DNA of 64,000 bases, taken from the NCBI GenBank assembly GCA_046541415.1, contig JBKHDI010000001.1, positions 32,657-96,656 on the forward strand, read 5' to 3'. The notes under the pieces were generated by a model. It was given only the letters and a program-made list of their open reading frames with translations, had not been told where the DNA came from and searched no databases. Positions 1-64,000 of this stretch are shown here, piece by piece. This stretch comes from Phycisphaerae bacterium (GTDB lineage Bacteria; Planctomycetota; Phycisphaerae; SM23-33). Numbering within the stretch: the stretch's first letter is position 1; each line of letters starts with the position of its first letter. A program made the position numbers and the translations under genes.

Positions 1-178
1 TTGTCCGGCGGGCAGGACTTGTCAAGCCCCGGATTAAATTTCATCAAAAAGATGCACCGCCCGCCCGGCCCGGCTTCCGCATGAATGTTAGTCAAGTCCT
101 CCGACAATCCGGACGAAATCCCTATTGGAGGATGCTGCCCATGCGGGCGGCCCGGTACTGCCAAAGCGAGGTTCTGCT

Positions 179-1000
179 ATGACGCGATCTGCCAACATGG
201 GACTCGGCTGGTATCTCGACCAGATCAAGACCACGCCGCTTCTTTCGGGCGAGGAGGAAAGAGACCTCGCCCGACAGATCCAGCAGAATTCCGACCCGAT
301 GGCCCGGGAACAGATGATCCGCGCGAACCTGCGCCTGGTGGTCAAGATCGCCAAGGAGTATTCCAATCCCGGGATGACCCTGGGCGACCTGGTGGCCGAA
401 GGGAACCTCGGACTCATGCGAGCCGTCGAGGAATTCGACCCCGACGCCGGCGTCCGCTTCAGCACCTACGCCGGTTGGTGGATCAAGCAGTCGATCCGCC
501 GGGCGATGATCAATGCCGGCCAACCCATCCACATCCCCGCCTACCTGGTCAAGCTCATCAGCAAGTGGAGACGCACCGCCGGCATGCTGGAAAACGAACT
601 GGGCCGAAAACCCAACATAGCAGAGATGGCCGACAAACTCAACGTTACCCCCGCCAAGGCAGAGATCATCCAGCAGGGCCTGGTCGCGGTCAACGCCCCC
701 AGCCAGATGCCCTCGGAAGAGACCCAGGCGATCAGCGAAATCCTCGTCGACGAGAATGGCCAGGCCCCCGAGCAGGGCCTGCTTGACGAATCCATCGGCC
801 CAATGCTCGATTCGCTGCTGGAGCACCTGGAACCCCGCGAGCAGAAGATCCTGCGCCTGCGGTTTGGCCTGGACGGCCAGGCCGACCAGATCCGGACGTA
901 CAAGGAAATCGGCCAGATTATCGGCCTGACCCGCGAACGCGTCCGCCAACTGGAGAAAAAGGCCCTGGCCAGCCTGCAGTCCCTGGCCCAGATGGCCTGA
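179..1000 (+). CDS. RNA polymerase sigma-70 family sigma factor (alternative, group 3-like, ~274 aa)
   Basis: Region 2 motif GNLGLMRAVEEFD..FSTYAGWWIKQSIRRAM, region 3 and region 4 HTH (IGQIIGLTRERVRQLEKKAL). ATG at 179 in frame with track ORF 125..1000 (TTG-initiated). Too short for a primary sigma. Confidence 0.8.
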   Translation: MTRSANMGLGWYLDQIKTTPLLSGEEERDLARQIQQNSDPMAREQMIRANLRLVVKIAKEYSNPGMTLGDLVAEGNLGLMRAVEEFDPDAGVRFSTYAGWWIKQSIRRAMINAGQPIHIPAYLVKLISKWRRTAGMLENELGRKPNIAEMADKLNVTPAKAEIIQQGLVAVNAPSQMPSEETQAISEILVDENGQAPEQGLLDESIGPMLDSLLEHLEPREQKILRLRFGLDGQADQIRTYKEIGQIIGLTRERVRQLEKKALASLQSLAQMA

Positions 1001-1032
1001 CCAACAACCCCAGATCCCGCCAGGCTCCGAGC

Positions 1033-1058
1033 CCGGAACCCACATGATTCCGGCTTTC
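1033..1058 (+). terminator. weak hairpin CCGGAA-N9-TTCCGG followed by CTTTCT after sigma factor gene
   Basis: Inverted repeat read directly. Short stem and weak T-tract. Confidence 0.25.
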
Positions 1059-1257
1059 TGCTGCGCATTTGTCTTTCCGGCCAAAGCTCTTGAAATGTTT
1101 TTGCCTCGCAGGAGACTGTACATACCGGCAGGACTGCCTGTAAGATAGGTATTGCAGTCTGGACAAAATTCTGCCATGCTGCCGATGCAAAGGAACAGGA
1201 ACGACAGGCCGCGACCCGCAGTCTTTTCCAGGGGGCGACGCGAATGGGAATCCTCGT

Positions 1258-3423
1258 GTGGAGAAATGGATGAATTCCACCAGGGCAACGGATGCCGATG
1301 GGAAGCACCTCAGCCGGATCGCCAATGCTGCTGCGCCGCCCGCGCGTCTGCTCGACAGGCTGATCACAGCACGCTCCAAGCCCGTGGTCTATACCGCACT
1401 GGCCGTGCTGCTGGTCTTCTCGGGCTTCCGCGTGGGGCTGTTCATCGGCAGCTGGGCCCTGGTCCAGTCCGTGGGGTTGGGCGATATCGCCCAGAGCCTC
1501 CTGCTTGGACTGCGATTCGACCTCAAATCCCTGGGCTACATGCTCCTGCCGATGGTCCTGCTGGTGGGCCTGATCCCGGTCGATGCCTTCTCCTACACCT
1601 GGCTGCGGTGGACGCTGAACGTCTACGCCGGCCTGATGGTGCTTCTGGCCATCGCTGCCGAGATCATCGGGACGTACTTCTTCCTCTACTACGGCCGGCG
1701 GCTGAACTCCATGGCCCTGCAGTATCTCGAACACTACCACGAGATCCTGGGCCACATCTGCAACCAGTACCCGGTCTGGCTGCTGGTCGTGTCCGTTTTG
1801 GTCGGTCTGGCCGGCAGCTGTCTGCTGTTCAACAAGCTCTTCTGGTCCGGCAGGCGACCGCGACGCACGCGGTTCAGCCGCCTGATCCACGGCGTCGTCA
1901 TGATCGCCCTCTGCGCGTTGGCCATTCGCGGCATCGGCAGAGAGCCGCTGTCCAACGTCAACGGCAGCACGTACTTCACCAACAACAACCTGGTCAACGA
2001 GCTCAGCCGCAACAATCTGGCCACGTTTGCTTCCGCCTTCTACTGCAGCGTCTTCGAGCCGTGGGAGGAAGGCGAGTTCTTCCCCTTCCCGGCTGCCTCC
2101 GACGCGACCGAACACGTCGCCGACATGGTCTATCAGCCCAATGACATCCCCCTGAACGACCCGGTCAACCCCCTGTGGCGCGTCACCGAGACCGGTCGCC
2201 AGCCGTTGGACGTCAATGTCGTGCTGATCATCATGGAGTCCATGGCCGGCCGGAGCGTCGGCGCCCTGGGCTATCAGCCCGATTACACCCCCAACCTGAC
2301 CCGGATGTGCGAACAGGGGATGTACTTCGAGAACATGTTCGCCATCGGCTACCGGACCAACAAGGGGCTGACGGGCCTGCTCTGCTCCCACCCGGACGTG
2401 GGGGGACAGAACCTGATGAAGCGCCCCGAGGCGATCGGCCGCTACAGGACTCTCCCGGTCGTCATGGCCGAGAAGGGCTACCGCACGATGTTCTTCTACG
2501 GCGGCGACCCCGAGTTCGACAACATGCGGGAGTTCCTCGAGCAGGGCGGCATGCAGGAAATGTACTGCCAGGACACCATGCATTCCGGCCCGCGAGGCGG
2601 GTTCGGATACTCGTGGCAGGACGAGGTGGTCTTTGACAAGACCCACGAAGTCCTTTCCCAGGTCCCCTCCGACGAGCGATTCTTCGCCGTCGTCCTGACC
2701 CTCTCCAACCACGACCCGTGGGATGTCCCCTCCGGCAGGACGCCCGTTGTCAGCGCAGGCGAAGACAATCCCATGGGACGGATGAAGAACAGCTACCGCT
2801 ACGCCGACTGGGCACTGAACCGCTTCTTCGAAAAAGCCCGCGAAACCAACGCGCCGTATCTGCAGAATACACTCTTCGTCCTGGTCGCCGACCACGGCCA
2901 GCAGGCCGAACTGAACCGCACCAAGATGCTCGACGCCCCCGGATTCCGCATCCCCTGCCTCTTCTACGCCCCGGGGATGCCCGGCCTGGTCCAGCGTCAG
3001 CGGATCTCGACCGTCTGCAGCCAGATCGACCTGGCCCCGACGCTGCTGAGCTTCCTCGGTGGCAGGTATGAACACAGCTTCCTGGGCCGCAACGTGCTGT
3101 CCATCGCACCGGGCGACGGTTTCGCCATGCTGCGAGACTTCGAGCCGCTTGGGTTCGTCCGTGGCGACAAGCTCGTCATCCGCCCACCGCGGTCATGGCC
3201 CCGGTTGTACCGACTCGACCGGACCTCCATGAAAGAACTGGAGCTCTCCGGAGACAATAGCAAGCTGGTCGACGCGCTGGACAAGGACATGCTCTCTTAT
3301 TACGGGCTGGCCCGGTATCTGCTGGGGAAAAAAGCTTTCGCCGCTCCGGCGGCCGAACTGCTGGCTGGCTTTGAAGAAAGCTCCTCTTCGGCGAAAGACC
3401 ATCACGGTCCAGTCTATCCGTAA
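1258..3423 (+). CDS. LTA synthase/phosphoglycerol-transferase family membrane protein (N-terminal polytopic TM domain + sulfatase-like extracytoplasmic domain)
   Basis: Five predicted TM helices in first ~200 aa, then sulfatase-fold motifs (VVLIIMESMAGRS..., NLTRMCEQGMYFENMF...). GTG 1258 or ATG 1270 start. Confidence 0.6.
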   Translation: MEKWMNSTRATDADGKHLSRIANAAAPPARLLDRLITARSKPVVYTALAVLLVFSGFRVGLFIGSWALVQSVGLGDIAQSLLLGLRFDLKSLGYMLLPMVLLVGLIPVDAFSYTWLRWTLNVYAGLMVLLAIAAEIIGTYFFLYYGRRLNSMALQYLEHYHEILGHICNQYPVWLLVVSVLVGLAGSCLLFNKLFWSGRRPRRTRFSRLIHGVVMIALCALAIRGIGREPLSNVNGSTYFTNNNLVNELSRNNLATFASAFYCSVFEPWEEGEFFPFPAASDATEHVADMVYQPNDIPLNDPVNPLWRVTETGRQPLDVNVVLIIMESMAGRSVGALGYQPDYTPNLTRMCEQGMYFENMFAIGYRTNKGLTGLLCSHPDVGGQNLMKRPEAIGRYRTLPVVMAEKGYRTMFFYGGDPEFDNMREFLEQGGMQEMYCQDTMHSGPRGGFGYSWQDEVVFDKTHEVLSQVPSDERFFAVVLTLSNHDPWDVPSGRTPVVSAGEDNPMGRMKNSYRYADWALNRFFEKARETNAPYLQNTLFVLVADHGQQAELNRTKMLDAPGFRIPCLFYAPGMPGLVQRQRISTVCSQIDLAPTLLSFLGGRYEHSFLGRNVLSIAPGDGFAMLRDFEPLGFVRGDKLVIRPPRSWPRLYRLDRTSMKELELSGDNSKLVDALDKDMLSYYGLARYLLGKKAFAAPAAELLAGFEESSSSAKDHHGPVYP

Positions 3424-3428
3424 TCTAC

Positions 3429-3983
3429 ATGCTCTCAAAGCAAGCAGAAAGCCCCAACATGCCCTCCATCGAGTCGTTTATTCGTGATGTGCCGGACTTC
3501 CCCAAGCCAGGCATCGTGTTCAAGGATATCACACCGCTGCTGGCCGATCCGGAGGCAATGGAACAGGCCGTCGAGCAGATGGTCGCCCCCTTTGCCGAAT
3601 CCGGAGTGGACGTCGTGGTGGGCATCGAAGCCCGCGGGTTCATTTTCGGCTCGCTGGTCGCAAAAAGACTCAATGCCGCCTTTGTGCCCATTCGCAAGCC
3701 CGCCAAGCTGCCGGCGGAGAAATTCAGCGAGTCGTACGAACTGGAATACGGCACGGACACCATCGAGATCCACGCCGATGCGATCAAGCCCGGACAGCGG
3801 GTGCTGATGGTCGACGACCTTCTGGCCACCGGTGGGACCATGGCGGCCGGCTGTCGACTCGTCGAGGCCCTGAAAGGTCAGATCGTGGGAATCGCCTTCG
3901 TGATCGAACTGAGCTTCCTGCCCGGCCGCAAGTGCCTCCAAGGTTACACCATCCACAGCCTCATCGATGTCAAAGGCGAATAG
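3429..3983 (+). CDS. apt: adenine phosphoribosyltransferase
   Basis: Full-length match to Apt pattern (DFPKPGIVFKDITPLL, PRT motif VLMVDDLLATGGT). Length 184 aa as in E. coli Apt. Confidence 0.9.
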   Translation: MLSKQAESPNMPSIESFIRDVPDFPKPGIVFKDITPLLADPEAMEQAVEQMVAPFAESGVDVVVGIEARGFIFGSLVAKRLNAAFVPIRKPAKLPAEKFSESYELEYGTDTIEIHADAIKPGQRVLMVDDLLATGGTMAAGCRLVEALKGQIVGIAFVIELSFLPGRKCLQGYTIHSLIDVKGE

Positions 3984-3986
3984 CCC

Positions 3987-4898
3987 TCAGCTTCGATGCC
4001 TCGGTGCGGCGTCGCGGCCGGGGTAGACGGAGATCTGCAGGTCGGGCAGGGCGGCGGAAATGCGTCGGGCGATGAGCTTCAGTTGCGTCTCGGGCAGGTA
4101 GCGGACGTAAGACTCGGCCGGACTGCGGGCGATGGTGTGCAGCTGCACGCCGCGAATCTGCCCGCCAAGCTCCCGGATCTGACGCAATCTGCCGATGTAG
4201 GCGGCGATTTCCTCGTCCGAAGGGGGCTGGGAGTCGATGGCCAGCAGCAGCGTCTGAATCCAGGTGGGCAGTTGCCGGGAGACGGCCGCGATGTCTTTTA
4301 CGATCTTCTCCAGCGTCAGCCCCTCAGCCGGGCGATTGATCCGCTGGAAAAACGACTCGCTGCCGGCGTCGAGCTTCGCCCAGATCTGCCCGTCGGACTC
4401 GGCCAGGGTCGGAACCGCCCGCTGGAAGGGGGGCTTGTCCAGGGCCGTCGAGTTGGTGATCACCACCAGCTTGACCTCGTCGATCCCTGCATGCGCTTTG
4501 GCATCGGCGGCAATGGCCACGGCCCGGTCGAACTGCGGATGACACGTCGGCTCGCCGTCGCCGCTGAAGGCGATATCGTTGATCCGGCGCATCGCCTCGG
4601 GCGTCTGCGAGAACCGCTCGTGCTGCCAGATCTTACCGGAGCTCACCTCCGCCAGCACGGCCCGCAGCTCGGCAGCCAGAATGTCCAGGTCCACAAAGTC
4701 CAGCCCGCGCGGCTGGGAGCGGTCGATCTGGCAGTACAGGCAGCCGAAGCTGCACGCCCGGTTCGGGTTCAGGTTCACCCCCACACTCAACCCGCCGGAA
4801 CGGCGAGAGATGACGGGGTAGACGTAGAGGCAGTCGTGCCACTGGCGGCGGTGGTCGCCGATGAGGGATCGATCCGGGATGGAAGGCTGCTGGTCCAT
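3987..4898 (-). CDS. radical SAM domain protein (family unassigned)
   Basis: CxxxCxxC radical SAM motif (CSFGCLYC) near N-terminus. Start set at internal ATG (MDQQPS..); track ORF extends to 5003. Divergent from gltX. Confidence 0.55.
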   Translation of the reverse strand: MDQQPSIPDRSLIGDHRRQWHDCLYVYPVISRRSGGLSVGVNLNPNRACSFGCLYCQIDRSQPRGLDFVDLDILAAELRAVLAEVSSGKIWQHERFSQTPEAMRRINDIAFSGDGEPTCHPQFDRAVAIAADAKAHAGIDEVKLVVITNSTALDKPPFQRAVPTLAESDGQIWAKLDAGSESFFQRINRPAEGLTLEKIVKDIAAVSRQLPTWIQTLLLAIDSQPPSDEEIAAYIGRLRQIRELGGQIRGVQLHTIARSPAESYVRYLPETQLKLIARRISAALPDLQISVYPGRDAAPRHRS

Positions 4899-5023
4899 CC
4901 CCCCATGATAAACCGCCGTCCCTGCCACGCCAAGCGCCAGCCACTGGCAACAACGGCCGCGGGCGACTATAATCACCCACTTTGCCGGACATCCCACGCC
5001 CAAGACAGAACAGGACCCGCCCC

Positions 5024-6475
5024 ATGCAGCCGCTTACGACCCGTTTTGCCCCCTCGCCGACAGGCCATCTCCACGTGGGATCGGCCCGGACAGCTCTCTT
5101 CGCCTACCTGCTGGCCCGCAAGACCGGCGGAACGTTCGTTGTCCGCATCGAGGACACCGACCGCAGCCGACACATCGAAGAAGCCGTCGACATGATCGTC
5201 CAGGACCTCCGATGGCTGGGGCTGGAGTGGGATGAGGGAATCGAAGTCGGCGGAGCAAACGGGCCATACCGGCAGTCCGAGCGCCTTGAACTCTACGCCC
5301 GGTACATCGAAACGCTCCTGGAGGACGGCAAGGCCTATTACGCCTTCGATACGCCCGAGCAGCTCGATGCCATGCGGGGAAAAGCCCGGGCCGAGAAGAA
5401 AGACTTCCTCTACCCCCGGCCGGAGACGTTCCCCTCTGTCGCCGAGGCCCAGGCGGCCCGAGAGGCGGACAAGCCCGTGGTTGTCCGGTTCGCCTGCCCC
5501 GATCGCGACGTGACGGTCCAGGACGACGCTTTCGGCGAGGTGACAACACCGGCGGCCGTGCTGGACGATTTCGTCATCCAGAAGGCCGACGGCTATCCGA
5601 CATTCTACCTGGCCAACGTGGTCGACGACGCGTTGATGGGCATCAACTACATCACCCGAGGCCAGGAGTTCCTCGGTCAGTCGTGGCGACAGACCCTGCT
5701 GCGTGAGGCCCTGGGATTCGAAGAGCCCGGATGCTGCCACCTGCCACTGATCATGGACATGCAGGGCCGTAAGCTCTCCAAACGCGACGGCGACGTGGAC
5801 GTCGGAAGCTTCCGCGCAGCCGGTTACCTGCCCGAGACGTTGGTGAACTTCGTGGCCCTGCTGGGCTGGAACCCCGGCGGGGACCAGGAGAAGATGTCCC
5901 TGGAGCAGCTTGTCGAGCTGTTCAGCGTCGAGCGGATCGGCAAGACCAACGCGAAGTTCGACCGCGACAAATTGCTGGCCTTCAACACCGACGCCCTGGC
6001 CGCGGCCCAGACCGATCGCCTTGTCGCCGGCTTCAGGGACTACCTGTCCCTGAACGAGTCGCATATCCCGGTCAGCGATGATGCCCTGCTGGGGCGGATC
6101 GTCGACTGCAACCGCGGCTATAAGACCTTCGCCGACCTGAAGGACAAAGTCGACGTGCTCTTCGGCCCCGACGACGCGTTTGCCTACGTCGACAAGGCCG
6201 TTACGAAGGTCCTGGCCAAGAACGACGGACAGGGCTACGAGGTGCTGGAGAAGCTGATCGAGCCGCTCGGCCGGGTCGAGTGGACAGGCCAAGCGCTGCA
6301 CGAGATGATCGAGTCGTTCTGCGAGGCCAACGAACTGGGCATGGGCAAGGTGGCCCAGCCGCTGCGTGTGGCGCTTACCGGCAACACCGTCAGCCCGCCG
6401 ATTACCGATACGCTCGAATTCGTCGGCAGGGAGGCCTGCCTGGCCCGTATTCGGCGCTGCCTGGCCAGGCGGTGA
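5024..6475 (+). CDS. gltX: glutamate--tRNA ligase
   Basis: HIGH-type motif PSPTGHLHVG, KMSK-type motif KLSKRDG, class I GluRS architecture. Start at ATG 5024 (MQPLTTRFAPSPTG). Confidence 0.92.
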   Translation: MQPLTTRFAPSPTGHLHVGSARTALFAYLLARKTGGTFVVRIEDTDRSRHIEEAVDMIVQDLRWLGLEWDEGIEVGGANGPYRQSERLELYARYIETLLEDGKAYYAFDTPEQLDAMRGKARAEKKDFLYPRPETFPSVAEAQAAREADKPVVVRFACPDRDVTVQDDAFGEVTTPAAVLDDFVIQKADGYPTFYLANVVDDALMGINYITRGQEFLGQSWRQTLLREALGFEEPGCCHLPLIMDMQGRKLSKRDGDVDVGSFRAAGYLPETLVNFVALLGWNPGGDQEKMSLEQLVELFSVERIGKTNAKFDRDKLLAFNTDALAAAQTDRLVAGFRDYLSLNESHIPVSDDALLGRIVDCNRGYKTFADLKDKVDVLFGPDDAFAYVDKAVTKVLAKNDGQGYEVLEKLIEPLGRVEWTGQALHEMIESFCEANELGMGKVAQPLRVALTGNTVSPPITDTLEFVGREACLARIRRCLARR

Positions 6476-6484
6476 TCGCCCGGA

Positions 6485-9400
6485 TCAGTCGTCCTTTTCC
6501 TGCAGGTAGGGCGGGTAGCGGTAGTAGACCTGCAATGTCAGCGTGGCGGTGGCGGTGGTGTATGTCCGTCCGCCGACGCGGCCCCAGCGGCTGTCGGGAT
6601 CGAAGCTGCCCGCCTCGCCGCCCCGGTTTTCCTGCAGCTTGACCAGATAGTCCCGCATGACCTTGTTCCAGCGGTCCCACTGCGGGCCCTGGACCTGCAT
6701 CAACGCCAGCGAGCAGTAGTACCACGAGTAAAAGTTCCGCTCGCGATTGCGCCGACTGGGAACGTGCTTGAGGATGAGATCGCCGGCCTTGCGGATCTCG
6801 GAGTCCGACGGCGTTTCACCCATCAGGATGCGGCTGAAGATCGCCTCAGCTGTCATCGCCGGCGATACCTTCCTCTTGTCGGTATACCCTGCCAGCCCGT
6901 CGCGGTTGGTGACACCGTGGATGTAGGCCAGCGTCCGCTTGCGTGTTTCATCGGGGATCTGCAGACCCAGGCGCGAGACGCTGTGCAGGGCCATCACCTG
7001 CCAGCCGACGACGGACATGTCGCCCTTGTCCTTGTCTTCCCAGTAAGGCTTGTATCGCCAGCCGCCGGTCTGGGGGTTCTGGGCACGGATGATGAACTTC
7101 GCCGCCCGGATCGCCGCGTCGCGGTACTTCGGCTCGCCGGACATCGCCGCTGCTTCCGACAGCGCGATCGTCGCGATGCCGTGGGCGTACATGTTCCCGC
7201 CGCCGCGCAGATCGCCATCCTGCTTCTGGTTCTCGACGAGGTAATCGACTGCCTGCGTGACGGTCTTTCGGTACAGGCTCTCCTGGCCGGGCCTGTGGTC
7301 GGCCGCCAGGTAGCTCAGAGCCGCCAGGCCCGTCAGGGCCATGTCGGGTCTGCCGTGATGGTTGTCCTTCTTGTACGTCCAGCGGCCGTCCTTCTCCTGC
7401 TCGCGGGCCATCCAGGCCAGGGCCTTGGCGACGGCAGCTTCGGACTCCTCCGAGCCGCCCATCTTGCGGATCATCTCCTGTCGCTGCGGGAAGCTGCGCC
7501 TGCGGATAGAGAGTGGGCTGGTCAGCCGCCCAGGATCCAACGTGCCCACCATGGCCAGTTCTTCCGGCACGGGCTTGAGCATCTCGCCGATGTCCTCTGC
7601 GGGCCTTTGGGCGGGCGTTTCAGCCAGCAGCTGCTCGGCGATCGAATCGGCCGCCGGGGCGTCCAGCGACTCGATCAGCCGTGTTCTTTTGGCAGGTGCC
7701 TCATCGGCGCGGGTCTGTGAAAGGGGCCCGGGCTGGATCTTCTCGACGTCGACCGCGTCGGCCGCGGTCAGCGGGTGCTCCTCATGGGCGATCTTCTCCC
7801 GGCTGGGCTGGATCACCGGCTGGAGGCGCGGGTCCTGGGCAGCCTGGGGGAGGTTGACCTGGATCTGCTCGGCCGGGTCGACCGGGTCGACAGCCGGGGC
7901 GTAGGCGATCTCGGTCGGGCCGATGTCATCGGTCGGCTCGACAACAGGCACGGTGGCCACGTCGATCTCCGGGCGATGGGTCGCGTCGGCAGAGGGCCTG
8001 GCCCGGGCGACCTGGACTTCATCGGAGGCCTGGCGGACCTGCGGGGCAGCGTCGGCGGCGAGTTTGTCGGAAGTCTCGGCCGGGGCGGCGGGGACGACTT
8101 CCGGCCCGGCGAGCACCTCGGCCGGTTCGGGCTGGGCCTCGACGGGTACGGTCAAATCCTGTTGCGAAGGCAGGGGGGCCTCGGCGAACATGGGTGCATC
8201 GGAGGCCGGGGCCGGCTCTGCCGGCTGGGTCTCAGCCCGGACACGGACCGGCTCGACGACATTTTCCACACGGGCGATCTCGACGGATTGCTCTGGGTGG
8301 ACTTCGGGCCTGGCCTCATCGGCGGCGACCCGCTTGGCCGGTTCGGGCTCGAACCGCGGCTGGGGTTGTTGCTCCGGTGGATCGGGCAGGCGGATCTGCT
8401 CGGCCGCTACCGGCGGGATCGGTTGCGGCGCGGTCGGCTGTTGGGTCTTCTGCGTCTCAGCGGGGGGCACGGAAGGCTCGTTCAGTTCAGCCGGCGCGGG
8501 TCGGACGCGCGGGGCAGGGACGGTTTCCGCCCGGGCTACGTCGACCTGTCGCGGGTCCTGGACGGGCAACTGCGAGACCGACTCACGGATCTCCATTTTC
8601 GCCTGGGCCTCGGGGGCCAGTTCCAGCGAGACGCTCTCGATCAGGCCCGCCTTCTCGGCGACGTACTCGTAGGCCTCCTGGCTGACGAAGACCAGCCCGA
8701 GCAAAACCGTAAGCAGGATGTGCAGCAGGACGCTGGCAGCGATGGCCTTCTGCAGGGCGGACAGGTGGTCGTACCCGACGGCCTTGAGAAAGAGCATCGC
8801 CGGGACCAGCAGGGCCAGGGCCCCGGCCAGCATCCACCAGGACCAGTGGCCCGGCAGGGAGCGGCTGGTCTGCTCGGGGTAGACCTCGCGAGAGATCGCC
8901 TGGTAGAGGCTGTAGAGCCCTTCGCGGCCGGCGCGGTCGGAGCTGAAGACCAGCGTAAAGCCCTCGTCCGTCAGTTCCGGGTCGGTCTCGTTGTAGGCGC
9001 TGTTGATTTCCGGGCCCAGATTGACAGGCCCCTCCGACTTGCCCCGCAGCCGCAGGCGGTAGAGGTCGAAGCCGCCGTGGCCGCGAGGGCGGTTGGAGGC
9101 AAAGTAGAGGAAATCCCCGGCTGGCGAGACGGCGCAGGCTCCTTCATTCCACTTGGTGTTGGCGCCCAGCAGTGTCTCGGCCGGATGGTAGGCCAGACCA
9201 TCGGCGGGTTGGGGTTCTGTCGCGTCCTGCTGTTGCTGGTCGGCCTGCTCAGCGGGGGCCTTGGGCCAGGCGACGAACAGATCGTAGTCGCCCAGGTCGC
9301 CTTGGCGGACGGTGGCCTTCCAGTCGTTCTCGCGTCGCTGGGCAGCCAGGCGATTGGTCGCGAAGAACAGCCGCCCGTCGGGGGCAGGGGCGGGCGAGTA

Positions 9401-9982
9401 GTCGTTGTAGGGGCTGTTGATCGCGGGGCCCAGGTTTACCGGCTCAGCCCAGCCTTCATCGGTTCGCCTGGACGCCCAGATGTCGTACTGTCCCTGCCCG
9501 CCCGGGCGGTCGGAATAGAGCAGCAGCCACTTACCGTCGGGCGTCAGGCGGGGGCCCAACTCGTTGTACTCGGTATTGACGGCCTCCAGCGGGGCCGGCT
9601 CGGACCAGCCGGTGTCGGTCTTGTAGGCGACGAAGAGTTCGGCATTGGCGCCGGTTCGCTCGGGCCCGTAGCGGCCTGGCAGACCCCGGACGAAGTAGAG
9701 TTCCTTGCCGTCGGCTGAGAGGGCCGGCTCGTACTCCTGTGCTTCGGAGCGGACGAGGCCCTGGATAGATTCGGGCTGATCCCAGAGGACCTGTCGCGGC
9801 TGGGTTGCATCGCCGTCGCGTCGGAGCCCCGCGCCGTCGGTCCAGACGGTTCCGGCGAAGATCCACCAGGCCAGGACGGCGGCGCCTGCGACGACCGCAC
9901 CGGCCGAGGCCGATGCGGCGATCCACCAGCCCAGCTTGCCCGGTTGGCGGCCTGCGGATTGTCCCTTGCCGTCCTGAGCCAT
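6485..9982 (-). CDS. chimeric envelope protein: N-terminal TM anchor + TolB-like PD40 beta-propeller repeats + two TM helices + ~350-aa Pro/Glu/Ala-rich TonB/TolA-like spacer + C-terminal prenyltransferase/squalene-cyclase-like alpha-alpha toroid repeats
   Basis: PD40-type repeats (SPAPAPDGRLFFATNR, LTPDGKWLLLYSDR, SADGKELYFVR, LTDEGFTLVFSSDR). Hydrophobic segments at aa ~17-45 and ~380-440. Proline-rich low complexity aa ~470-800. C-terminal QxxDG(G)W-type repeats (QKQDGDLRGGG, QNPQTGGWRYKP, QEKDGRWTYK). Start ATG 1 nt after exbD stop. Confidence 0.6.
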   Translation of the reverse strand: MAQDGKGQSAGRQPGKLGWWIAASASAGAVVAGAAVLAWWIFAGTVWTDGAGLRRDGDATQPRQVLWDQPESIQGLVRSEAQEYEPALSADGKELYFVRGLPGRYGPERTGANAELFVAYKTDTGWSEPAPLEAVNTEYNELGPRLTPDGKWLLLYSDRPGGQGQYDIWASRRTDEGWAEPVNLGPAINSPYNDYSPAPAPDGRLFFATNRLAAQRRENDWKATVRQGDLGDYDLFVAWPKAPAEQADQQQQDATEPQPADGLAYHPAETLLGANTKWNEGACAVSPAGDFLYFASNRPRGHGGFDLYRLRLRGKSEGPVNLGPEINSAYNETDPELTDEGFTLVFSSDRAGREGLYSLYQAISREVYPEQTSRSLPGHWSWWMLAGALALLVPAMLFLKAVGYDHLSALQKAIAASVLLHILLTVLLGLVFVSQEAYEYVAEKAGLIESVSLELAPEAQAKMEIRESVSQLPVQDPRQVDVARAETVPAPRVRPAPAELNEPSVPPAETQKTQQPTAPQPIPPVAAEQIRLPDPPEQQPQPRFEPEPAKRVAADEARPEVHPEQSVEIARVENVVEPVRVRAETQPAEPAPASDAPMFAEAPLPSQQDLTVPVEAQPEPAEVLAGPEVVPAAPAETSDKLAADAAPQVRQASDEVQVARARPSADATHRPEIDVATVPVVEPTDDIGPTEIAYAPAVDPVDPAEQIQVNLPQAAQDPRLQPVIQPSREKIAHEEHPLTAADAVDVEKIQPGPLSQTRADEAPAKRTRLIESLDAPAADSIAEQLLAETPAQRPAEDIGEMLKPVPEELAMVGTLDPGRLTSPLSIRRRSFPQRQEMIRKMGGSEESEAAVAKALAWMAREQEKDGRWTYKKDNHHGRPDMALTGLAALSYLAADHRPGQESLYRKTVTQAVDYLVENQKQDGDLRGGGNMYAHGIATIALSEAAAMSGEPKYRDAAIRAAKFIIRAQNPQTGGWRYKPYWEDKDKGDMSVVGWQVMALHSVSRLGLQIPDETRKRTLAYIHGVTNRDGLAGYTDKRKVSPAMTAEAIFSRILMGETPSDSEIRKAGDLILKHVPSRRNRERNFYSWYYCSLALMQVQGPQWDRWNKVMRDYLVKLQENRGGEAGSFDPDSRWGRVGGRTYTTATATLTLQVYYRYPPYLQEKDD

Positions 9983-9983
9983 G

Positions 9984-10406
9984 CTACTCCTTCGTTTCCT
10001 GGGGGATGTAGCCGATGTTGACGCGTTCTATGCCTGTCTTCTGACAAAGCACTGCGGTCTGGTTGAAGAACTTGTGATACGCGTTGGCATCGCAGCGGAG
10101 CAGCACCTTGCGGTCGGGGTTGTCCTGGACCTCGCGAGTCAGCAGTTCCTCCAGTTGCTTGTCGTCATAGAGCTTGCCGGCGATCTCCTTCTTGCCCTCT
10201 GCGGTGATATTGACAATCAACTGGTTCGGCGTGCTGGAAAGCGACTCATTGGCGCTGGCGCGGGTCAGCGTGATGTTCTGGTTGCGTTCCTCTTCGGCAA
10301 AGGTGGTGGCGACCAGGAAGAAGATCAGCAGCAGGAAGACCATGTCGATCAGCGGCATGAGGTTGGGCGGGTCTTCGGAATGGTCGGCTTTGTCACGGAT
10401 GCGCAT
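9984..10406 (-). CDS. biopolymer transport protein ExbD/TolR
   Basis: 140 aa. N-terminal TM (LMPLIDMVFLLLIFFLV) and ExbD/TolR fold sequence. AGGAGA RBS. Confidence 0.85.
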   Translation of the reverse strand: MRIRDKADHSEDPPNLMPLIDMVFLLLIFFLVATTFAEEERNQNITLTRASANESLSSTPNQLIVNITAEGKKEIAGKLYDDKQLEELLTREVQDNPDRKVLLRCDANAYHKFFNQTAVLCQKTGIERVNIGYIPQETKE

Positions 10407-10421
10407 GGTTGCGTCTCCTGT

Positions 10422-11243
10422 TTACGCCGTGGCCGGGGCGGTAGTGGGGGTCTGGTCGGGCTGGGCAGACGCAGGGGCCGGCTCTTCGATGACCAGCGCC
10501 CCTTCGATCAGCTCGACGGATTGCTCGTTCATCTCGTGGACCAGCCGTTCGATCCGCCCGAGGAAGAAGTAATAGAAGATCAGCACGGGAATCGCCACGA
10601 CCAGGCCGCCGAACGTGGTCACCAAGGCCTCGTAAATGCCCTTGGCCAGGCTGGTTGCGCGGCCCAGGCCCTGCTGGCTGGCGACCTGGAAGGCTTGGAT
10701 CATCCCCCAGACGGTCCCGACAAGCCCCAGCATCGGGGCGACTGCTGCGATCGCGTAGAGCATCCGCAGGTTCTTGCGCAGCTTGCTGACCTCGTGGGCT
10801 CCGGCGTCTTCGATGGCTTCCTCGATGGCCTTTTCGCCGCGGTGCATCTTGCGCAGTCCGGCCAGGGCCAGGCGGGCCAACGGGCTGTCATTGGCTCGGC
10901 AGTACTCCATTGCCTCCTTCCGGCCGGCCCCGCCACGATAGACCGACTGCAGTTGGGCCAGGAAGCCCGGCGGGATCACCCGCTTGCGCTGCAGGGCCAT
11001 GAACCGCTCGACGACGACCGCCGCGGCCAGCAGGCTGCAGGCGGCGATGGGGATCATGAACCAGCCGCCCTTGAGCAGGATCTCCAGGATCGACATTTCC
11101 TCGACCTGGGCCTGGTCGTCGTTGTTCTTGGTCTCCGGCGCTGCCTCGGCAGGCTGGGCCACCGCGGCGGACGCGACGGTAAAGAGGATGGCTGCGAGCA
11201 GGAATGTCGCTGAGCGGCGGATGATTCGGCTGCGGGTATTCAC
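10422..11243 (-). CDS. MotA/TolQ/ExbB proton-channel family protein
   Basis: Three TM segments and conserved MotA/ExbB C-terminal region (LGLVGTVWGMIQAF...GGLVVAIPVLIFYYFF). GTG start with AGGAGA RBS. Confidence 0.85.
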   Translation of the reverse strand: MNTRSRIIRRSATFLLAAILFTVASAAVAQPAEAAPETKNNDDQAQVEEMSILEILLKGGWFMIPIAACSLLAAAVVVERFMALQRKRVIPPGFLAQLQSVYRGGAGRKEAMEYCRANDSPLARLALAGLRKMHRGEKAIEEAIEDAGAHEVSKLRKNLRMLYAIAAVAPMLGLVGTVWGMIQAFQVASQQGLGRATSLAKGIYEALVTTFGGLVVAIPVLIFYYFFLGRIERLVHEMNEQSVELIEGALVIEEPAPASAQPDQTPTTAPATA

Positions 11244-11267
11244 GTCTGTCTCCTGTCAGGACTATGT

Positions 11268-14200
11268 TTACTGTTTCAGTTCGGCCAGTCGTTTTCGGGC
11301 GGCTGCGGCGATGGTCTGGTCCTTGTAGTCCTCGACCACGCGGGTGTACTGGCCGATGGCCTCGGACTTGCGCCCCAGCTTCTCCAGAACCCGACCTGCC
11401 TCGTAGAGGGCGTTGGCAGTCCACTTGTCGTAGCCGTAGACGTCGCCGACGACGTAGAAGGCGTCCAGGGCTTCTTTGAGCTTGCCCTCCTCGAAGAAGC
11501 ACTCGCCGAGCTGGAACTGGGCTTTGGCGGCGGTTTCGCCCTGGTGGTCGGAGTCGGCGATCTTCGCGTACCAGTTGCGGGCGTCGGAGTATTTCCGCTG
11601 GTTTTGCAAAGCCCAGCCCGTGCCGTACAGCGCGATGTGCTTGAACTCGTGCTTGTCGAACTTCTTGAGATACTCCTGCCAGGCCTTCAGTGCGTCGCCG
11701 TAGTGGTTCTGCATTTCGCGCACCTCGCCGAGCTTCAGCAGGGCGAACGGTTCCAGATCATCCGCCTTGCCGCTTTGCAGCAGCGTTTCGAGCATGCTCT
11801 CGGCGGTCTGGAAATCCCGGACTTCCTGGGCGGCCAGGCTGCCCTGGTACAGTGCCGACGGGGTCTGCTCGCTGTCGGCATGCGCCTTGGCGTAGGCAGC
11901 AAAGGCGTCGCGCGCCTTGGCCGGCTGATCCAGTTTCTGATAGCACCATCCCTGCCGGTACAGGGCGACTTTTCGCACGGCCGGCGGGGCGGACTCATCG
12001 GCCAGCACCTTTGTCAGCAGTCCCAGAGCTTCGTCGAACTTTTCGCGGGCATAGAGCAGTTCGGCCAGTTCGGCCCGGGCCGGGGTGGCCAGGGGCCCTT
12101 CGGGGAACTTCTCCAGCAGCTTGCGGTAGGATTCGACGGACTGTTCCCTCTGGCCGGAGTCTTTCTGGGCCCAGGCCAGTTCGTACATCGTCTGCTGTGT
12201 GGCGCGTTTGTCGTTGCTGGCCAGTTCGGCCAGGACATCGGCGGCCTTGTCGTGCTGCCCCATTTCCGCCAGGCACGTGCCCACGAGGCGAGCCGCCTGG
12301 TCGTTGTCTTTGGCCAGTTCGCGGAAGATCGGCAGGGCCTTGTCGGGCTCACCGGCCAGGCGCAGGGCCTCTGCCTGGCGGAATCGTGCCTCGCCGCGGT
12401 TGGCGCTGTCGGGGTAGTCCTCGGCAAAGCGGCCAAACCGTTCGGCGGCCGTCTTGTATTCCTTGGCATCGTAGGCGATCCACCCCCGGAGCAACTGGGC
12501 CGAGGCGGTCACCGGCTTGGGCGCCTTGGCCTGGATGATCCGTTCGAGCAGTTTCTCGGCCGGTTCGGGCTGATCCTTCTGGTAGTGGATCTCAGCCAGC
12601 TCGAACCAGGCGTAGGGGACGATGGCCGACTCCTGGGCTTTGACCTTCTCGAAAGGTTCGAGGACTTTGGCAGCCTCGTCCTGTTTGTCCGCGCGGCGCA
12701 GGGCGCGGGCGAGGTAGTAGCGGCCTTCGAGCCGTCCTGCCTTGGCTTCGCTGCGAACGAAGCGGTGGAGGATGTCGGCGGCTTGGGCGGGCTGGTCGGT
12801 CTTCAGCAGGGCCTGGCCGAGGTAGAGCATGGCCTGCCTGCCGATGCGGTCGTCGCCGGCGGATTTTTGCTCGGCGACGGGTTTGAGCACGTCGATGGCC
12901 TTCTTGCTGTCTCCGACCAGAAATGCGCTCTGCCCGCGACGCAGGGCGAAGCGGCGGGCATTGTCGCCTTCGGCCGAGGCTGCCAGCCGGCTGAATGTCT
13001 TGGCGGCCTGGTCGTACTGTCCGAGCGTGAAGTGACACTCGGCGGCCAATTCAGCGGCCGGACCGGCCATGGGGTGGTCATCCTGTCGGGCGATTTTCTC
13101 GGCCAGTTCGATCGCCTCCTTCGTCTTGCCCGCCTGCTGGAGGCACCAGGCGCGGCGGTAGGCGGCGTCGGGGGCGTAGGGACTCTGGGCGTGACGTTCG
13201 GTGACGGTTTTGAAGTCCTCGGCAGCCTGGGCGTGCTGGCCCAGCTTCATCCGGCAGGTGGCCAGATCGTATCGGGCGGCGGCTTCTTCGGGCAGGTTGC
13301 CCTTGCTGTCCAACACCTCGTCCAGCAGCTTGGCGGCTGCATCGTGGTCATCCTTGGCCATGCGGGCCCGGGCCAGCCAGTATCGTCCGCGGCGGCTGCG
13401 GTCCTTGTCCGATTTGATGACCTGCTGGAAGGTGCGGGCGGCATCGTCCGCCTTGCCGGCCTTGAGTTGCGAGATCCCCATCTGGAATCGACCGGCCGGG
13501 GCGTACGGGCCTTCGTGGGTCTTGAGCAGCTGCTCGAAGGCCTCGACGGCGTCGCTATGCTTGCCGGCCCGCTGCAGCGCGACAGCCAGGCTGTAGCGTC
13601 CGTCGGCCTTGCGGCCCTCGTCGGCGCGGTCGATCAGTTTTCGGTAGGCGGCCAGGGCTTTGTCGGTCTGGCCGGCTGCTTCGTAAGACTGGCCCGCCAG
13701 CAAGAGGGCGTTGAGCAGGTAGGGGCTGTTCTCGACGGCGGCGACGGCCTGGAAGCTCTCGGCTGCGGCAGCGGGATTGCCGCTTTTTCGCTGCGACAGA
13801 CCTTTGTAGTACAGCACGCCCGTGCGGTAGCCGCTGTCCTTGTGCTTCTTGAGAAAGTCATCCGCCTTCTTGGTCGCCTCGTCGGTCTTGTCCATCTGGT
13901 AGAGCAGGCGTACGATGTTCAGACCGGCCAGTTCAGCCAGGGGATTGTCGGGATGCTTTCCGGCCAGTTCCCCGAACGCCTCCAGGGCCCCGTTCATGTC
14001 GTTGCGGGCCATGCGAGACTGGCCCAGCAGGGCGCGGGCCTCGGGGGCCTGCTGGAAGTCCTTGGATCGGATCGCCTCGATCAGCTGGCGCTCGGCCTCG
14101 GGGTACTTCTTGAGCTGGTAGAGGCTGATGCCCAGGCCATATCGCGCCGCCGCACGATCCCGGTGATCCTTGAAGCGGGAGAGGAACTCTTCGTACTGCG

Positions 14201-14354
14201 TGGCGGCTGTTTCGTAGCGCTTGGCCCTGAGGCTGCCGTTGGCGGCCAGGAGCTTCTTCGCCGCGGCGGTCTGGTCCTGTCCCTGCACCGACCAGGCCGG
14301 GAGCAGCAGGGCTGCTGCGAAAAGAAGAACCGCCCATTGTGCCTGTTTCCGCAT
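11268..14354 (-). CDS. secreted tetratricopeptide-repeat protein (~1028 aa, signal peptide)
   Basis: Signal peptide MRKQAQWAVLLFAAALLLPAWSVQG. Dozens of 34-residue TPR-like units (A..Y..G..Y...G...A pattern) throughout. First gene of the ExbBD operon. Confidence 0.75.
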   Translation of the reverse strand: MRKQAQWAVLLFAAALLLPAWSVQGQDQTAAAKKLLAANGSLRAKRYETAATQYEEFLSRFKDHRDRAAARYGLGISLYQLKKYPEAERQLIEAIRSKDFQQAPEARALLGQSRMARNDMNGALEAFGELAGKHPDNPLAELAGLNIVRLLYQMDKTDEATKKADDFLKKHKDSGYRTGVLYYKGLSQRKSGNPAAAAESFQAVAAVENSPYLLNALLLAGQSYEAAGQTDKALAAYRKLIDRADEGRKADGRYSLAVALQRAGKHSDAVEAFEQLLKTHEGPYAPAGRFQMGISQLKAGKADDAARTFQQVIKSDKDRSRRGRYWLARARMAKDDHDAAAKLLDEVLDSKGNLPEEAAARYDLATCRMKLGQHAQAAEDFKTVTERHAQSPYAPDAAYRRAWCLQQAGKTKEAIELAEKIARQDDHPMAGPAAELAAECHFTLGQYDQAAKTFSRLAASAEGDNARRFALRRGQSAFLVGDSKKAIDVLKPVAEQKSAGDDRIGRQAMLYLGQALLKTDQPAQAADILHRFVRSEAKAGRLEGRYYLARALRRADKQDEAAKVLEPFEKVKAQESAIVPYAWFELAEIHYQKDQPEPAEKLLERIIQAKAPKPVTASAQLLRGWIAYDAKEYKTAAERFGRFAEDYPDSANRGEARFRQAEALRLAGEPDKALPIFRELAKDNDQAARLVGTCLAEMGQHDKAADVLAELASNDKRATQQTMYELAWAQKDSGQREQSVESYRKLLEKFPEGPLATPARAELAELLYAREKFDEALGLLTKVLADESAPPAVRKVALYRQGWCYQKLDQPAKARDAFAAYAKAHADSEQTPSALYQGSLAAQEVRDFQTAESMLETLLQSGKADDLEPFALLKLGEVREMQNHYGDALKAWQEYLKKFDKHEFKHIALYGTGWALQNQRKYSDARNWYAKIADSDHQGETAAKAQFQLGECFFEEGKLKEALDAFYVVGDVYGYDKWTANALYEAGRVLEKLGRKSEAIGQYTRVVEDYKDQTIAAAARKRLAELKQ

Positions 14355-14405
14355 CGTTTTATCTCCAGGCAATCAGAAGAACAACATGAAGGCGCCGGCC
14401 CGTCG

Positions 14406-14419
14406 AAGGCCGCGGCCTT
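14406..14419. repeat. perfect 14-bp palindrome AAGGCCGCGGCCTT between AEC transporter 3' end and TPR-operon start
   Basis: Read directly. Possible terminator stem/operator. Confidence 0.4.
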
Positions 14420-14505
14420 GCCGGTTTCCCCGAACCTCCTCCGGGGACGACAATTGCAGATACAACAGACAGCAGCGGGAAAGGTGACGTAGCAATTGGC
14501 CCAAA

Positions 14506-15552
14506 TCAGCCCATGGCAAAACCGGGCAGAATCTGGCCTTGGGCCAAGAAGATCACCAGCGTCACCGTCACCGGGGAAAGCAGCGTCGAGTAGAGCACGG
14601 CGCGGGCGGCGTAGTCGGGGTGGTTATCGAACTCCATGTTCAGCAGCATGCAGTTGACGGCCGTGGGAGAACTGGTGGAGATCAGCAGCATCTGGGCCTT
14701 GAAGCCCTCCAGGCCGAAGAGGTAGACCAGGCCGACGCCGATCGCCGGACCGGCCAGCAGACGCAGGGCGACCGACCAGCGGACGGGGTATTTCGGCCCA
14801 CCGGGGCGGACCAGGGCCAGCTGGGCCCCGAGCGTCAGCAGGGCGACGGGGACAAACGCGTTCTTGACGTAGACCAGGAACGCCCAGAAGGGGCTGAGGG
14901 CATCGGCGGCGGGCCCGGCAGTCTCTCCCAACAGTCCCCGGACGTAGTTGGTGGTAAGTCCGGCAGCCAGCGCGTAGATCGGCGGGAACTTCAGGATGGC
15001 CATCAGGTTCTTGCGCCAACAGGCGCCCTTGCCCCCCGCGGCAATCAGCACGCCGACAGTGAAGGTGAAGAAGTTCTGCGTGATCATCACGTAGGCTTGC
15101 ATGGTCGCAGCCTGGGCGGAGAGGTCCTGGCCGTCGATGGTTTGTCCTTCGAAGGCAAACTTCTGCAGCGGCAGGCCGAAATTGCCAGAGTTGTGCAGGA
15201 TCGTCGTCAGGACCATCACGCTGATCTGGTCTCTCGGCACGCCGCGCAGCAGTGCGACCAGGACCGTCAGCACGGCCATGGCCGCCAGCAGCGACACGGC
15301 GAAGCCAACAACCTGCAGGGCCTGCAGCGGGGATACCGTCGAGGTGACGATCGAGTAGTAGATAATGCCCGGCATGACGAAGTAGAAGTTCAACCGCTTG
15401 AGCGTGAGCATCTCCAGGCCGAGCCTACGCTGCATGAAGAAGCCCGTGGCCGCCAGCAGCAGAACAGGCAGGACGATGTCATAGAAGATGTAAGCCAGCT
15501 GTGCGGGCAACTGGGGCAGTTGCTCGATCAGGTTGGCCAGGCAGTTGTCCAT
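14506..15552 (-). CDS. AEC family transporter (auxin efflux carrier/malate permease-like)
   Basis: 10 predicted TM helices, two-repeat AEC topology, 348 aa. Confidence 0.75.
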   Translation of the reverse strand: MDNCLANLIEQLPQLPAQLAYIFYDIVLPVLLLAATGFFMQRRLGLEMLTLKRLNFYFVMPGIIYYSIVTSTVSPLQALQVVGFAVSLLAAMAVLTVLVALLRGVPRDQISVMVLTTILHNSGNFGLPLQKFAFEGQTIDGQDLSAQAATMQAYVMITQNFFTFTVGVLIAAGGKGACWRKNLMAILKFPPIYALAAGLTTNYVRGLLGETAGPAADALSPFWAFLVYVKNAFVPVALLTLGAQLALVRPGGPKYPVRWSVALRLLAGPAIGVGLVYLFGLEGFKAQMLLISTSSPTAVNCMLLNMEFDNHPDYAARAVLYSTLLSPVTVTLVIFLAQGQILPGFAMG

Positions 15553-15620
15553 GGGGGGCCCTTACAAGGGGGTCTCAGGGCCCGAGATGATACGGCGATT
15601 CGCCCGGCCGGTCCAGAAAT

Positions 15621-15660
15621 GAAAAAACGCGGGGCCCATGGCTTTTGGCCGGACCCCGCG
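15621..15660 (-). terminator. intrinsic-terminator-like hairpin on minus strand (CGCGGGG..CCCCGCG + TTTTTTC) 70 nt upstream of AEC start
   Basis: Minus strand reads CGCGGGGTCCGGCCAAAAGCCATGGGCCCCGCG followed by TTTTTTC. No gene ends here. Confidence 0.4.
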
Positions 15661-15845
15661 CTTCTTGGGAAAGGAAAGTTGGGCTTTCCGTTACAGGGAA
15701 CCTACGATCCGGCCACGCCGGGGGCCAACTCCCGGGGGCAGAAATCTGCCAGATCTGCAGTCGGCCATGCGTCAGGGGACAAAATGACAGCGGCGATGCC
15801 AGGGATTCGTGTTACAAGTCATGATTGTAAAAACTTTTGCGAGTC

Positions 15846-15861
15846 TGGCATGGGCTTTGCA
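15846..15861 (+). promoter_or_regulatory. sigma54-type -24/-12 element TGGCATGGGCTTTGCA upstream of tandem hsp20 genes
   Basis: Matches TGGCACG-N4-TTGCW at 15 of 16 constrained positions with correct GG/GC spacing. 124 nt upstream of hsp20 start. Confidence 0.45.
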
Positions 15862-15984
15862 TTTTCATTCTGGTGCAGACGTGGGCCCGCTGGGAGGGCT
15901 CCTTACGATCGAGAAACCTTCGGCCGTAGCGGACCTGCTTCGGGACCCTCCGGCCGCCATGAAAAGCAAGGAAGGAGAAACGAC

Positions 15985-16431
15985 ATGACGCGTTTGAAAT
16001 GGTCAGGTTGGGATCCCTTCGGGGGTCTGAAACTCATGCAGCGTGAGATGCAACGCCTCGTCGACCGGACGTTCACGGGGGAATCCCGTTACGTCGGCGG
16101 CGGGATGTATCCGCCGGTCAACGTATACGAGGGGCAGGACGACACGCTCGTGCAGATCGAACTGCCCGGCGTGGCCGAGGACGAGATCGACCTGTCGATC
16201 ACCGGCGAGACGCTGACGATCAAGGGCAAGAAGAACTTCGTCGGCGACGAGGACCAAGATCGCCGCTACCAGCGTCGCGAACGCTGGGCCGGCGAGTTCT
16301 CCCGGACCATCGTTCTGCCCGAAAAGGTCGAGGCCGACGAAGTCGAGGCCAAACTCACCGACGGTGTGCTGACGGTCCGCCTGCCGCGGGCCGAGGCGGC
16401 CAAACCCAAGAAAATCGCGGTCCAACTGTAA
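15985..16431 (+). CDS. Hsp20/alpha-crystallin family small heat-shock protein
   Basis: ACD motifs (PPVNVYEGQDDTLVQIELPGV..., GVLTVRLPRAEAAKPKKIAV). GGAGGAGAAACGAC ATG RBS. Track ORF 14539..16431 is a GC-driven 5' extension. Confidence 0.88.
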   Translation: MTRLKWSGWDPFGGLKLMQREMQRLVDRTFTGESRYVGGGMYPPVNVYEGQDDTLVQIELPGVAEDEIDLSITGETLTIKGKKNFVGDEDQDRRYQRRERWAGEFSRTIVLPEKVEADEVEAKLTDGVLTVRLPRAEAAKPKKIAVQL

Positions 16432-16444
16432 CAGGAGGCCGATC

Positions 16445-16864
16445 ATGACCGAAATGCAGACACAAAAGAACAACGACGACGTCCTCTCGGTAAACGCATC
16501 CCGGACCAAGGATGACTACGACACGGAAAACACCGTAAGCCCCCTCGTAGACATCTACGAGACCGAGGACGGCACGACGATTCTGACTGCCGAAATGCCC
16601 GGCGCAAGTTCCGATTCGCTGGACGTGCAGGTAGAGAAGGGCGTATTGACGATTACCGCACAGGCCCAGCCCCTCCAGCCCGAGGGTGACTACCGCCTGA
16701 CCTACGGCGGGTTCGGCACGGGACGCTACCACCGCGCGTTCGCCCTGAGCGACGAAATCGACCGGGACAACATCGACGCTCAATTCGAAAAGGGCGTTCT
16801 GACGCTGAAACTGCCCCGGGCCGAGCAGGCCAAGACCCGGAAGATCGCGATCAAGACGTCCTGA
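16445..16864 (+). CDS. Hsp20/alpha-crystallin family small heat-shock protein (second paralog)
   Basis: ACD motifs (VDIYETEDGTTILTAEMPG, GVLTLKLPRAEQAKTRKIAI). AGGAGG RBS. 13 nt after first hsp20. Confidence 0.88.
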   Translation: MTEMQTQKNNDDVLSVNASRTKDDYDTENTVSPLVDIYETEDGTTILTAEMPGASSDSLDVQVEKGVLTITAQAQPLQPEGDYRLTYGGFGTGRYHRAFALSDEIDRDNIDAQFEKGVLTLKLPRAEQAKTRKIAIKTS

Positions 16865-16894
16865 AACAACATCTGTTGATCCGAACCACAAGCA

Positions 16895-16934
16895 CTGGCC
16901 GGAGCGGATCGCCGCCCCGGCCAGTTCGCGTTTT
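16895..16934 (+). terminator. intrinsic terminator after hsp20 pair (CTGGCCGG-N14-CCGGCCAG + TTCGCGTTTT)
   Basis: 8-bp GC stem and downstream T-tract read directly. Confidence 0.45.
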
Positions 16935-17060
16935 GCCCAGGCGATGGCAAAGTTGACTTCCACTTGCCCGGGACATATCATTCATCAGTCGTCTATGTGA
17001 CCAGCAAAACAAGTATTTATCGTACGATACAAACGATTTCGTGCAGAAGGGATCAGGCAG

Positions 17061-17393
17061 ATGGCATCCGACAAAGTACTGGAACTGACCGACGAGAATT
17101 TCGAGCAGGAAGTGGCCAACTACGACGGCGTGGCCCTGGTGGACTTCTGGGCCGAGTGGTGCATGCCCTGCAAGATGCTCGCGCCGACCATCGACGAAAT
17201 CGCCGGTGAGTACGAAGGCAAGGCCAAGGTCGGCAAGGTCGACACCGACAACAGTCGCGAAACCGCGATGAAGTTCGGCATCTCGGCGATTCCGACGGTC
17301 ATCCTCTTCAAGAACGGGCAAGTGGCCAAGAAGTTCGTCGGCCTGCAGCAGAAGGGCGAACTGACCAGCGCCATCGACGAAGCCCTGGCCTGA
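17061..17393 (+). CDS. trxA: thioredoxin with atypical WCMPCK active site
   Basis: Thioredoxin fold sequence (DFWAEWCMPCKMLAPTIDE, AIPTVILFKNGQ). Active-site dipeptide Met-Pro instead of Gly-Pro, confirmed at codon level. Confidence 0.85.
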   Translation: MASDKVLELTDENFEQEVANYDGVALVDFWAEWCMPCKMLAPTIDEIAGEYEGKAKVGKVDTDNSRETAMKFGISAIPTVILFKNGQVAKKFVGLQQKGELTSAIDEALA

Positions 17394-17413
17394 TCATTCC
17401 AGCCGATCCGAAC

Positions 17414-18100
17414 ATGTTGACACTGGACAGAGAGCAGATCCGCCGGATCGACCAGTACGCCATCGAGACGCTGGGCATACCCGGACTGATCCTGATGGAA
17501 AACGCCGGGCGCAACGCGACCGACGCGATCTGCCAACACCTCGGGCAGGTCGAGGGCAGGCGTGTGGCCATCGTCGCCGGCAAGGGCAACAACGGCGGGG
17601 ACGGTTTCGTCGTCGCCCGCCACCTGGCGATCCGCGGCGCAAAGCCCGAGGTCTTCCTGACGACCGAGGCAGAGGCCCTCTCCGGCGACGCGGAAGTCAA
17701 TTACAACGCAGCCCGCGCCGTAAAGATCCCGATCCACATCACCAACGAAGACAACACGATCCGCGGGCTTGCAGAGCAACTCAACGCCTTCGACCTGGTC
17801 GTCGACGCGGTGGGGGGAACGGGAATCACCGGGGCACTGCGGGGATCGATGGCCTCGGTGGTCGAGCAGATCAACCAGGCGGGGGTGGCCGTGGCGGCCA
17901 TTGACATCCCCACCGGGCTGGACGCCGATACCGGACAGGCTGAGGGACCGGCCGTGCGGGCCCAGTTGACCGTTACCTTTGCCGCCCGCAAGAGCGGCTT
18001 CGACGCCGACGGTGCCCAGGCCTACACGGGCCGCATCGTCCTGGCGGATATCGGCATCGACGCCGGGCAGATCCACCGACTGGCCGACAGCGGGGCCTGA
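17414..18100 (+). CDS. NAD(P)H-hydrate epimerase (YjeF N-terminal domain only)
   Basis: YjeF_N motifs (VAIVAGKGNNGGDGFVVARHL). 228 aa, no C-terminal dehydratase domain. Confidence 0.75.
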   Translation: MLTLDREQIRRIDQYAIETLGIPGLILMENAGRNATDAICQHLGQVEGRRVAIVAGKGNNGGDGFVVARHLAIRGAKPEVFLTTEAEALSGDAEVNYNAARAVKIPIHITNEDNTIRGLAEQLNAFDLVVDAVGGTGITGALRGSMASVVEQINQAGVAVAAIDIPTGLDADTGQAEGPAVRAQLTVTFAARKSGFDADGAQAYTGRIVLADIGIDAGQIHRLADSGA

Positions 18101-18131
18101 GACGGCTATCAGCAGATCAAAAACGCCGGAA

Positions 18132-18166
18132 AAGCGCTTCTAAGCGGGCTCCGCAGCCCGTATAAT
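18132..18166 (+). promoter_or_regulatory. putative sigma70-type promoter for fba (perfect -10 TATAAT at 18161-18166, weak -35 TTCTAA, 17-nt spacer)
   Basis: Read directly. ~65 nt upstream of fba ATG. Confidence 0.3.
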
Positions 18167-18232
18167 CCCAAGCCCTGACGATTTCCCACCTTCTCAGGTG
18201 TACGCGTAAACCCCAAGAAAAGAGAGACAAAC

Positions 18233-19255
18233 ATGCCTCTAGTACCGATGCGAGTTCTGTTGGATCATGCGGCCGAGAATGACTACGGCATCGCAGCCCT
18301 GAACGTCAACAACATGGAGCAGATCCAGGCGATCATGGAAGCGGCAGTCGAGACCGATTCGCCGGTGATCATCCAGGCCAGCCGCGGCGCCCGCAGCTAC
18401 ACCAACGACAACTACCTCCGTCACCTGATGCTCGCAGCGGCCGAGCTGAACCCGAACATCCCCATCGTGATGCACCTGGACCACGGCAACAGCCCGGAGA
18501 CCTGCGCCAGCGCGATCGAGAACGGTTTCACCTCGGTGATGATGGACGGCTCGCTCTCGGCCGACGGCAAGACCCCGTCGACCTACGAATACAACGTCGA
18601 GGTGACCAAGAAGGTCGTCGAGCAGGCCCACGCAGAAGGCATCAGCGTCGAAGGCGAGATCGGTGCCCTGGGCGGCATCGAAGACGGCCACGGGGCCGGG
18701 CTGAGCGAAGAAGAAGCCCAGGAGCACCTGACCGACCCGGACCAGGCCGAGCAGTTCGTCGCCGACACCGGCGTGGACGCCCTGGCCGTGGCGATCGGTA
18801 CCAGTCACGGCGCGTACAAGTTCAAGAAGAAGCCCACCGGCGACGTGCTGAAGATGAGCCTGATCGAAGAGATCCACAAGCGTCTGCCCAATACACACCT
18901 GGTCATGCACGGCTCGTCCAGCGTCCCCCAGGAACTGCAGGACATCATCAACAAGTACGGCGGCGCCCTGAACCAGACCTACGGCGTGCCGGTCGAAGAG
19001 ATCCAGCGCGGCATCAAGCATGGCGTGCGCAAGATCAACGTCGACACCGACAACCGCCTGGCGATCACCGGTGCGATCCGCAAGGTCTTCTCGGAAAGCC
19101 CCGAGCAGTTCGACCCCCGCAAGTACATGGGCCCGGCCCGCGAAGCGATGAAAGAGGTCTGCAAGGCCCGCATGATCGCCTTCGGCCAGGCCGGCTGGGC
19201 GGGAAAGATCCCCTCCAAGACCTGCAAGGAAATGGTCGATTTCTACAAGGGCTGA
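18233..19255 (+). CDS. fba: class II fructose-bisphosphate aldolase
   Basis: Class II FBA motifs ([15 protein letters not shown], metal-binding His residues). 340 aa. Confidence 0.92.
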
Positions 19256-19280
19256 GCCTCGACCGACAAGAAGCAATCCA

Positions 19281-19319
19281 GCGCAGAGAATCTTCAGATT
19301 CTCTGCGCTTTTCTTTTTG
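19281..19319 (+). terminator. rho-independent terminator (perfect 12-bp stem GCGCAGAGAATC/GATTCTCTGCGC, loop TTCA, TTTTCTTTTTG)
   Basis: Read directly downstream of fba stop. Confidence 0.8.
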
Positions 19320-19517
19320 CGCCGGATACAGGCTATATCAACGGATGTCCAATTGAATTGTCCCCCGCCGGACCGGAAGTGACGTTGCAGCCTCTGCAAA
19401 GGCCGGCGTTGAGGAAATTCTGCGTTTGTCAAGTCCTGCCAAACCAGTACAGTATTGTCAGGCCCTGCGGGCCGAGGAACGAGACACACAATGGCAGCCC
19501 GACTGCCGGGAGAAATC

Positions 19518-20543
19518 ATGCGTAAGTTGACCATCCTGACTTTGTTGATCCTTGCCTCGGCCACGCAGGGACGGCCTTTTATCCCCCCGGTGGGTTCCAT
19601 GCATGTGCCGATGGCCCTGGCAGAGGCCGAGTTGGTTTTCGTTGTCGATGGCGACGACGTCAAGAGCACCGAGACCGTTAAGCGGAATGTGCCCGTGCCC
19701 GGCAGTGTGGAGAACGGCGAACACAACTGCCAGACCTTCACCACCGACAAGATCGAGATCCTCGGCGGCAAGAGGGCCGAGGCGATGAAGGGCAAGACGC
19801 TGCAGTTCATCAGTCCCGCCATCTCGCAGGCCAACCGGCGAAACCGGCGACTCTACTTCCGCCCGGTCAGTTTCCGCCCCGGCCAGAAGTATCTGGTGGT
19901 GCTCCAGAAAATCGAGAACGTGGACGAGCTCTTTCTGCCTGTCGACGGCGTGCACTTCAGGCCCGCGAACGACCGGACCATCGCCGAAGCCAAGCTCATG
20001 GTCAACCCGGAACGCTGGTCCTGGGGCCGCAGCGACGACTCGGGGCTGCAGTTGGGCCTGATCATCCGTCAGCCCGAGGTGCGGATCTACAAAGTTGCCG
20101 GGCAGGACAGGCAATTCGCCAGTCTCAACGTCATGGTCATGCTCCGCAACACCGGAGACAAACCCGTCCGCCTGAGCCTGCATCCGGACCAGAAGCCGAT
20201 CAAGCTGCTGGCCATGGATGATGAGGGCACCGTAGTCGAGGCATCGCCCTATGCGGGCAAGAAACAGATCTCCCTGGCTTACGGTTCGGTCCTGCCGAAG
20301 TACATCCAGCACGAACTGGCTCCCGGCGAGTTCACCTGCCTGGGCCCCATGGGCCTCTCGCCGTACGGCATGGCCGTGCAGATCCCCGTCAAGGCGGGCA
20401 AGTGGAAGCTCTTCGCCATCTTCGACGGCAAGGATACCGACGGCGGCAGGCTGTGGACCGGCGAGATCCGCTCGCAGGGCGTGGATATCCAGGCCAGCGA
20501 GGGAGTCAGGCCCATCAGGCCCATCCTGCGCCAAGCCGAGTAG
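19518..20543 (+). CDS. hypothetical secreted protein (signal peptide MRKLTILTLLILASATQG)
   Basis: Coherent ORF with signal peptide. No recognisable domain. Confidence 0.55.
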   Translation: MRKLTILTLLILASATQGRPFIPPVGSMHVPMALAEAELVFVVDGDDVKSTETVKRNVPVPGSVENGEHNCQTFTTDKIEILGGKRAEAMKGKTLQFISPAISQANRRNRRLYFRPVSFRPGQKYLVVLQKIENVDELFLPVDGVHFRPANDRTIAEAKLMVNPERWSWGRSDDSGLQLGLIIRQPEVRIYKVAGQDRQFASLNVMVMLRNTGDKPVRLSLHPDQKPIKLLAMDDEGTVVEASPYAGKKQISLAYGSVLPKYIQHELAPGEFTCLGPMGLSPYGMAVQIPVKAGKWKLFAIFDGKDTDGGRLWTGEIRSQGVDIQASEGVRPIRPILRQAE

Positions 20544-20634
20544 TTTCCTCGCAGACCGCGGCTGCTGGTTCCGAACTGTTCCATGTCGGCCTGCAGAGTT
20601 CCGCGCCAACCCCGGACCGTCTGAGAGTAGTCGG

Positions 20635-22146
20635 ATGAGTTTGTCGAAAATCCTGTTATCTGCCTTTGCCGCTGCCCTCGTCGTCGGCTGTGTCGGTCAG
20701 CCATATCCGGCGCCGCCGAGAACGGTCCGCCAACTCCAGGCCGACCAGCGCCGCCGGGCCGGCGGGTACCCAGCCCACACGGTCCTGCTGCACAACGCCC
20801 AGCGCGTGCTCGATCCAGCCCTGCCGACGGCAGGCCGCGTCGAGTCCGTCGAAGTGCTCAAGGCGATGACGGTCAACCAGCGCGAGATTCTCGCGCAGTT
20901 GGCCTCGCTGCTGGAAGACGAAAAGACGCCCGATCCTCTGCGGAAGGCCGTGCTGGACCTGCTGATCAGCCAGGATTACCCGGGCCTGGCCGGCCACATC
21001 GTCAATATCCTCCCGAAGCTCGATCCGTCCGGGCCCATGCGCAAGAACCTGCTGGACTGGCTGGCCCGTCATGGCGAACCCAGCGTACTGGCAGAAGTCG
21101 TCCAGGCCTGGGCCCGCCAGGAAGGGCCCGACTCCCCGGCCGAGCAGGGCTACAGGAACCTGGTGGCCCGACTCTCGAAGATCAGCTGGGACGAGGCCCT
21201 GCTCGGTGCGATCAACGACGAGGGCTTCCTGGCCAAGGGCTCGGCCCTGGAGATCCTCGCCGACCGCATCCACCCCAGTCAACTGGCTGGGCGCATCCGA
21301 CGCCTGCCCTCCAGGACCCAGGCGGTGGCCGCAATGCAGGCATTTGACAAGATGTTCGACTACCTGCCCCACACGGCTGAGCAGCTCCTGGCGGTCGCCC
21401 AGTTGCACCTGTCTCACAGGGCCGCGATGGACGACGCCCGGAAACTCTACCTGAAGTGGAAGCAGCGGGACGGCTACCAGTTCGCCATCGAGGACTTTCA
21501 CCTGCTGGCCCACCTGGCGACCGATCCGCTGCGCCCCGACGCGCCGCGCGACCAAGTGCTGCTCAGCCTCGGCCAGGCCACCCGCGGGCGGAAACACGTT
21601 TCCCACCTGCCGGACAGCCGTGGCAAGGAGGTCGAAAACAACTTCTGGCAGGACGCCGAAGGTCTCAGCACGGCCGAGGTCTGGACGCTCTACCTGCTCA
21701 ACGAGCTGCTGAGCAACCCGGTCAACCAGGCCCAACTGTACCTGACGGCACGCGACGACTGGCGCGACAAGCAGCAGGTCTACGGCGGGCTGATCCGCTA
21801 CGTCCACGGCCGGGCCGCCACACGCGACGTGCGACGAGGCTCGGCAGGGGGAGCCATCGCCTACCGCTACCCCAACCAGCCCGACGCGCGGAACAACGCC
21901 ATCTACGTTCCCGACAGCCAGGCCCAACGCGACGCGCGCGACAGCCTCTGCTGGTACTTTCCCAACTTCCAGGAGATGAACAACGCCCACCGTGCAGGGC
22001 CCGATAAGTCGCTGCTGGAGACAGCCCGCCAGCACGGCAGGCGCGGATTGGTGGTCACGTCCCTGAACGGCCAGCGCTTCTCAGCGCATTACTTCACGCT
22101 GGACGGGAAGGTCATCTCGCTGGGCGTCTTGCCGTTCCGACGCTAA
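20635..22146 (+). CDS. hypothetical lipoprotein (lipobox LVVGC), helical-repeat-like
   Basis: ATG 20635, lipoprotein signal MSLSKILLSAFAAALVVGC, 503 aa. Track ORF starts earlier (20251) in unlikely Arg/Ser-rich extension. Confidence 0.55.
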   Translation: MSLSKILLSAFAAALVVGCVGQPYPAPPRTVRQLQADQRRRAGGYPAHTVLLHNAQRVLDPALPTAGRVESVEVLKAMTVNQREILAQLASLLEDEKTPDPLRKAVLDLLISQDYPGLAGHIVNILPKLDPSGPMRKNLLDWLARHGEPSVLAEVVQAWARQEGPDSPAEQGYRNLVARLSKISWDEALLGAINDEGFLAKGSALEILADRIHPSQLAGRIRRLPSRTQAVAAMQAFDKMFDYLPHTAEQLLAVAQLHLSHRAAMDDARKLYLKWKQRDGYQFAIEDFHLLAHLATDPLRPDAPRDQVLLSLGQATRGRKHVSHLPDSRGKEVENNFWQDAEGLSTAEVWTLYLLNELLSNPVNQAQLYLTARDDWRDKQQVYGGLIRYVHGRAATRDVRRGSAGGAIAYRYPNQPDARNNAIYVPDSQAQRDARDSLCWYFPNFQEMNNAHRAGPDKSLLETARQHGRRGLVVTSLNGQRFSAHYFTLDGKVISLGVLPFRR

Positions 22147-22745
22147 CCGTGTTTGCGGAGGACGCGTTCGATCGCGTCATATTCGGCCCGGAACTCTTCG
22201 AGCTTCCGGCGGATCTCGTTGGCTTCGTCGGCATCGGCCTGGCCGATGAGGTCCTCATCCGACAGGAAAGACTCGAGCATGCGGATCTTCTCGCCGACGT
22301 AGTCCCGCCGGCGTCGCAACAGTTCGAGGCGTTCCTCGGCGGTGGTCGGTTCGTTCAGCACGTTGCGGAAGACCTGCTCGGAGACGTAGAAGGGCACGTC
22401 CATGCCGACGCCCAGTGCGATTGCGTCGGAGGGCCTGGCATCGACTTCCACCAGCCGACCGTTCTGGCGAATGTACAGCGTTGCGAAAAACGTCGCATCG
22501 CGCAGATCGCTGACTACAACCTTCTCCACCTCGCCGCCCATCTGTTCGATGACATTGGCCAGCAGTTGGTGGGTCAGTGGGCGGGGTGTCTGAATGCCCT
22601 TGATCCGGCGGTCGATGGCCAGGGCCTCGGCAATGCCGATCATGATCGGGAAGCTCCGCTGGCCGTCCTTTTCCTTCAGGAAGATCACCTGCTCTTCGCC
22701 AAGCTCGGTGATCAGGATCCTGGATAGCTCAACCGGTACGTCCAT
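22143..22745 (-). CDS. bifunctional nuclease family protein (DUF151/BFN domain) with C-terminal UVR motif
   Basis: BFN core (FPIMIGIAEALAIDRRIKGIQTPRPLTHQLL) and C-terminal UvrB/UvrC-like helix. Convergent 4-nt overlap with upstream lipoprotein. Confidence 0.65.
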   Translation of the reverse strand: MDVPVELSRILITELGEEQVIFLKEKDGQRSFPIMIGIAEALAIDRRIKGIQTPRPLTHQLLANVIEQMGGEVEKVVVSDLRDATFFATLYIRQNGRLVEVDARPSDAIALGVGMDVPFYVSEQVFRNVLNEPTTAEERLELLRRRRDYVGEKIRMLESFLSDEDLIGQADADEANEIRRKLEEFRAEYDAIERVLRKHG

Positions 22746-22827
22746 GGCCTGGCCTTTCCCTTCGGGATGAATATGCGACTACTGCATTGTACGCGCCCAA
22801 AGTCGAGGACCGCAAGGATCGCGATGC

Positions 22828-25776
22828 TCAGGCGAGGCTTTCCAGGGACGCGTTGACCTGCTCGAGTTCGGCCTGCAGCTGGTCAAGCCGGTCGCGCTCG
22901 CGCTGGACCACCTCGGCCGGGGCTCGGTTGACGAAGTTCTCGTTGGCCAGCTTGCCGCGGACACCTTCGATCCCGTCGCTGAGCGTCTGGGCCTGCTTGG
23001 TCAGTCGCATTTTCTCGGCCTCGACGTCGATAATCCCCAGCAGGTAGGCCTTGATCGATCCGGTCGAGACGGCTGCAGCCCCCGAGGGCTGTTCGACGTG
23101 CTCATCGGCCAAAGAAGTCTCTCCCAGCACGGCGATGGACTGGAGCATCTCCAGGTTGGCTTCGATGACGCTGCGCGGCGGACCCTCGGCGAGGAAGATT
23201 GCATCGATCGGCTGTCGCGGCGGGACGTTGTGCGTGCCGCGGACGTTGCGGATTTCCCGGACGAGGTTGGCGAGCATCTCGAAGTCCTTCTCGGCCGTGG
23301 CGTCGATGGCGTCCTGGTCGATCTGGGGCCAGGGGGCCCGGACCAGCAGAGCCGAGGCCTCCTGCCCGCCGGGGCCTCGCGTGGCAACCTGCTGGTTAAG
23401 CCTCTGCCAGATCGCCTCGGTCAGGTAGGGCGCCACCGGGTGCAGCAGGCGGAGGATCACGTCGAGGCACCAGGCGAGCACGGCCCGGGGCTGGTCCTGG
23501 CCGGCGTTGATGCGTCCCTTGGCGATTTCCAGGTACCAGTCGCAGAACTCGTCCCAGACGAAGTGGTAGAGCAGATCGGCCACGGCGTTGTACTGGTAGG
23601 TATCGACCGCGCGGGTCAGCTCGTGGATGGTGCGATTCAGGCGGCTGAGTACCCACCGATCGGCCAGGCTGGCCGAGGCGTCAATCGACTCGAAGGCCGG
23701 CACGGAATCGCCCAGGTTCAGCATCGCAAACCGCGAGGCGTTCCAGAGCTTGTTGCAGAAGTTCCGCCCGATGTCGAACTTCTCGGAGCTGTTGACCTCG
23801 CGTCCGTCGGGCAGGGTGATGGCCTTGACGGGCATGCGGACGTCCTGGGTCTGCGTGGTCATCGAGCAGAGGGTAAACCGCATCGCGTCGGCACCGTGGG
23901 AGTCGATGACCACCAGCGGGTCGATGCCGTTGCCCAGCGTCTTGGACATTTTGCGGCCCTGGCCGTCCTGGATCATCGCGTGAATGAACACGTCGGAGAA
24001 GGGGATATCGCCCAGGCAATACTGGCCCATCATGACCATCCGGCTGACCCAGAGTGTGATGATCTCGCGGGCGGTGCAGAGCACGTTGCCTGGATACCAC
24101 GTCTTCAGCGCGTCGGTCTGCTCGGGCCAGCCCAGCGTGCTGAACGGCCAGAGTGCCGAGGAAAACCATGTGTCCAGCACGTCGGGGTCTCTCTGGAAAC
24201 CTTGTTTTTCGAAATACTCTTCTGCTCTTACGTCATTGGGCCCAACACACAGATACCAGAACGTTTCACCATCTTCACTTCCTTGAACAACAGGATATTT
24301 CCCGATGGGGAACTCGACCCAGGCCACAGTACCACTGTCAATGGAATCAATCTTTACGCCCGAAACAGGAACCTTCGCCTTCCAGATGGGGATCTGGTGG
24401 CCCCACCAGAGCTGGCGGCTGATGGGCCAGTCGCGGAGGTTTTCCAGCCAGGTTCGATAGTTGTTGCTGTAGCGCTCGGGGATGAATCGCAGTTCACCGT
24501 CCAGCAGGGGCCTCAGGGCCAGACCTGCCAGCGAGTTGTTCGGAACGTCGGTCCCTTCGATCAGGCCGGTGTCGTCGAGTTTCTCGATCGGCTGTTTGAC
24601 GGCCACGTACCACTGGTCCGACAGGTAGGGCTCGATCGGCACGTGCGAGCGGTAGCTGTGTCCGACTTCGTGTGTGTAGTCGACGACCTTCTCCAGCAGG
24701 TCCTCGCTGCGGAACCACTCGACAATGGCCGCCCGCGCCTCGAACCGGTCCATGCCCAGGAACTGTTCGGCGTCGCTGCCGGCTGCGTCCGGCCAGCCGT
24801 ACTGGTCGCTGATCGACCCGTCCGGGGCCATCACGTTGATGATCTCCAGGTCGTGTCGCTGGCCGATCAGCCAGTCGTTCGGGTCGTGGGCGGGGGTGAC
24901 CTTCAGGAACCCTGTCGAGAACCGCGCCTTCTCGTCCTCGGCCTCCGGATCGGGCAGGACCACGTGGTCGTCCAGGACGATCGGAATCTCCCGGCCGACC
25001 AGCGGCAGGCGGACCATCTTGCCGCCCAGCGCCTCGGCCCGCGGGTCGGAGGGGTTCATTGCCACGGCGGTGTCGCCGAGCATCGTTTCCGGCCGCGTCG
25101 TGGCCACGGTGACGTGGCTGACCGTCCGACCATCGATTTCCACCGGCTCGACCAGCGGGTACATCAGATACCAGAAGTGTCCGTCGACGCTCTCGTGTTC
25201 GACTTCGTCGTCGGCCAGGACGGTCTGCGTGGCCGGGTCCCAGTTGACCAGCCGCTTGCCGCGATAGATCAACCCGTCTGCAAAGAGGCGGAAGAAGACT
25301 TCCCGGACGGCCCGGGCGCAGATCTCATCCATGGTGAACCGCGTCCGTCGCCAGTCGCAGCTGCAGCCCATCTTCTTGAGCTGGTTGAGGATCGTCGCCT
25401 CGTATTCGTCCTTCCAGGCCTGAATCCGGTCGACGAACTCATCGCGCTGGAAGTCGACGCGTTTGCGACCTTCCTCGGCAAGGATTCGCTTTTCCACGAC
25501 GGTCTGGGTGGCGATGCCCGCGTGGTCGGTACCCGGCATCCAGAGGGCGTTGAGCCCGGCCATGCGCTTATAGCGGATCAGTACGTCCTGCAGCGTGTTG
25601 TTCAGGGCGTGGCCCAGGTGCAGGGCGGCGGTGACATTCGGCGGGGGAATGACGATGCAGAATCCGTTACTGCCATCCGACGGCTCGGCGTCGAAGGCTC
25701 CGGATTCATGCCACAGCCTGTAGATATCGCTCTCGACGCTGAGGGGGTCGTAGGTCTTGGCCAGTTCGGTGGTCAT
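22828..25776 (-). CDS. valS: valine--tRNA ligase
   Basis: HIGH motif (PPPNVTAALHLGHALNNTLQD), KMSKTLGN motif, editing domain, C-terminal coiled coil. 982 aa. Confidence 0.95.
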   Translation of the reverse strand: MTTELAKTYDPLSVESDIYRLWHESGAFDAEPSDGSNGFCIVIPPPNVTAALHLGHALNNTLQDVLIRYKRMAGLNALWMPGTDHAGIATQTVVEKRILAEEGRKRVDFQRDEFVDRIQAWKDEYEATILNQLKKMGCSCDWRRTRFTMDEICARAVREVFFRLFADGLIYRGKRLVNWDPATQTVLADDEVEHESVDGHFWYLMYPLVEPVEIDGRTVSHVTVATTRPETMLGDTAVAMNPSDPRAEALGGKMVRLPLVGREIPIVLDDHVVLPDPEAEDEKARFSTGFLKVTPAHDPNDWLIGQRHDLEIINVMAPDGSISDQYGWPDAAGSDAEQFLGMDRFEARAAIVEWFRSEDLLEKVVDYTHEVGHSYRSHVPIEPYLSDQWYVAVKQPIEKLDDTGLIEGTDVPNNSLAGLALRPLLDGELRFIPERYSNNYRTWLENLRDWPISRQLWWGHQIPIWKAKVPVSGVKIDSIDSGTVAWVEFPIGKYPVVQGSEDGETFWYLCVGPNDVRAEEYFEKQGFQRDPDVLDTWFSSALWPFSTLGWPEQTDALKTWYPGNVLCTAREIITLWVSRMVMMGQYCLGDIPFSDVFIHAMIQDGQGRKMSKTLGNGIDPLVVIDSHGADAMRFTLCSMTTQTQDVRMPVKAITLPDGREVNSSEKFDIGRNFCNKLWNASRFAMLNLGDSVPAFESIDASASLADRWVLSRLNRTIHELTRAVDTYQYNAVADLLYHFVWDEFCDWYLEIAKGRINAGQDQPRAVLAWCLDVILRLLHPVAPYLTEAIWQRLNQQVATRGPGGQEASALLVRAPWPQIDQDAIDATAEKDFEMLANLVREIRNVRGTHNVPPRQPIDAIFLAEGPPRSVIEANLEMLQSIAVLGETSLADEHVEQPSGAAAVSTGSIKAYLLGIIDVEAEKMRLTKQAQTLSDGIEGVRGKLANENFVNRAPAEVVQRERDRLDQLQAELEQVNASLESLA

Positions 25777-25802
25777 AGCAGTGTCTCGGTCGCAGGGACT
25801 TC

Positions 25803-27401
25803 TCAGTCGTTGGTTTCATTGGAGAGAATCAAGAATTCGATCGCATCGACCAGGGCCTTCCAGGACGCGTCGATGATATTGTCACTGACGCCGACGGTCC
25901 CGAAGAACGCCTTGCCCTCCTCGTCGTGCCATTCGATCACAACGCGGACTTTCGCAGCCGTCTCGGCGGCGGTGTTGACCACGCGAACCTTGTAGTCGGC
26001 CAGGTGCAGCTTGCCCAGGGCCGGGAAGTGGTCCGCCAGGGCGGCCGCCAGGGCCCGGTAGAGCGAGTCGACGGGACCTTCGCCTTCGGAGACGGTGTGC
26101 TCGATCTTGCCGTTGACCTCGATCTTCACCGTCGCCTCGGTATTCGGCTCGCCCCCGTCGCGACGCAGGATCGTGCAGCGGTAGTGGTCCAGCTTCCAGA
26201 GTTGGCGATACCAGTCGCCGCCGAGGGTCCGGCGGATGAGCATCTCGAAGCTGCCCTCGGCCGCCTCGAACTGGTAGCCCTGGTTCTCCAGTTCCATCAC
26301 GGCCCGGAGTACCTTGCGCTGGGCTTCCTTGTCGTCGCCGATGTGGAACTTCTCCGGCGCCGCAGCCGAGATGTTGCTGACGCCCGACAATTCGGAAACA
26401 AGGACGCGCCTGCTGTTGCCCACCAGCGACGGGTCCATGTGCTCATAGGAATGCACGTTCCGCTGGACGGCGTGGACGTGCATGCCGCCCTTGTGGGCAA
26501 AGGCAGCCAGGCCCACAAAGGGCTGATTGTCGCGGAAGTTCATGTTGGCTACTTCGTATACGAAGCGGCTGATCTCGGTCAGGTGCGACAGGGCGCCATC
26601 GGCCAGGACGTCGTAATCGTATTTCAAGGCCAGGTTGGCTGCCACGGCTGTCAGGTCCGCATTGCCGCATCGCTCGCCGATGCCGTTGATCGTTCCTTGC
26701 ACGTGGTGGGCACCGTGGCGGACGGCGACGATCGAATTGGCCGTGGCCAGGTCGCCGTCGTTATGGCAGTGGATGCCGATCTTCGCATCGGGCAAGGCGT
26801 TCTTCAGGGCCTCGATCGCCTCGGCGACGGTTTCCGGCAGGGATCCGCCGTTGGTATCGCAGAGGACCAGTCGCCCGGCCCCGGCCTCGTGGGCGGCACG
26901 CAGGGTCCGGATCGCGTACTCGGGATTGGCCTTGTAGCCGTCGAAGAAGTGCTCGGCGTCGTAGATCATCTCACGGTCGTGGTCGACCATGAGCTTCACC
27001 GAGTCGGCGATCATCGCCAGGTTTTCCTCTTCGCTGACGCGGAGGACTTCATGTACGTGCAGGTCCCAGGTCTTGCCGACGATGGTCACGACGGGCGCCT
27101 CGCTGGCCAGCAGGGCCTTCATACCCGTATCGTCGGCTGCGGCGATGTTCTTGCGCCGCGTCATGCCGAAGGCGGTGATCTTCGCGTGGGCGAAGTCCTT
27201 CCTGGCTGCCTGTCTGAAGAAGGCTTCGTCCTTGGGGTTGCTCAGCGGATAGCCGCCCTCGATGTAGTCGACCCCGAGCTTGTCCAGCTCGGCGGCGATC
27301 AGGAGTTTGTCTTCCAGCGAGAGGCTCACGCCAAGGGCCTGCGTGCCGTCACGCAGGGTGGTGTCATAGATTTCAACGCGTTGTTTCTGTGTGGTGTTCA
27401 T
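25803..27401 (-). CDS. citramalate synthase / 2-isopropylmalate synthase family (CimA/LeuA type, with LeuA-dimer C-terminal domain)
   Basis: HMGL-like TIM barrel (EIYDTTLRDGTQ, HCHNDGDLATANS) plus regulatory C-terminal domain. 532 aa. Confidence 0.85.
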   Translation of the reverse strand: MNTTQKQRVEIYDTTLRDGTQALGVSLSLEDKLLIAAELDKLGVDYIEGGYPLSNPKDEAFFRQAARKDFAHAKITAFGMTRRKNIAAADDTGMKALLASEAPVVTIVGKTWDLHVHEVLRVSEEENLAMIADSVKLMVDHDREMIYDAEHFFDGYKANPEYAIRTLRAAHEAGAGRLVLCDTNGGSLPETVAEAIEALKNALPDAKIGIHCHNDGDLATANSIVAVRHGAHHVQGTINGIGERCGNADLTAVAANLALKYDYDVLADGALSHLTEISRFVYEVANMNFRDNQPFVGLAAFAHKGGMHVHAVQRNVHSYEHMDPSLVGNSRRVLVSELSGVSNISAAAPEKFHIGDDKEAQRKVLRAVMELENQGYQFEAAEGSFEMLIRRTLGGDWYRQLWKLDHYRCTILRRDGGEPNTEATVKIEVNGKIEHTVSEGEGPVDSLYRALAAALADHFPALGKLHLADYKVRVVNTAAETAAKVRVVIEWHDEEGKAFFGTVGVSDNIIDASWKALVDAIEFLILSNETND

Positions 27402-27451
27402 GGGTCTGGCCCGTAAGGTTCAGGGGAGTTGAGTCGGGGCGATCAGGGAAT

Positions 27452-27485
27452 GAAAAAGCCCTGAAGACATTCAGCGCTCCAGGGC
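27452..27485 (-). terminator. terminator-like hairpin (GCCCTG-N16-CAGGGC + TTTTTC on minus strand) inside 5' leader of cimA/leuA-type gene, 50-85 nt upstream of its start
   Basis: Read directly. Candidate attenuator. Confidence 0.35.
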
Positions 27486-27776
27486 TTGTCGGAATCTGGC
27501 ATGTCGGCCCGACTCGCCTCAAAGCGCACAGCGTACTACTGCTACGGAGGAAATAATACCGGCGCGGACAGCATCCGTGCCCGCCTGGCGGGCCGAATCG
27601 AGCATCGTGCTGCAGGCTGCTGTCCGCATGGGTTCCTCGTGCTGTGCGTAAAAAGCAAGTCCAACAAGGATTATATCGCCCGGGCGGGGAGTGTCAATCG
27701 AGGCTTTCGGTGTTTTTGCCCTCCACGTTCTGCCCGGGTTGTCTATCATAGCCTTCTCAGCCAAGCGGGAGCGGAT

Positions 27777-28136
27777 ATGTCCGGAGAAAAAGAACAGTTC
27801 ATCAGCCAGCCCATCCGTCCGGTGGGCGAGAAACTCGGAACGGCCATGATGGCCATCGGCGAGCCGGCCCTGCCGGAGGCCTTCGTCTTCCGAGGCCGGG
27901 AGTACCGCATCGAGACCATCCAGGCCAGCTGGAAGACCTCCGCCCGGGAAGGGCACAGCCGCACGGGGGAACTGTACCTGCGGCGACACTGGTACCGCGT
28001 GGCGTGCGAAGACGGCTCGATCGCGACGATCTACTGCGACCGCCAGGCCCGCAACCGCAACAAGCCAGGCCAGCGATGGTTCGTCTACTCGGCCTGCTGG
28101 GCCTCGACAGCCCCGGGAACCGAATCGATCGACTGA
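27777..28136 (+). CDS. hypothetical protein (119 aa)
   Basis: ORF from ATG 27777. Convergently overlaps 3' end of next gene by ~50 nt, so extent uncertain. Confidence 0.35.
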   Translation: MSGEKEQFISQPIRPVGEKLGTAMMAIGEPALPEAFVFRGREYRIETIQASWKTSAREGHSRTGELYLRRHWYRVACEDGSIATIYCDRQARNRNKPGQRWFVYSACWASTAPGTESID

Positions 28137-28729
28137 CGCAGGTCGGGCCAGGTCAGGTCGTCGCCGGTCTGCATCTTCCCGTCAGGCCCGGCGCTGGTCA
28201 GCAGGGCGGCGAGGTAGGTTCGGCCATCCTGGCTGATCCGCACGATCTCGTAGCCGATGGCGCTGCCCCACGGATCCTGCAGATCGGTCGGGCTGAGCAC
28301 AGGTGACCAGTTGGCGGAACTGCCCGGCGCGGGAATCCGGGTCAGCACGGCCAGGCCTTCCGGGCCGCTGGGGTACCGCCCGACGATGCTGTGGTAGCGG
28401 ATCAGTTCTTTGTGGATCTTGGCCATCGTCGCCATCGCCAGCTTGGTCTTCAGCCCATTCTCGGCGGCAGAATCCCCGTCACCGGGGCGGAGCGGCAGAG
28501 ACAGCGGCGAATCCGTCTGCCGCTGCTCTTCGACCACATCGAAGCGATCGGCCAACTCGCGATGGGATTCGCTCTTTCTCTCGATCGGGCTGGGGGCCGC
28601 TTCATCAGGGTCCCGATCCGAGGATTCGCGCGGTTCGTAGGGAACCGGTTCAGCGGGCGGTTGGTCCTTGCAGCCGCTTTGCGACAGGAGGGCGACAGAT
28701 AGGGTGCAGACGGCCAGGAGTCTCATCAT
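28085..28729 (-). CDS. lipoprotein with type II secretion pseudopilin G (GspG) C-terminal-like domain
   Basis: Lipoprotein signal MMRLLAVCTLSVALLSQSGC. C-terminal GspG-like motif (YPSGPEGLAVL...DPWGSAIGYEI...DG..Y.L...G.DG). No prepilin GFT(L/I)xE leader. Start ATG overlaps DJ-1 stop (ATGA). Confidence 0.55.
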   Translation of the reverse strand: MMRLLAVCTLSVALLSQSGCKDQPPAEPVPYEPRESSDRDPDEAAPSPIERKSESHRELADRFDVVEEQRQTDSPLSLPLRPGDGDSAAENGLKTKLAMATMAKIHKELIRYHSIVGRYPSGPEGLAVLTRIPAPGSSANWSPVLSPTDLQDPWGSAIGYEIVRISQDGRTYLAALLTSAGPDGKMQTGDDLTWPDLRQSIDSVPGAVEAQQAE

Positions 28730-29244
28730 CGCAGCGCCTCGATGACCGCCTTGGTAAACGCAGGCAGGTCGTCCGGCTTGCGGGCGGTTATCACGTTGCC
28801 GTCGACCACACATTCCTCATCGACCCAGTCGGCCCCGGCGTTGAGCATGTCGTGCTTGATCGCCAGGAAGCTCGTCGCCCGCCTGCCCTGCAGGGCGTCG
28901 GTGCAGCAGAGCATCCACCCGCCGTGGCAGATCGCTGCCAGCAGGATCTGCCCCTCGGCCGCCTGCTGAATGAAGCGAATCATCGAACGGCTGCGACGCA
29001 TGAAGTCCGGACACCAGCCGCCCGGGACGATCACGCAGTGATAGTCCGCCCCGTTGACGTCCGCGGCCGAGTGCGTCGAGACGCACGGATAGCCGAGTTT
29101 CGAGGGGTACTGGGTCTCGGCCTCAGGGGCCACCAGATGCACCTCGGCCTGTTCTTCGATCAGGCGATAGTACGGGTGCCAGACCTCCATCTCCTGGTAC
29201 TGCTGGTCGAGCATGATCGCGATCCGTTTGTCCTGCAGGGTCAT
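28726..29244 (-). CDS. DJ-1/PfpI family protein (class I glutamine amidotransferase-like)
   Basis: 172 aa. Nucleophile-elbow Cys in AAICHGG, typical DJ-1/PfpI sequence. GGAG RBS. Confidence 0.8.
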   Translation of the reverse strand: MTLQDKRIAIMLDQQYQEMEVWHPYYRLIEEQAEVHLVAPEAETQYPSKLGYPCVSTHSAADVNGADYHCVIVPGGWCPDFMRRSRSMIRFIQQAAEGQILLAAICHGGWMLCCTDALQGRRATSFLAIKHDMLNAGADWVDEECVVDGNVITARKPDDLPAFTKAVIEALR

Positions 29245-29305
29245 CGGTGTCTCCTTGAAAAAGGGTACACTTATTTGTATCGAATCGTCTGGCTGATTTC
29301 CAACC

Positions 29306-29611
29306 TCAGCCGTCGAGCACGTCGATGTCGCTGCCGTCCAGGGCGGCCGCAGAGGCGTCTCCGGTCGGTTGACTGCCGCTGAGGTCGGCCCGTCCGCCCG
29401 AGCCGGTGGCAGCTGGGTATAGGCCGGTCTGCAGCGACGCCCGGGCCGGGCCGCAGACCGGATTGGGGCTGAAGGCCCGCAGAAACTGCACGCCCCGGGC
29501 GGCGAGGCGGTCCAGATTCGGCGTGGTTTCCAGAGGCTGGCCGTAACAGCCGATCGAGTCGGGCCTCTGCTGATCGGTGAAAAAGACGACGAGGTTCGGT
29601 TGTTTCGACAT
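29306..29611 (-). pseudogene. N-terminal remnant (~70 aa) of a sulfatase (arylsulfatase family), truncated
   Basis: VVFFTDQQRPDSIGCYG...NLDRLAARGVQF..PVCGPARASLQTGLYP matches sulfatase N-terminal signature including C-x-P-x-R formylglycine motif. Sequence then degenerates and stops at 101 aa. Only ~360 bp available before next gene. Confidence 0.6.
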
Positions 29612-29746
29612 CCCGTTAGCTTACCGCATGCAGACGGGCTCTGCATTCCGGTTTTGTATGATCCCTGTCTTGAATGCGGCGGTCACCCAGGCAGCAGGCG
29701 GATCGGCCCAAAGGCGGGCAAGGGGGATGGGCCGTTTGCCGCCTAA

Positions 29747-29778
29747 CGAAAAATGCCCGCTGCAGAAGCAACGGGCAT
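29747..29778 (-). terminator. intrinsic terminator immediately 3' of tRNA-Ala (ATGCCCG-N12-CGGGCAT + TTTTTC on minus strand)
   Basis: Read directly. Begins 5 nt after tRNA 3' end. Confidence 0.55.
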
Positions 29779-29783
29779 CCAGA

Positions 29784-29856
29784 TGGAGCCGAGGGGATTC
29801 GAACCCCTGACCTACGCATTGCGAACGCGTCGCTCTCCCAGCTGAGCTACGGCCCC
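29784..29856 (-). tRNA. tRNA-Ala (anticodon CGC)
   Basis: Minus-strand sequence GGGGCCGTAGCTCAGCTGGGAGAGCGACGCGTTCGCAATGCGTAGGTCAGGGGTTCGAATCCCCTCGGCTCCA folds as cloverleaf. G3:U70 alanine identity pair, anticodon loop TTCGCAA, T-loop GGTTCGAATCC. CCA not encoded. Confidence 0.9.
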
Positions 29857-29926
29857 GGGTGAATTCGGGAGTATATCCCAGCATCGGCCAACTGCAAAGT
29901 GAAATTCAGGCGGCACGAAGGATTTG

Positions 29927-30970
29927 TCAGCCTAGCCCATGCTTGCAGGATGGTTCCGGTCCCAGGTAATTGCCCGTCGCTGCGTAAGCGCGGGCCCGAC
30001 AACCACCGCAAATGCCCTTGTAGCTGCATCGGCCGCAGGCGCCCTGGAGCTTGTCGTAATCCCGAAGGTCGGCCAGGACGGCGCTGTCACGCCAGATGTC
30101 GGCCAGGGGCGTCTGCGTCACGTCGCCGCATTCAACGGGCAGGTAGCCGCAGGGGAACACCTGCCCGACATGGGAGACGAAAACTACCGAGACCCCGCCC
30201 AGGCACCCTCTTGAATGGCCCGTATCCAGGCCCCGCTGGGCGGCGATGCGGTAGTAGTGGGGGGCGCAGGTCGCCTTGATCTCCATCGACCTGCTCTGCT
30301 GGCGATCGACGATCCAGTTCAGCACGGCCTCGTAGCGATCGGGCGGCAGCTGGTGACTCGGGCCGATCTGCACGCCGCAGCCGACCGGGACCAGCAGGAA
30401 CAGGTGCAGCGCCTCGGCCCCGATTTGTCCGGCCAGGGCGTAGATCTCGTCGAGTTGCTGATCATTATGGGCGGCGATGGTGGCGTTGACCTGCAGGGGC
30501 ACGGCCGCAGCTCGCAGGTGCGCCGCACCGGCCATGGCTTGCGCAAAGGCGCCGTCCACACCGCGGAAAGCATCGTGCGCAGCGGCGTCGGCCCCGTCGA
30601 AGCTGATCGAGACGCGACGGAAGCCCGCATTCCGGATCTGTTCGGCGATCCTCGCATCGACCAGCGTGCCATTGGTCGCCAGGGCGGTCGGCAGCGACAG
30701 CGATCGGGCGTAATCGGCCAGTTCCTGCCAGTCGTTCCGCATCAGCGGCTCGCCGCCGGAGAAGACGATGATCGGCATGCCCAGGGTGGCGGCCGAGTCG
30801 AGCACCGACTTGACCTGCGCCGTTGTCAATTCGTCCGGCTGGGCTTGGCCAGGATCCAGCCGCCTGCAATGCACGCAGGCCAGATTGCACCGCGCCGTGG
30901 ACTCCCAGAACAGCAGACGCAGGGGCCTGGGCCCGTCAGTCTGGCCGATATGGCGCGAGGGGGGCGTCAC
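29927..30970 (-). CDS. radical SAM/SPASM protein, NirJ/AhbC/AhbD family (putative alternative heme biosynthesis enzyme)
   Basis: N-terminal LRLLFWESTARCNLACVHC motif characteristic of NirJ-type enzymes. C-terminal Cys-rich SPASM region (CGRCSYKGICGGCRARAYA). GTG start overlapping upstream stop (GTGA). Confidence 0.6.
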   Translation of the reverse strand: MTPPSRHIGQTDGPRPLRLLFWESTARCNLACVHCRRLDPGQAQPDELTTAQVKSVLDSAATLGMPIIVFSGGEPLMRNDWQELADYARSLSLPTALATNGTLVDARIAEQIRNAGFRRVSISFDGADAAAHDAFRGVDGAFAQAMAGAAHLRAAAVPLQVNATIAAHNDQQLDEIYALAGQIGAEALHLFLLVPVGCGVQIGPSHQLPPDRYEAVLNWIVDRQQSRSMEIKATCAPHYYRIAAQRGLDTGHSRGCLGGVSVVFVSHVGQVFPCGYLPVECGDVTQTPLADIWRDSAVLADLRDYDKLQGACGRCSYKGICGGCRARAYAATGNYLGPEPSCKHGLG

Positions 30971-32160
30971 AGTGGCAGGTCTCCCTCGATTTCCGCATCG
31001 GTCAGATAGCAGGCAGGGTCATCTCCCCACAGGTTGCCCGTTGCCGCCTCGGCCCGGGCCCGCAGATTGCCATTGCACATCGGCAGAAAGCGGCAGTCCA
31101 GGCAGCGACATTCCAGGTGTTTGTGTCGGTCGCGCAGCTTTGCCAGCAGCTCGTTGTCCGGGTCTGTCCAGATCTCGCTGAAGGGACGATGCAGCACGTT
31201 GCCCAGCACCTTGTTGCGCCAGAACTGGTCGGGGTGCACGTTGCCGTTCCAGCTGACACAGCCGATGCCGACGCCCGTCGAGTTCCCGCCGTTCATTTGC
31301 AGCAGTTGCAGCGCATTGGCGGCCCGGGCCGGGTCTTCCTCCAGCAGACGCAGGTACAGGTAGGGCCCGTCGGCGTGGTTGTCGACGGTAAGCACCTCGA
31401 CCTGCCTGCGATCGCGGTGCAGCCGGACTGTCCGGTCGATGATCCGGTCGATCGCCTCGCGGGTCTGGGCTGCGTCGAGTGAGTCGGTGCGGATCTGGTC
31501 GCCGCGGCCGGTGTAGGCCAGATGGTAGAAGCAGATCCGCGGGATGTTCTTCTCTTCCAGCAGGTCGAACATGCCGTCTATGTCTTCCACGTTACGGCGG
31601 TTCAGCGTCAGACGCAGGCCGACCTTTACCCCGGCGGATTGACAGTTGTCTATGCCTTCCATCGCCCGATCGAACGCGCCGGCAACGCCCCGGAACTCGT
31701 CGTTGACCTCCCGCAGTCCGTCCAGGCTGATGCCCACGTAACTCAGGCCCGCTCGGGCGAAGGCGTCGGCCTTGACGGGCGTAATCAGCGTGCCATTGGT
31801 CGAAACCACCGCCCGCATGCCGGCCTGGCGGGCATGGCCGATCATCTCCAGCAGGTCCGGACGCATGAGCGGCTCTCCACCGGAGATCAGCAGTACGGGA
31901 CAGCCGAAGCAGGCCAGGTCGTCGATCATAGCCCGGGCCTGCTCGCCAGTCAGTTCATCCGGGGCCGGGTCGCAATTGCTGGCTGAGTAACAATGCGCGC
32001 AGCGTAGATTGCACGCCTTGGTGGAGTTCCAGACCACCACGGGCCTCTTGTCGGCCGAGAACTGCAGCAAATGGCTGGGCAGTTTCCCGCTGTCCCTGCC
32101 GTACCGCAACGGGTCTGATGCCTCGACAGTGCGACAGTAAAGTTTGGAGATTCCGATCAT
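30967..32160 (-). CDS. radical SAM/SPASM protein, NirJ/AhbC/AhbD family (second paralog)
   Basis: MIGISKLYCRTVEASDPLRYGRD leader then RPVVVWNSTKACNLRCAHCYSAS motif. C-terminal SPASM cysteines (CRCLDCRFLPMCNGNLRARA). Start at first ATG (32160), no clear SD. Confidence 0.6.
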   Translation of the reverse strand: MIGISKLYCRTVEASDPLRYGRDSGKLPSHLLQFSADKRPVVVWNSTKACNLRCAHCYSASNCDPAPDELTGEQARAMIDDLACFGCPVLLISGGEPLMRPDLLEMIGHARQAGMRAVVSTNGTLITPVKADAFARAGLSYVGISLDGLREVNDEFRGVAGAFDRAMEGIDNCQSAGVKVGLRLTLNRRNVEDIDGMFDLLEEKNIPRICFYHLAYTGRGDQIRTDSLDAAQTREAIDRIIDRTVRLHRDRRQVEVLTVDNHADGPYLYLRLLEEDPARAANALQLLQMNGGNSTGVGIGCVSWNGNVHPDQFWRNKVLGNVLHRPFSEIWTDPDNELLAKLRDRHKHLECRCLDCRFLPMCNGNLRARAEAATGNLWGDDPACYLTDAEIEGDLPL

Positions 32161-32263
32161 GGCAGGTCCGGCTGGGGGGGTGTTACGTCTATACGGCGGG
32201 GTGCATTCTAGCAGAACCCCGAGTCCTGCCCCAACGCCTGTCTTGCAATTCCGGCCGTCCTGC

Positions 32264-33370
32264 TCAGTTGCCGAACTGGAAGGCCTCGTCCAGCAGCTTA
32301 AAGCCCAGTTGGGTCTGGGTGACCACGAGCCTGCCGTTGACGATCTTGACCGACCCCTTGCCCAGGGGATACCACATGTCATCGCCGATGGCGTTCTTGA
32401 TTATCGCGATGATGCTGTCGCGGTTGCGCGTCTTGAGCCGTTCGAGCTCATCCAGCCCGCCGCGGTCGTCATCATCGTCGTCGTCATCGTCGTCATCGTC
32501 ATCGTCGAAATCGAAGCCGTCATCGTCGTCATCATCGTCGTCGTTGTTCGGCAGGGCCGGCAGGGGGTCCGGGCCCTTGAAGTTGCGGATGGGCATCAGC
32601 GCGTGCTTGATGTCGTAGATGCGGGTCTGGGTTTTCTGGTTCAGGGCCTGCCCGGTGGCGATGGTGACAACGCCGCCGTCGACGACCCAGTAGACGCTGG
32701 AGAACGTGTCGCGGTTGGCGTTGAGCTGGGCCATGACCACGTCGAGCACCCGGGCGGCGGATACGTTGTTGAGCTTCAGCTGGATGGGTGTGTCCGGGCT
32801 GATGCCCTCCAGTTCCAGCGAGGCCCAGTTGACGTGGAAGTTCTGCTCTGTTGTTGTCCGCATGAACTGGACCACGTCGCGCAGGGCGATGTTGTCGAAG
32901 TCATACTGGACCTGGCTGCGCCGGGCCGGCTGTTTGCCCCTGGCGGCCTCGACGGCAGTGCCAACGGCGGGAAGGGTGCGCACGCGGCGATCGCGCCCGG
33001 CCTGGGATCGAAGCAGGAGGTACCGCTGCTGGCTGGTTACCAGGATCTTGCCGTCGTGGACCAGCCATGTCAGGGGCTTTCCCTGCGGGGAGACGCGCAC
33101 CAGCAGCGTATCCAGCAGGGCTGCGGGTTTGACCTCGCGCCGGGCTATGCGGACAGGGGTATCCAGCGACACGCCATAGCTCTCCAGCGTGCGGGCGTCG
33201 ATGTGGACCTTCATGTCGACCTTGCTGCCGACCCACGCCAGGGCCTGGCCCAGCGTGGCCGGGATGCCCGCGGTGGAGACCGGCTGCTTCATCGGATCGG
33301 CCTTCTCGGCCGCCGCCGGGGCGAGCGAGAGGAGTGTCAGCAAGGCTGCGATCGAGAGTTGCTGTTTCAT
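32264..33370 (-). CDS. secreted protein with two STN/secretin-N-like repeat domains and a 26-residue poly-aspartate tract
   Basis: Signal peptide MKQQLSIAALLTLLSLAPAAA. Two similar ~80-aa units (HIDARTLESYGVSLDTPVRIARREVKPAALLDTL / YDFDNIALRDVVQFMRTTTEQNFHVNWASLELEG). DDDDDDDDGFDFDDDDDDDDDDDDDD tract. GGGAGA RBS. Confidence 0.55.
   Translation of the reverse strand: MKQQLSIAALLTLLSLAPAAAEKADPMKQPVSTAGIPATLGQALAWVGSKVDMKVHIDARTLESYGVSLDTPVRIARREVKPAALLDTLLVRVSPQGKPLTWLVHDGKILVTSQQRYLLLRSQAGRDRRVRTLPAVGTAVEAARGKQPARRSQVQYDFDNIALRDVVQFMRTTTEQNFHVNWASLELEGISPDTPIQLKLNNVSAARVLDVVMAQLNANRDTFSSVYWVVDGGVVTIATGQALNQKTQTRIYDIKHALMPIRNFKGPDPLPALPNNDDDDDDDDGFDFDDDDDDDDDDDDDDRGGLDELERLKTRNRDSIIAIIKNAIGDDMWYPLGKGSVKIVNGRLVVTQTQLGFKLLDEAFQFGN
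32465..32542. repeat. in-frame (GTC/ATC)n trinucleotide simple-sequence repeat encoding poly-Asp
   Basis: 26 near-consecutive GTC/ATC codons on plus strand (GAC/GAT on coding strand), interrupted only by GAA-ATC-GAA-GCC. Confidence 0.85.
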
Positions 33371-33513
33371 GGTATCTCCCGCGGTTGGCTGGCCGCCGGA
33401 TCGAACGGGCAGATCCGACATCAGCGAAGGCTGTCTCTGCTGTTCTAATTGTAGCCTGTCCGGGCGCAGAAAGGTTGCGCCGTCTTGATCCAGACAGCCT
33501 CGCTGCCCGGCGG

Positions 33514-34386
33514 TTAGTACATGCTTCGCAGATAACCCCGTGCGGTGGCAAACCAGCCCGTGCCCCAATGTCGCAGGCCGTGCAGCAGCAGCGAGGCTAG
33601 ACCAACCGCAGTCAGATCGGCGGCGTTGGCCTCGATAAAGCTGATCACGCTGGACGGGTGATTGCGCACGTGGAGCAGCTCGCAGTGTTCCATGTTGTCA
33701 TCGGCCTTGCGGGCGCCTTCACGCAGTTCGGCCACGCCGGCATCGACGCAGACGTCGAAGATCATCTCCGGCTGGACGATGTGCTTGTCGCGAACCAGGC
33801 CCAGGCAGATCATCTCGGTAATCTTCTCGCCGGGCATGGCGCACTCTTCCAGCAGTTCCTCGGCCATGGTCCGGAAGGGGCAGGGCAGTTGGTCAGGCTC
33901 CTCGGGAGGCTGGACGACGCCCCCGATCGGGTGGATCCGTCCGGCGTGGTAGTACACGTGCTCGCTGCGCCGCCCGAGCAGCAGGAAGCCGTCGTTGGTC
34001 TGCAGGGCCGCCGAGACGCCCAGGGCGTCGCCGAGGATGTCCGGGCCATACTCGTACCGCAGATGGGCGTGTGTCAGGTTGGTGCCCAGGAACGTCTTGA
34101 AGTCGATCGGGCCCAGATCTAGCGTCAGGTCGTCGCCGGTGGTCGAGCAGTCTTCCAATCGACACAGTTGGCCGTTGAACAGGCGACGGTCGGTCCCCTG
34201 GGCCTTTTCCATCTGCTCGGCCCAGGTCTTGTCGATCAACTCCGTCACAGCCTCGCTGACCGGACGGCTGAGAGTCGACCACTTGACCCGGACGCGCTCG
34301 GGGGGGTACTTCCCGACCATGTCCAGGAAGAAACGCCCGCAGTCGCGGACGCCTCCGTTGGTTTTGTGCACTTCGTATGCCTGCAA
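33514..34386 (-). CDS. hypothetical protein (290 aa; degenerate NUDIX-like box GGVVQPPEE..RTMAEELLEE)
   Basis: Coherent ORF between hemB and secreted protein. TTG start with GAGG RBS. Fold assignment tentative. Confidence 0.4.
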   Translation of the reverse strand: MQAYEVHKTNGGVRDCGRFFLDMVGKYPPERVRVKWSTLSRPVSEAVTELIDKTWAEQMEKAQGTDRRLFNGQLCRLEDCSTTGDDLTLDLGPIDFKTFLGTNLTHAHLRYEYGPDILGDALGVSAALQTNDGFLLLGRRSEHVYYHAGRIHPIGGVVQPPEEPDQLPCPFRTMAEELLEECAMPGEKITEMICLGLVRDKHIVQPEMIFDVCVDAGVAELREGARKADDNMEHCELLHVRNHPSSVISFIEANAADLTAVGLASLLLHGLRHWGTGWFATARGYLRSMY

Positions 34387-34415
34387 CGTCAGTTCCTCTG
34401 TATTCCCTTGTATTG

Positions 34416-35411
34416 TTATCCCCGGGACATCGCCCGGGCAAGATCTTCGGCAAAGTAGGTGATGATCCAGTCTGCCCCGGCCCGCTTGATGGCCGTTACG
34501 GTCTCGGCCGCTGCGTCGGGCAGCTTCAGCCAGCCACGCTGGGCGGCGGCATGGAGCATGGCGTACTCGCCGCTGACCTGGTAGGCCGCCAGGGGCAGAT
34601 CGAACCGCTGCCGGAGCGACTGGAGGATATCCAGGTAGGCCCCGGCGGGTTTGACCATCAGCATGTCCGCACCTTCGTCCACGTCACCTGCGGCTTCGAG
34701 CATCGCCTGCCGGCCGCTACGGTAGTCCATCTGATAGCTGCGCCGGTCGCCGGCTTGCGGGGCGCTGTCCGCGGCGTCCCGGAAAGGGCCGTACAGCGAC
34801 GAAGCGAACTTCACCGCATAAGACAGAATCGCCGTCTGTTCGTGTCCGTCCCGGTCCAGGGCCTGGCGGATCGCTCCGACCTGGCCGTCCATCATCGCCG
34901 AGGGGGCGACCACGTCCGCCCCGCAGGCTGCGTGGGAAACCGCGATCCGCCCGAGTGATTCTATCGCCCGGTCGTTCTCGACCGTCACAGTCCCGTCCGC
35001 CTGCTCGACCAGCGGGCCACAATGGCCATGGTCGGTGTATTCGCACAGGCAGACGTCGGTGATTACCAGCAGCCCGGGCCATCGCTGTTTGATCTGTCCG
35101 ACCAGTCGGCCGACCGGCTGGGTGTCATCCCAGGCGCTGCTGCCTTCGGCGTCCTTGCTTTCGGGCAGGCCGAACAGCAAGACTGTCCGAATGCCCAGAT
35201 CCACCCACGTGCCGACCTTCGTTATCGCCTGATCGACCGACAGTTGGAACTGCCCGGGCATGGAGGCGATCTCGCGGGCCTGGGCTTTGCCGGGACAGAC
35301 GAACAACGGCGCAACAAGCTGTCGGGCCGAGAGAAAGACCTCGGCCAGCGAGTCTCGCATTGTCGACGTCCGTCGGAGTCGACGCAAACGCCTGGCTGGA
35401 TATCGGCTCAT
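34416..35411 (-). CDS. hemB: porphobilinogen synthase (delta-aminolevulinic acid dehydratase)
   Basis: N-terminal RRLRRLRR motif and active-site region match HemB (VSGEYAMLHAAAQ, catalytic lysines). 331 aa. Confidence 0.92.
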   Translation of the reverse strand: MSRYPARRLRRLRRTSTMRDSLAEVFLSARQLVAPLFVCPGKAQAREIASMPGQFQLSVDQAITKVGTWVDLGIRTVLLFGLPESKDAEGSSAWDDTQPVGRLVGQIKQRWPGLLVITDVCLCEYTDHGHCGPLVEQADGTVTVENDRAIESLGRIAVSHAACGADVVAPSAMMDGQVGAIRQALDRDGHEQTAILSYAVKFASSLYGPFRDAADSAPQAGDRRSYQMDYRSGRQAMLEAAGDVDEGADMLMVKPAGAYLDILQSLRQRFDLPLAAYQVSGEYAMLHAAAQRGWLKLPDAAAETVTAIKRAGADWIITYFAEDLARAMSRG

Positions 35412-35525
35412 GGTTTCCCATTCAGCTGCCCCGATTGCGGCGTGGGCGACAATAAATACATAGTCGCTGGTGCAATCAGAGACACTATAGCAGATGCATA
35501 ACGATATCTCAAGCCTGCGTTCGGG

Positions 35526-36953
35526 TCATTGGCCCTGCCGGCCAACCGCTGCGGCGGGCAGGGGGGCCTGCAGGGTCATCGGACCCTCGGCGCCGCGATG
35601 GACGACAAACGGTGTCCCGCTTTCCTGGCCGCTGTCCTGGCGGACACGCAGCGAGTAATCGCCGTAGAACCCGCGGAACCGGACCACGCCGTCGCCGTCG
35701 GTCCGCAGCTGCTGTCGGGTGGTCCAGTCTTCGTGGATCAACTTCTTGACGCGGTGGTAGACAGCCTTGGGCTCGTGGCTGGAGGCCTGGCCCCAGTCGA
35801 TGCCCCAGCCCATCAGTCCCCAGAAGAAGAAGGCGTCGACGGCCGGGTGGCCGAACGCAGTGGTCAGGTAGTTTTCCACGTAGTCGGCCTGGAGATTGTC
35901 GATCTCCGCCTGGCTGAGCTTGCCGGTTTCCTCCAGCGCCTTGGTTCGGGCCCAGAACTCGGTAATGTGCAGCCCCAGACCGCAGGCGGACAACTCGTCA
36001 TAGACAGCCGCCTGATCGGCGTGGCTGGCCCAGCCGCCGGTGTGCGACTGCAGGCCCATCGCGTCGGGGCAGGCGCCGGCCTCGGTCAGGGCGGCAAAGA
36101 GCTCCAGGTTCCGCTTGCGCTGCAGCGAGGGGACCACCTTCGTCCCGTCGGCGGCGACAGAACCGCGGTCCTCGTCCTTGCCCTGCAGTCCGTAGTCGTT
36201 GACGATGTACGTCGCGTCGGGGTCTTCCTCGCGAGCCCATCGGAGCACTTCGGCAATGTATTCGGCAATCAGCTCGGTCTTCTCCAGGTGCGGCCAGTTG
36301 CGCTGGGCGAGGTTCTTAAAGGCCGGCTCCCAGAGGGCTTCGTTGACCACGTCCCAGATCTTCACCCTTCCCCGCCCGGCGGCGATCAGCGTTCGGACGC
36401 GGACTTCGGCGAACTTCATCTGCGTCTCGTAGTCGTAGCGTTTGACCCAGTCGGGCACGCACTTGTCGATCGACCAGAACAGCGGGTGACCCTTGACGGT
36501 CAGCCCCTCGCTCATGCCCCAGTCCACGCACCAGCGGAACCCGTCGTACTGCGGCTGGCCCTGAATGTCTTCGGTCTTGGCCCCGTCGTTACGGCCTCGC
36601 TCGGTCCAGTAGCACAGGGCAGTGCAGGCGTTGAGGCAGTCGGCGAAGAGTCGCTTGAAATAGCGGGCCTTGTCGGTCTGGCCCTCGCCGAAGCGGTACA
36701 TCCGGTCCAGGCCCCAGAGCTGGTCGCCGAAGCAGAAGGCGTGCTTCTTGAGCACGACCTCTACAGGCACATTGGCCAGGGCCTGGCCTTGGCGATCCAC
36801 CAGGCGCAGCTCGACGTCGCCCTTGCGGACCCGGTCGATCCTTCCCTTTGCTTCGCGGACCGCGGAGAGGGATTCCTCCGACATGCAGTCCTGCATGCCC
36901 GCTTCCATCCGCAGCCACTCTTCTCCGCCTTGTCCGATATTGTCATTCATCGT
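35526..36953 (-). CDS. glycoside hydrolase family 10 (endo-beta-1,4-xylanase-like) with N-terminal beta-sandwich/CBM-like region
   Basis: GH10 acid/base motif WDVVNEALW and nucleophile region HITEFW. Start at internal ATG 36953 (track ORF to 37031). Confidence 0.65.
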   Translation of the reverse strand, partial: TMNDNIGQGGEEWLRMEAGMQDCMSEESLSAVREAKGRIDRVRKGDVELRLVDRQGQALANVPVEVVLKKHAFCFGDQLWGLDRMYRFGEGQTDKARYFKRLFADCLNACTALCYWTERGRNDGAKTEDIQGQPQYDGFRWCVDWGMSEGLTVKGHPLFWSIDKCVPDWVKRYDYETQMKFAEVRVRTLIAAGRGRVKIWDVVNEALWEPAFKNLAQRNWPHLEKTELIAEYIAEVLRWAREEDPDATYIVNDYGLQGKDEDRGSVAADGTKVVPSLQRKRNLELFAALTEAGACPDAMGLQSHTGGWASHADQAAVYDELSACGLGLHITEFWARTKALEETGKLSQAEIDNLQADYVENYLTTAFGHPAVDAFFFWGLMGWGIDWGQASSHEPKAVYHRVKKLIHEDWTTRQQLRTDGDGVVRFRGFYGDYSLRVRQDSGQESGTPFVVHRGAEGPMTLQAPLPAAAVGRQGQ

Positions 36954-36979
36954 GTCTCTCTTTCCCAGGGCCCCTGAGA

Positions 36980-38182
36980 TTACGTCGTATAGTCGGCGTT
37001 GATTGTAATGTACTCTCGCGAAAGATCGCATGTCAGGGCGGTGAAGCGGCCCTTGCCCAGTCCCAGATCAGCCTGGACGTGTACTTCGCTGCCGCCCAGG
37101 TGGGCCTCCACCTTGCCCAGATCGAACTTCCGCCCGGTCCCGCCGGAGAAGATCGTCACCCCGCCGATCTTGATCTTCAGCTTCTCGGCGGTGACCTTCG
37201 CGGCGCTCTTGCCCAAGGCCATCGCAATTCGTCCCCAGTTGGGGTCCTGGCCGTGAATGGCCGTCTTGAACAGCGGGGAATCCGCGACCGACTTGGCTGC
37301 CATTTCCGCCTCGCCGTCACTGCGGGCACCGGTAACCTCCACCCGGACCAGCTTGGTCGCCCCCTCGCCGTCGAAGACAATCGCCCGGGACAACTCGCCG
37401 CAGACCTCGTCGAGCAGGGCGCCGAAGCGGGCGAAATCCTTGCTGCCGGCCTTGACGGTCTTGTTGCCCGCCTGCCCCGAAGCGAAGACCGCCACCATGT
37501 CGGACGTGGAGGTATCCGAATCCACCGTCACCGAGTTGAACGTCGTATTGACCACCTGTTTCAGCGCCCGGCTCAGCAGCGACGGCGAGATCTTCAGATC
37601 CGTGTTGATCACGCCGATCATGGTCGCCAGGGACGGGGCGATCATGCCCGAACCCTTGGCGATGCCCGCCATCGTCACCGTCTTTCCCGCAATCCGGCCC
37701 TGGACGACAGCGGACTTCTCTCGCGTATCGGTGGTCATGATCGCCCGCAGGGCGGATGTGTCGTCGCGACGAGACAGTCGCCCGGCCGCATCATCGATGC
37801 CCGTCTTGACCTTGTCCATCGGCAGACGTCGGCCGATCACGCCGGTCGAGGCGACCAGGACCTTCTCCGGCTCGGTTCCCAGGTGCTTGGCGGTGCGGGC
37901 GGCCATGGCCTGGGCGTCGCGCAGGCCCGCCTTGCCCGTGCAGACGTTGCTGCAGCCGGCGTTGATGACCATCGCTCGCGCCTTGCCGTAGCCCCTGGCA
38001 AAGGTGTTTCGACAGTACAGAATCGGGGCGCCGACGATCTGGTTCTGCGTGGTCAGAAAGGCCATCGACGCATCGGACTGGCAGGCAAAGATGGCCAGGT
38101 CTTCCTTGCCGCTGGGCTTGATGCCGCACTTGACCCCGGCGGCGACAAAGCCGGCCGGAACGGTTATGTGTCGCGTCTGCAT
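36980..38182 (-). CDS. argJ: bifunctional glutamate N-acetyltransferase/amino-acid acetyltransferase
   Basis: ArgJ autoproteolytic ATML site (GSGMIAPSLATMIGVINTD) and overall ArgJ pattern. 400 aa. Confidence 0.9.
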   Translation of the reverse strand: MQTRHITVPAGFVAAGVKCGIKPSGKEDLAIFACQSDASMAFLTTQNQIVGAPILYCRNTFARGYGKARAMVINAGCSNVCTGKAGLRDAQAMAARTAKHLGTEPEKVLVASTGVIGRRLPMDKVKTGIDDAAGRLSRRDDTSALRAIMTTDTREKSAVVQGRIAGKTVTMAGIAKGSGMIAPSLATMIGVINTDLKISPSLLSRALKQVVNTTFNSVTVDSDTSTSDMVAVFASGQAGNKTVKAGSKDFARFGALLDEVCGELSRAIVFDGEGATKLVRVEVTGARSDGEAEMAAKSVADSPLFKTAIHGQDPNWGRIAMALGKSAAKVTAEKLKIKIGGVTIFSGGTGRKFDLGKVEAHLGGSEVHVQADLGLGKGRFTALTCDLSREYITINADYTT

Positions 38183-38201
38183 GGCGCGCGGGCTCCGGGG
38201 G

Positions 38202-39239
38202 TTAGATCAGTCCGGTCGTCTCGTCCAGGCCGAACATGAGGTTCATGTTCTGGATGGCCTGGCCCGAGGCGCCCTTGATGAGGTTGTCGATCGCACTGAA
38301 GAGAACGACCTTGCCCTTGGCGACCCGGGCCGAGACGTCGCAATAGTTGGTGTTGGCGACGTACTTGGTCGCCGGCAGGGGCTCGTTGCGGACGCGGACG
38401 AAGGGGCAGTTGTCGTAGGCCTGATGGTAGACTTCCAGGATCTGCCCGGCAGTGACCTCGTCCTCGGCCGGGGTGCAGTAGATGCTCTCGAGGATGCCCC
38501 GGTCCATGGGGCAGAGGTGGGGCACGAAGAGCAGTTCGGTCTCCCGGCCCGTGAAGGTCTTGAGAGTCTGTTCCATCTCGGGCATGTGGCGGTGCGTGCC
38601 CACGCCGTAGGCTTCGAAATTCTCATTGCGGTCGGGGAAGTGGAACTTCTGGCCGGGCTTGCGCCCCGCGCCGCTGACGCCGGAGATGGCATTGACGACC
38701 AAGCCGATCGGTTCGATCAGCCCCGCCTTGAGCACCGGGGCGATGGCCAGGGCGGCGGCCGTCGGGTAGCAGCCCGGGTTGGCGATCAGCCCGGCAGAGG
38801 GAATCTGCTCGGCGAACAACTCGCACAGGCCGTAAACCGCCTCGGACAAGCCCTTCGGATCGGTGTGCGGACAGTACCACTGCTCATAGACGGCCTCGTC
38901 GGCCAGGCGGTAATCCGCCGACCAGTCGATCACGCGAATGCCCGCCTGGCGCAGCTGGGGGGTGTAGCTCATGGCCACCTGGTGGGGCACGCAGAGCATG
39001 GCCAGGTCGGGCGACAGGGCCTTGACCGTTTCCATCTCGAACAGCTGCTGGTCCAGGTCGCACAGACCCGTCAGCTGGGGGAAGAAGCCGTCCATCGGGC
39101 CCAGTTCGTTTTCGGGCCCGAAGACGCCGACCAGCTCGGCCCGGGGGTGACGGGCCAGCAGGCGGATGGCTTCGAAGCCGGCGTAGCCGCTGCCGCCGAT
39201 GAGGACGACTTTAATCGTGGAAGATTCAGACTGACTCAT
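38202..39239 (-). CDS. argC: N-acetyl-gamma-glutamyl-phosphate reductase
   Basis: NAD(P) binding VVLIGGSGYAG and catalytic Cys in GCYPTAA. 345 aa. Confidence 0.92.
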   Translation of the reverse strand: MSQSESSTIKVVLIGGSGYAGFEAIRLLARHPRAELVGVFGPENELGPMDGFFPQLTGLCDLDQQLFEMETVKALSPDLAMLCVPHQVAMSYTPQLRQAGIRVIDWSADYRLADEAVYEQWYCPHTDPKGLSEAVYGLCELFAEQIPSAGLIANPGCYPTAAALAIAPVLKAGLIEPIGLVVNAISGVSGAGRKPGQKFHFPDRNENFEAYGVGTHRHMPEMEQTLKTFTGRETELLFVPHLCPMDRGILESIYCTPAEDEVTAGQILEVYHQAYDNCPFVRVRNEPLPATKYVANTNYCDVSARVAKGKVVLFSAIDNLIKGASGQAIQNMNLMFGLDETTGLI

Positions 39240-39261
39240 ATCGGTTGTACCTCTGGGTTCT

Positions 39262-39296
39262 AAAAGACAAGCCCCAGCGCGTCTCTGCGCCGGGGC
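39262..39296 (-). terminator. intrinsic terminator after rpsI (GCCCCGGCGC-N6-GCGCTGGGGC + TTGTCTTTTAG on minus strand)
   Basis: Read directly. One mismatch in 10-bp stem. Confidence 0.5.
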
Positions 39297-39325
39297 TTGG
39301 GAAACACTCTGGATTCTCGGGCGAA

Positions 39326-39781
39326 TTAACGCTTGGAGAACTGGAACCGCCGGCGGGCGCCACGCTGACCGTACTTCTTCCTTTCCTTGGCCCGGGCGTC
39401 CCGCGTAAGCAGGCCCTGGTCACGGAGGGTGTGTTCGGTCTCAGGGATCGCATCGGACAAGGCCCGGGCCAGGCCCAGGCTGATCGCGCCGGACTGGCCG
39501 GTCATCCCGCCGCCCTGGACGTTGACGTAGACGTCCCAGTCATTGCGGGCGTCGACGGTCACCAGTGGGGCGACAACTTCGTTCTGGTGGGCGGTGAAGG
39601 GGAAATAGGCGTCGATCTGCCGCCCGTTGATCAGGAACTTGCCGCTGCCGCGATAGATGCGGACGCGGGCGACGGATTTCTTGCGACGGCCAGTGCCCCA
39701 GATCGGCCCATCCTTGGGTCCGTTGGTCTTGGCCGGGGCCGGCTGGGTCTGGACTGCTTCGGTGGATTGCGTCTCTGCCAT
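39326..39781 (-). CDS. rpsI: 30S ribosomal protein S9
   Basis: Conserved S9 C-terminus (GGGMTGQSGAI...KYGQRGARRRFQFSKR). Confidence 0.95.
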   Translation of the reverse strand: MAETQSTEAVQTQPAPAKTNGPKDGPIWGTGRRKKSVARVRIYRGSGKFLINGRQIDAYFPFTAHQNEVVAPLVTVDARNDWDVYVNVQGGGMTGQSGAISLGLARALSDAIPETEHTLRDQGLLTRDARAKERKKYGQRGARRRFQFSKR

Positions 39782-39799
39782 GAATGCGTCTTCCTGTCC

Positions 39800-40231
39800 T
39801 TACAGCGCCAGCGGCTTGGGCTGCTGGGCCTGATGGGGGTGCTTGTCGTCGTTGTAGACCTTGAGCTTCTTGAACATCGCCTTGCCCAGCTTGCTCTTGG
39901 GCAGCATGCGCCGAACGGCCAGGGCGATCGCCTCGGCGGGGTTCTCGGCCATCTGATCTTCCAGGCTCCAGACCTTCTGCCCGCCGGGATAGCCGCTGTA
40001 CCGTTGGTACTGGCGTTCGGCAGCCTTGTTGTTGCCCGTGAACTTGACGTTGGCGGCGTTGAGGACCACCACGAAGTCGCCGCAGTCCACGTGCGGGGTA
40101 TATTCCGGTTTGTGCTTGCCCATCAAGATCGTGGCGATACGGGTGGCGAGGCGGCCGATAACGCAATCCGTTGCGTCAACCACGTGCCACTGGGCTTCCA
40201 GTTCGCCTTGTTTGGCCATGTAAGACTTCAT
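39800..40231 (-). CDS. rplM: 50S ribosomal protein L13
   Basis: L13 N-terminus (EAQWHVVDATDCVIGRLAT..ILMGKHKP). Start at MKSYMAK. Track ORF extended 5'. Confidence 0.93.
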   Translation of the reverse strand: MKSYMAKQGELEAQWHVVDATDCVIGRLATRIATILMGKHKPEYTPHVDCGDFVVVLNAANVKFTGNNKAAERQYQRYSGYPGGQKVWSLEDQMAENPAEAIALAVRRMLPKSKLGKAMFKKLKVYNDDKHPHQAQQPKPLAL

Positions 40232-40347
40232 CGTCGCTGAATCCTGTTTCTGGCGGATGGTGAATGTCCGTCGTTCGTTTTGGTAAAGAGCCACGTATTA
40301 TGTCACAAGCCCACGTCAAGTCAACGAGGAATTTGTGCAATTTTCCC

Positions 40348-40365
40348 CCGCCCGGGCCCGGGCGG
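40348..40365. repeat. perfect 18-bp palindrome CCGCCCGGGCCCGGGCGG in rplM / lipoprotein divergent intergenic region
   Basis: Read directly. Flanked by further CCCGGG-containing inverted repeats (ACCCGGGT at ~40432). Confidence 0.45.
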
Positions 40366-40587
40366 ACAGAAATCGGCCAAATTTTCCAGGCCCGATCCCC
40401 GGAATCCGACCTGTATGCGTAGAAAGTGGCGACCCGGGTCCGGGAGGATCCCCCCCCGGGAGCAACCGGGCCGGAGAAGGGCGATTTCTTTCTGAGCAAA
40501 CACTTTACGTCCCGTCGCCCAGGCGTCTATCATGCGGACGAATCGACGCCTTTTCTCCAGGTCCGGAGGATGGAGATGACAGATCCT

Positions 40588-41550
40588 ATGAAAACGGGTG
40601 TATTGGTGCTGGTTTCGGTAGTCCTGCTCTTGGCGAGCGGCTGTGGAGACAGGACGCAGACGATGCGGTTCTCCTACCACAGACCCGCCCTGGTGACGCT
40701 GCCGGACGGGGTCGAGACGATGCTCATCGCACCGCTGGCCGCATCGGATGCCCAGGACAAGCCCTGGACAAACCGCGCCGCCGATACGATCAGCAACGTC
40801 CTGGCCGATTCCAGCCTGGCCAGGCAGGGTCTGGACATCCGTCTGGCCGAGCCGGGCCAAGTCGTCGAATCGGCTGGCCCAGCGGCCGAACTGGCCCGAC
40901 AGACCGGGGCAGAGTCCTGCCTGTTCGGGAGCATCGATACCTCCCATTCGCAACGAAAGGTGGTCGATCCCTACATCGATCCGCAGACCGGGCAGGTCAG
41001 CCGTCGGGATATCTGGGCAATGTCGGCCAAAGTGACAATGCAACTGCGGCTGATCCATGCAGCGGATTCGGCCACCATCACCGCAGTCGAAATCACCCGC
41101 ACCTTCGACTCGCAGGACCCCAAAGACAGCTCGCTGGTCGCCAGGGTAACCGACAGTCTGCGGGCTACCGACGAAGCACCTTCGGCTGAGCCCGTTCTGG
41201 CCGACCTGATCGAGCAGTGCGCCCGGGCCTTTGTCGCCCGGATCAGCCCGTCGCGGGTGACCGTCGAGGCCGACCTGCTGGACGGGCTGCCCGAGGCCCT
41301 GGTCGCCACGGCCAACCAGATGGCAGTTCGGAAAGACTATCAGACCGCCGCGGACCTGTATATGCAAGCCATGGACGAGGCCGGGGACCAGGCAGGCGTA
41401 ATGTACAATCTGGGCCTGGTTTACGAAGCGATGGGGCGGCTGAACGAGGCCGCCGCCATGTACGGATCGGCCAGCATGGCCTCGGCCAGACCGATTTTCA
41501 GCGAGGCGCTGCAACGAGTGGAGCGGGCGCCTCTGATAGATGGCAGCTAA
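40588..41550 (+). CDS. lipoprotein (lipobox LLASGC) with C-terminal TPR-like helical repeats
   Basis: Signal MKTGVLVLVSVVLLLASGC. C-terminal TPR-like (YQTAADLYMQAMDEAGD..GVMYNLGLVYEAMGRLNEAAAMY). Track ORF from 40426 is a 5' over-extension. Confidence 0.6.
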   Translation: MKTGVLVLVSVVLLLASGCGDRTQTMRFSYHRPALVTLPDGVETMLIAPLAASDAQDKPWTNRAADTISNVLADSSLARQGLDIRLAEPGQVVESAGPAAELARQTGAESCLFGSIDTSHSQRKVVDPYIDPQTGQVSRRDIWAMSAKVTMQLRLIHAADSATITAVEITRTFDSQDPKDSSLVARVTDSLRATDEAPSAEPVLADLIEQCARAFVARISPSRVTVEADLLDGLPEALVATANQMAVRKDYQTAADLYMQAMDEAGDQAGVMYNLGLVYEAMGRLNEAAAMYGSASMASARPIFSEALQRVERAPLIDGS

Positions 41551-41629
41551 CCACCTGGGCCGATGAATGTCCTGTAGACCTGGATGGTCGACTGACCGGC
41601 CCTGTACGGTACCAATGGAGAGACAAACG

Positions 41630-42997
41630 ATGAAACGCACACTGACAGTACTGTTTATCCTGGCGATGTTCAGCCCGCTTATCGCCGGGGCCCAGAACGC
41701 CGATTCCCTGGCCCTGCAGAAACAGGCCCAGCGCAAGCTGCTGGCTTACCGTGCCGCCCGGGCCGACGCGATCCGCAAACTCGCCGAACGCATCAAGGGC
41801 CTGGAGTTGGCCTCCCAGACCACCGTCGAAGACTTCGTGACCACCAGCGACCGGATCGTATCCTCGTTGGATACGTTCCTCAACGGCATGAAGGAGATCG
41901 ACAAGGCCAAGCACTTCGACGACGGAACCTGCGAGGTGATCATGGAAGTCAAGGTCGCCGAGCTGATCGAAGAGCTCAAGACCTACCACAAAACCTACTA
42001 CAAGGGCGACAAGATCACCATCCGCCAGATCGAGGAACTCAACACCCGCGTGGATACCAAGGTCTTCCGCGAAGTCGGCCAGGGCGCAGCGCCCGAGGCG
42101 CTGGAATCTCCCGAACAGCTGCCCCTCCAGCCCGGCGGGCGGGTGAACCTGTCCAACCTGGACAAGTCCACCGTCGAATTCTGGATGAGTCACGTCACCG
42201 GCCGCGGGAGACTGATGGCTGAACGCGCAGCCCGCGTCGACGCGATGCGCCGCCTGGCTGAGCGGATCAAGGGCGTGCACATCACCGCCACGACCACCGT
42301 GCAGGACTTCGTGGCCGAGTCGGATGTAGTCAACCTCGACACCCGCGCCTTCATCCGCGGCGCCCGCGAGGTGGGCATCCGTTACTACGACGACGAACTG
42401 ATCGTTGAGGTCGAGATGACCATCAAGCTCCGCCAGCTGCTTGCCTCGGTCAAGAGTTGGTCGCAGATGCACTACAAGGGCGACAAATCCAACATCCGCC
42501 ACCTGGAAAACCGGATCCTGGAAGTCGAGGACAAGGAGATCACCGAGGTGGGCATGGGCACGCCGCCGGCCGATTACCTCAAGAAAGACAGCGTCACCGC
42601 GGCCGATCAGATGGTCATCGAAACCGCCCAGACCGCCCCGATGTGGGTCAACGAAGAGCTGACCGTCATCGGCCAGGCCGCCCTGGACCCCGAACGACCG
42701 GCCGCCCAGGCCAAGCTGATGGCCTTCCGGGCTGCCGAGCTCGACGGGCGACGCAAGCTGGCCGAGCGGATCAACGGCCTGCAGATCACCAGCCAGACCA
42801 CCGTGGAAGATTTTGTCGCCAAGAGCGACCAGATCCGTACCATGATGCATACTTTCCAGCAGGGCGTCGGCGTGGTCGAAGGCTCGCAGAAGGTCCTGGA
42901 CGACGGCACGGTGGAAGTGACCGTCGGCGTCGATCTGCGTCCGCTGTGGAACATGATCCTGCACTACCAGAAGCAGCTTAACATCAAGTTGCGCTAA
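41630..42997 (+). CDS. secreted protein composed of three tandem LPP20/FlgP-like repeat domains
   Basis: Signal peptide MKRTLTVLFILAMFSPLIAGAQ. Three ~125-aa repeats each with A..RA.AD..R.LAERI.G..I.S.TTV.DFV..SD.I...........DDG..EV...V consensus. GGAGAG RBS. Confidence 0.6.
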   Translation: MKRTLTVLFILAMFSPLIAGAQNADSLALQKQAQRKLLAYRAARADAIRKLAERIKGLELASQTTVEDFVTTSDRIVSSLDTFLNGMKEIDKAKHFDDGTCEVIMEVKVAELIEELKTYHKTYYKGDKITIRQIEELNTRVDTKVFREVGQGAAPEALESPEQLPLQPGGRVNLSNLDKSTVEFWMSHVTGRGRLMAERAARVDAMRRLAERIKGVHITATTTVQDFVAESDVVNLDTRAFIRGAREVGIRYYDDELIVEVEMTIKLRQLLASVKSWSQMHYKGDKSNIRHLENRILEVEDKEITEVGMGTPPADYLKKDSVTAADQMVIETAQTAPMWVNEELTVIGQAALDPERPAAQAKLMAFRAAELDGRRKLAERINGLQITSQTTVEDFVAKSDQIRTMMHTFQQGVGVVEGSQKVLDDGTVEVTVGVDLRPLWNMILHYQKQLNIKLR

Positions 42998-43025
42998 CCC
43001 GCGCGATTCATGAGAAAGGCGATCC

Positions 43026-44162
43026 ATGAGACGCTCCAGAACCTGTTTGTTGCTCCTGGCCTTCGGGATGATCGCGCTGAGTTTCTCAGCCCGGGCGGTG
43101 CGGGCCCAGGATGCAGGCCTCAAGACAGTCACCGTCAGCGGCTCGGGCATGGACCAGCAGGAAGCGATCCACGACGCCAAGCGTAAGGCAATCGAGGAAG
43201 CTGCCGGCACGTACATCTACTCCCAGTCGAAGACCGAGGACTTCGTGCTGGTCAAGGACACGGTCCTGGCCCGGTCGGCCGGGTTCGTCCAGAGCTTCGA
43301 GGTCCTCTCCTCTCAGACGAGCTTCGACGGGATCGTCACCATCCGGGCCAAGGCCGTTGTCAGCGTCCAGGGGATCAAGGATCTCTGGGGCACGGTGACG
43401 ATGCTGCTGAAAGACCGCGGACGGCCAAAGATCATGGTCTTCATCCAGGAACGCATCGCCGGGCAGGTCCAGCCGTCCTCGACAGTCCAGACCCGGATCG
43501 AGCAGCAACTGCTTAAAAGCGGTTTCCAACTGGTCGACCGCAACCAGATCAAGGCGATCGACGAGAAGGACCTGGCCGCGGCGATCAGTGAATCCGACCC
43601 GGCCAAGGCCCAGGCCATCGCCCAGCGGTTCGGGGCCCAGTTGTTCATCACCGGTCTTGCCAACGCCGCATCCGGTGGCGTGAAGAACCTCTACGGCACG
43701 GAGATGTACACCTACGAAGCCGAGGCCAACATCCGCTGCTACCGCAGCGATACGGGCCAGTTGCTCTCCAGCACTCCCGGCACGGCCACGCGGGGCGTGC
43801 AGCGCGTCTGGCGGTCGGCGGCCAAGCAGGCCTTGGACCTCCAGGCCCAGCAGATCACCCCGAAGGTCGTCGACGATATCCTGCGGTTCTGGCAGGATGC
43901 TTTGGAAGGCCGGGGCGAGGTGCAGTTGAAGATCTCCAGCATCGGCTTTAAGGAGTACCTCGACCTGAAGAAGGCCCTGAACACCCTCCGGGGCGTCAAG
44001 GACGTCCGCAACGCCAACTACAGCAACAAGATCGCTGAACTCTCCATCGAGACCGACCTGACGGCAGAGGCCCTGGCGGAAAAAATCGTCACCGAGATCG
44101 ACAGCAAGATCGAGATCGAGGGCCTGACCCAGAACGTCATCAAGGGCAAGTACGGCAGCTGA
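43026..44162 (+). CDS. secreted protein: N-terminal LPP20-like domain + TolB-N/LpoB/CsgG-like alpha/beta domain + C-terminal domain
   Basis: Signal peptide MRRSRTCLLLLAFGMIALSFSARAVRA. LPP20-like segment (QEAIHDAKRKAIEEAAGTYIYSQSKTEDFVLVKD..SFDGIVTIRAKAVV). Middle domain pattern KIMVFIQE...QLVDRNQIKAI...LFITGLANAA. Family assignment tentative. Confidence 0.5.
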   Translation: MRRSRTCLLLLAFGMIALSFSARAVRAQDAGLKTVTVSGSGMDQQEAIHDAKRKAIEEAAGTYIYSQSKTEDFVLVKDTVLARSAGFVQSFEVLSSQTSFDGIVTIRAKAVVSVQGIKDLWGTVTMLLKDRGRPKIMVFIQERIAGQVQPSSTVQTRIEQQLLKSGFQLVDRNQIKAIDEKDLAAAISESDPAKAQAIAQRFGAQLFITGLANAASGGVKNLYGTEMYTYEAEANIRCYRSDTGQLLSSTPGTATRGVQRVWRSAAKQALDLQAQQITPKVVDDILRFWQDALEGRGEVQLKISSIGFKEYLDLKKALNTLRGVKDVRNANYSNKIAELSIETDLTAEALAEKIVTEIDSKIEIEGLTQNVIKGKYGS

Positions 44163-44186
44163 CGCTGCAACAGAAGCCCTGAATGC

Positions 44187-44236
44187 GAAGACGCCCCCGC
44201 ATCGACACGTTCGTTGCGGGGGCGTCTTCTGCTTCA
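44187..44236. terminator. bidirectional terminator hairpin (perfect 15-bp stem GAAGACGCCCCCGCA/TGCGGGGGCGTCTTC, 13-nt loop) between convergent genes
   Basis: Read directly. T-tracts weak on both sides. Confidence 0.55.
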
Positions 44237-44249
44237 TCCGGCGGTGGGC

Positions 44250-45338
44250 TTACTCCTCGGCCAGGGCGGCGATTTCCTTGAGTCGGTCGCGGATCGGCAG
44301 GTGCTGCGTGCAGCGTGTCTCGCAGGCCCCGCACAGTGAGCAGGCCTTGGCGTCGGCCGCCTTGAGCCCCCAGTGCCACTTCATCCGGTTGGTCATGTTG
44401 GACGGCTCGTCGCCCTTGAGAATCCGCTGGTTATAGGTGTCCATGAACTTGGGCACTTCCAGGCCTTCCGGGCAGGGCAAACAGTAGCCGCAACCGGTGC
44501 AGAGGCCCTCGAAGCTGTCGAAGATTTTCTTTCGCAGCTTCTGGACGTGCTCGGCCGGGTAGGGCGTGAAGTCCTTGACGGCTGCGACGGCCTGGTCGAC
44601 GTGCTCTTTCGTGCTGAAGCCCACCAGGGCCGAGGTCACCGACGGATTGGAAACGTTGAAGCGCAGCGCGGCGCTGACCACGTCCGGATCGTCCTGGCTG
44701 CGAATGAAGTCGAACCGCTCGGCGTGCTGCGGGATCAATCCTCCGCCCAGCGGGTTCATAGTCACCACTCCAAGCTGCTTCTGCCCGGCCAGGTCGACTG
44801 CCTTGTCGCGGAAGGGGAAGTTGATCGCGCAGTAGCCCAGCGTCACGCCTTCGAAGATGCCCTCGCTGAGGACTTGGCCGAGCTGGTCGCCGGGCATGTG
44901 GCTGGAGACGACCAGGTGGTTGATCAGGCCCTCTTCTTTGGCCTTCAGCGCCGCGGCGACAGCCCCGCCGTCCTTACGTCCCTGCCAGGCCTCGGGGCTC
45001 AGCAGGCACCAGACATGGAAGAAATCGATCGTCTCGACGCCCAGCCTGTCCAGCGAGCGTTCGAGGCTCTTGCGAAGCTCATCGCCCTTGGGGCTGGAGC
45101 ACTTGGTCGAGGTGTAGAAGGTGCCGGGCTCCATCTGGCCGATCGCCGCGCCCATGATGCCTTCGCTCTTGTCGCCGCAGTAGCCCGGGGCAGTGTCAAA
45201 GTAGTTCACGCCCTGCTTGTAGGCGTGCAGGACGATCTCGGCCATCTCGTCGGTCTGGTCCGGCTGGGGGAAACGCATCCCCCCGAAGCTGATGACGGAG
45301 ACGTCCTTGCCTGTATTGCCGTAGGGTTTGGTCCACAT
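44250..45338 (-). CDS. aldo/keto reductase fused to C-terminal 4Fe-4S ferredoxin-like cysteine clusters
   Basis: AKR TIM-barrel motifs (FDTAPGYCG..SE) plus CTGCGYCLPCP and CSLCGACETRC cluster motifs. 362 aa. Confidence 0.75.
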   Translation of the reverse strand: MWTKPYGNTGKDVSVISFGGMRFPQPDQTDEMAEIVLHAYKQGVNYFDTAPGYCGDKSEGIMGAAIGQMEPGTFYTSTKCSSPKGDELRKSLERSLDRLGVETIDFFHVWCLLSPEAWQGRKDGGAVAAALKAKEEGLINHLVVSSHMPGDQLGQVLSEGIFEGVTLGYCAINFPFRDKAVDLAGQKQLGVVTMNPLGGGLIPQHAERFDFIRSQDDPDVVSAALRFNVSNPSVTSALVGFSTKEHVDQAVAAVKDFTPYPAEHVQKLRKKIFDSFEGLCTGCGYCLPCPEGLEVPKFMDTYNQRILKGDEPSNMTNRMKWHWGLKAADAKACSLCGACETRCTQHLPIRDRLKEIAALAEE

Positions 45339-45567
45339 GTAGAAGGGGTCCTCTGCTGATTGCGCCTGTCAAGTCTGCGAGAATGGCGACGATCGCTGAG
45401 CCTAGCTGAATGGAGGGCCGTGTGCAAGGCTCCTGCCGCATCAGGCGAAATCGGGAAAGACTGAACGCATCCGGTCCGCCGGCCGATATGGAAGGGGAAT
45501 CTGCTCGGGCAGCACGGACAGGGAGGGGGTGGCGCCCCTGAGAGAACCTCAAACAAGGATACTGGAA

Positions 45568-46878
45568 ATGAAGAGCAGGACGCTTTCGGCGACGTGGATT
45601 GTGTTGTTCTACTGTTCAGGGCTTCTCCAGGCCCAGACGGTTGATGGGGAAAACGTCGTCTCGGATGCTCCCCAGCCGGACAGGTCAGGCAGCTTCACCG
45701 ACGACATCGTCGGACGAGACACCCTGACCGACAACTGGTTCGGTTTCGGCGACAAGCTGGTCCAGCAGGGCATCTGGGTAGGGTTGGGCACGACGAATGT
45801 CTACCAGGTCAACACCCACGGCGGGATCAGCACGCACGACCGCGAAGACCGCTTCACCGGCAGCTATGACCTGGAAGTGGAGTTCGATCTGGAGACGCTG
45901 CTGAATCTGCCTGACGCCATACTCTACGCCTACGCGGTGGGCAACTACAATGACGGGATCGACCCCGAGTCGATCGGCTCGGCCGTGGGGAACGTCAACG
46001 CCGACGCTGCCGGCGACCAGGCGATCATGCTGGCAGAACTGTACTACCAGCAGGCCTTGCTGGACGGCCGGCTGATGATCAAGATCGGCAAGATGGACCT
46101 GGCTGGCGGCTACGAATGCAAGGACTGCCCGGGCAGCTTCGACGGAAACAGCTACGCCAACGACGAGGCCACCCAGTTTCTCAACGCAGCCCTGGTCAAT
46201 AACCCTACGATTCCCTTCCCGGACTATGCTCTGGGCGTGATGGCGCACTACGAATTCCTTGACTCGCTGTATGTCTCAGCCGCGGTCGGCGATGCCCAGG
46301 CCGACGGCAGGGAGACGGGCTTTAACACCGCCTTCCACGACGAAGACTACTTCTTCAGCATCTTCGAGTTCGGCTACACACCGCGGATTGCCTGTCCCCG
46401 CGGCGGGCTGCAGGGGGCCTACCGCGTGGGGGTCTGGTATGACCCGCAGGACAAGACGCGTTTTACAGCCGGGACGACCAAACGCGATGACGTGGGCTTC
46501 TACTTCAGTGCTGACCAGAAAATCTACAACGAAAACGCCGACCGCGATGGCCAGGGCATGGGCGTCTTCGCCCGCTTCGGCTGGGCTGATGACGACATAA
46601 ACGCCGTCTCGCTGTTCTGGTCGGCGGGCCTGCAGTACCAGGGCCTGGTCCCGCAGCGGGATGATGACGTGCTGGCCTTCGGCGTCGCCAGCGGCAAGCT
46701 GACGCAGGCGGCTGGGTTCACCGACGCGTGGGAAACCGTCTACGAGCTCTATTACAGCCTGCAGCTTACCGGCTGGCTGCAGATCACCCCGTCGGTCCAG
46801 TACATCCAGGACCCCGGCGCAGCCGATGCCGCCAAGGACGCCCTGGTTGCGGGACTGCGCCTGCACCTGACGTTCTAG
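45568..46878 (+). CDS. carbohydrate-selective porin, OprB family (outer-membrane beta-barrel)
   Basis: Signal peptide, alternating amphipathic beta-strands, C-terminal Phe. OprB-like motifs. 436 aa. Confidence 0.7.
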   Translation: MKSRTLSATWIVLFYCSGLLQAQTVDGENVVSDAPQPDRSGSFTDDIVGRDTLTDNWFGFGDKLVQQGIWVGLGTTNVYQVNTHGGISTHDREDRFTGSYDLEVEFDLETLLNLPDAILYAYAVGNYNDGIDPESIGSAVGNVNADAAGDQAIMLAELYYQQALLDGRLMIKIGKMDLAGGYECKDCPGSFDGNSYANDEATQFLNAALVNNPTIPFPDYALGVMAHYEFLDSLYVSAAVGDAQADGRETGFNTAFHDEDYFFSIFEFGYTPRIACPRGGLQGAYRVGVWYDPQDKTRFTAGTTKRDDVGFYFSADQKIYNENADRDGQGMGVFARFGWADDDINAVSLFWSAGLQYQGLVPQRDDDVLAFGVASGKLTQAAGFTDAWETVYELYYSLQLTGWLQITPSVQYIQDPGAADAAKDALVAGLRLHLTF

Positions 46879-46897
46879 CTGTCGAGGAGTTAACGGC

Positions 46898-46940
46898 GCC
46901 GCCCGCCGGATTCACCCGTTTCCGGCGGGCGGCTGTTTCG
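46898..46940. terminator. bidirectional terminator (13-bp stem GCCGCCCGCCGGA/TCCGGCGGGCGGC, loop TTCACCCGTT, then TGTTTCGG)
   Basis: Read directly between convergent porin and lipoprotein genes. Confidence 0.6.
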
Positions 46941-46962
46941 GTCTGACCAGCGGAAGTCTTGA

Positions 46963-47307
46963 CTACGGCTGGAACACGGCCATGTCCACGCCCACTTCTT
47001 CGAGCTTCTCGAGCTTCTCCTCTTCCGACAGATTGTTCCAGACCGGCGGACAGCCGCTGCAGCACATGGCGATCTTCTGGCCCTTGAACTCGACGATCAA
47101 CGAGTCGGGGACATTTTCCTGGATGGCCATATTCTGCATGATGGGGCACTTGGTGTTGATGTACGGTCTCTGGGCAGCCTGGGCGTTGCCGTCGGCCGAT
47201 CCGGGCTGCGTGGCCTGTTCGTCGTCGTCATTGCATCCGGCCAGGGCCCCGGCCAGGGCCATTACGACGATCGCCGACAGGCAGAACAAGGCGTTGCGGG
47301 ATTTCAT
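46963..47307 (-). CDS. small lipoprotein with degenerate YHS/TRASH-like cysteine motif (putative metal-binding)
   Basis: Lipobox ALAGC. CPIM...KIAMCCSGCPP motif. AAGGAAG RBS. 114 aa. Confidence 0.5.
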   Translation of the reverse strand: MKSRNALFCLSAIVVMALAGALAGCNDDDEQATQPGSADGNAQAAQRPYINTKCPIMQNMAIQENVPDSLIVEFKGQKIAMCCSGCPPVWNNLSEEEKLEKLEEVGVDMAVFQP

Positions 47308-47409
47308 ATGCCACTTCCTTTCCGTCTCTTGTGCGCTTTGTGCCATCCGTGTACATTCTAGGACCCCCAAGAGAACCCGACCTTACCTGCACAGGATTTT
47401 TGCCTTGAG

Positions 47410-47971
47410 TTGGCTGACTGTCATGCTGATCGCCCTGGGCCTGGCGATGGACGCCTTTGCCGTATCGTTGGCCGCGGGGCTTACGATCAAGGATCTTACT
47501 GCCAGGCACGTGTTCCGGGTGGGGTGGCACTTCGGGCTTTTCCAGTTCCTCATGCCCGTGATCGGCTGGATCGCCGGTCGACGCGTCTCCGGATACATCA
47601 GCAGTTACGACCACTGGATCGCATTCGGGCTGTTGGCCTTCATCGGCGGGAAGATGGTCTATGAGGCGATTGCCGAGGACGAGCAGGAACGCTCCGATCG
47701 CGATCCGTCGCGAGGCCTGCTGCTGGTGACGCTGGCAATGGCGACCAGCATAGACGCCCTGGCGGTGGGGGTGTCGATGGCCTTTCTGGATGTCTCGATC
47801 TGGTGGCCCTGCATCACCATCGGAATTGTCGCAGCGTTGATGAGCACGATCGGCATCTTCTCCGGCAGCCGACTGGGCTCGCGGTGGGGCCAGCGGGCGG
47901 AGATCCTCGGCGGGCTGGTCCTGCTGACCATCGGGGCCAAGATCCTCATCGAAAGCTACGTCGGCAATTGA
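47410..47971 (+). CDS. mntP: manganese efflux pump MntP
   Basis: GLAMDAFAVSLAAG and second-half LAMATSIDALAVGVSMAF repeats, 6 TM. Start TTG 47410 or ATG 47423. Confidence 0.85.
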
Positions 47972-47977
47972 CGGCGG

Positions 47978-49282
47978 TCAGATCAACTTGGCCTGTCCCT
48001 CGACGAGCCCGGCCCGGAGGCAGACGTTGACGAAACCCGCGGCCGACCAGAGCTGGCTGCCCGAACCGCGCACCTGTCCGGTCCGGTAGTCGACTACCTC
48101 GTGAAACGTCCCGCCGTTGCGGACGGTCCGCGCCAGCAGGGCGGCGTTGCGGGGCAGTTCGTCATCCCTTCCCGTCGCGCGCTGCCGGGCCCACAACAAC
48201 AGCGTGTCGACGTACGGCCAGGACGTATTGTTGTGGTAGAAATCGTCGCGGCTGTAGAACGGCTCGAACAGCGGCGCCCCGATGTCGCTGATCGGGTAGT
48301 CTCCGACGACCTCCATCGCGTCGACGCCCAGGACCACGCCGGCCAGGACCGCCAAGGCCGAGCCGAGAGCGTCCCGCCGCCCGGCCGGGTTGCCGTGGCG
48401 ATCCAGGAAGTACTCGAACGTGCCATCCTCCCGCCGCAGCAGGGCGTGCATGGCCTGGCGAAGCTTTTCGGCCCGGGCGGACCATTCGGCCGCGGCCTGC
48501 TTCAGGCCCAGCTCCCGGGCAGCCCGGGACAGCATTGCCATCCCCCAGACGTAGAGACAATTGGTCGAGGTGGCCCGGACGAGCACGCAATCGGCGATCG
48601 AGAACTCCTGTGGATAGCCCGTCGCCTTGTGCGCCGGAAAGTGCACGTCGACGAAACTGGCCTGCCCGCGGTAGAGACCGCTGGTCTCGTCCAAAAACCG
48701 GTCGTAGAACCGCTGGAAGAACTCGCAGCCGGTCTCGTACATCCAGCGGTAGTCTTCCTGCCCGGCCTCCAGGCCCAGCAGGTCGCCGGCACAGGCGATC
48801 CAGACCACGTCATCGGTCCTGCGGAGGTACCCGTTGCTGCCGTTGGCCAACTTGAACTGGCGGTGGGGCAGTCCGGTCGGCGTCCATCCCTGGCCCGGCC
48901 AGTCGTCGCTTTCGTAGCCTGCTGCGATCTTCAGCCCGATCCGACGGCGAACCTGTCGCGAATACTCCAGGCTGGACCGCATCAACTCCGGATACAGACG
49001 ATTGAGCCCGAGCAGCCCGGCGTAGCTGATGTCCCGGGTGAAAACCGTCGGGCCGAACGTCGTGCCCGCCCCGAAATACTGCCTGCCGTCCTCGGCCGTG
49101 GCGATGTTCGACTCGATGTCGGCCAGGGCGATCTTCCAGAGACGCTGCATCATTGGCGTGGCAGGGCCCAGTCTGGCCGGGCAGATCGGCTGTGGGTCGG
49201 GCAGGTCGTCCAGCCGGATCGGGCCGAAGCGATCCACCACACAGTCATCCAGCAGTTGCAGGTCGTCGGATTGGTATTGCAA
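47978..49282 (-). CDS. six-hairpin (alpha/alpha)6 glycosidase-like protein (GDE_C/GH63-like; family uncertain)
   Basis: 434 aa with repeated aromatic-rich helical hairpins (WMYETGCEFF, YVWGMAML, WSAAGFVNV). No precise family call possible by eye. Confidence 0.4.
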   Translation of the reverse strand: MQYQSDDLQLLDDCVVDRFGPIRLDDLPDPQPICPARLGPATPMMQRLWKIALADIESNIATAEDGRQYFGAGTTFGPTVFTRDISYAGLLGLNRLYPELMRSSLEYSRQVRRRIGLKIAAGYESDDWPGQGWTPTGLPHRQFKLANGSNGYLRRTDDVVWIACAGDLLGLEAGQEDYRWMYETGCEFFQRFYDRFLDETSGLYRGQASFVDVHFPAHKATGYPQEFSIADCVLVRATSTNCLYVWGMAMLSRAARELGLKQAAAEWSARAEKLRQAMHALLRREDGTFEYFLDRHGNPAGRRDALGSALAVLAGVVLGVDAMEVVGDYPISDIGAPLFEPFYSRDDFYHNNTSWPYVDTLLLWARQRATGRDDELPRNAALLARTVRNGGTFHEVVDYRTGQVRGSGSQLWSAAGFVNVCLRAGLVEGQAKLI

Positions 49283-49359
49283 TGTCAGCCGGGCCTTTCA
49301 TAGTACATAGTCAGGAAAGAGAGTCTACCCGTCCGGCAGGACACCGACAAGCATCCGCC

Positions 49360-49995
49360 ATGGCAGATACTACAGCACAGACTGCTCGATTGATCGTTCT
49401 GACGCGATATCCCCGCAGCGGGCAGGTCAAGACGCGCCTGATCGGACAGCTGGGGCCTTGGCGGGCGGCCGAGTTGCACCGACGGATGGCAGAGTGGACC
49501 ATCCAGCTGGCTGCGGAATACTGCCGCACCCGCCCGGATACCGAGTTGCAGGTCGCCTGCACCGGGGCGAGCTTGACGGAGATGCGGGACTGGCTGGGCT
49601 GTCGGATTGCGCTGGTATCCCAGCGGGGCGAAGGCTTGGGCGAGCGGATGCACAACAGCCTGGCCGACGCCCTGGCCGGCGGGTTCTCGCCGGCGTTGGT
49701 AATCGGCACGGACTGTCCGCAACTGGATGAACACGTCCTGGAGCGCGCATCGGCCGCTCTGGAAACCGCCGACGTGGTCTTCGGGCCCGCGGAGGATGGC
49801 GGATACTACCTGGTGGGGCTTACCAGGCCCGTGGACATATTCTCGGGCATCACGTTCGGCCGCAATGACGTGCTGTCGGCCTCGCTGGACCGCTGCAGGT
49901 CCCTGGATCTGAAAGTAGCCTGCATCGACAGACTGGCCGACATCGACAGGCCGGAGGATCTCGCGTTGCTGCCGGAGGGTTTCCTGCCGACTTGA
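49360..49995 (+). CDS. DUF2064 / TIGR04282-family glycosyltransferase-like protein
   Basis: Pattern LIVLTRYPRSGQVKTRL....GFSPALVIGTDCPQLD..VFGPAEDGGYYLVGL typical of this family. 211 aa. Confidence 0.6.
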   Translation: MADTTAQTARLIVLTRYPRSGQVKTRLIGQLGPWRAAELHRRMAEWTIQLAAEYCRTRPDTELQVACTGASLTEMRDWLGCRIALVSQRGEGLGERMHNSLADALAGGFSPALVIGTDCPQLDEHVLERASAALETADVVFGPAEDGGYYLVGLTRPVDIFSGITFGRNDVLSASLDRCRSLDLKVACIDRLADIDRPEDLALLPEGFLPT

Positions 49996-50059
49996 GCTCG
50001 ACAAGGGGCCTACAATATCGCGGGTGACTTGATTGTGTCCAATCACGAAAGGCGACAAC

Positions 50060-50689
50060 ATGACGAAAGTACTGTTTATCCAGTCCTCGCCGCGGGGCCA
50101 GCGAAGCCGCTCGATTCAGGTGGCCAAGTCCTTTCTGGAAGGTCTGGCCGAAGCCAGAGGCCAACTGGAGACCGACACGCTGGACCTCTTTCAGGCCGAC
50201 TTGCCCCCATTTGACGGCGCGGCCCTGGAAGCCAAGTACGAGATCCTTTCCGGCTCTTCGCCCAGCGATGCGCATAGGCAGGCGTGGGCGAAGGTCGAGG
50301 CGGTGATCGACCGGTTCACCTCGGCCGACGTGGTCGTACTGGCCGTGCCGATGTGGAATTTCGGCATCCCGTACGTGCTGAAGCACTTCTTCGACGTGAT
50401 CGTCCAGCCGGGTTACACCTTCAGCTACGATCCGGAGAAGGGCTATTCCGGTCTTGTTACCGGCAAGACGGCCCTGGTCGCCTATGCCCGCGGCGGCGAT
50501 TACGACGCCGAGGCCCTCCAGGCCGTGGACCACCAGCAGCGGTACCTGGAGTTGATCCTCGGCTTTGTCGGATTCGGGGACGTCCGGTCCGTCACGGTCC
50601 AGCCGACGCTGATGGGCGATGAGGACAGCAAGTCCCGGAAGCTGGCCGGGGCCGTCGCAGAGGCCCGGAAAATCGGATCGCAGCTTTAA
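50060..50689 (+). CDS. azoR: FMN-dependent NADH-azoreductase
   Basis: MTKVLFIQSSPRG...LAVPMWNFGIPYVLKHFFD pattern of AzoR/ACP phosphodiesterase-like flavodoxin fold. 209 aa. Confidence 0.85.
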   Translation: MTKVLFIQSSPRGQRSRSIQVAKSFLEGLAEARGQLETDTLDLFQADLPPFDGAALEAKYEILSGSSPSDAHRQAWAKVEAVIDRFTSADVVVLAVPMWNFGIPYVLKHFFDVIVQPGYTFSYDPEKGYSGLVTGKTALVAYARGGDYDAEALQAVDHQQRYLELILGFVGFGDVRSVTVQPTLMGDEDSKSRKLAGAVAEARKIGSQL

Positions 50690-51741
50690 TTCCGGCCGCT
50701 TGCGGCGAGGTGGCGTTTGAGCTTCTCGGCCAGTTCGGCTGCGATTTTCGCCACGCCGGCATCCGGATCGTTCTGCGCGTTGACCAGGGCGGTGCGGATT
50801 TCGGCCAGGCGATACGATGCCACCGTCACGGCCATGGTGTCGTAGAGCATCTGGTCGTAGAGCGTTTTGCTGTTCCGCGCCAGCACGCGGGCCTGTGCCT
50901 GGATGCGCCCATAGTCGATCTGTCGGCCGTCGTCGAAGATCACGCGGGTGCAGGAGGGCAGCGAGGCCACCGTGTAGCCATCTTCCTGTCGAACCAGCAC
51001 GGGTCCGGCGAAACGCATGTTCTCTGGTCCGGGATTCTCGCGGACGGCCTGCAGATCGGCTTGGCAGTCTCTGCAGGGATCGGCTTGGGGACTGGGCTGA
51101 CTGGGCCGGTGGACGCGGAGAACCGCGTTGACCAGACAGTCGGGCTGTTTGCAATGGGCCCCGTCGGAGTGGGAGAGATTCTTGCTGAGCCCGAGGATGT
51201 GGGCAGCCTCGTGGCGGAGGGCGATCGGCAGGATGATTCGCGTCATCGGGGTGAAATAGGCCATGTCGACGAAGATCGCCGCAGGGTACTCCGTTCGTAC
51301 ATATGGCCTCTCTGCCCTTCGGTTCGCCTGGCGGGACGAATCGTAGAACAATACGTAGAGATAGGCTGTCCTGTTCCCGGCAGCCATCTCGGCGGGCATG
51401 TGCATGCGGCGCAGGGCGAGTTGGATCTCGTCGTTACCCGCGGCCATGTCTGCGGGAATGGGGCTGTCGCGGTGCACCACGATGCCGCGTGGTTTGTCAC
51501 AATGGGCCGAAAGGAAGTCCACCAGCGGCTGAACGAAATCTTCTTCGTTCAGGTAGATTCCCTCCAGGTGGTCGATCTGGACGTAGAGGCGGTCGCAGGT
51601 CCGGTCGGACAGGTAGAGCGCCTCGGGGCTCTGCCAGTCGGCCAGGCGGGCAGGACGCCCCGGCCCGGTGCAACCGACACAGACAGCCGCCCCCGCCAGC
51701 ATGGCGATCAGCAGCTGATAACGTCGTTGCACCGGGCCCAT
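50686..51741 (-). CDS. zinc-metalloprotease-like lipoprotein (HEAAH + downstream CX4C...CXXC; archaemetzincin/M54-like)
   Basis: Lipobox AVCVGC. HEAAHILGL...H..CKQPDC...CRDC arrangement reminiscent of peptidase M54 signature, with non-canonical spacing. Confidence 0.45.
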   Translation of the reverse strand: MGPVQRRYQLLIAMLAGAAVCVGCTGPGRPARLADWQSPEALYLSDRTCDRLYVQIDHLEGIYLNEEDFVQPLVDFLSAHCDKPRGIVVHRDSPIPADMAAGNDEIQLALRRMHMPAEMAAGNRTAYLYVLFYDSSRQANRRAERPYVRTEYPAAIFVDMAYFTPMTRIILPIALRHEAAHILGLSKNLSHSDGAHCKQPDCLVNAVLRVHRPSQPSPQADPCRDCQADLQAVRENPGPENMRFAGPVLVRQEDGYTVASLPSCTRVIFDDGRQIDYGRIQAQARVLARNSKTLYDQMLYDTMAVTVASYRLAEIRTALVNAQNDPDAGVAKIAAELAEKLKRHLAASGRN

Positions 51742-51760
51742 GGCTGTCCTCTGAGGTCTT

Positions 51761-52579
51761 TCAGACTCCGCTGTAGGCGTTGAACCCGCCGTCGACGGGA
51801 ACGACAACCCCGGTTACGAACTTGCCCGCGTCGCTCATCAGCCAGACCAGCGTGCCGACCAGTTCCTCGGCCTCGCCGAAGCGTCCAGCCGGGGTGTGCG
51901 AGACAATCTGCTGGCCGCGGGCGGTCAGGCTGCCGTCTTCGTTGGTCAGCAGGAAGCGGTTCTGCTCGGTCAGGAAGAAGCCCGGCGCAATCGCGTTAAC
52001 GCGGATCTCCGGGGAGTGGTTCTGGGCCATGTAGACCGCCAGCCACTGCGTGAAGTTGCTGATTGCCGCCTTGGCGCCGCTGTAGGCGGCGATGCGGGTC
52101 AGGGGGCGGAAGGCGTTCATCGAGGAGATATTGATGATCTGGCCTTTGCCGGCCGCGGCCATGCCGGCCCCGAAAATCTGCGAGGGCATCATCGTGCCCA
52201 GACAGTTCAGATCGAAGACCCAGCGGATCGCGTCGGCGTCCAGTTCGAAGAACGTGGTGGGGGGGACGCAGGTGGCTTCCTTTTTATTGCCCCCCGCCCC
52301 GTTGATCAGCACGTCGCAGCCGCCGAGGGTGTCCAGCGTCTTCTTCTGGGCGTCTTCGATCTCGCCCTTGTCCAGGACGTTGACCTTGACGGCCACGGCC
52401 TTGCCGCCGGCGTCGGTAATCTCCTTGGCCATCGCCTCGGCGCCTTCGAAGTTGAAGTCCAGCAGGGCGACGTGGGCGCCGCGGCAGGCCAGGGACTTGG
52501 CCATCTCTCCGCATAGCACGCCGGCGCCGCCGGTGATCGCTACGCGCTGGCCGCTGATATCAAACAAACTGTCGGTCAT
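51761..52579 (-). CDS. SDR family oxidoreductase (KduD/fructuronate-reductase-like)
   Basis: TGGAGVLG Rossmann motif, catalytic YSGAK, 272 aa. AAAGGAAAG RBS. Confidence 0.75.
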   Translation of the reverse strand: MTDSLFDISGQRVAITGGAGVLCGEMAKSLACRGAHVALLDFNFEGAEAMAKEITDAGGKAVAVKVNVLDKGEIEDAQKKTLDTLGGCDVLINGAGGNKKEATCVPPTTFFELDADAIRWVFDLNCLGTMMPSQIFGAGMAAAGKGQIINISSMNAFRPLTRIAAYSGAKAAISNFTQWLAVYMAQNHSPEIRVNAIAPGFFLTEQNRFLLTNEDGSLTARGQQIVSHTPAGRFGEAEELVGTLVWLMSDAGKFVTGVVVPVDGGFNAYSGV

Positions 52580-52617
52580 GACTTTCCTTTCTGCTCTCCG
52601 CGAGGGAGAATCGGGTT

Positions 52618-54108
52618 CTACTTGGCGACCTGGGCAAACGGCTCGACGTGGCGGCCGAGATGGTGGGCCAGGACATCGTAATGCTCTTGCTCGTGCGTCT
52701 CCAGCGCCTCGTACATCCGCGTGCGGAATTTCGAGCCGCCCTCGGCGGTCAGCACGGACCCGAACGTCACGTGGAAGACCTGTCGGGCGTCGAAGTCGTC
52801 CAGCAGATCGGCCAGCTGGTCATCGCTGAGCGTATCGGCGGCCGGGACCTTGCTGACGTCGGCCGAAACGTGGTACGTCGCCTTGTCCGTCTCGTAGCGG
52901 TCGCGTGCGAAGTCGAGGATCTCGCGGTACAGGTCGGGCTGAACCTTCGAGATCGCCCGCAGCGCTTCGAGGTAGCTCGTCCCGGCGGTCTTGAGGTGCA
53001 CGGTCCCGCCGGTCATCTCGGCGACGATGGGGTAGATGCTGAACTTGTCCGACCCGGAGTGGATCGACATCTTGTACGGGCCAAGCGTCCGCATGACGGC
53101 CACGTGTTCGGCGAAGCTCTTGCGGAAGATATCCAGGTCGCCGATGTAGTCGACACCTTTCTCGAAGCGCCCGATAAAACGCGGGGCCATCGAGACCCAC
53201 TTCACGCCGCACCGCTTCAACTCGTTGGCGAAGAAGTAGTGCTCTGCCGGGCTGGTCGGGCTGTCGGTCTCATCGACGCTGACTTCCAGCTCGAACTTCT
53301 CGTCGTCGAGTCTGGTCTGCAGGTGGCGGTACATCTTCAGCGTGTGAGCCACGGCCCCGCCGTACTTGATGAACGCGCGGTAGAACGTCTCGGCGTCGAA
53401 GGCGACGCTCCCGCCACCGACCAGGTCGAACGTCTTGCCGACATAGCTGCCTTTCAGATCGGCCGGGCTGGTATCCAGCTGGGCCACCAGGTCGGTCAGG
53501 GTATCGAACCGCGATTCCAGTTGGTCGCTGGACAGCTCGTCAGCCTCGTTGACCACGTGCTGGCCCGGATCGATGGTGAACATCGTAAACCCGGCCGCCA
53601 CCGTCACGTCGATGTCCTCCAACTGCTGGAGGTGGTCGGCGTCGGACCCGAAGCCGTCCGTGTAGCCTTCCTGCAGCACGCCGAAGGTGGCCGCGTCCAT
53701 CACCTGCTCGGGCGTCCGCTGGGTGCGGGTCATCTCGCGGATCGACTGCTGGGCCAGGATCGGCACCACGCCGCTGTCGCGGATCGAGCGGATGTGACCC
53801 GGCGTCGCCAGGCCCAGCCGATCGCCCAGCCCGGCGCTGGTGGCCAGGCCGACGCACTTCGCTGCCGTCCAGGGCAGCAGGCGGCGGATGTGCTCTGCCG
53901 CGTTGTGGTCGGCCGGTCCGACGCAGACGCACAGGCCGTCGATCTGGGCGACCTCTTCCGTGCCTTGCCACCAGCCTGGCCCGACGATGCCCACAAGCTT
54001 CTGCCTGCCCTTGCCAGCCAGGAAGAACGTCGAACCGTCCTTCTCGACAATGCTGGATTCGTACACGTCCAGGCCCGTTGCCTGGTCAAGTTGGTCCTTG
54101 CTGAGCAT
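52618..54108 (-). CDS. tagaturonate/fructuronate epimerase (UxaE)-like protein
   Basis: 496 aa, pattern and size recalled for UxaE family. Adjacent SDR fits hexuronate module. Assignment from memory. Confidence 0.4.
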   Translation of the reverse strand: MLSKDQLDQATGLDVYESSIVEKDGSTFFLAGKGRQKLVGIVGPGWWQGTEEVAQIDGLCVCVGPADHNAAEHIRRLLPWTAAKCVGLATSAGLGDRLGLATPGHIRSIRDSGVVPILAQQSIREMTRTQRTPEQVMDAATFGVLQEGYTDGFGSDADHLQQLEDIDVTVAAGFTMFTIDPGQHVVNEADELSSDQLESRFDTLTDLVAQLDTSPADLKGSYVGKTFDLVGGGSVAFDAETFYRAFIKYGGAVAHTLKMYRHLQTRLDDEKFELEVSVDETDSPTSPAEHYFFANELKRCGVKWVSMAPRFIGRFEKGVDYIGDLDIFRKSFAEHVAVMRTLGPYKMSIHSGSDKFSIYPIVAEMTGGTVHLKTAGTSYLEALRAISKVQPDLYREILDFARDRYETDKATYHVSADVSKVPAADTLSDDQLADLLDDFDARQVFHVTFGSVLTAEGGSKFRTRMYEALETHEQEHYDVLAHHLGRHVEPFAQVAK

Positions 54109-54123
54109 GGGTTTCCTTCCCGT

Positions 54124-54603
54124 CTATTCTGGATCCGTCTGCCCCTGCCAGGCCTCTGCAGCCGACCGGGACTCCTGGTACTTTCCGATTGTGTTTGTCA
54201 TGCTGCTCCAGGCGATCAACAACCAGAACGCGCCCAGGACAACATAGAGTATCTTCAAGCCCTGCAGGTTCCTTCCGACATCTTCGCGTTCGACCCGAAG
54301 CACGTACATGTCTGTCAGGCTCAGGGCAACGATACCGAAGAACGTCAGGATCATCAGGACCCGCCCGACGGCAGCGACGAGACAATGCGTCAGATTGCCC
54401 TGCCAGGTCCGACGATCAACTGTCGTCTTGCCTTGATCACCGATGAGGTAGAAGCCGTCTTCTGCATCCGGCGTGGTTCCCAGGGCCCGGCCTCCCTGGC
54501 GGCTGGTGACAGCACGGAAGGCTACCTCATTGGCCAGCAGCAACAGCAGCAACACCATGAGCATCAGCCAGATTCGCGGGATGATCTTCCTGGCGTTCGC
54601 CAT
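54124..54603 (-). CDS. hypothetical membrane protein (3 predicted TM)
   Basis: Start at MANARKIIPRIWLMLMVLLLLLLA. Track ORF extends 5'. Confidence 0.45.
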   Translation of the reverse strand: MANARKIIPRIWLMLMVLLLLLLANEVAFRAVTSRQGGRALGTTPDAEDGFYLIGDQGKTTVDRRTWQGNLTHCLVAAVGRVLMILTFFGIVALSLTDMYVLRVEREDVGRNLQGLKILYVVLGAFWLLIAWSSMTNTIGKYQESRSAAEAWQGQTDPE

Positions 54604-54619
54604 CGCCGGGCCGCTGCGG

Positions 54620-55179
54620 CTACTCGTAGACCGGTTCGGGCTGGGATTCGGGCAGTTCAAAACCTTCCGGCCTCCACCGCCAGTCAAGCTGTCCCTGGTG
54701 CTCTGCCTTGAGGCGGTTGACATCCTTCTGGGCTTGGATGATCAGCCCATAGAGGCGGTCAAAGGGCGGCAGTGACTCGGTCTTCCGGGAGCGGACAATG
54801 CTTACGTGTTCGCCGCTGTCCAGGGACAGGCCGATGACAATCAGGCTGCCGTCGGGAACCGCCGGGTGACGGCGTCGAGCCATCTTGGCCAGGCTCGGGT
54901 CGGCCAAAGCTTCGGCCAGGTCCCGGTACTGCTCTTCGGTCAGCTCAAAGGGGTAGCGGGCTTCCTGAAAACCGGACCTGGACGGACGGACCTCCTGCAC
55001 CCAGGCTGATCGATCAGCCCGAATGAAGACGTTCCGCCCGCCCATGCCCTCGATCTTGGTATCGTAAAGGATCACGTGCTCAATGGCATCGGGCCTGATG
55101 ACCAGGGGCTTTTCTTGCCTCTGACAGCCGACCTGCAGGGCGATTGCAGCCAGCAGAAGAACCAAAGTGGAATATCGCA
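54620..55179 (-). CDS. hypothetical lipoprotein (lipobox ALQVGC)
   Basis: GTG start with AAGGA RBS. Signal VRYSTLVLLLAAIALQVGC. 186 aa. Confidence 0.5.
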
Positions 55180-55200
55180 CGTGACGTTGTCCTTTCGACC

Positions 55201-56652
55201 TTACGCGTCGTAGGTCTGGGCCGTGACGTCGCCGCCGGTGCCCGTCCAGTTGGTGTGGAAGAACTCGCCGCGCGGCTTGTCGACGCGCTCGTAAGTGTGG
55301 GCGCCGAAGTAGTCGCGCTGGGCCTGGAGCAGGTTGGCCGGCAGGCGCTCGGAGCGGTAGCCGTCGAAGTACGCCAGGGCCGAGCTGAAGGCCGGAACCG
55401 GCACGCCCTGGACGACCGCATGGGCCACCACCCGCCGCCAGGCTTCCTGCGACTCGATGACCGCCTTCTTGAAGTAGGGGTCCAGCAGCAGGTTGACCAG
55501 TTCCGGATCGTTCTTGTACGCGTCGCGGATCTTGCCGAGGAACTGCGAGCGGATGATGCACCCGCCGCGCCACATCAGGGCGATCCCGCCGTAGTTCAGG
55601 TCCCAACTGTACTCCTTGGCAGCCTCGCGCATCAGCTGGTAGCCCTGTGCGTAGGAGACGATCTTGGACGCATAGAGGGCGTCGCGGATGTCGTTGAGGA
55701 ACGACTTCCTGTCGCCTTCGAACTTCGGGCTCGGGCCGGTCAGCTGCTTGGACGCCTCGACACGCTCTTCCTTCAAAGCCGAGAGGCAGCGGGCGAAGAC
55801 CGCCTCGCCGATCAGCGTCAGGGGCATGCCCAGTTCCAGCGCGGTAATGCCCGTCCACTTGCCCGTGCCCTTCTGTCCGGCGCGGTCCATGATCACGTCG
55901 ACCATGGGCTTACCCGTCTGCTCGTCATCCTTGGACAGGATGTCGCGGGTGATCTCGATGAGGTAGCTGTCCAGGTCACCGGCGTTCCACTCGTCGAAGA
56001 CCTCGGACATCTCCTTGGGGCTCATGCCCATCGACTGCATCATCGAGTAGGCCTCGCAGATCAGCTGCATGTCGCCATATTCGATGCCGTTGTGAACCAT
56101 CTTGACGAAATGGCCCGCGCCGTCCTGGCCGACCCAGTCGCAGCAGGGCTCGCCGCCCTCGACCTTGGCCGAGATGTCCTGGAAGATCGGCTTGACGTGC
56201 TCCCAAGCTGCCGGGCTGCCGCCGGGCATGATGCTCGGACCGCGACGGGCGCCTTCTTCGCCGCCGGAAACACCCGTGCCGATGTAGAGCATGCCCTTGT
56301 CTTCGACATACTTCGTGCGGCGGATGGTGTCGTTGAAGTTGCTGTTGCCCCCGTCGATGATGATATCGCCTTCGTCCAGATGGGGGATGACCTTGTCGAT
56401 GAACTTGTCGACTGCGTCGCCTGCCTTGACCAGCAGCATCACGCGGCGGGGCTTCTTGAGCTTCGAGACGAACTCCTCGATCGAGTGAGTCCCGATCACA
56501 TCAGTACCCTTGGCCGGGCCCTCGATGAACTTGTCGACCTTCTCGACCGTCCGGTTGAACACGGCAATGGTGTAGCCGTTGTCGTTCATGTTCAACACGA
56601 GGTTCTGGCCCATCACGGCCAGTCCAATCAATCCTAGATCCGCTTCTGACAT
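55201..56652 (-). CDS. gnd: NADP-dependent 6-phosphogluconate dehydrogenase (decarboxylating)
   Basis: [15 protein letters not shown] Rossmann motif and full-length 6PGDH pattern (483 aa). Confidence 0.93.
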
Positions 56653-56808
56653 ATCGTCTATTCCTCTCTGCGAAATAATCGAACCCGTATATCGGCTGGC
56701 TCGTCGACGAAAGCCCTCTCCCGCCGCTGCAGCCGGATTTCCTACTCTACCGCACGCGAAGACAATTGCAAGTTCAAGCGTCCGCAAATCCTAACGAACC
56801 GCCCAGGC

Positions 56809-56837
56809 TTGACACCGCGTCACAGCCGACCTCTAAT
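56809..56837 (+). promoter_or_regulatory. sigma70-type promoter: -35 TTGACA (56809-56814), 17-nt spacer, -10 TCTAAT (56832-56837)
   Basis: Read directly. ~50 nt upstream of small gene at 56890. Confidence 0.35.
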
Positions 56838-56889
56838 AACCCCTGCAGTGACTGCACCACACCCATCGCCTGGCTCGAAAGGAACTGTC

Positions 56890-57156
56890 GTGAAAGACAA
56901 ACACATTATTGTAGGCGTCCACATCACTGATCGGCTGGCAGAAGCCGTCGAAGTCCAGAAACACCTGACCGCCAACGGACACCTGATCAAGACCCGCCTG
57001 GGCCTCCACGAGATCGATGGCGCCAGCGGGGCGCCTAACGGCATCCTCCTGCTGGAAATGATCGACGACGAAGCCGCCGCCGACAAGTTTGTCTCCGAAC
57101 TGAGCGGCATCGAAGGCGTCGAAGCCAAGAAAATGACCTTCGACCACCCCGCCTGA
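56890..57156 (+). CDS. small conserved protein, predicted ferredoxin-like/ACT-NikR-C-like fold (88 aa)
   Basis: GTG start with AAAGGAA RBS. Beta-alpha-beta-beta-alpha-beta periodicity inferred from sequence. Confidence 0.45.
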   Translation: MKDKHIIVGVHITDRLAEAVEVQKHLTANGHLIKTRLGLHEIDGASGAPNGILLLEMIDDEAAADKFVSELSGIEGVEAKKMTFDHPA

Positions 57157-57175
57157 GGCAAACTGGGGAGGTACT

Positions 57176-57859
57176 GTGACCTCGAACCCTTCGAATCCAT
57201 TCGGGCTGACGGACCCTATCGGCCCGCATTTGGCACCCGACGGATACGACGACCCCTTGGTCAGCCAGATCGAGTGGACCCCGGTGGCATGCGATTCCGT
57301 TGAAACGATGGGCAGCCGAGATCTCCGACGACTTGCCCCGAATGCCTGGCAACTGCGTGCCTCGCGGCATGTCCGGTTTTTGATGATGGCTGTCCTGATG
57401 GTCGCATTGGCGTGCCTTCTCTGGGCGGGCTGGATTATACTTGGTCTCTTTGCCGGCCAGAACCAGAACGTGGCACTGGCAGGGGCCTTGCTGGTCATCT
57501 GCATGATACTTTCACGACCATGTGAACTGATCGATACGTTGTCGGGCCTCGCGCCGATCCGGATTGACCTGAATCTGGGGTGGCTCTGGCAGGGGCGAAG
57601 ACCAGCCGAGGGCGACCAGACCGATCTCAAGGCCCGCCGCGTTCGCATCGAGTCCATCCATGCCCTGCAGCTTTTGTTCAAATCGATTCACACCCCCGGG
57701 GCTGACTATCCCGCCCAAAGCTACGAGTTGAATCTGATCACCCACGGCGGGCAGCGGATGAACCTGCTGGACAATCGGCTGCGGCACGAGGCCCTTGGCC
57801 ATGCAAAGAATCTGGCCGAGATTCTCGACGTTCCGCTCTGGAAACAGATGGGCCGCTGA
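57176..57859 (+). CDS. hypothetical membrane protein (two TM helices mid-protein)
   Basis: 20 nt after preceding small gene. Hydrophobic segments FLMMAVLMVALACLLWAGWIILGLF and ALAGALLVICMIL. Confidence 0.45.
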   Translation: MTSNPSNPFGLTDPIGPHLAPDGYDDPLVSQIEWTPVACDSVETMGSRDLRRLAPNAWQLRASRHVRFLMMAVLMVALACLLWAGWIILGLFAGQNQNVALAGALLVICMILSRPCELIDTLSGLAPIRIDLNLGWLWQGRRPAEGDQTDLKARRVRIESIHALQLLFKSIHTPGADYPAQSYELNLITHGGQRMNLLDNRLRHEALGHAKNLAEILDVPLWKQMGR

Positions 57860-58199
57860 CCATTTCTGAGAAATGCAGATCGGCCATCCCCGAATCACAT
57901 GCTGTTCCGGGTGCACTGGATATCAAACGCCATGGCGATGTCGCAGGTACTGAAGATCCCGATATGCAAAGGCAAACAACCTGCTCGGGTTGGAGTCCGG
58001 CCTTTACCGCTTGAAATTTGCCGCGCGAGGAACGTCACGAAAATGTTCAGAATGCTGCCACGCAATTTTCGGGCCATGACCGATGCCCAGCCGGTTCAGC
58101 CGAAGGGGCATGACGATCCGCTGGCCGGGCAGATTACAATGAAGCGGATGGCGCCTATAGTTCCTTGAGTCGCCGCAAATTTCAGGACAGGAGAGTCAC

Positions 58200-58442
58200 G
58201 TGCCGCAGCTGAAATACATCATGCAGTTCGAGAACGAGGGTCACGCCCGGGCGGCGATGGCGAGATTGGCGCAGCTGCGTATCGCGGCCGAGTCGGTTCC
58301 TGCCGAGCAGGTAAGCCCGGGCCGGCTGCCGGATTACGTGGATCTCGACCGGGGCGGCTGGCTGATTTACGTCGACCCGGCCCGGTGGAACGACGCGGCG
58401 ATGGGACTGGAGGAGATGCAGCAGTATCCCGAGCGGGATTGA
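58200..58442 (+). CDS. hypothetical small protein (80 aa)
   Basis: GTG start preceded by AGGAGAG RBS. Followed by bidirectional terminator. Confidence 0.4.
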   Translation: MPQLKYIMQFENEGHARAAMARLAQLRIAAESVPAEQVSPGRLPDYVDLDRGGWLIYVDPARWNDAAMGLEEMQQYPERD

Positions 58443-58461
58443 CGCAAGAATACCCATGCAA

Positions 58462-58504
58462 AACGAGCAGGCGACCCGATATGGGCCACCTGCTCGTTCT
58501 TTTG
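58462..58504. terminator. bidirectional intrinsic terminator (10-bp stem AACGAGCAGG/CCTGCTCGTT, then CTTTTGAAAAA)
   Basis: Read directly between convergent genes. Confidence 0.65.
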
Positions 58505-58523
58505 AAAAACTATCTGGCTGTGC

Positions 58524-59195
58524 TCAGCGGCGTCTGCGGCGCAAGACCAGCAGGCCACCCAGGCCCAGCAGGGACATCGTGGCCGGTTCGGGCACGATTT
58601 CCAGCTTGATGTCACTGACCGTGCCGTAGATCCCGCCCTCGGCGCCGAGATAGGACGGATAGCCAACCGGGGCGACCTCGGAAGAACCTTCGAAGGTCGA
58701 GATCCCGTTGAGGTATCGCAACTGATAGCCCGCATGGTCGGTGAAATCACCGATCGCGGTGATCTGACCGGTTGCAGTCAGGACCTCGCCATCGACCATG
58801 AAGACCTCGGTCGTCTGGATGAAGGTCGTCAGGTCGACCGCGTAGTCGCCGTCACCGGCTTCGGTCCAGATGCCGCTCTTGAGCGACAGCGTCCCGCCGG
58901 TGTAGACGGTCTTGAAGACCTGCCGCATCGTACCGTCGCCCAAGTCGTCCATGTCGATGACCGAGTCGCTGTCAACGACCGCCCCTGAGAGGACCCACTG
59001 GGTCCCCAGGTCGGCCCCGTCGTAGCTCTGGGCATCCAGAAGGTCGCCCACGGGGTCGACAGTGGCGTCGTCGGAGGCCAAGGTCCACCGGCCGTCCAGT
59101 ACGTCTGGCGTTTCATAGGTTCCGACGATCGGAGCCGCCACAGATAGGGCGCAACTCGCTGCTAACACAAGAGATGCAATAAGTGCTTGTTTCAT
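58524..59195 (-). CDS. PEP-CTERM sorting-domain secreted protein
   Basis: N-terminal signal peptide. C-terminal VPEPATMSLLGLGGLLVLRRRRR (PEP motif + TM + Arg cluster). GGAGG RBS. Confidence 0.85.
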   Translation of the reverse strand: MKQALIASLVLAASCALSVAAPIVGTYETPDVLDGRWTLASDDATVDPVGDLLDAQSYDGADLGTQWVLSGAVVDSDSVIDMDDLGDGTMRQVFKTVYTGGTLSLKSGIWTEAGDGDYAVDLTTFIQTTEVFMVDGEVLTATGQITAIGDFTDHAGYQLRYLNGISTFEGSSEVAPVGYPSYLGAEGGIYGTVSDIKLEIVPEPATMSLLGLGGLLVLRRRRR

Positions 59196-59370
59196 ATCAT
59201 TCCTCCAGAGACCAATTTGATTTCACATGCTCGGTGGCTCGGCCACCAGCTTCACTACCCGAAAAGTCGTATTGCGAGATACGTGATTATACACAGAGCC
59301 CAGCCGGCCGGCCAAGGCTGTTTCGGAATTCCCGCTCTGGACCACTAATTTAGGGGGTTTTCCCATCAGA

Positions 59371-59898
59371 ATGGGGATTGACCGGCCCGTAATTGCAGAT
59401 ATTGTCGTTGCTATGACCGATATGCGAGGATTCCAGGACCAGGGGGAATATATACCCCGCAGACGATTCGATCTGGCCGACCTGTGGGCCCCGGGCCAGC
59501 CGCTTCCCGGCGGGGCGAAGCTCAAGGCCATCGCCCGGCGCGTCGGGCGGTTCTGGGAGTGTCCCGAACTGGCGACCCGGGCGCGGATCATCTACTCGAC
59601 ACGTATGCGGACGACAATCGGCATGGCCCGGCTGGACGAGGACCTCGTCGAACTCAACCCCGTCCTGCTGACCGAACACCCCGAGGAGTTCATCGAGACG
59701 CTGGCCCACGAGCTGGCCCACCTTGTGGTCTACTGGCGGTACGGTAGCAGGGCCAAGCCCCACGGGCGCGAGTTTTTCACGCTCATGCGGGCGGTGAATC
59801 TCTCTGGCAAGGCCACCCACGAACTGAACGTCGAACACCTCCGCAGACCCCGACTCAGCGCCAGACGGGTTCGCCGCGATCGCCGGGGCCGAAAGTGA
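59371..59898 (+). CDS. SprT-like zinc metalloprotease domain protein
   Basis: HELAHLVVYW HExxH motif in SprT-like context. Basic C-terminal tail. Opposite-strand track ORF 59350..59913 rejected. Confidence 0.65.
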   Translation: MGIDRPVIADIVVAMTDMRGFQDQGEYIPRRRFDLADLWAPGQPLPGGAKLKAIARRVGRFWECPELATRARIIYSTRMRTTIGMARLDEDLVELNPVLLTEHPEEFIETLAHELAHLVVYWRYGSRAKPHGREFFTLMRAVNLSGKATHELNVEHLRRPRLSARRVRRDRRGRK

Positions 59899-59987
59899 GG
59901 GGTTGACTTGCACCCCGCTTCGGCCGATCCTTCCGGCTGGGCCATTTTGACGTACTGACTTACACCCATCAATAAGGACGCGAACCC

Positions 59988-61319
59988 TTGAGTTATCTGC
60001 AGTTTCCCGAGAATTTCCTCTGGGGCGTGGCCACGGCCAGCTACCAGGTCGAAGGTGCCACCCACGAAGACGGACGCGGCGAGAGCATCTGGGACACCTT
60101 CTGCCGGATTCCGGGCAAGGTCTACGCCGGCAACAACGGGGACGTGGCCGTCGACCAGTACCACCGCTACGCCGAAGACGTCGAGCTGATGCGCAGGATG
60201 TCCGCCGGGGCCTACCGATTCTCCATCGCCTGGCCGCGGATCTTCCCCGAAGGGACGGGCCCGCAGAACCCCAAGGGGTTCGACTACTACCATCGGTTGA
60301 TCGACGCGCTGCTGGAAGCCGGGATCAAGCCCGCAGCCACGCTCTACCACTGGGACCTGCCCCAGAAACTGCAGGACAAGGGAGGCTGGCCCGAGCGGGA
60401 CACGGCCAAGGCCTTCGCCGATTACGCCCAGGTCTGCTTCGATGAACTGGGCGACAAAGTCGATTTCTGGATCACCCTCAACGAGCCGAAAGTCTCGTCG
60501 GTCGGCGGGTATCTCCAGGGTTGGCACGCCCCCGGGATTTGCGACGGGAAGCTGTTTTCCCGGGCGGTCCACCACCTGAATCTCGGCCACGGCCTGGCCG
60601 TACAGGCCTACCGGGCGACTGGCCAGCGAGGCCAGATCGGCGCGACACTGGACATGCAGCACTGCAGGCCCGCGACGGATCGGCCCGAAGACATCGAGGC
60701 CGCCGACGCCGCCTTCGATCGTTCCGTCCGCGTCCATGGCGGGCCCATCATGGGCAAGGGGTATCCCCAGCGTTATCTGGACAAGTGGCCCGATCAGCCG
60801 TTCCCGATCGAAAACGGCGACATGGAGACCATCGCCTCCCGGACCGATTTTCTCGGACTCAACTACTATTTCCAGCAGGCCTTCGAGCACAACCCGGACA
60901 CGATCGACGGCTATCGCCTGGCGGGCAACTACGAGCCGACCACCCACATGGGCTGGCCCATCGTGCCGCGGGGCCTCTTCGAGCAGCTCCGCTGGATCGA
61001 CACCGAGTACGACCACCCGACGATCTACATCACCGAGAACGGCTGCGCCTGTCCCGATGAGCCCAACGCTGCAGGCGACCGCGTCCATGACCCGCGCCGG
61101 GTTGAGTATCTTCGAGATCACTTTCGGGCAGCCTGCGATGCCATCGCCGCCGGCGTGGACCTGCGGGGCTATTTCGTCTGGAGCTTTATCGACAACTTCG
61201 AATGGGCCTGGGGTTACTCCCGCCGCTTCGGAATCGTCTACTGCGACTACATGACCCTCAAGCGGATCCCCAAGGACAGCTATTACTTCTGCCGCGACGT
61301 CTTCTCCGGGACTATCTGA
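59988..61319 (+). CDS. GH1 beta-glucosidase
   Basis: TLNEP acid/base and ITENG nucleophile motifs. N-terminus FPENFLWGVATASYQVEG. TTG start. Confidence 0.9.
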   Translation: MSYLQFPENFLWGVATASYQVEGATHEDGRGESIWDTFCRIPGKVYAGNNGDVAVDQYHRYAEDVELMRRMSAGAYRFSIAWPRIFPEGTGPQNPKGFDYYHRLIDALLEAGIKPAATLYHWDLPQKLQDKGGWPERDTAKAFADYAQVCFDELGDKVDFWITLNEPKVSSVGGYLQGWHAPGICDGKLFSRAVHHLNLGHGLAVQAYRATGQRGQIGATLDMQHCRPATDRPEDIEAADAAFDRSVRVHGGPIMGKGYPQRYLDKWPDQPFPIENGDMETIASRTDFLGLNYYFQQAFEHNPDTIDGYRLAGNYEPTTHMGWPIVPRGLFEQLRWIDTEYDHPTIYITENGCACPDEPNAAGDRVHDPRRVEYLRDHFRAACDAIAAGVDLRGYFVWSFIDNFEWAWGYSRRFGIVYCDYMTLKRIPKDSYYFCRDVFSGTI

Positions 61320-61349
61320 GACCCGCAGCGCTGGGCCACGAAAGAGACC

Positions 61350-64000
61350 ATGACCGACGAGATCATCTGCCGCAAGGGCCCCTACAGCCTCACCGCCGAC
61401 GGGGCCTTCATCATAGACGACTACCACCGGGCCAAGCCCTTCTCCAGCTTCCTGCCCGGTGTGGCGGGGCTCTGGGGCGTGCCGATGTGGCTGTACTTCG
61501 TCAACCGTGGCCAGGCCGTCGCCTGCTTCGGAACCGAAGACAAAGACCATGCCATCCTGCCGTTCGAGTCAGCGAATCTGCATCATCGACGCATTGCTGA
61601 CGAAGGCTTCCGGACGTTCATCCGCCTGGCCGACGGGCGATTCTACGAGCCATTCCGCTCCGTGCAGGACGACTACGACGTGACCAACCGCCTGGAGATC
61701 AGGCCCAACAGCCTGGGGCTGGTCGAGACCAACGCGACCCTGGGACTGGAGATCCGCGTCGAGATGGCCTGTGCGACCGGCGAGAGCTTCCCAGCCCTGG
61801 CCCGCCGCGTGACGATTCGGAACACCGGCGCCGAAGCGATGGATTGTGAACTGATCGACGGCCTCGGCCGCATCCTGCCGTACTACATCCCGGCTGAGCT
61901 GGAACATGTCATGCCCTTCATCTCCGAAGGGTACCTGCAGGTAGAGGGCCTGGAGCAGAACCTGCCGTTGCTGAAGAACAAGGCCCAGTCCTCGGATACC
62001 CCTGAGACCGAGTTCGTCCGGAAGTGTCACTTCTTCTTCGGCCTGGACGACACGGCCGGGGACGGCGAGCTCCTGCCGGCGATCGTCGACTTCCGCCGCG
62101 TCTTCGGCGACACGCTGGACTGGCACCGTCCTTACGCGTTCCTGCAGGCCCAGCCGTTCGACCCGTCGGTCCGTCAGGACCAGCACGCGATGACGCCATC
62201 GGCGATGGTCTACTGGCAGGGCAGCGTGAGGCCGGACGCCGATCAGTCCATCCGCCTGACGATCGGCCAGGCGCGCAACGCCGCCGAGGCTCGCGGTATC
62301 CCCACCGCGGTCTCCAACCGGGATTGGTTCGATGCCAACAACGCCGCTGCCGAACGGGAGATCTCCCGCATAGCCGACCACATGTTCCTGCATTCCTCTC
62401 GTCGCGTGCTGGACCTCTACGCCGGGCGAAGCTTCGTCGACAACACCCTTCGCGGCGGGCTGCCGCTGACCCTGGGCAGCGGAGCGGGCAAGAAGATCTT
62501 CCACGTCTTCTCGCGCCGTCACGGCGACCTGGAACGCGACTACAACAACTTCCAGCTCGATGCGACGTATCTTTCCCAGGGCAACGGGGCGTTCCGCGAC
62601 GTCAATCAAAACCGGCGATCCGATGTCTGGTTCAACCCGGACATCGAAGACCAGAACGTCCGGTTCTTCTTCAACCTCATTCAGCCCGACGGATTCAACC
62701 CGCTGCAGATCCAGGGAGCACGCTTTGCCATCTGCGATGAGAAGGCCCTGGGCCAAATGCTGGACCAGGCCTTCGCGCCCGAGCAGAAACAGACGGTCGC
62801 GAACCTGCTGGAAGGCGACTTCGCCCCGGGCGAACTGTTCGAAGGGCTCATCGAGGCCGGCATCGAGCCGAAAATGGACCGCCGGGAACTTCTCGACGCT
62901 CTGGTAAACTTGTCGGAGAAAATTGAGGCCGCCGAATTCGAGGCCGGCTACTGGGCAGACCACTGGTTCTACAACTTCGACCTGCTGGAAAGCTACCTGG
63001 CGATCTTCCCCGACCGCCTGCGCCCGCTGCTGGTCGACAACCGCGATTACACCTACTGGGACCCGGACGTGCAGGTCAAGCCGCGCCGCGAGAAGTACGT
63101 CATCTACCGGGAAGGGGAGTTGAAACACCTCGACTCGATCCGCCTGGATCCGGAGAAAGCTGCCCTGGTCGAGTCACGCAAAACTCTGCCGCGCCTGGTC
63201 CGCCTGGAAGACGGCCAGGGCCCGATCCACCGAACCAACCTGCTGGAGAAGCTGCTCTGTCTGCTGGCCAACAAGGCCGCCACGTTCAGCCCCTCGGGAC
63301 TTGGGATCGAAATGGACGGCGGCCGACCCGGCTGGAACGACTCGGTCAACGGCCTGCCCGGACTGTTCGGCGCCAGCGTCTCCGAAGTCATCCAGCTCAA
63401 GCGGGCGGTGGAAATGACACATCGCCTGGCCGAGAAGGCGGGGCTCGACGAGAGCTACAGCCAGCCAATCCCGGCGGAACTGGCCGGCCTGATCGGCCAG
63501 TTGCAGAAGATCCTCACATCCCGCATCGAAGCAGCCGACAGTCCCCAGGCCGAGTACGACTACTGGGACCGGGCCAACGACGCCAAAGAGGAGTACCGCC
63601 TGAAGGTGCACCTGGGCTTCTCCGGGAAGATGGCCGAGATCACCTGGGCGCGGATTTCGAAGTTTCTCCAGGCCGTCGCCCGGCGGACGCAGATCTCACT
63701 GGACAAGTCAGTCGACCCCGCTACGGGTCTGCTCTCGACCTACATCACCCACAAACCGGTCGAGTACGAACCGCTGTTCGACCCCGACGGCCAGCCGCTG
63801 ACCAGTGAGAGAGGGGCCCACCTGGCGCACGTCAGCGCCTTCCAACTGCACCGGTTCCCGGCCTTCCTGGAAGCGCCTCTGCACGCCCTGCGCATCGAGC
63901 AGGATCCGCACGAAGCCCGCAGGCTCGACCAGGCTGTCCGCAACAGCCCGCTGCGGGACGAGAAGCTTCAGATGTACATCGCCGGGGACAGCGTGGCCGA
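61350..64000 (+). CDS. large glycoside hydrolase/phosphorylase-like protein, 3'-truncated by window end (>883 aa)
   Basis: Continuous frame-0 ORF from ATG 61350 (GAAAGAG RBS) with no stop to window end. Not in the track because it lacks a stop. Protein-like composition. Family not assignable by eye. Confidence 0.55.
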   Translation, partial: MTDEIICRKGPYSLTADGAFIIDDYHRAKPFSSFLPGVAGLWGVPMWLYFVNRGQAVACFGTEDKDHAILPFESANLHHRRIADEGFRTFIRLADGRFYEPFRSVQDDYDVTNRLEIRPNSLGLVETNATLGLEIRVEMACATGESFPALARRVTIRNTGAEAMDCELIDGLGRILPYYIPAELEHVMPFISEGYLQVEGLEQNLPLLKNKAQSSDTPETEFVRKCHFFFGLDDTAGDGELLPAIVDFRRVFGDTLDWHRPYAFLQAQPFDPSVRQDQHAMTPSAMVYWQGSVRPDADQSIRLTIGQARNAAEARGIPTAVSNRDWFDANNAAAEREISRIADHMFLHSSRRVLDLYAGRSFVDNTLRGGLPLTLGSGAGKKIFHVFSRRHGDLERDYNNFQLDATYLSQGNGAFRDVNQNRRSDVWFNPDIEDQNVRFFFNLIQPDGFNPLQIQGARFAICDEKALGQMLDQAFAPEQKQTVANLLEGDFAPGELFEGLIEAGIEPKMDRRELLDALVNLSEKIEAAEFEAGYWADHWFYNFDLLESYLAIFPDRLRPLLVDNRDYTYWDPDVQVKPRREKYVIYREGELKHLDSIRLDPEKAALVESRKTLPRLVRLEDGQGPIHRTNLLEKLLCLLANKAATFSPSGLGIEMDGGRPGWNDSVNGLPGLFGASVSEVIQLKRAVEMTHRLAEKAGLDESYSQPIPAELAGLIGQLQKILTSRIEAADSPQAEYDYWDRANDAKEEYRLKVHLGFSGKMAEITWARISKFLQAVARRTQISLDKSVDPATGLLSTYITHKPVEYEPLFDPDGQPLTSERGAHLAHVSAFQLHRFPAFLEAPLHALRIEQDPHEARRLDQAVRNSPLRDEKLQMYIAGDSVA

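What the first reader, a model, noticed from the sequence alone, without database searches (positions are those of the whole stretch)
29927..35411. hemB-linked pair of NirJ/AhbC/AhbD-type radical-SAM/SPASM enzymes (translationally coupled, GTGA overlap): candidate siroheme-dependent heme branch
Two adjacent radical SAM proteins carry the NirJ-family N-terminal motif (LxW(E/N)xTxxCNLxCxHC) and C-terminal SPASM cysteines. They overlap by 4 nt and sit in one minus-strand block with hemB. In the siroheme-dependent (alternative) heme pathway, AhbC and AhbD are exactly such a pair. AhbA/AhbB (Lrp/AsnC-like decarboxylase) are not in the window. Two unrelated ORFs (a NUDIX-like hypothetical and a secreted poly-Asp protein) are intercalated between hemB and the rSAM pair, which is odd for a cofactor operon. 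Alternative: the pair matures something else (RiPP or other cofactor).
Basis: partly seen in the sequence, partly recalled or inferred. Interest (0 to 1): 0.6.

Follow-up and report, generated by a model that had tools for sequence, protein, structure and literature searches.

The report
AhbC–AhbD heme genes in Phycisphaerae
Two overlapping radical-SAM genes in this Phycisphaerae genome fragment are ordinary orthologues of AhbC and AhbD, the last two enzymes of the known oxygen-independent, siroheme-dependent route to heme, so this is a routine annotation gain and not a new system.

Summary
Two minus-strand radical-SAM/SPASM genes (30967-32160 and 29927-30970) overlap by GTGA and lie 2.3 kb downstream of hemB (34416-35411).

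The upstream gene scores best as AhbC (TIGR04546, 637 bits; next NirJ1 509, NirJ 385). It is 61-66% identical to the AhbC of sulfate-reducer ahbC-hemB-ahbD clusters. The downstream gene scores best as AhbD (TIGR04545, 403 bits). It carries the complete published AhbD SPASM cysteine motif and is 45-49% identical to Desulfacinum and Methanococcoides AhbD. Peptide-maturase and PqqE models score far lower.

The ahbC-ahbD pair recurs as a stand-alone module in every close Phycisphaerae relative sampled. hemB does not travel with it there, although hemB sits directly upstream of ahbD in 52 of 66 loci from other phyla. The two intervening ORFs are a divergent NUDIX-family protein and a secreted poly-Asp protein. 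Neither shows conserved synteny with ahbCD.

AhbA/B is absent from the window, and I could not search the rest of this genome. Fused AhbA/B is common in Phycisphaerae and lies beside ahbD/ahbC in two Planctomycetota MAGs.

Verdict: a new member of a known kind, of low interest.

The parts
30967..32160 (-). ahbC: 12,18-didecarboxysiroheme deacetylase (Fe-coproporphyrin III synthase), 397 aa, radical SAM/SPASM
   Evidence: Best NCBIfam hit is TIGR04546 at 637 bits (cutoff 650), over profile positions 1-390 of 390; NirJ1 scores 509 and NirJ 385. It is 100% identical to P0001 and 65-66% identical to the AhbC of Desulfacinum and Desulfobacterales. The CX3CX2C motif is at C50/54/57. The C-terminal CX2CX5CX21C motif is at C353/356/362/384 and is invariant in 16 of 16 AhbC sequences.
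29927..30970 (-). ahbD: heme b synthase (coproheme decarboxylase, radical SAM/SPASM), 347 aa, GTG start
   Evidence: Best NCBIfam hit is TIGR04545 at 402.6 bits (cutoff 500); NirJ2 scores 317 and PqqE 147. It is 45% identical to Desulfacinum AhbD, which itself passes the cutoff at 573.7 bits. It is 49% identical to a Methanococcoides AhbD that sits next to ahbA-ahbB-hemA-hemB. The full AhbD SPASM motif is at C235...C342.
30967..30970 (-). GTGA overlap of the ahbC stop and the ahbD start (translational coupling)
   Evidence: Read directly from the sequence. The same 4-nt overlap occurs in the same-species contigs L001-L004 and in relative L099.
30981..30987 (-). Shine-Dalgarno-like GAGGGAG, 10 nt upstream of the ahbD GTG
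   Evidence: Read from the sequence. Function is inferred.
34416..35411 (-). hemB: porphobilinogen synthase, 331 aa
   Evidence: NF006762 at 447.9 bits (cutoff 297) and Pfam ALAD at E 1.4e-134.
35484..35512 (-). Sigma-70-like promoter match upstream of hemB (TTGAGA-17-TATAGT, 10 of 12 positions, TG extension)
   Evidence: Consensus scan only. This is not evidence of function.
33514..34386 (-). Intercalated ORF, 290 aa: divergent NUDIX-family protein of unknown function, not part of the heme module
   Evidence: No Pfam or NCBIfam hit of its own. The family has 881 cluster representatives, and its homologues hit Pfam NUDIX. It has no homologue in any related ahbCD locus.
32264..33370 (-). Intercalated ORF, 368 aa: secreted acidic protein with a poly-Asp tract, not part of the heme module
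   Evidence: Signal-like N-terminus and a D-run are visible in the translation. No family hits. It is found only in the same-species contigs L001 and L002.
29784..29856 (-). tRNA-Ala(CGC), 70 nt downstream of ahbD; marks the end of the ahbCD unit
   Evidence: ARAGORN and Rfam RF00005 at 66.7 bits.

Best explanation
The pair encodes the two terminal radical-SAM enzymes of the siroheme-dependent (alternative, Ahb) heme pathway in an uncultured Phycisphaerae bacterium.

AhbC (30967-32160) would remove the two acetate side chains of 12,18-didecarboxysiroheme to give Fe-coproporphyrin III. AhbD (29927-30970) would oxidatively decarboxylate two propionates to vinyls to give heme b. Each enzyme uses a SAM-binding [4Fe-4S] cluster plus auxiliary SPASM clusters, and neither needs O2.

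The two genes are translationally coupled (GTGA overlap, SD-like site) and form a conserved stand-alone two-gene module in this Phycisphaerae clade. hemB, 2.3 kb upstream on the same strand, supplies an early shared step. It is only loosely linked here, being separated by two unrelated lineage-specific ORFs.

The preceding steps, siroheme synthesis and AhbA/B siroheme decarboxylase, must be encoded elsewhere in the genome.

Shown: gene structure, family placement, motifs and synteny. Inferred: the enzymatic activities, the presence of AhbA/B and siroheme synthase in this genome, and any co-transcription with hemB.
For: 1. Family placement. The best NCBIfam equivalogs are AhbC (637 bits) and AhbD (402.6 bits), each well above the sister models NirJ1/NirJ/NirJ2. 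RiPP maturase, PqqE and MftC models score only 100-170 bits.

2. Cysteine motifs. AhbD matches CX3CX2C and the full motif CX20-33CX17CX36-37CX2CX5CX2CX17-35C, which was defined for the AhbD of methanogens and sulfate reducers in PMC10452713. AhbC has the CX2CX5CX20-21C motif described in PMC10114771.

3. Identity to genes in canonical clusters. AhbC is 61-66% identical to the AhbC of ahbC-hemB-ahbD clusters in Thermodesulfobacteriota, against 46% to Paracoccus NirJ. AhbD is 45% identical to Desulfacinum AhbD and 49% to a Methanococcoides AhbD adjacent to ahbA, ahbB, hemA and hemB.

4. NJ tree. AhbC falls in a clade with sulfate-reducer AhbC (bootstrap 76), apart from NirJ and the pseudo-SAM protein. 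AhbD falls in a Planctomycetota clade (bootstrap 88) nested among AhbD sequences.

5. Pair conservation. The pair is conserved in L001-L006, L008/9, L013-15, L099 and L100.

6. AhbA/B in relatives. It lies beside ahbD/ahbC in the Planctomycetota MAGs L017 and L022. Fused AhbA/B occurs in many Phycisphaeraceae and Tepidisphaeraceae MAGs and in cultured Fontivita pretiosa.

7. hemB linkage elsewhere. hemB lies directly upstream of ahbD in 52 of the 66 non-Planctomycetota loci that have enough upstream sequence. Clusters that mix early hem genes with ahb genes are described in PMC3942049.
Against: Both proteins fall below NCBI's curated equivalog cutoffs: AhbC 637 against 650, and AhbD 403 against 500. 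The whole Phycisphaerae AhbD clade scores 380-400 and lacks about 12 residues present in Desulfacinum AhbD.

No AhbA/B, siroheme synthase or other late heme gene lies in the 64 kb. The rest of the genome could not be read.

The tree has no non-tetrapyrrole SPASM outgroup and its deep nodes are weakly supported.

No AhbC, AhbD or NirJ structure exists in the PDB to anchor active-site comparisons.

Planctomycetes have been cited as carriers of HemQ, the coproporphyrin-route enzyme (PMC5095920). A different main heme route in this organism is therefore not excluded.
Confidence: 0.85

Rival explanations
1. AhbD, and perhaps the pair, serves a coproporphyrin-type or hybrid route. The organism would make coproheme mainly through HemY/CpfC or take it up. 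AhbD would then act as an oxygen-independent substitute for ChdC/HemQ, so the genome need not run a full siroheme branch.
For: Many loci in Thermoleophilia and some Planctomycetota (L016, L018-L020) carry ahbD without ahbC within 10 kb. Planctomycetes are cited as HemQ carriers (PMC5095920). No AhbA/B is present in the window.
Against: In this window ahbD is translationally coupled to a bona fide ahbC. The only known substrate of AhbC is didecarboxysiroheme, which requires AhbA/B. The pair is conserved as a unit across the clade. Known siroheme-route users also keep ahbAB more than 10 kb from ahbCD (L007, L010), so its absence from the window says little.
Confidence: 0.08
2. The upstream gene is a NirJ-type enzyme for heme d1 synthesis and not AhbC.
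For: NirJ and AhbC are close homologues that use the same substrate. The protein scores 385 bits on the NirJ model and is 46% identical to Paracoccus NirJ.
Against: The AhbC model scores 252 bits higher than the NirJ model, which is itself below its 515-bit cutoff. The protein is 66% identical to the AhbC of ahbC-hemB-ahbD clusters. The window has no nirS, nirF, nirN or nirE of the kind that surrounds nirJ in Paracoccus. Its partner gene is AhbD-like, and AhbD has no role in d1 synthesis.
Confidence: 0.03
3. The pair matures a peptide (RiPP) or another cofactor, in the manner of PqqE, MftC or the haloarchaeal TIGR04347 pseudo-SAM protein with its Htur_1727 peptide.
For: Both proteins have the rSAM/SPASM architecture shared with RiPP maturases. 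The upstream protein scores 440 bits on TIGR04347.
Against: The TIGR04347 score is below its 525-bit cutoff and about 200 bits below the AhbC score. PqqE, MftC and sactipeptide models reach only 100-170 bits. The closest PDB relatives (PqqE, SkfB, anSME) are distant, at 29-81 bits. I saw no small precursor-type ORF abutting the pair of the kind annotated in Halogeometricum. Genomic neighbours in other phyla are heme genes: hemB, hemA, ahbAB and cytochrome c assembly genes.
Confidence: 0.03

Closest known systems
AhbC and AhbD of sulfate-reducing bacteria (Desulfovibrio vulgaris/desulfuricans type; ahbC-hemB-ahbD clusters of Thermodesulfobacteriota such as Desulfacinum hydrothermale)
   Same: The two enzyme families, the radical-SAM and auxiliary-cluster cysteine motifs, and the presence of hemB nearby on the same strand all match. 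AhbC is 61-66% identical and AhbD 43-48% identical.
   Different: The gene order differs. Here it is hemB-X-Y-ahbC-ahbD with ahbC and ahbD overlapping, whereas sulfate reducers place hemB between ahbC and ahbD. AhbD is a shorter, divergent Planctomycetota subclade that scores below the equivalog cutoff. The host is a polysaccharide-degrading Phycisphaerae MAG, not a sulfate reducer.
Methanosarcina barkeri AhbD (Mbar_A1458) and AhbC (Mbar_A1793), characterised experimentally (PMC3942049, PMC10452713)
   Same: The full eight-cysteine SPASM motif is present with identical spacing in the C-terminal part (C256, C274, C312, C315, C321, C324, C342, which coincide with M. barkeri numbering). Identity to a Methanococcoides AhbD is 49%.
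   Different: In Methanosarcinales ahbD is clustered with ahbA and ahbB, as the gene numbers Mbar_A1458-1460 and L021 show. Here ahbD is coupled to ahbC and AhbA/B is elsewhere.
NirJ of heme d1 biosynthesis (Paracoccus, Pseudomonas)
   Same: It is a homologous rSAM/SPASM enzyme acting on didecarboxysiroheme, 46% identical to the window AhbC.
   Different: It carries out different chemistry, removing propionates. It lies in a nirS/nirE/nirDLGH/nirN context that is absent here, and its model scores lower.
NirJ1/NirJ2 plus fused AsnC-type siroheme decarboxylase cluster of Firmicutes (for example Paenibacillus polymyxa plasmid pSb31l)
   Same: An adjacent AhbC-like and AhbD-like pair in the same order.
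   Different: That cluster carries the fused AhbAB gene immediately downstream. Identity is only 52% and 41%.

Membership tests
AhbC (12,18-didecarboxysiroheme deacetylase, TIGR04546) | Radical-SAM CX3CX2C cluster motif | tested here: met
   C50-X3-C54-X2-C57, conserved in 16 of 16 aligned AhbC sequences.
AhbC (12,18-didecarboxysiroheme deacetylase, TIGR04546) | C-terminal auxiliary-cluster motif CX2CX5CX20-21C (PMC10114771) | tested here: met
   C353, C356, C362 and C384 give CX2CX5CX21C, invariant in 16 of 16.
AhbC (12,18-didecarboxysiroheme deacetylase, TIGR04546) | Scores above the curated equivalog cutoff and above sister families | tested here: inconclusive
   It is the best hit, with end-to-end coverage, at 637 bits against a cutoff of 650. 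NirJ1 scores 509, TIGR04347 440 and NirJ 385. It is therefore top-ranked but 13 bits short of the cutoff.
AhbC (12,18-didecarboxysiroheme deacetylase, TIGR04546) | Groups with AhbC of organisms known to use the siroheme route and not with NirJ | tested here: met
   61-66% identity to the AhbC of ahbC-hemB-ahbD clusters. The NJ clade with these has bootstrap 76 and excludes Paracoccus NirJ and the Halogeometricum pseudo-SAM protein.
AhbC (12,18-didecarboxysiroheme deacetylase, TIGR04546) | Converts didecarboxysiroheme to Fe-coproporphyrin III | not testable with these tools
   This needs the in vivo CysG+AhbAB+AhbC assay of PMC3942049.
AhbD (heme b synthase, TIGR04545) | CX3CX2C motif plus the AhbD SPASM motif CX20-33CX17CX36-37CX2CX5CX2CX17-35C (PMC10452713) | tested here: met
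   C28/32/35 form the first motif. A regex match covers 235-342 with C235, 256, 274, 312, 315, 321, 324 and 342.
AhbD (heme b synthase, TIGR04545) | Scores above the curated equivalog cutoff and above sister families | tested here: inconclusive
   It is the best hit at 402.6 bits against a cutoff of 500. NirJ2 scores 317 and TIGR04053 311. All Phycisphaerae-clade AhbD sequences score 381-391, while Desulfacinum AhbD scores 573.7.
AhbD (heme b synthase, TIGR04545) | Groups with AhbD from canonical ahb clusters | tested here: met
   45-49% identity to AhbD of Desulfacinum and Methanococcoides. The Planctomycetota clade (bootstrap 88) nests within the AhbD group (node support 52). That clade includes L017 and L022, whose ahbD lies next to AhbA/B.
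AhbD (heme b synthase, TIGR04545) | Converts Fe-coproporphyrin III to heme b | not testable with these tools
   This needs an in vitro assay with reconstituted enzyme.
Complete siroheme-dependent heme pathway | AhbA/AhbB siroheme decarboxylase encoded in the same genome | not testable with these tools
   It is absent from the 64-kb window. The source contig and the rest of the MAG could not be retrieved. It is present in class-level relatives.
Complete siroheme-dependent heme pathway | Siroheme synthesis genes (SirA/CobA, SirC, SirB or CysG) in the genome | not tested
   None was found among the window ORFs scanned. The rest of the genome is unavailable.
NirJ (heme d1) | NirJ equivalog score and nirS/nirF/nirN/nirE context | tested here: not met
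   385 bits against a cutoff of 515. There are no cd1-type genes in the window, in contrast to Paracoccus locus L093.
RiPP/cofactor SPASM maturases (PqqE, MftC, sactipeptide, TIGR04347) | Best match to a maturase family and an adjacent precursor peptide gene | tested here: not met
   All maturase models are far below their cutoffs and below the Ahb models. I saw no small ORF abutting the pair.

The most novel reading that the evidence does not exclude
This Phycisphaerae clade may have acquired a sulfate-reducer-type ahbC together with a Planctomycetota-specific, shortened AhbD as a self-contained two-gene 'anaerobic finishing module'. That module could run alongside, or replace, the coproporphyrin/HemQ route reported for Planctomycetes. 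Coproheme would be the shared node, giving oxygen-dependent and oxygen-independent heme completion in one organism. It would also extend the siroheme route beyond the textbook 'archaea and sulfate reducers'.
Probability: 0.2. Interest if true: 0.4.

Novelty: new member of a known kind. Interest (0 to 1): 0.18.

Why it matters
The main gain is in annotation. The exact AhbC protein is deposited only as 'radical SAM protein' (P0001). The whole Phycisphaerae AhbD clade falls under NCBI's AhbD cutoff, so automated pipelines will miss the last heme step in these genomes.

Recognising the pair indicates that these uncultured polysaccharide degraders can finish heme without oxygen. This fits an anoxic lifestyle.

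It also adds to the evidence that the siroheme-dependent route is much wider than 'archaea and sulfate-reducing bacteria'. Hits came from Phycisphaerae, Kiritimatiellota, Thermoleophilia, Chloroflexota and Bacillota.

No new chemistry or gene architecture is implied.

Tried and rejected
1. Looking up the AhbD protein by exact sequence failed. The AhbC look-up returned only short same-species contigs, not the 160-kb source contig, so the rest of the genome could not be walked.

2. The PDB sequence search found no AhbC, AhbD or NirJ structure. The best hits were PqqE, SkfB and anSME, all distant.

3. I tried to find AhbA/B of the same genome in three steps.
   - I took a fused siroheme decarboxylase from a Paenibacillus plasmid and searched the protein database with it. 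The hits were mostly Firmicutes and Chloroflexi.
   - I repeated the search with the Planctomycetota fused AhbAB from L017. This gave many Phycisphaerae hits.
   - I compared NCBI accession series with those of P0001 (MFP4353518, MFW5840178) and found no match. One contig look-up (P0277) came from a different assembly.
   I then abandoned this line.

The best hit was 67% identical.

5. The first tree script timed out. I redid it with numpy distances.

6. Pfam at E<=0.5 gave no NUDIX hit for the 290-aa ORF itself. The contigs of its closest homologue were too short to test hemB linkage.

7. Rfam found no riboswitch or regulatory RNA in the region.

8. The review by Dailey et al. 2017 (PMC5312243) is not held. 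Literature searches found no paper linking Ahb genes with Planctomycetota or Phycisphaerae.

9. I considered that the NUDIX-like or poly-Asp ORFs might be pathway components and rejected the idea. They have no homologue next to ahbCD in any relative outside the same species.


Full report
**Observation**

The region 29927-35411 holds five co-oriented minus-strand ORFs:
- hemB, 34416-35411
- a 290-aa ORF, 33514-34386
- a 368-aa secreted poly-Asp protein, 32264-33370
- two radical-SAM/SPASM genes, 30967-32160 and 29927-30970

Reading the junction of the last two shows ...CCA CTG TGA with the next gene starting at GTG within it. A GAGGGAG site lies 10 nt upstream.

The intergenic gaps are as follows:

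| Junction | Gap (nt) |
|---|---|
| hemB to ORF290 | 29 |
| ORF290 to poly-Asp | 143 |
| poly-Asp to ahbC | 103 |
| ahbC to ahbD | -4 |
| ahbD to tRNA-Ala(CGC) | 70 |

The tRNA-Ala is confirmed by ARAGORN and by Rfam.

**What the two radical-SAM genes are**

Against NCBIfam, the upstream protein matches AhbC (TIGR04546) end to end at 637 bits. NirJ1 scores 509, the haloarchaeal pseudo-SAM family 440 and NirJ 385. The downstream protein matches AhbD (TIGR04545) at 402.6 bits, with NirJ2 at 317 and TIGR04053 at 311. PqqE, mycofactocin, sactipeptide and other RiPP maturase models reach only 100-170 bits.

Both top scores are below NCBI's curated cutoffs (650 and 500). That explains why the identical database protein P0001 is named only 'radical SAM protein [Phycisphaerae bacterium]'.

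The cysteine architecture fits:
- AhbD has CX3CX2C at C28/32/35. It also has an exact match to the eight-cysteine AhbD SPASM motif CX20-33CX17CX36-37CX2CX5CX2CX17-35C, published for methanogen and sulfate-reducer AhbD (PMC10452713).
- AhbC has CX3CX2C at C50/54/57 and the CX2CX5CX21C auxiliary motif.

**Comparison with genes of known context**

AhbC is 65-66% identical to the AhbC of Desulfacinum hydrothermale and a Desulfobacterales MAG. In both, it sits in an ahbC-hemB-ahbD cluster. It is only 46% identical to annotated Paracoccus NirJ.

AhbD is 45% identical to the Desulfacinum AhbD, which passes the equivalog cutoff at 573.7 bits. It is 49% identical to a Methanococcoides AhbD that lies next to ahbA, ahbB, hemA and hemB. 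The adjacent gene numbers Mbar_A1458-1460 of the characterised M. barkeri AhbD, AhbA and AhbB (PMC3942049) point to the same clustering.

In a bootstrapped NJ tree of 45 sequences, the window AhbC groups with Phycisphaerae and sulfate-reducer AhbC (bootstrap 76), apart from NirJ and the pseudo-SAM protein. The window AhbD lies in a Planctomycetota clade (bootstrap 88) within the AhbD group. The tree lacks non-tetrapyrrole outgroups, so the HMM score gaps carry that part of the argument.

The PDB holds no AhbC, AhbD or NirJ structure.

**Synteny**

The window's species recurs on four short contigs with the same ahbC/ahbD overlap, followed by a DJ-1/PfpI gene.

In more distant Phycisphaerae/Planctomycetota relatives (AhbD 63-67% identical: L005, L008/9, L013-15, L099, L100) the ahbC-ahbD pair is always adjacent. 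L099 has the same 4-nt overlap. The flanks vary, and none carries hemB or AhbA/B within 10 kb.

Outside the phylum the picture differs. Among the 70 non-Planctomycetota loci returned by the genome scan, hemB lies directly upstream of ahbD in 52 of the 66 with enough upstream sequence. The full ahbC-hemB-ahbD order is seen in at least 19, and an AhbA/B-type gene is in the locus in 10.

So hemB-ahb linkage is a classic feature of this pathway, and PMC3942049 describes clusters of early hem genes with nir-like genes. In the window, however, the linkage is loose, differently ordered, and not shared by relatives. It may be a remnant or a coincidence.

**The intercalated ORFs**

Neither ORF has a homologue near ahbCD in any locus outside the same species.

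The 290-aa ORF has no Pfam hit of its own. It belongs to a family with 881 cluster representatives, whose members reach the Pfam NUDIX threshold. The 'NUDIX-like' label is therefore reasonable, and nothing connects it to tetrapyrroles.

The poly-Asp protein has no detectable family.

Both are best read as lineage-specific passengers.

**Pathway completeness**

No AhbA/B-like sequence occurs in the 64 kb by tblastn with nine queries, and the ORF scans found no other heme-pathway gene.

This absence is weak evidence. Bona fide siroheme-route users also keep ahbAB more than 10 kb away from ahbCD (L007, L010).

I could not reach the rest of this genome. At class level the enzyme is present:
- Planctomycetota MAG L017 has a fused AhbAB between ahbD and ahbC.
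- Phycisphaerae MAG L022 has ahbA/B-ahbD-ahbC with a second AhbA/B domain fused to AhbC.
- A search with the L017 protein returned thousands of homologues. These include named Phycisphaeraceae and Tepidisphaeraceae MAG proteins and the protein of cultured Fontivita pretiosa.

**Mechanism**

Inferred from the characterised orthologues (PMC3942049, PMC10114771, PMC10452713), the steps are:
1. Siroheme is decarboxylated by AhbA/B, encoded elsewhere, to 12,18-didecarboxysiroheme.
2. AhbC removes the two acetates on rings A and B by radical-SAM chemistry to give Fe-coproporphyrin III.
3. AhbD decarboxylates two propionates to vinyls to give heme b, with its two auxiliary [4Fe-4S] clusters probably handling electron removal.

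The overlapping stop and start codons and the SD-like site suggest coupled, roughly stoichiometric translation.

**Rivals**

- A NirJ/heme d1 role is contradicted by the score gap, the AhbD partner and the lack of any cd1 context.
- A RiPP or other cofactor role is contradicted by the family scores, by the absence of a small ORF abutting the pair, and by the heme genes that neighbour the homologues in other phyla.
- The one rival I cannot dismiss is that AhbD, or the pair, supplements a coproporphyrin-type route. Planctomycetes are cited as HemQ carriers, and some lineages carry ahbD without ahbC.

**Novelty and verdict**

The enzymes, chemistry and pairing are known. Close homologues in Phycisphaerae MAGs are already auto-annotated as AhbC (P0030, P0048).

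The open-access literature I could search still describes the pathway as one of 'archaea and sulfate-reducing bacteria', and does not mention Ahb genes together with Planctomycetota. The finding is therefore a modest taxonomic extension and an annotation correction.

I rate it a new member of a known kind, with interest 0.18.

Noticed in passing
L022:5426-7147 (Phycisphaerae MAG JAPLMX010000130.1): One uninterrupted 580-codon reading frame joins an AhbC-like radical-SAM domain to a C-terminal AhbA/B-type siroheme decarboxylase domain. A separate 164-aa AhbA/B-like ORF precedes ahbD. This looks like an AhbC-AhbA/B gene fusion.
   Followed up: partly
L069-L071, L075, L076, L079, L080, L082 (Thermoleophilia MAGs); L016, L018-L020 (Planctomycetota): The Thermoleophilia loci carry hemB-ahbD, and the Planctomycetota loci ahbD alone, with no ahbC within 10 kb. 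AhbD may serve there as an oxygen-independent coproheme decarboxylase in a coproporphyrin-type route.
   Followed up: no
window 33514-34386 (-): The 290-aa ORF belongs to a sizeable uncharacterised NUDIX-related family with 881 cluster representatives. Many members are about 490 aa and carry an extra N-terminal domain of about 200 aa with no Pfam hit. Others are fused to SIR2_2 (P0500) or patatin (P0495) domains.
   Followed up: partly
window 46546-46634 (+): ARAGORN calls an 89-nt tRNA-Arg(TCG) inside the OprB-family porin ORF (45529-46878). Rfam does not confirm it at gathering score, so it is probably a false positive.
   Followed up: partly
window 3987-5003 (-) and 4982-6475 (+): A third radical-SAM protein of 338 aa has only the Pfam Radical_SAM core, no SPASM domain, and no NCBIfam family at the 1e-40 limit I used. 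It lies divergently beside glutamyl-tRNA synthetase (gltX). Its function was not determined.
   Followed up: no
window 52618-56787 (-) versus L100:13637-16840: The 6-phosphogluconate dehydrogenase and tagaturonate epimerase (UxaE) genes lie about 22 kb from ahbCD in the window. In relative L100 they sit directly downstream of ahbCD, which indicates rearranged long-range synteny.
   Followed up: no
window 28085-29247 (-) and 27486-28136 (+): A DJ-1/PfpI gene, a T2SS pseudopilin-like (T2SSG) gene and a DUF6504 gene follow ahbD and tRNA-Ala. PfpI downstream of ahbCD is conserved in several Phycisphaerae relatives at 73-75% identity (L008, L009, L014).
   Followed up: partly

Follow-up and report, generated by a model that had tools for sequence, protein, structure and literature searches.

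A poly-aspartate tract within a disordered, acidic loop of a predicted exported protein with N0-type domains from Phycisphaerae

The locus

The protein considered here is encoded on the minus strand of the window, i.e., of the whole 64-kb stretch of Phycisphaerae DNA that was analysed, and is predicted to be both 368 amino acids in length and exported (Table 1). As translated, the gene begins with an ATG at 33370, a GGGAGA lying 7 nt upstream, and proceeds from there to its stop codon with zero internal stops. That its product should possess a signal peptide, as an earlier note on this DNA had claimed, is supported by inspection of the N-terminus, which is Sec-like. No lipobox is present there and the protein as a whole is devoid of cysteine. 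Among 149 full-length family members, a crude n-region/h-region test is passed by 124, with lipobox-like N-termini seen in 3.

The entire gene is also spanned, in antisense, by what can be described as a ‘shadow’ ORF of 434 aa (32144-33448, plus strand), in which the poly-aspartate tract would read instead as poly-serine (S14, S8). This ORF was rejected as a high G+C artefact; conservation across the family favours the minus-strand frame. Promoter, terminator, and Rfam scans around the gene gave no signal defining a transcription unit.

Table 1. Coordinates of the gene, of the parts of its product, and of neighbouring genes in the window
Feature	Coordinates	Strand	Residues	Basis or remark
Complete gene, 368-aa protein (predicted exported)	32264-33370	-		Translation; stop codon 32264-32266
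Sec-type signal peptide (predicted), MKQQLSIAALLTLLSLAPAAA/EK	33308-33370	-	1-21	Sequence inspection
Domain 1, STN/secretin-N0 fold	32990-33292	-	~27-127	
Linker 1, disordered, Arg-rich	32915-32989	-	~128-152	pLDDT <50 over 125-152
Domain 2, STN/secretin-N0 fold	32633-32914	-	~153-246	
Domain 3, first part: strand beta1 (TRIYDI) and short helix	32570-32632	-	~247-267	AlphaFold2
Hypervariable disordered loop between beta1 and alpha1 of domain 3	32456-32569	-	~268-305	pLDDT <50
Poly-Asp tract, D8-GFDF-D14	32465-32542	-	277-302	Mixed GAC/GAT codons
GFDF, local form of [GS][LI][FW][GDE] aromatic motif	32507-32518	-	285-288	
Domain 3, second part: alpha1-beta2-beta3-alpha2	32267-32455	-	~306-368	
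290-aa protein of conserved trio	33514-34386	-		
hemB of conserved trio	34416-35411	-		
AhbC-like radical-SAM/SPASM gene	30967-32160	-		TIGR04546
AhbD-like radical-SAM/SPASM gene	29927-30970	-		TIGR04545

Genomic neighbourhood

Upstream of the gene are found hemB and a gene for a 290-aa protein, and downstream are AhbC-like and AhbD-like radical-SAM genes. Placement in the middle of a ‘heme/rSAM block’, as the earlier note had it, is accurate in this respect. Against their respective profiles the AhbC-like protein scores 637 bits (cutoff 650) and the AhbD-like protein 403 bits (cutoff 500); the pair, falling just below these equivalog cutoffs, suggests a siroheme-dependent route to heme b. Also in the vicinity are a GH10 glycoside hydrolase gene (35526-37031, minus strand), which lies between hemB and argJ, and, 3.5 kb downstream, a GspG-type pseudopilin-like gene (28085-28813, minus strand; PF08334, E 2e-9). 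The closest relative keeps the window's gene order, with GH10 retained between argJ and hemB, though the pseudopilin is not at the equivalent position.

Across 36 loci, hemB is directly upstream and on the same strand in 14, relatives that are only 30-37% identical included, and in 10 of the 36 the 290-aa protein, which has no Pfam or NCBIfam match, sits between hemB and the family gene. The loci possessing this trio are the window along with L001, L008, L010, L020, L021, L023, L026, L031, and L035. In other lineages the upstream position is taken by pyrD or fmt, and the downstream one by mcsA/mcsB or an ABC-2/Band_7 block. The McsA/McsB-like genes, i.e., encoding a UVR motif protein and an ATP:guanido phosphotransferase, are found just downstream in about nine loci of distant relatives (L004, L005, L014, L023, L025, L032, L033, L036, and L038), and are absent from that position in the window. 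Over all 36 loci there are no recurrent secretion, pilus, TonB, or sigma/anti-sigma neighbours. As judged from gene order, the pattern is that of a vertically inherited core gene found among housekeeping genes, with no dedicated operon. A functional link to heme synthesis was considered as well, and was rejected because other lineages carry pyrD, fmt, or mcsAB instead, with adjacency to ahbC/ahbD limited to the window plus one relative.

Family and distribution

A word-indexed search returned 18 homologues, of 345-394 aa and with E values of 1e-39 to 1e-138, the sole one with a named source coming from a Phycisphaerae MAG. When 1.84 billion cluster representatives were searched with a profile, 11,592 matches were obtained at E<=1e-3, including 520 at E<1e-30, and about 130 of the best 150 of these matches are full-length and identical in architecture. 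The 32 loci that come from species-representative genomes are all from Planctomycetota/Phycisphaerae MAGs. To the extent that such searches can define it, the family is confined to Planctomycetota/Phycisphaerae, is both large and widespread there, and is without a Pfam or NCBIfam name. No database record was found for the exact 368-aa protein, the family HMM detects no paralogues of it within the 64-kb window, and literature searches on Planctomycetes together with STN domains, and on poly-aspartate together with the periplasm, found nothing relevant.

Several relatives are giant proteins consisting of tandem units, each an STN domain plus a split small domain, and one, P0126, is a fusion of such units with a BlaR1/M56 sensor peptidase. 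Where the 368-aa protein has the loop considered below, these tandem-repeat relatives have a junction of only about 10-20 residues, and the long loop therefore is an insertion.

Domain architecture

An AlphaFold2 model of the full protein, built on 19 sequences, places residues ~27-127 and ~153-246 in a pair of alpha/beta domains, both well folded (pLDDT about 90), between which is an Arg-rich disordered linker. These are followed by a third element that begins with a strand (250-253), goes through a region of disorder (261-305), and then continues as helix-strand-strand-helix. In the C-terminal AlphaFold2 model, strand 4-10 and helix 12-15 of that model correspond to residues 247-258. The earlier note had recommended a check on disorder, and the loop around the tract indeed is modelled at pLDDT <50.

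That note had also described two STN-like domains, and at the level of three-dimensional fold this is what is seen, domains 1 and 2 both possessing the N0/STN fold. At the level of sequence, neither Pfam STN (PF07660) nor GspD_N0 matches the 368-aa protein even at E<=10. The protein as a whole, when searched against Pfam and NCBIfam, belongs to no family; apart from low-complexity noise, its one match is a marginal one between residues 153-246 and PilQ, at the N-terminal part of the latter (E 0.003 with NCBIfam/Pfam, and 0.04 against PDB PilQ chains). Two of the giant, repeat-type relatives, P0065 and P0130, do exceed the Pfam STN cutoff. As these relatives pass that cutoff and the 368-aa protein does not, homology to STN is indirect. 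Invariant across the family in domain 2 are R171, N177, N181-W182, and Y227-W228.

Domain 3 can be assigned, tentatively, to the secretin-N1 or ‘ring-building-motif’ fold. Its short helix ends at P267, a residue that along with L258 is invariant in the family. Its second part is more strongly marked, with I328-G329, M332-W333, P335, and G337-K338-G339-S340 (IGxxMWxPxGKGS) invariant, likewise Q352, L355-G356, and K358-L359 (QxxLGxKL), and F357 nearly so. Searches with this domain returned little: Ten linker-excised third domains have no Pfam matches at E<=10, a profile of 44 such domains gives only spurious ERAP1 helical matches to PDB sequences, the same profile does not align using hhalign with two canonical Secretin_N domains from P0161, and a Foldseek search of the C-terminal model against the PDB returns nothing at E<0.4. 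Nor is a Secretin domain (PF00263) detected by Pfam or NCBIfam, the protein ending at residue 368, right after domain 3.

The poly-aspartate tract

Residues 277-302 read DDDDDDDD-GFDF-DDDDDDDDDDDDDD, which is 23 Asp in 26 residues. The tract thus is real, as the earlier note claimed, though its count of 22 overlooked the Asp found within GFDF. Given a local Asp frequency of 7.3%, the probability of at least 23 Asp in 26 residues is ~1.6e-23; allowing for all positions in the six-frame translation, it is ~2e-18. Because of the former value, a chance origin of the tract is excluded.

At the level of DNA, the tract is non-random, yet it is no pure microsatellite. Tandem Repeats Finder reports a period-3 array (32465-32544) but with only 70% matches. 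Codons consist of 14 GAC, 9 GAT, 1 GGC, and 2 TTC, with identical codons present in runs of at most 3. Perfect repetition extends over no more than 11 bp at period 3, 17 bp at period 6, and 23 bp at period 9. Describing this DNA as a ‘near-pure GTC/ATC run’ consequently holds if GAC and GAT are pooled, but not otherwise, since the two codons are interleaved and array matches are only 70%. GAT is more frequent in the tract than in neighbouring genes, but not significantly so (p 0.07).

Tracts in the closest relatives, which share 62% identity with the window protein, are likewise acidic and of similar length but different in detail, i.e., D9-GDLF-D5-E-D3-Q-D2-E-D3 and D4-N-D6-LF-D8-A-D5. GAC:GAT ratios in the two are similar, at 14:9 and 15:8, with these codons interleaved as they are in the window. 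Because of this similarity in length, along with the interleaving of codons, the tract looks like an old one that has been kept at the protein level rather than a product of recent slippage. Copies of the tract from the same species were not found by scanning metagenome contigs with two degenerate DNA patterns, and genome contigs, when scanned for conspecifics, gave nothing closer than relatives at <=39% identity, or 51% in the case of a single 67-residue fragment.

What length variation there is was seen within ten clusters of sequences that are >=90% identical. Internal indels in these clusters are confined to the two low-complexity linkers: Loop indels of 2, 9, and 26 aa are found in 3 of the 10, the last of these being G-rich, and one 5-aa indel is found in linker 1. 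The only poly-Asp pair at >=90% identity, P0001 and P0164, possesses tracts of identical length. Judged by these comparisons, the loop is a hotspot of in-frame indels over evolutionary time, and nothing indicates a fast contingency mechanism. Of the earlier claim of slippage and length polymorphism, what survives is that in-frame loop indels do occur between near-identical relatives; the hypermutable pure repeat, given codon runs of no more than three, does not.

The loop across the family

The ‘loop’ is defined here as the segment extending from the invariant Pro267 to helix alpha1, as extracted from an alignment of the 149 full-length members. All 149 possess a low-complexity loop, of 19-72 aa (median 38). 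Pooled, these loops are 21% G, 15% S, 15% D, 8% T, and 8% N, with most being rich in G, S, T, and N, and they are net acidic in 114 members and neutral or basic in the other 35. At least 10 Asp are found in 26 of the 149 loops and an Asp run of at least 8 in 9, with the longest run, of 14, being that of the window protein. If ‘poly-Asp’ is taken to mean at least 10 Asp along with a run of at least 5, then 16 members are poly-Asp and 133 are not. On a neighbour-joining tree based on structured columns, the 16 are scattered, requiring at least 11 state changes; by this measure, the poly-Asp state is lineage-specific.

A different feature of the loop is more generally present. One or more F or W is seen in 117 of the 149 loops, and exactly one in 96. 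L or I immediately precedes this aromatic in 80, and G or S is found at the position before that in 81. Mean net charge over the ten residues following the aromatic is -3.2, versus -1.0 over the ten residues before. GFDF is the window's version of this conserved loop motif, and therefore the tract is better read not as a single homopolymer but instead as an aromatic anchor with an acidic flank on each side. In some relatives (P0015, P0023, and P0008) loops resemble nucleoporin-style GLFG repeats, e.g., GGGGGLFGGGGGGSSRGGRRSGGGGGSFDGRGGSGGGLFG, the pattern in P0015 and P0023 being GGGGLFGGGG...GGGLFG.

The inter-domain stretch (residues 118-156) is opposite in sign to the loop, with a net charge of +7 in the window protein, and is net positive in 137 of the 149 members (median +5). 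An intramolecular basic-acidic ‘latch’ nevertheless was rejected as a family feature, the charge of linker 1 being uncorrelated with that of the loop. More generally, charge compensation between the acidic loop and the rest of the protein was sought, and no correlation was found.

Interpretation

The reading favoured here, at a probability of roughly 0.55, is that of a disordered, acidic tether loop in a Sec-exported, probably periplasmic interaction or scaffold protein consisting of N0-type modules. Its first two domains are of STN/secretin-N0 type, with a linker between them that is basic and disordered; the third, a small alpha/beta domain that is probably secretin-N1-like, is interrupted by ~40 residues of disordered low-complexity loop, and it is this loop that the poly-Asp tract represents. 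The loop follows a plan that is fixed family-wide: first a polar stretch rich in G, S, T, and N, next a single aromatic anchor ([GS][LI][FW]), then a run of acidic character, and finally helix alpha1. In the window lineage, expansion of the acidic part has taken place to either side of the anchor, with D8-GFDF-D14 the result.

N0/STN domains elsewhere are involved in the binding of partners by strand addition or in the formation of periplasmic rings, as with GspD-GspC, FecA-FecR, BfpG-BfpB, and DotD. Because of these precedents, the protein may be viewed as a candidate envelope interaction or scaffold subunit, the aromatic motif of which would be displayed by the loop, a flexible tether or ‘bristle’ of negative charge. 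The targets of selection would in that case be the length, disorder, and charge of the loop, but not its sequence. Poly-Asp presumably arose through small in-frame duplications of an acidic seed and later was kept at the protein level, which would be why its codons now are scrambled, and it may bind divalent cations incidentally. We infer as well that the tract is no phase-variation switch, and that poly-Asp is unnecessary for the common function of the family.

From a different perspective, poly-Asp could represent a dedicated, low-affinity but high-capacity element for binding Ca2+ or other metals, or for interacting with minerals, one that would buffer or sense periplasmic divalent cations or render domain 3 dependent on cations for its folding or assembly. 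This is unlikely. In its favour, Ca2+ is bound elsewhere by poly-Asp/Glu stretches, e.g., in the calsequestrin tail and in Asp-rich shell-matrix proteins, and here there are 23 carboxylates within 26 residues, an acidic tract of similar length throughout the 62%-identity clade despite scrambled codons, a repeated and independent appearance of poly-Asp at this position (at least 11 lineages), and net acidity of most loops. No curated Ca2+-binding profile in Pfam or NCBIfam (EF-hand, RTX, calx-beta, and similar) matches, however, the tract drawing only low-complexity noise that is far under cutoff (Cwf15, TFIIA, Sigma70_ner, and RNase E acidic regions), and no cation transporter or mineral-related neighbour was found. 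Particularly, the rest of the protein is conserved in the 133 members without poly-Asp and in the 35 with neutral or basic loops, and as most members thereby lack poly-Asp, cation binding cannot be the mechanism that the family shares. Such binding by the tract nonetheless is chemically plausible and may coexist with a tether role. The converse possibility, that the tract is an essentially neutral by-product of slippage in a tolerant loop, serving as spacer only and otherwise drifting freely, is decidedly doubtful. It would accommodate loops that are so variable in composition (G-, S/T-, N-, or D-rich), that differ by 2-26 aa between >=90% identical sequences, and that tandem-repeat relatives manage to replace with a 10-20 aa junction. 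Recent slippage should have left homogeneous codons, though, whereas GAC and GAT are interleaved in three taxa; nor has the loop ever been lost among the 149 members, its minimum being 19 aa, and conserved within it are the aromatic motif and the acidic bias that follows.

Were (GAC/GAT)n instead a contingency locus, then slipped-strand mispairing would be tuning a surface-exposed protein between cells. That is very improbable. The DNA does have a period-3 repetitive structure, and in-frame loop indels are seen in three of the ten near-identical clusters, albeit in other lineages and involving G-rich or ED repeats, not poly-Asp. The long perfect tandem repeats associated with such loci are missing, as the codon runs and perfect repeats given above indicate, P0001 and P0164 do not differ in tract length, and in-frame changes cannot switch expression. 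That the tract could be an artefact of assembly or sequencing of low-complexity DNA is scarcely credible: Low-complexity repeats can be mis-assembled in MAGs, but nothing specific points to this here. Only 78 bp long, the tract keeps the reading frame, lies between family-invariant residues, and is interrupted exactly at the conserved aromatic motif. Related poly-Asp tracts moreover are present in independent assemblies of related taxa, from NCBI (the MAG locus L001), Logan (L040), and JGI (P0164), which argues against artefact.

A more elaborate version of the scaffold idea would have the N0/N1-type domains form a periplasmic ring, with 12-15 disordered loops in its lumen serving as a selectivity filter or cation-dependent gate. 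Acidic or GLFG-like loops would make such a filter charged or cohesive, and tunable by sequence. The single aromatic motif of most loops argues against a cohesive meshwork, and the ring as a whole is highly improbable. If true, it would be a bacterial analogue, in the planctomycetal envelope, of a disordered-loop permeability barrier.

Comparison with known systems

The periplasmic N-terminal region of secretins (GspD/PulD, PilQ, EscC/InvG) consists of N0 and then N1-type ring-building domains. The window protein differs in having two N0 domains in tandem and an N1-like domain that is split by a loop of ~40 aa, in ending after domain 3 without the C-terminal secretin pore domain, in being without Pfam STN, GspD_N0, or Secretin_N matches, and in that its gene does not adjoin T2SS, T4P, or T3SS genes. 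TonB-dependent transducers possess an STN signalling domain, and FecR/PupR-type anti-sigma factors an STN-like one at the C-terminus; the window protein differs from both in being stand-alone and soluble, without TonB-dependent barrel, transmembrane anti-sigma segment, or nearby ECF sigma gene.

Small accessory proteins possessing the N0 fold include BfpG (type IVb pilus), DotD (Dot/Icm), and Xanthomonas VirB7, each a single domain encoded in the operon of its own system, with several (DotD, VirB7) being lipoproteins. The window protein has instead three domains and a housekeeping neighbourhood, and it lacks the lipobox and acylated Cys of DotD/VirB7-type lipoproteins.

The loop itself may be compared with the ‘small basic repeats’ of Neisseria PilQ, which are length-polymorphic, basic octapeptides found between domains of a true secretin. 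Both are low-complexity, length-variable segments found in the periplasmic, N-terminal portion of a protein with secretin-type domains; the window segment, however, is acidic, homopolymer-like, located inside of a domain, and found in a non-secretin. The calsequestrin tail and shell-matrix proteins share with the window tract a long disordered run of Asp, but they are eukaryotic and from a different context, and the window's run is not conserved by its family.

Significance

Already known are the domain folds, along with homopolymer and low-complexity loops. New are the stand-alone N0-N0-split-domain architecture, the obligatory hypervariable loop with its aromatic motif, and the recurrent poly-Asp state, there being no description of them in Pfam, in NCBIfam, or in the literature searched. 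If the tether reading is true, then poly-Asp would be an extreme case of low-complexity loops drifting under loose constraint, and no new mechanism. The more useful result is the family, that is, a widespread, unannotated envelope protein (those 520 cluster representatives at E<1e-30) that uses secretin/TonB-type N0 modules without the pore, transducer, or anti-sigma part. That poly-Asp has appeared independently at least 11 times at a single site also supplies a natural data set on selection versus mutation bias in bacterial homopolymer tracts.

The tandem units of the giant proteins, together with the BlaR1/M56 fusion, suggest a lineage-specific periplasmic interaction module, one meriting both family definition and an experimental search for partners. 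As a further observation on such relatives, the C-termini of P0065, P0130, and P0161 share a motif of ~40 aa, VGFADVPQELD.PRVG.LV.FEKTL..PADRL.I.A.YTW.G.

Follow-up and report, generated by a model that had tools for sequence, protein, structure and literature searches.

A conserved three-gene envelope cluster in Phycisphaerae with the domain make-up of flagellar outer-membrane ring proteins

The outer-membrane disks that surround some flagellar motors are a standard textbook example of how complexity is added. The Vibrio H-ring (PDB 9YDS, 9YEF, 8Z5N, 3W1E) is built of FlgO, FlgP and FlgT, a set of concentric rings fixed to the outer membrane, in which FlgT binds the LN loop of FlgH as well as FlgI and MotY. 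The basal disk of Campylobacter and Helicobacter (PDB 9HMF) comprises FlgP and FlgQ together with PflA and PflB, the latter two being long TPR arrays at the inner membrane. In FlgP, a stretch inserted after the SHS2 helix and before the second strand provides the beta-hairpin that builds the ring; within the family this insert correlates with ring formation, and FlgP itself is noted to belong to a broad family (PMC12222027). Other envelope proteins with related parts are the CsgG curli channel (PF03783; PDB 4UV3, 4UV2), the PelC ring of the PelBC exporter (PDB 5T0Z, 9H80) and LipL46 of Leptospira (NF033164), a non-flagellar envelope lipoprotein that is reported to be surface-exposed. Here, all three module types of the H-ring are found in one conserved operon of a distant phylum, amid housekeeping genes.

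The A-B-C cluster and its conservation

The window analysed, i.e., the whole stretch of 64 kb, contains the following genes and candidate promoter.

40504..40533, + strand: sigma-70-like promoter candidate upstream of A, TTTACG-18-TATCAT (consensus scan; weak, with 2 sites found and 0.8 expected by chance)
40576..41550, + strand: gene A, predicted outer-membrane lipoprotein in which an N-terminal CsgG-family domain is followed by a short TPR tail (ORF, RBS, orthologue HMM)
41630..42997, + strand: gene B, secreted periplasmic protein of 455 aa with three tandem FlgP-type LPP20 (SHS2) domains and no lipobox (Pfam LPP20)
43026..44162, + strand: gene C, secreted three-domain FlgT-like protein of 378 aa (AlphaFold2 model, Foldseek)

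The original prediction, made from the DNA sequence, was of three consecutive genes on the forward strand, and all three are present in the ORF list. They are closely packed (intergenic gaps of 79 bp between A and B, and 28 bp between B and C), form an operon extending from 40576 or 40588 to 44162, and encode three exported proteins, currently annotated as hypothetical. GC3 values of 0.78–0.88 are usual for coding sequence of this genome. Gene A can be read from 40576 (324 aa) or from an alternative ATG at 40588 (320 aa); the former is a better fit to the GGAGG site, and is also the start of the public gene call (P0121, 324 aa). The cluster is flanked upstream by rplM-rpsI-argC and downstream by an aldo-keto reductase gene, in keeping with the neighbours that had been named for it.

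Of 40 independent Phycisphaerae-type loci, 29 keep the order and strand of A-B-C; in most of the others, the contig breaks off within the cluster or genes are frameshifted. The same arrangement occurs in one far more distant lineage, where C scores just 184 bits. Gene order in relatives, on which the prediction had been open to challenge, is thus deeply conserved. Many relatives carry an extra small lipoprotein gene (D) and a second FlgT-like gene (C2), and across 41 loci the only recurrent neighbours are D, C2 and rplM/rpsI/argC/argJ. Distant homologues of C adjoin genes for tRNA synthetase, IF3, NusB and the like, and family members in Deltaproteobacteria and Sumerlaeota have unrelated, non-flagellar neighbours.

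The absence of flanking flagellar genes had also been claimed, and no flagellar family was found in the scanned ORFs of the 64-kb window or in the gene table for 37.8–53.7 kb. More broadly, the window yielded no genes for flagella, curli or secretion, and none recur beside the cluster in the 41 related loci; csgA/B/E/F-like partner genes are absent from both.

Domains of the three proteins

Gene A had been described as a lipoprotein with a TPR tail. Both elements are present, and the description was incomplete in missing a CsgG-family domain between them.

40588..40644, + strand: lipoprotein signal peptide of A, lipobox LLASG-C19 (Cys codon 40642–40644)
40645..41283, + strand: predicted CsgG/TolB-N-like alpha/beta domain of A (orthologue alignment, Pfam CsgG on orthologues, hhalign)
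41287..41526, + strand: TPR tail of A, residues 234–313, comprising about 2 to 2.5 repeats (Pfam TPR_19, TPR proteins in PDB)

The lipobox is found in 28 of 30 orthologous ORFs, and its Cys is invariant across the 28 aligned A sequences. The N-terminal ~210 residues are assigned by sequence to the CsgG family, and the assignment is visible through the orthologues rather than by Pfam on the window copy. Among the aligned A sequences, 26 of 28 match Pfam CsgG at E ≤ 0.01, and two orthologues score 30.2 and 28.9 bits (cut-off 20.8). The window copy gives no match even at E < 1 because it is too diverged; the domain has diverged strongly, and an 8-residue deletion lies within the conserved motif YNRKYxRYQLVDRKRLKAILDERDLQ. 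It is nevertheless a clear orthologue, matching an HMM built from its 28–30 orthologues at E 1e-56. Since the most conserved motif of its family is lost, the window copy might work differently or poorly. Comparison of the A N-terminal domain with the middle domain of C by hhalign (87% probability, E 3.7e-6) indicates that the two are homologous, and A is accordingly placed, at the level of predicted domains, in the CsgG/FlgO superfamily. The tail is recognised by TPR_19 (25.7 bits, cut-off 25, residues 249–299) and by TPR proteins in PDB (E 1.5e-5). It is also the only part of the single-sequence model of A to exceed a pLDDT of 65, the model as a whole having a pLDDT of 44.

Gene B was predicted to be three LPP20-like domains, and this is borne out by Pfam LPP20 (PF02169), which scores 66.9 bits over three stretches (gathering cut-off 25.9) and 57.9 bits on an orthologue from another locus (L001). 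Recovery of LPP20 by HMM searches was the other point on which the prediction could have been challenged.

41708..42094, + strand: LPP20 repeat 1 of B, residues 27–155 (aligns to C. jejuni FlgP)
42188..42568, + strand: LPP20 repeat 2 of B, residues 187–313 (the part of B that matches V. alginolyticus FlgP best, chain 8z5n_2)
42686..42994, + strand: LPP20 repeat 3 of B, residues 353–455 (the part of B that matches V. cholerae FlgP best, chains 9yec_Fa and 9yds_Aa)

The repeats are 39–44% identical to each other, and B is 42–62% identical to its orthologues. Its N-terminus reads by eye as a Sec signal ending in AGA|QN, and there is no Cys around the cleavage site, either in B or in the orthologues, in contrast to Lpp20 and FlgP, whose lipid anchors hold them in the outer membrane. 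The only relatives of B in PDB are flagellar FlgP proteins, the best sequence match being C. jejuni FlgP (E 2.5e-7). Repeat 1 aligns to residues 85–160 of that protein with one 2-residue gap, located after the hairpin-insert region. Within the hairpin-insert region itself, both repeat 1 and the N domain of the C family align to C. jejuni FlgP without gaps, while the model of C is helical there.

Gene C begins with what reads by eye as a Sec signal, ending in VRA|QD. The AlphaFold2 model (pLDDT 87.3) has three domains, in agreement with the proposed LPP20-like domain, TolB-N/LpoB/CsgG-like domain and further C-terminal domain.

43119..43364, + strand: N domain of C, SHS2/LPP20/FlgT_N-like, residues 32–113 (model; family profiles)
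43428..43904, + strand: middle domain of C, TolB-N/PelC/LpoB/CsgG-like alpha/beta, residues 135–293 (AlphaFold2 model)
43917..44153, + strand: C-terminal domain of C, ferredoxin-like (beta-alpha-beta-beta-alpha-beta-beta), residues 298–376 (AlphaFold2 model)

The two best Foldseek matches of the model in PDB are both Vibrio FlgT (8z5n_0, E 1.7e-10; 3w1e, E 1.3e-9), over about 400 alignment columns. By profile, C and FlgT are matched only at E 0.13–0.41, and only in the signal-peptide region. Pfam FlgT_N (PF16548) matches 48 of 84 distant C-family members at E ≤ 0.01 (best 1.6e-10), while window C itself reaches 12 bits, under the cut-off of 28.8; FlgT_M and FlgT_C match none of 85 members. The C-family HMM also matches each of the three repeats of B, and a broad C-family profile matches C. 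jejuni FlgP at E 2.2e-10. In the AlphaFold2 monomer, residues 61–87 (pLDDT 78–83) are helical where FlgP has its beta-hairpin. LpoB models score below cut-off on C (18.6 bits against 22.3 for Pfam PF13036; 17.6 against 110.55 for TIGR02722), and C has no lipobox. The identity of C to more than 100 Phycisphaerae homologues is 51–80%. Its family is large (7301 clusters at 50% identity), and no characterised member of it was found.

A putative scaffold under the outer membrane

Our preferred reading, to which we give a probability of about 0.5, is that the A-B-C operon encodes a periplasmic scaffold, most likely ring- or arc-shaped, that is suspended from the inner leaflet of the outer membrane, shares its modules with flagellar disks and probably does not belong to the flagellum. 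A would be lipidated at Cys19 and anchor the assembly through its CsgG/FlgO-superfamily alpha/beta domain, with the short TPR tail as a protein-binding surface. B would be soluble in the periplasm and would polymerise side by side beneath the membrane, by way of three fused FlgP-type SHS2 domains that each carry the stretch corresponding to the inter-subunit beta-hairpin of FlgP. The FlgT-like C may attach to B by the FlgP-like N domain that it carries itself, placing the TolB-N-like middle domain as a second tier and directing the ferredoxin-like domain into the periplasm. We infer ring formation, the contacts among A, B and C, their location and the structure they support; candidate roles for such a scaffold are to space membrane and wall, to stabilise the outer membrane, or to serve as the collar of a different envelope machine. 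Several points run against the scaffold reading: B lacks the lipid anchor of FlgP, the modelled C monomer has helices at the site of the FlgP hairpin, C falls below the FlgT_N cut-off and matches neither FlgT_M nor FlgT_C, and the window copy of A has lost the most conserved motif of its family.

The modules are those of flagellar disks, and the trio could be a flagellar accessory that assembles around the LP-rings, the Phycisphaerae equivalent of a Vibrio H-ring or of the basal disk in Campylobacter, and is encoded apart from the other flagellar genes. It has the three module types of FlgO, FlgP and FlgT, with FlgP proteins as the sole solved relatives of B and FlgT as the best structural match of C. 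The missing flagellar neighbours are compatible with this, since Campylobacter flgP and flgQ also sit away from other flagellar genes. The three repeats of B fit a FlgP-like pattern because FlgQ of Campylobacter already resembles two FlgP repeats, a precedent for tandem FlgP domains (PMC12222027), and a flagellar apparatus occurs in at least one Phycisphaerae lineage (PMC6461901). We nonetheless regard a flagellar role as unlikely, given a window in which no flagellar gene was found among the scanned ORFs, 41 related loci in which none recurs, a C family in which FlgT_M and FlgT_C are undetectable, which is far broader than the Vibrio-type motor and which is partly similar to the LipL46 model, and the non-flagellar surroundings of its members in Deltaproteobacteria and Sumerlaeota. 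Because A-B-C is placed among housekeeping genes, it is most likely a scaffold not described before rather than a set of flagellar rings; that it is probably not flagellar is read from its gene neighbourhood.

We consider it improbable that A forms a genuine CsgG-type channel in the outer membrane, as a lipoprotein that oligomerises into a beta-barrel and has B and C as periplasmic adaptors or exported cargo in a curli-like system. The scores of A orthologues above the Pfam CsgG cut-off speak for a channel. When A was aligned by hhalign to E. coli CsgG, 167 columns were paired, with lipobox Cys on Cys, and the A orthologues have inserts of about 35 and 32 residues where CsgG has transmembrane hairpins of 30 and 32. 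However, the hhalign probability is just 17.7%, the A inserts contain 29–30% D/E/K/R compared with 17–22% in E. coli CsgG, and their alternating hydrophobic face is weaker (0.77 and 1.64, compared with 1.62 and 2.54 in CsgG). No counterparts of the curli genes csgA/B/E/F were found in the window or the related loci, and B and C are folded multi-domain proteins, unlike the unfolded amyloid-type substrates that CsgG exports. We give very little weight to other known kinds of helper in envelope maintenance or export, such as an LpoB-like activator of peptidoglycan synthase, or a PelC-like funnel leading polysaccharide to a porin. The LpoB match of C is below cut-off, C is not a lipoprotein, the relevant neighbour genes do not recur across loci, and the three FlgP-type domains of B would be left unexplained.

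If A-B-C is a non-flagellar scaffold, it is a concrete candidate for a pre-existing scaffold of the kind that motors co-opted, and a new core component of the poorly understood planctomycetal envelope. Tentatively, and at somewhat less than even odds, A-B-C may build a non-flagellar ring or lattice beneath the outer membrane that is a core structure of the Phycisphaerae envelope and a living example of the free-standing scaffolds that were later recruited as the H-ring or basal disk (FlgO/FlgP/FlgT); it could then be the collar of some other Planctomycetota envelope machine. If the cluster is flagellar, it would be, to our knowledge, the first H-ring-like disk outside Proteobacteria, with FlgP in a fused three-domain form.

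Comparison with described systems

According to database descriptions, the known ring formers among TolB-N-like lipoproteins include PelC, CsgG and FlgO, which fits a ring reading. An analogy with FlgP/FlgT/FlgO and with PflA/PflB had been drawn at the outset. Its first part turned out stronger than claimed, as FlgT is the best full-length PDB match of C and A falls in the CsgG/FlgO superfamily; its second part comes down to a generic TPR likeness between A and PflA/PflB.

In the basal disk of Campylobacter and Helicobacter, FlgP of C. jejuni is the best PDB match by sequence for both B and the broad C family, and a TPR protein occurs in each system. The long PflA and PflB arrays at the inner membrane differ from the TPR of A, which amounts to about two repeats and is joined to the domain of an outer-membrane lipoprotein, and nothing FlgT-like or CsgG-like occurs in the basal disk. 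A and CsgG are both lipoproteins, A orthologues align with CsgG in the core motifs and in two inserts of hairpin length, and the middle domain of C has CsgG as a structural neighbour; a TPR tail is lacking in CsgG, the A inserts are more polar than its membrane hairpins, and the cluster has no curli partners. Residues 43–330 of C, covering the N and middle domains, match positions 57–355 of the 413-position LipL46 model (46.2 bits, cut-off 400; E 2.6e-12), a partial homology only, and a distant C homologue (locus L048) also matches; LipL46 is a lipoprotein, whereas C is not. PelC differs in having no SHS2 domain, and the cluster has no PelB-like porin or pel genes.

The closest likeness is to the Vibrio H-ring. 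With a CsgG-family A, an LPP20 B and a C that matches FlgT, the trio matches FlgO, FlgP and FlgT in its domain make-up. FlgO resembles A as a TolB-N/CsgG-superfamily lipoprotein, FlgP resembles B in its LPP20/SHS2 domain, and FlgT shares with C an N/M/C three-domain architecture and its length (~377 aa and 378 aa). There are differences in each pair: A ends in a TPR tail, and its family is matched by Pfam CsgG and not by FlgO; B fuses three domains and lacks a lipid anchor; and C has no match to FlgT_M or FlgT_C at the sequence level. A-B-C belongs to a host of the Planctomycetota rather than the Gammaproteobacteria, and no flagellar genes were found near it.

Layout and conservation of the cluster

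Genes A, B and C lie head to tail on the forward strand, with gaps of 79 and 28 bp between the realistic genes and a purine-rich site upstream of each ATG. The flanking genes are those of the original prediction, with the rplM-rpsI side on one hand and an aldo-keto reductase gene on the other.

Features of the cluster and its flanks
Upstream flank, − strand: argJ, argC, rpsI, rplM
40426–41550 as listed (realistic start 40576 or 40588), + strand: gene A, ORF
41567–42997 as listed (realistic start 41630), + strand: gene B, ORF
43026–44162, + strand: gene C, ORF
Downstream flank: aldo-keto reductase (− strand), then OprB porin

The GC3 of A (0.78) is below that of B (0.86) and C (0.88), and all three values are normal for genes of this 63% G+C window. 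A defence or mobile-element origin of the cluster is at odds with this base composition and with the housekeeping context. Long antisense ORFs of 383–572 aa overlap A, B and C (41498–43216, 43086–44237 and 40321–41736, all − strand); they are not genes but the kind of artefact that high G+C content typically produces, and GC3 in the first of them is 0.64, compared with 0.86 in B.

After removal of duplicates, gene order was compared across 40 independent loci, made up of 39 in GTDB genomes and the related locus L002. The order A-B-C, whose retention in related genomes had been proposed as a check, is kept on the same strand in 29 of them, and in most of the loci lacking a full A-B-C set the contig stops within the cluster or carries frameshifted genes. 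Arrangements include A-B-D-C-C2 (11 loci), A-B-C (11 loci) and A-B-C-C2 (6 loci), the window carrying the minimal A-B-C form. In 14 of the related loci (e.g., L002:9460–9873) a further gene, D, separates B from C; its product is a conserved lipoprotein of 137 aa with the lipobox LAGGC, matched by neither Pfam nor NCBIfam. The window lacks D, and just 28 bp separate its B and C. In another locus, L048, unrelated mini-lipoproteins of 43 and 52 aa lie on either side of C in place of D. C2 is a full-length FlgT-like paralogue of C (~390 aa, 115–146 bits to C), positioned directly downstream of C at L002:11130–12299 and in about 22 other loci, which together make up over half of the related loci; the window has no C2, its C being followed by the aldo-keto reductase gene. 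Except for rplM, rpsI, argC and argJ (8–10 loci), no other recurrent families were found near the related loci. The A-B-C order is also present in a Guaymas Basin contig of 54% G+C, where C scores only 184 bits.

All of the cluster proteins are annotated as hypothetical, and none of A, B, C, C2 and D exceeded a cut-off in NCBIfam. Searches of the available literature found no paper that names both LPP20 and CsgG, and nothing relevant on CsgG-like TPR lipoproteins. The domains themselves are known; what is new is how they are combined and fused, and the phylum in which they occur.

Domain content of the three proteins

B carries a signal of the Sec type, its end read by eye as AGA|QN, and lacks a lipobox. 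It matches Pfam LPP20 in three stretches at 66.9 bits (cut-off 25.9), bearing out the claim of three tandem LPP20-like domains and the HMM recovery suggested as a check on it. The units (residues 27–155, 187–313 and 353–455) are 39–44% identical to one another, and units 1 and 2 bear a conserved YYKGDK...EVGxG extension. Searches of the PDB, with B alone or with a profile of 34 orthologues, gave no relatives other than FlgP proteins of the flagellum, from C. jejuni, V. cholerae and V. alginolyticus (E 2.5e-7 to 1.2e-4), and the best stretch fell in different repeats for different FlgP matches. Repeat 1 aligns with FlgP residues 85–160 with one 2-residue gap, after the hairpin-insert region, a span that takes in the insert from which FlgP rings build their inter-subunit beta-hairpin. 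Within the family this insert correlates with ring formation, and FlgQ resembles two FlgP repeats (PMC12222027).

C also carries a Sec-type signal (VRA|QD). An AlphaFold2 model built from 48 homologues (pLDDT 87.3, pTM 0.75) has three domains, of which the N domain (32–113) is SHS2-like and the C-terminal domain (298–376) ferredoxin-like. An HMM of C orthologues matches all three repeats of B. Against the PDB, a broad C-family profile reaches C. jejuni FlgP at 2.2e-10, the narrow profile gives only chance-level matches such as CD81, and neither reaches FlgT. Window C scores 12 bits on FlgT_N (cut-off 28.8); FlgT_N is matched by 48 of 84 distant relatives, and FlgT_M and FlgT_C by none of these. 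The link between C and FlgT is one of modelled structure and architecture only.

A protein identical to C is on record (P0001, from a Phycisphaerae metagenome-assembled genome, annotated as hypothetical), and identities of 51–80% to C were found for more than 100 proteins encoded in metagenome-assembled genomes of Phycisphaerae and Planctomycetota. A profile search of 1.84 billion representatives recovered 7301 clusters at E ≤ 1e-3, of which 334 reach E ≤ 1e-30. Distant members include proteins of Sumerlaeota and Deltaproteobacteria, the latter named 'FlgT N-terminal domain-containing protein' by NCBI. These distant relatives have no adjoining A or B; their neighbours encode tRNA synthetase, IF3, NusB and peptidases, and in some cases the gene after them encodes a TolB-N-like protein of 211 aa. 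Such ~211-aa partners occur in Deltaproteobacteria/Sumerlaeota contigs at L043:1919–2557 and L046:1272–1907; the match of the L046 protein to C is confined to the TolB-N-like middle domain (E 4e-19), and the L043 protein does not match the C HMM. Such a pairing differs from A-B-C and is simpler.

Gene A had been described as a TPR-tailed lipoprotein. Mature A begins at the lipobox cysteine Cys19 (LLASG-C) and its only Pfam match is TPR_19 (residues 249–299, 25.7 bits, cut-off 25), so that the description holds but is incomplete, since the orthologues add a CsgG-family domain. Word-index searches with full-length A and with its N domain alone recovered A itself only, because the window copy is too diverged, and orthologues were collected from the loci found through C. 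Window A is 22–28% identical to these (mean column identity of the alignment 47%, window copy included), and they are far more similar to one another than to it; it is nevertheless an orthologue of the set, matching an HMM built from them at E 1e-56. Pfam CsgG is matched at E ≤ 0.01 by 26 of the 28 aligned A sequences (best 7.5e-11), two orthologues scored singly give 30.2 and 28.9 bits (cut-off 20.8), and the lipobox cysteine is invariant. Window A has an 8-residue deletion in YNRKYxRYQLVDRKRLKAILDERDLQ, the motif that the family conserves best, and departs from the consensus there at most positions. Its N-terminal domain (40645–41283) is an outlier; its operon partners B and C are 42–80% identical to their own orthologues.

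A single-sequence structure model of A was unusable (pLDDT 44), and matches of the A profile in the PDB were dominated by TPR proteins. A profile comparison of the A family with E. coli CsgG, serving as a lead only, aligned 167 columns (E 1.4e-3, with a probability of only 17.7%), the lipobox cysteine pairing with a cysteine of CsgG. A second gene of the CsgG family, this one lacking a TPR tail, lies upstream of A and divergent from it at L002:5782–6750 (−), beside an ECF sigma/anti-sigma pair; it scores 40.8 bits on Pfam CsgG and, weakly, 18.8 bits on FlgO.

Gene content of the window

Pfam scans of 30 further ORFs and a precomputed table for 37.8–53.7 kb contain no flagellar, curli or secretion-system genes, in agreement with the earlier observation that flagellar genes do not flank the cluster. 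Among the genes that the window does carry are those for a sigma-70 factor, a sulfatase, GltX, ValS, LeuA, HemB and glycosidases.

Two other, very large envelope-type proteins are encoded on the − strand, one of 1034 aa (11268–14372) in which TPR repeats take up nearly the whole length and a YfiO/BamD-like stretch is present, and one of 1165 aa (6485–9982) with PD40 beta-propeller repeats and a squalene-hopene-cyclase-like C-terminal region. Two neighbouring radical-SAM genes (29927–32382, −), one with a SPASM domain, suggest a peptide-maturation or cofactor pathway. A 223-aa protein (58524–59195, −) ends in a PEP-CTERM sorting motif (24.3 bits, cut-off 20.7), which implies an exosortase system somewhere in the genome. 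Long ORFs at 17120–22146, 33514–34386, 50686–51807 and 61350–64000 (up to 883 aa) have coding-like GC3 and no Pfam match at E ≤ 1e-4 or 1e-5.

Possible roles and comparison with the Vibrio H-ring

The domain content and export signals of A, B and C, their operon structure and their synteny are direct observations. From these, we consider it about an even chance that the cluster encodes a periplasmic ring or scaffold that is tethered to the outer membrane and independent of the flagellum, and in which the three proteins would oligomerise and contact one another; this function, like the contacts, is proposed from the domains. A flagellar disk is a distinctly weaker candidate. It would account for FlgP being the sole PDB relative of B, and the gene content of the window argues against a flagellar operon without settling the question. 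Flagellar genes can be scattered, so the window is not decisive on a flagellar role. Nor is it so given that flagella exist in at least one Phycisphaerae lineage (PMC6461901).

A CsgG-type channel with adaptors is improbable. The CsgG-family domain of A would fit it, and the A orthologues have two inserts (~35 and ~32 residues) where CsgG has its two membrane hairpins; compared with those hairpins, however, the inserts are more charged and their hydrophobic face is weaker. Other envelope roles for these exported proteins are more doubtful still, and for LpoB-type and PelC-type roles there are no recurrent partner genes.

The proposed ring or scaffold can be compared with the Vibrio H-ring, which has the same parts list as the A-B-C trio. 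FlgO and A are both TolB-N/CsgG-superfamily lipoproteins, FlgP and B both SHS2/LPP20 proteins, and FlgT and C both proteins of N, M and C domains. Compared with the H-ring, the cluster has as its own features the triple FlgP fusion of B without a lipid anchor, the TPR tail on lipoprotein A, and the ferredoxin-like C domain of protein C.
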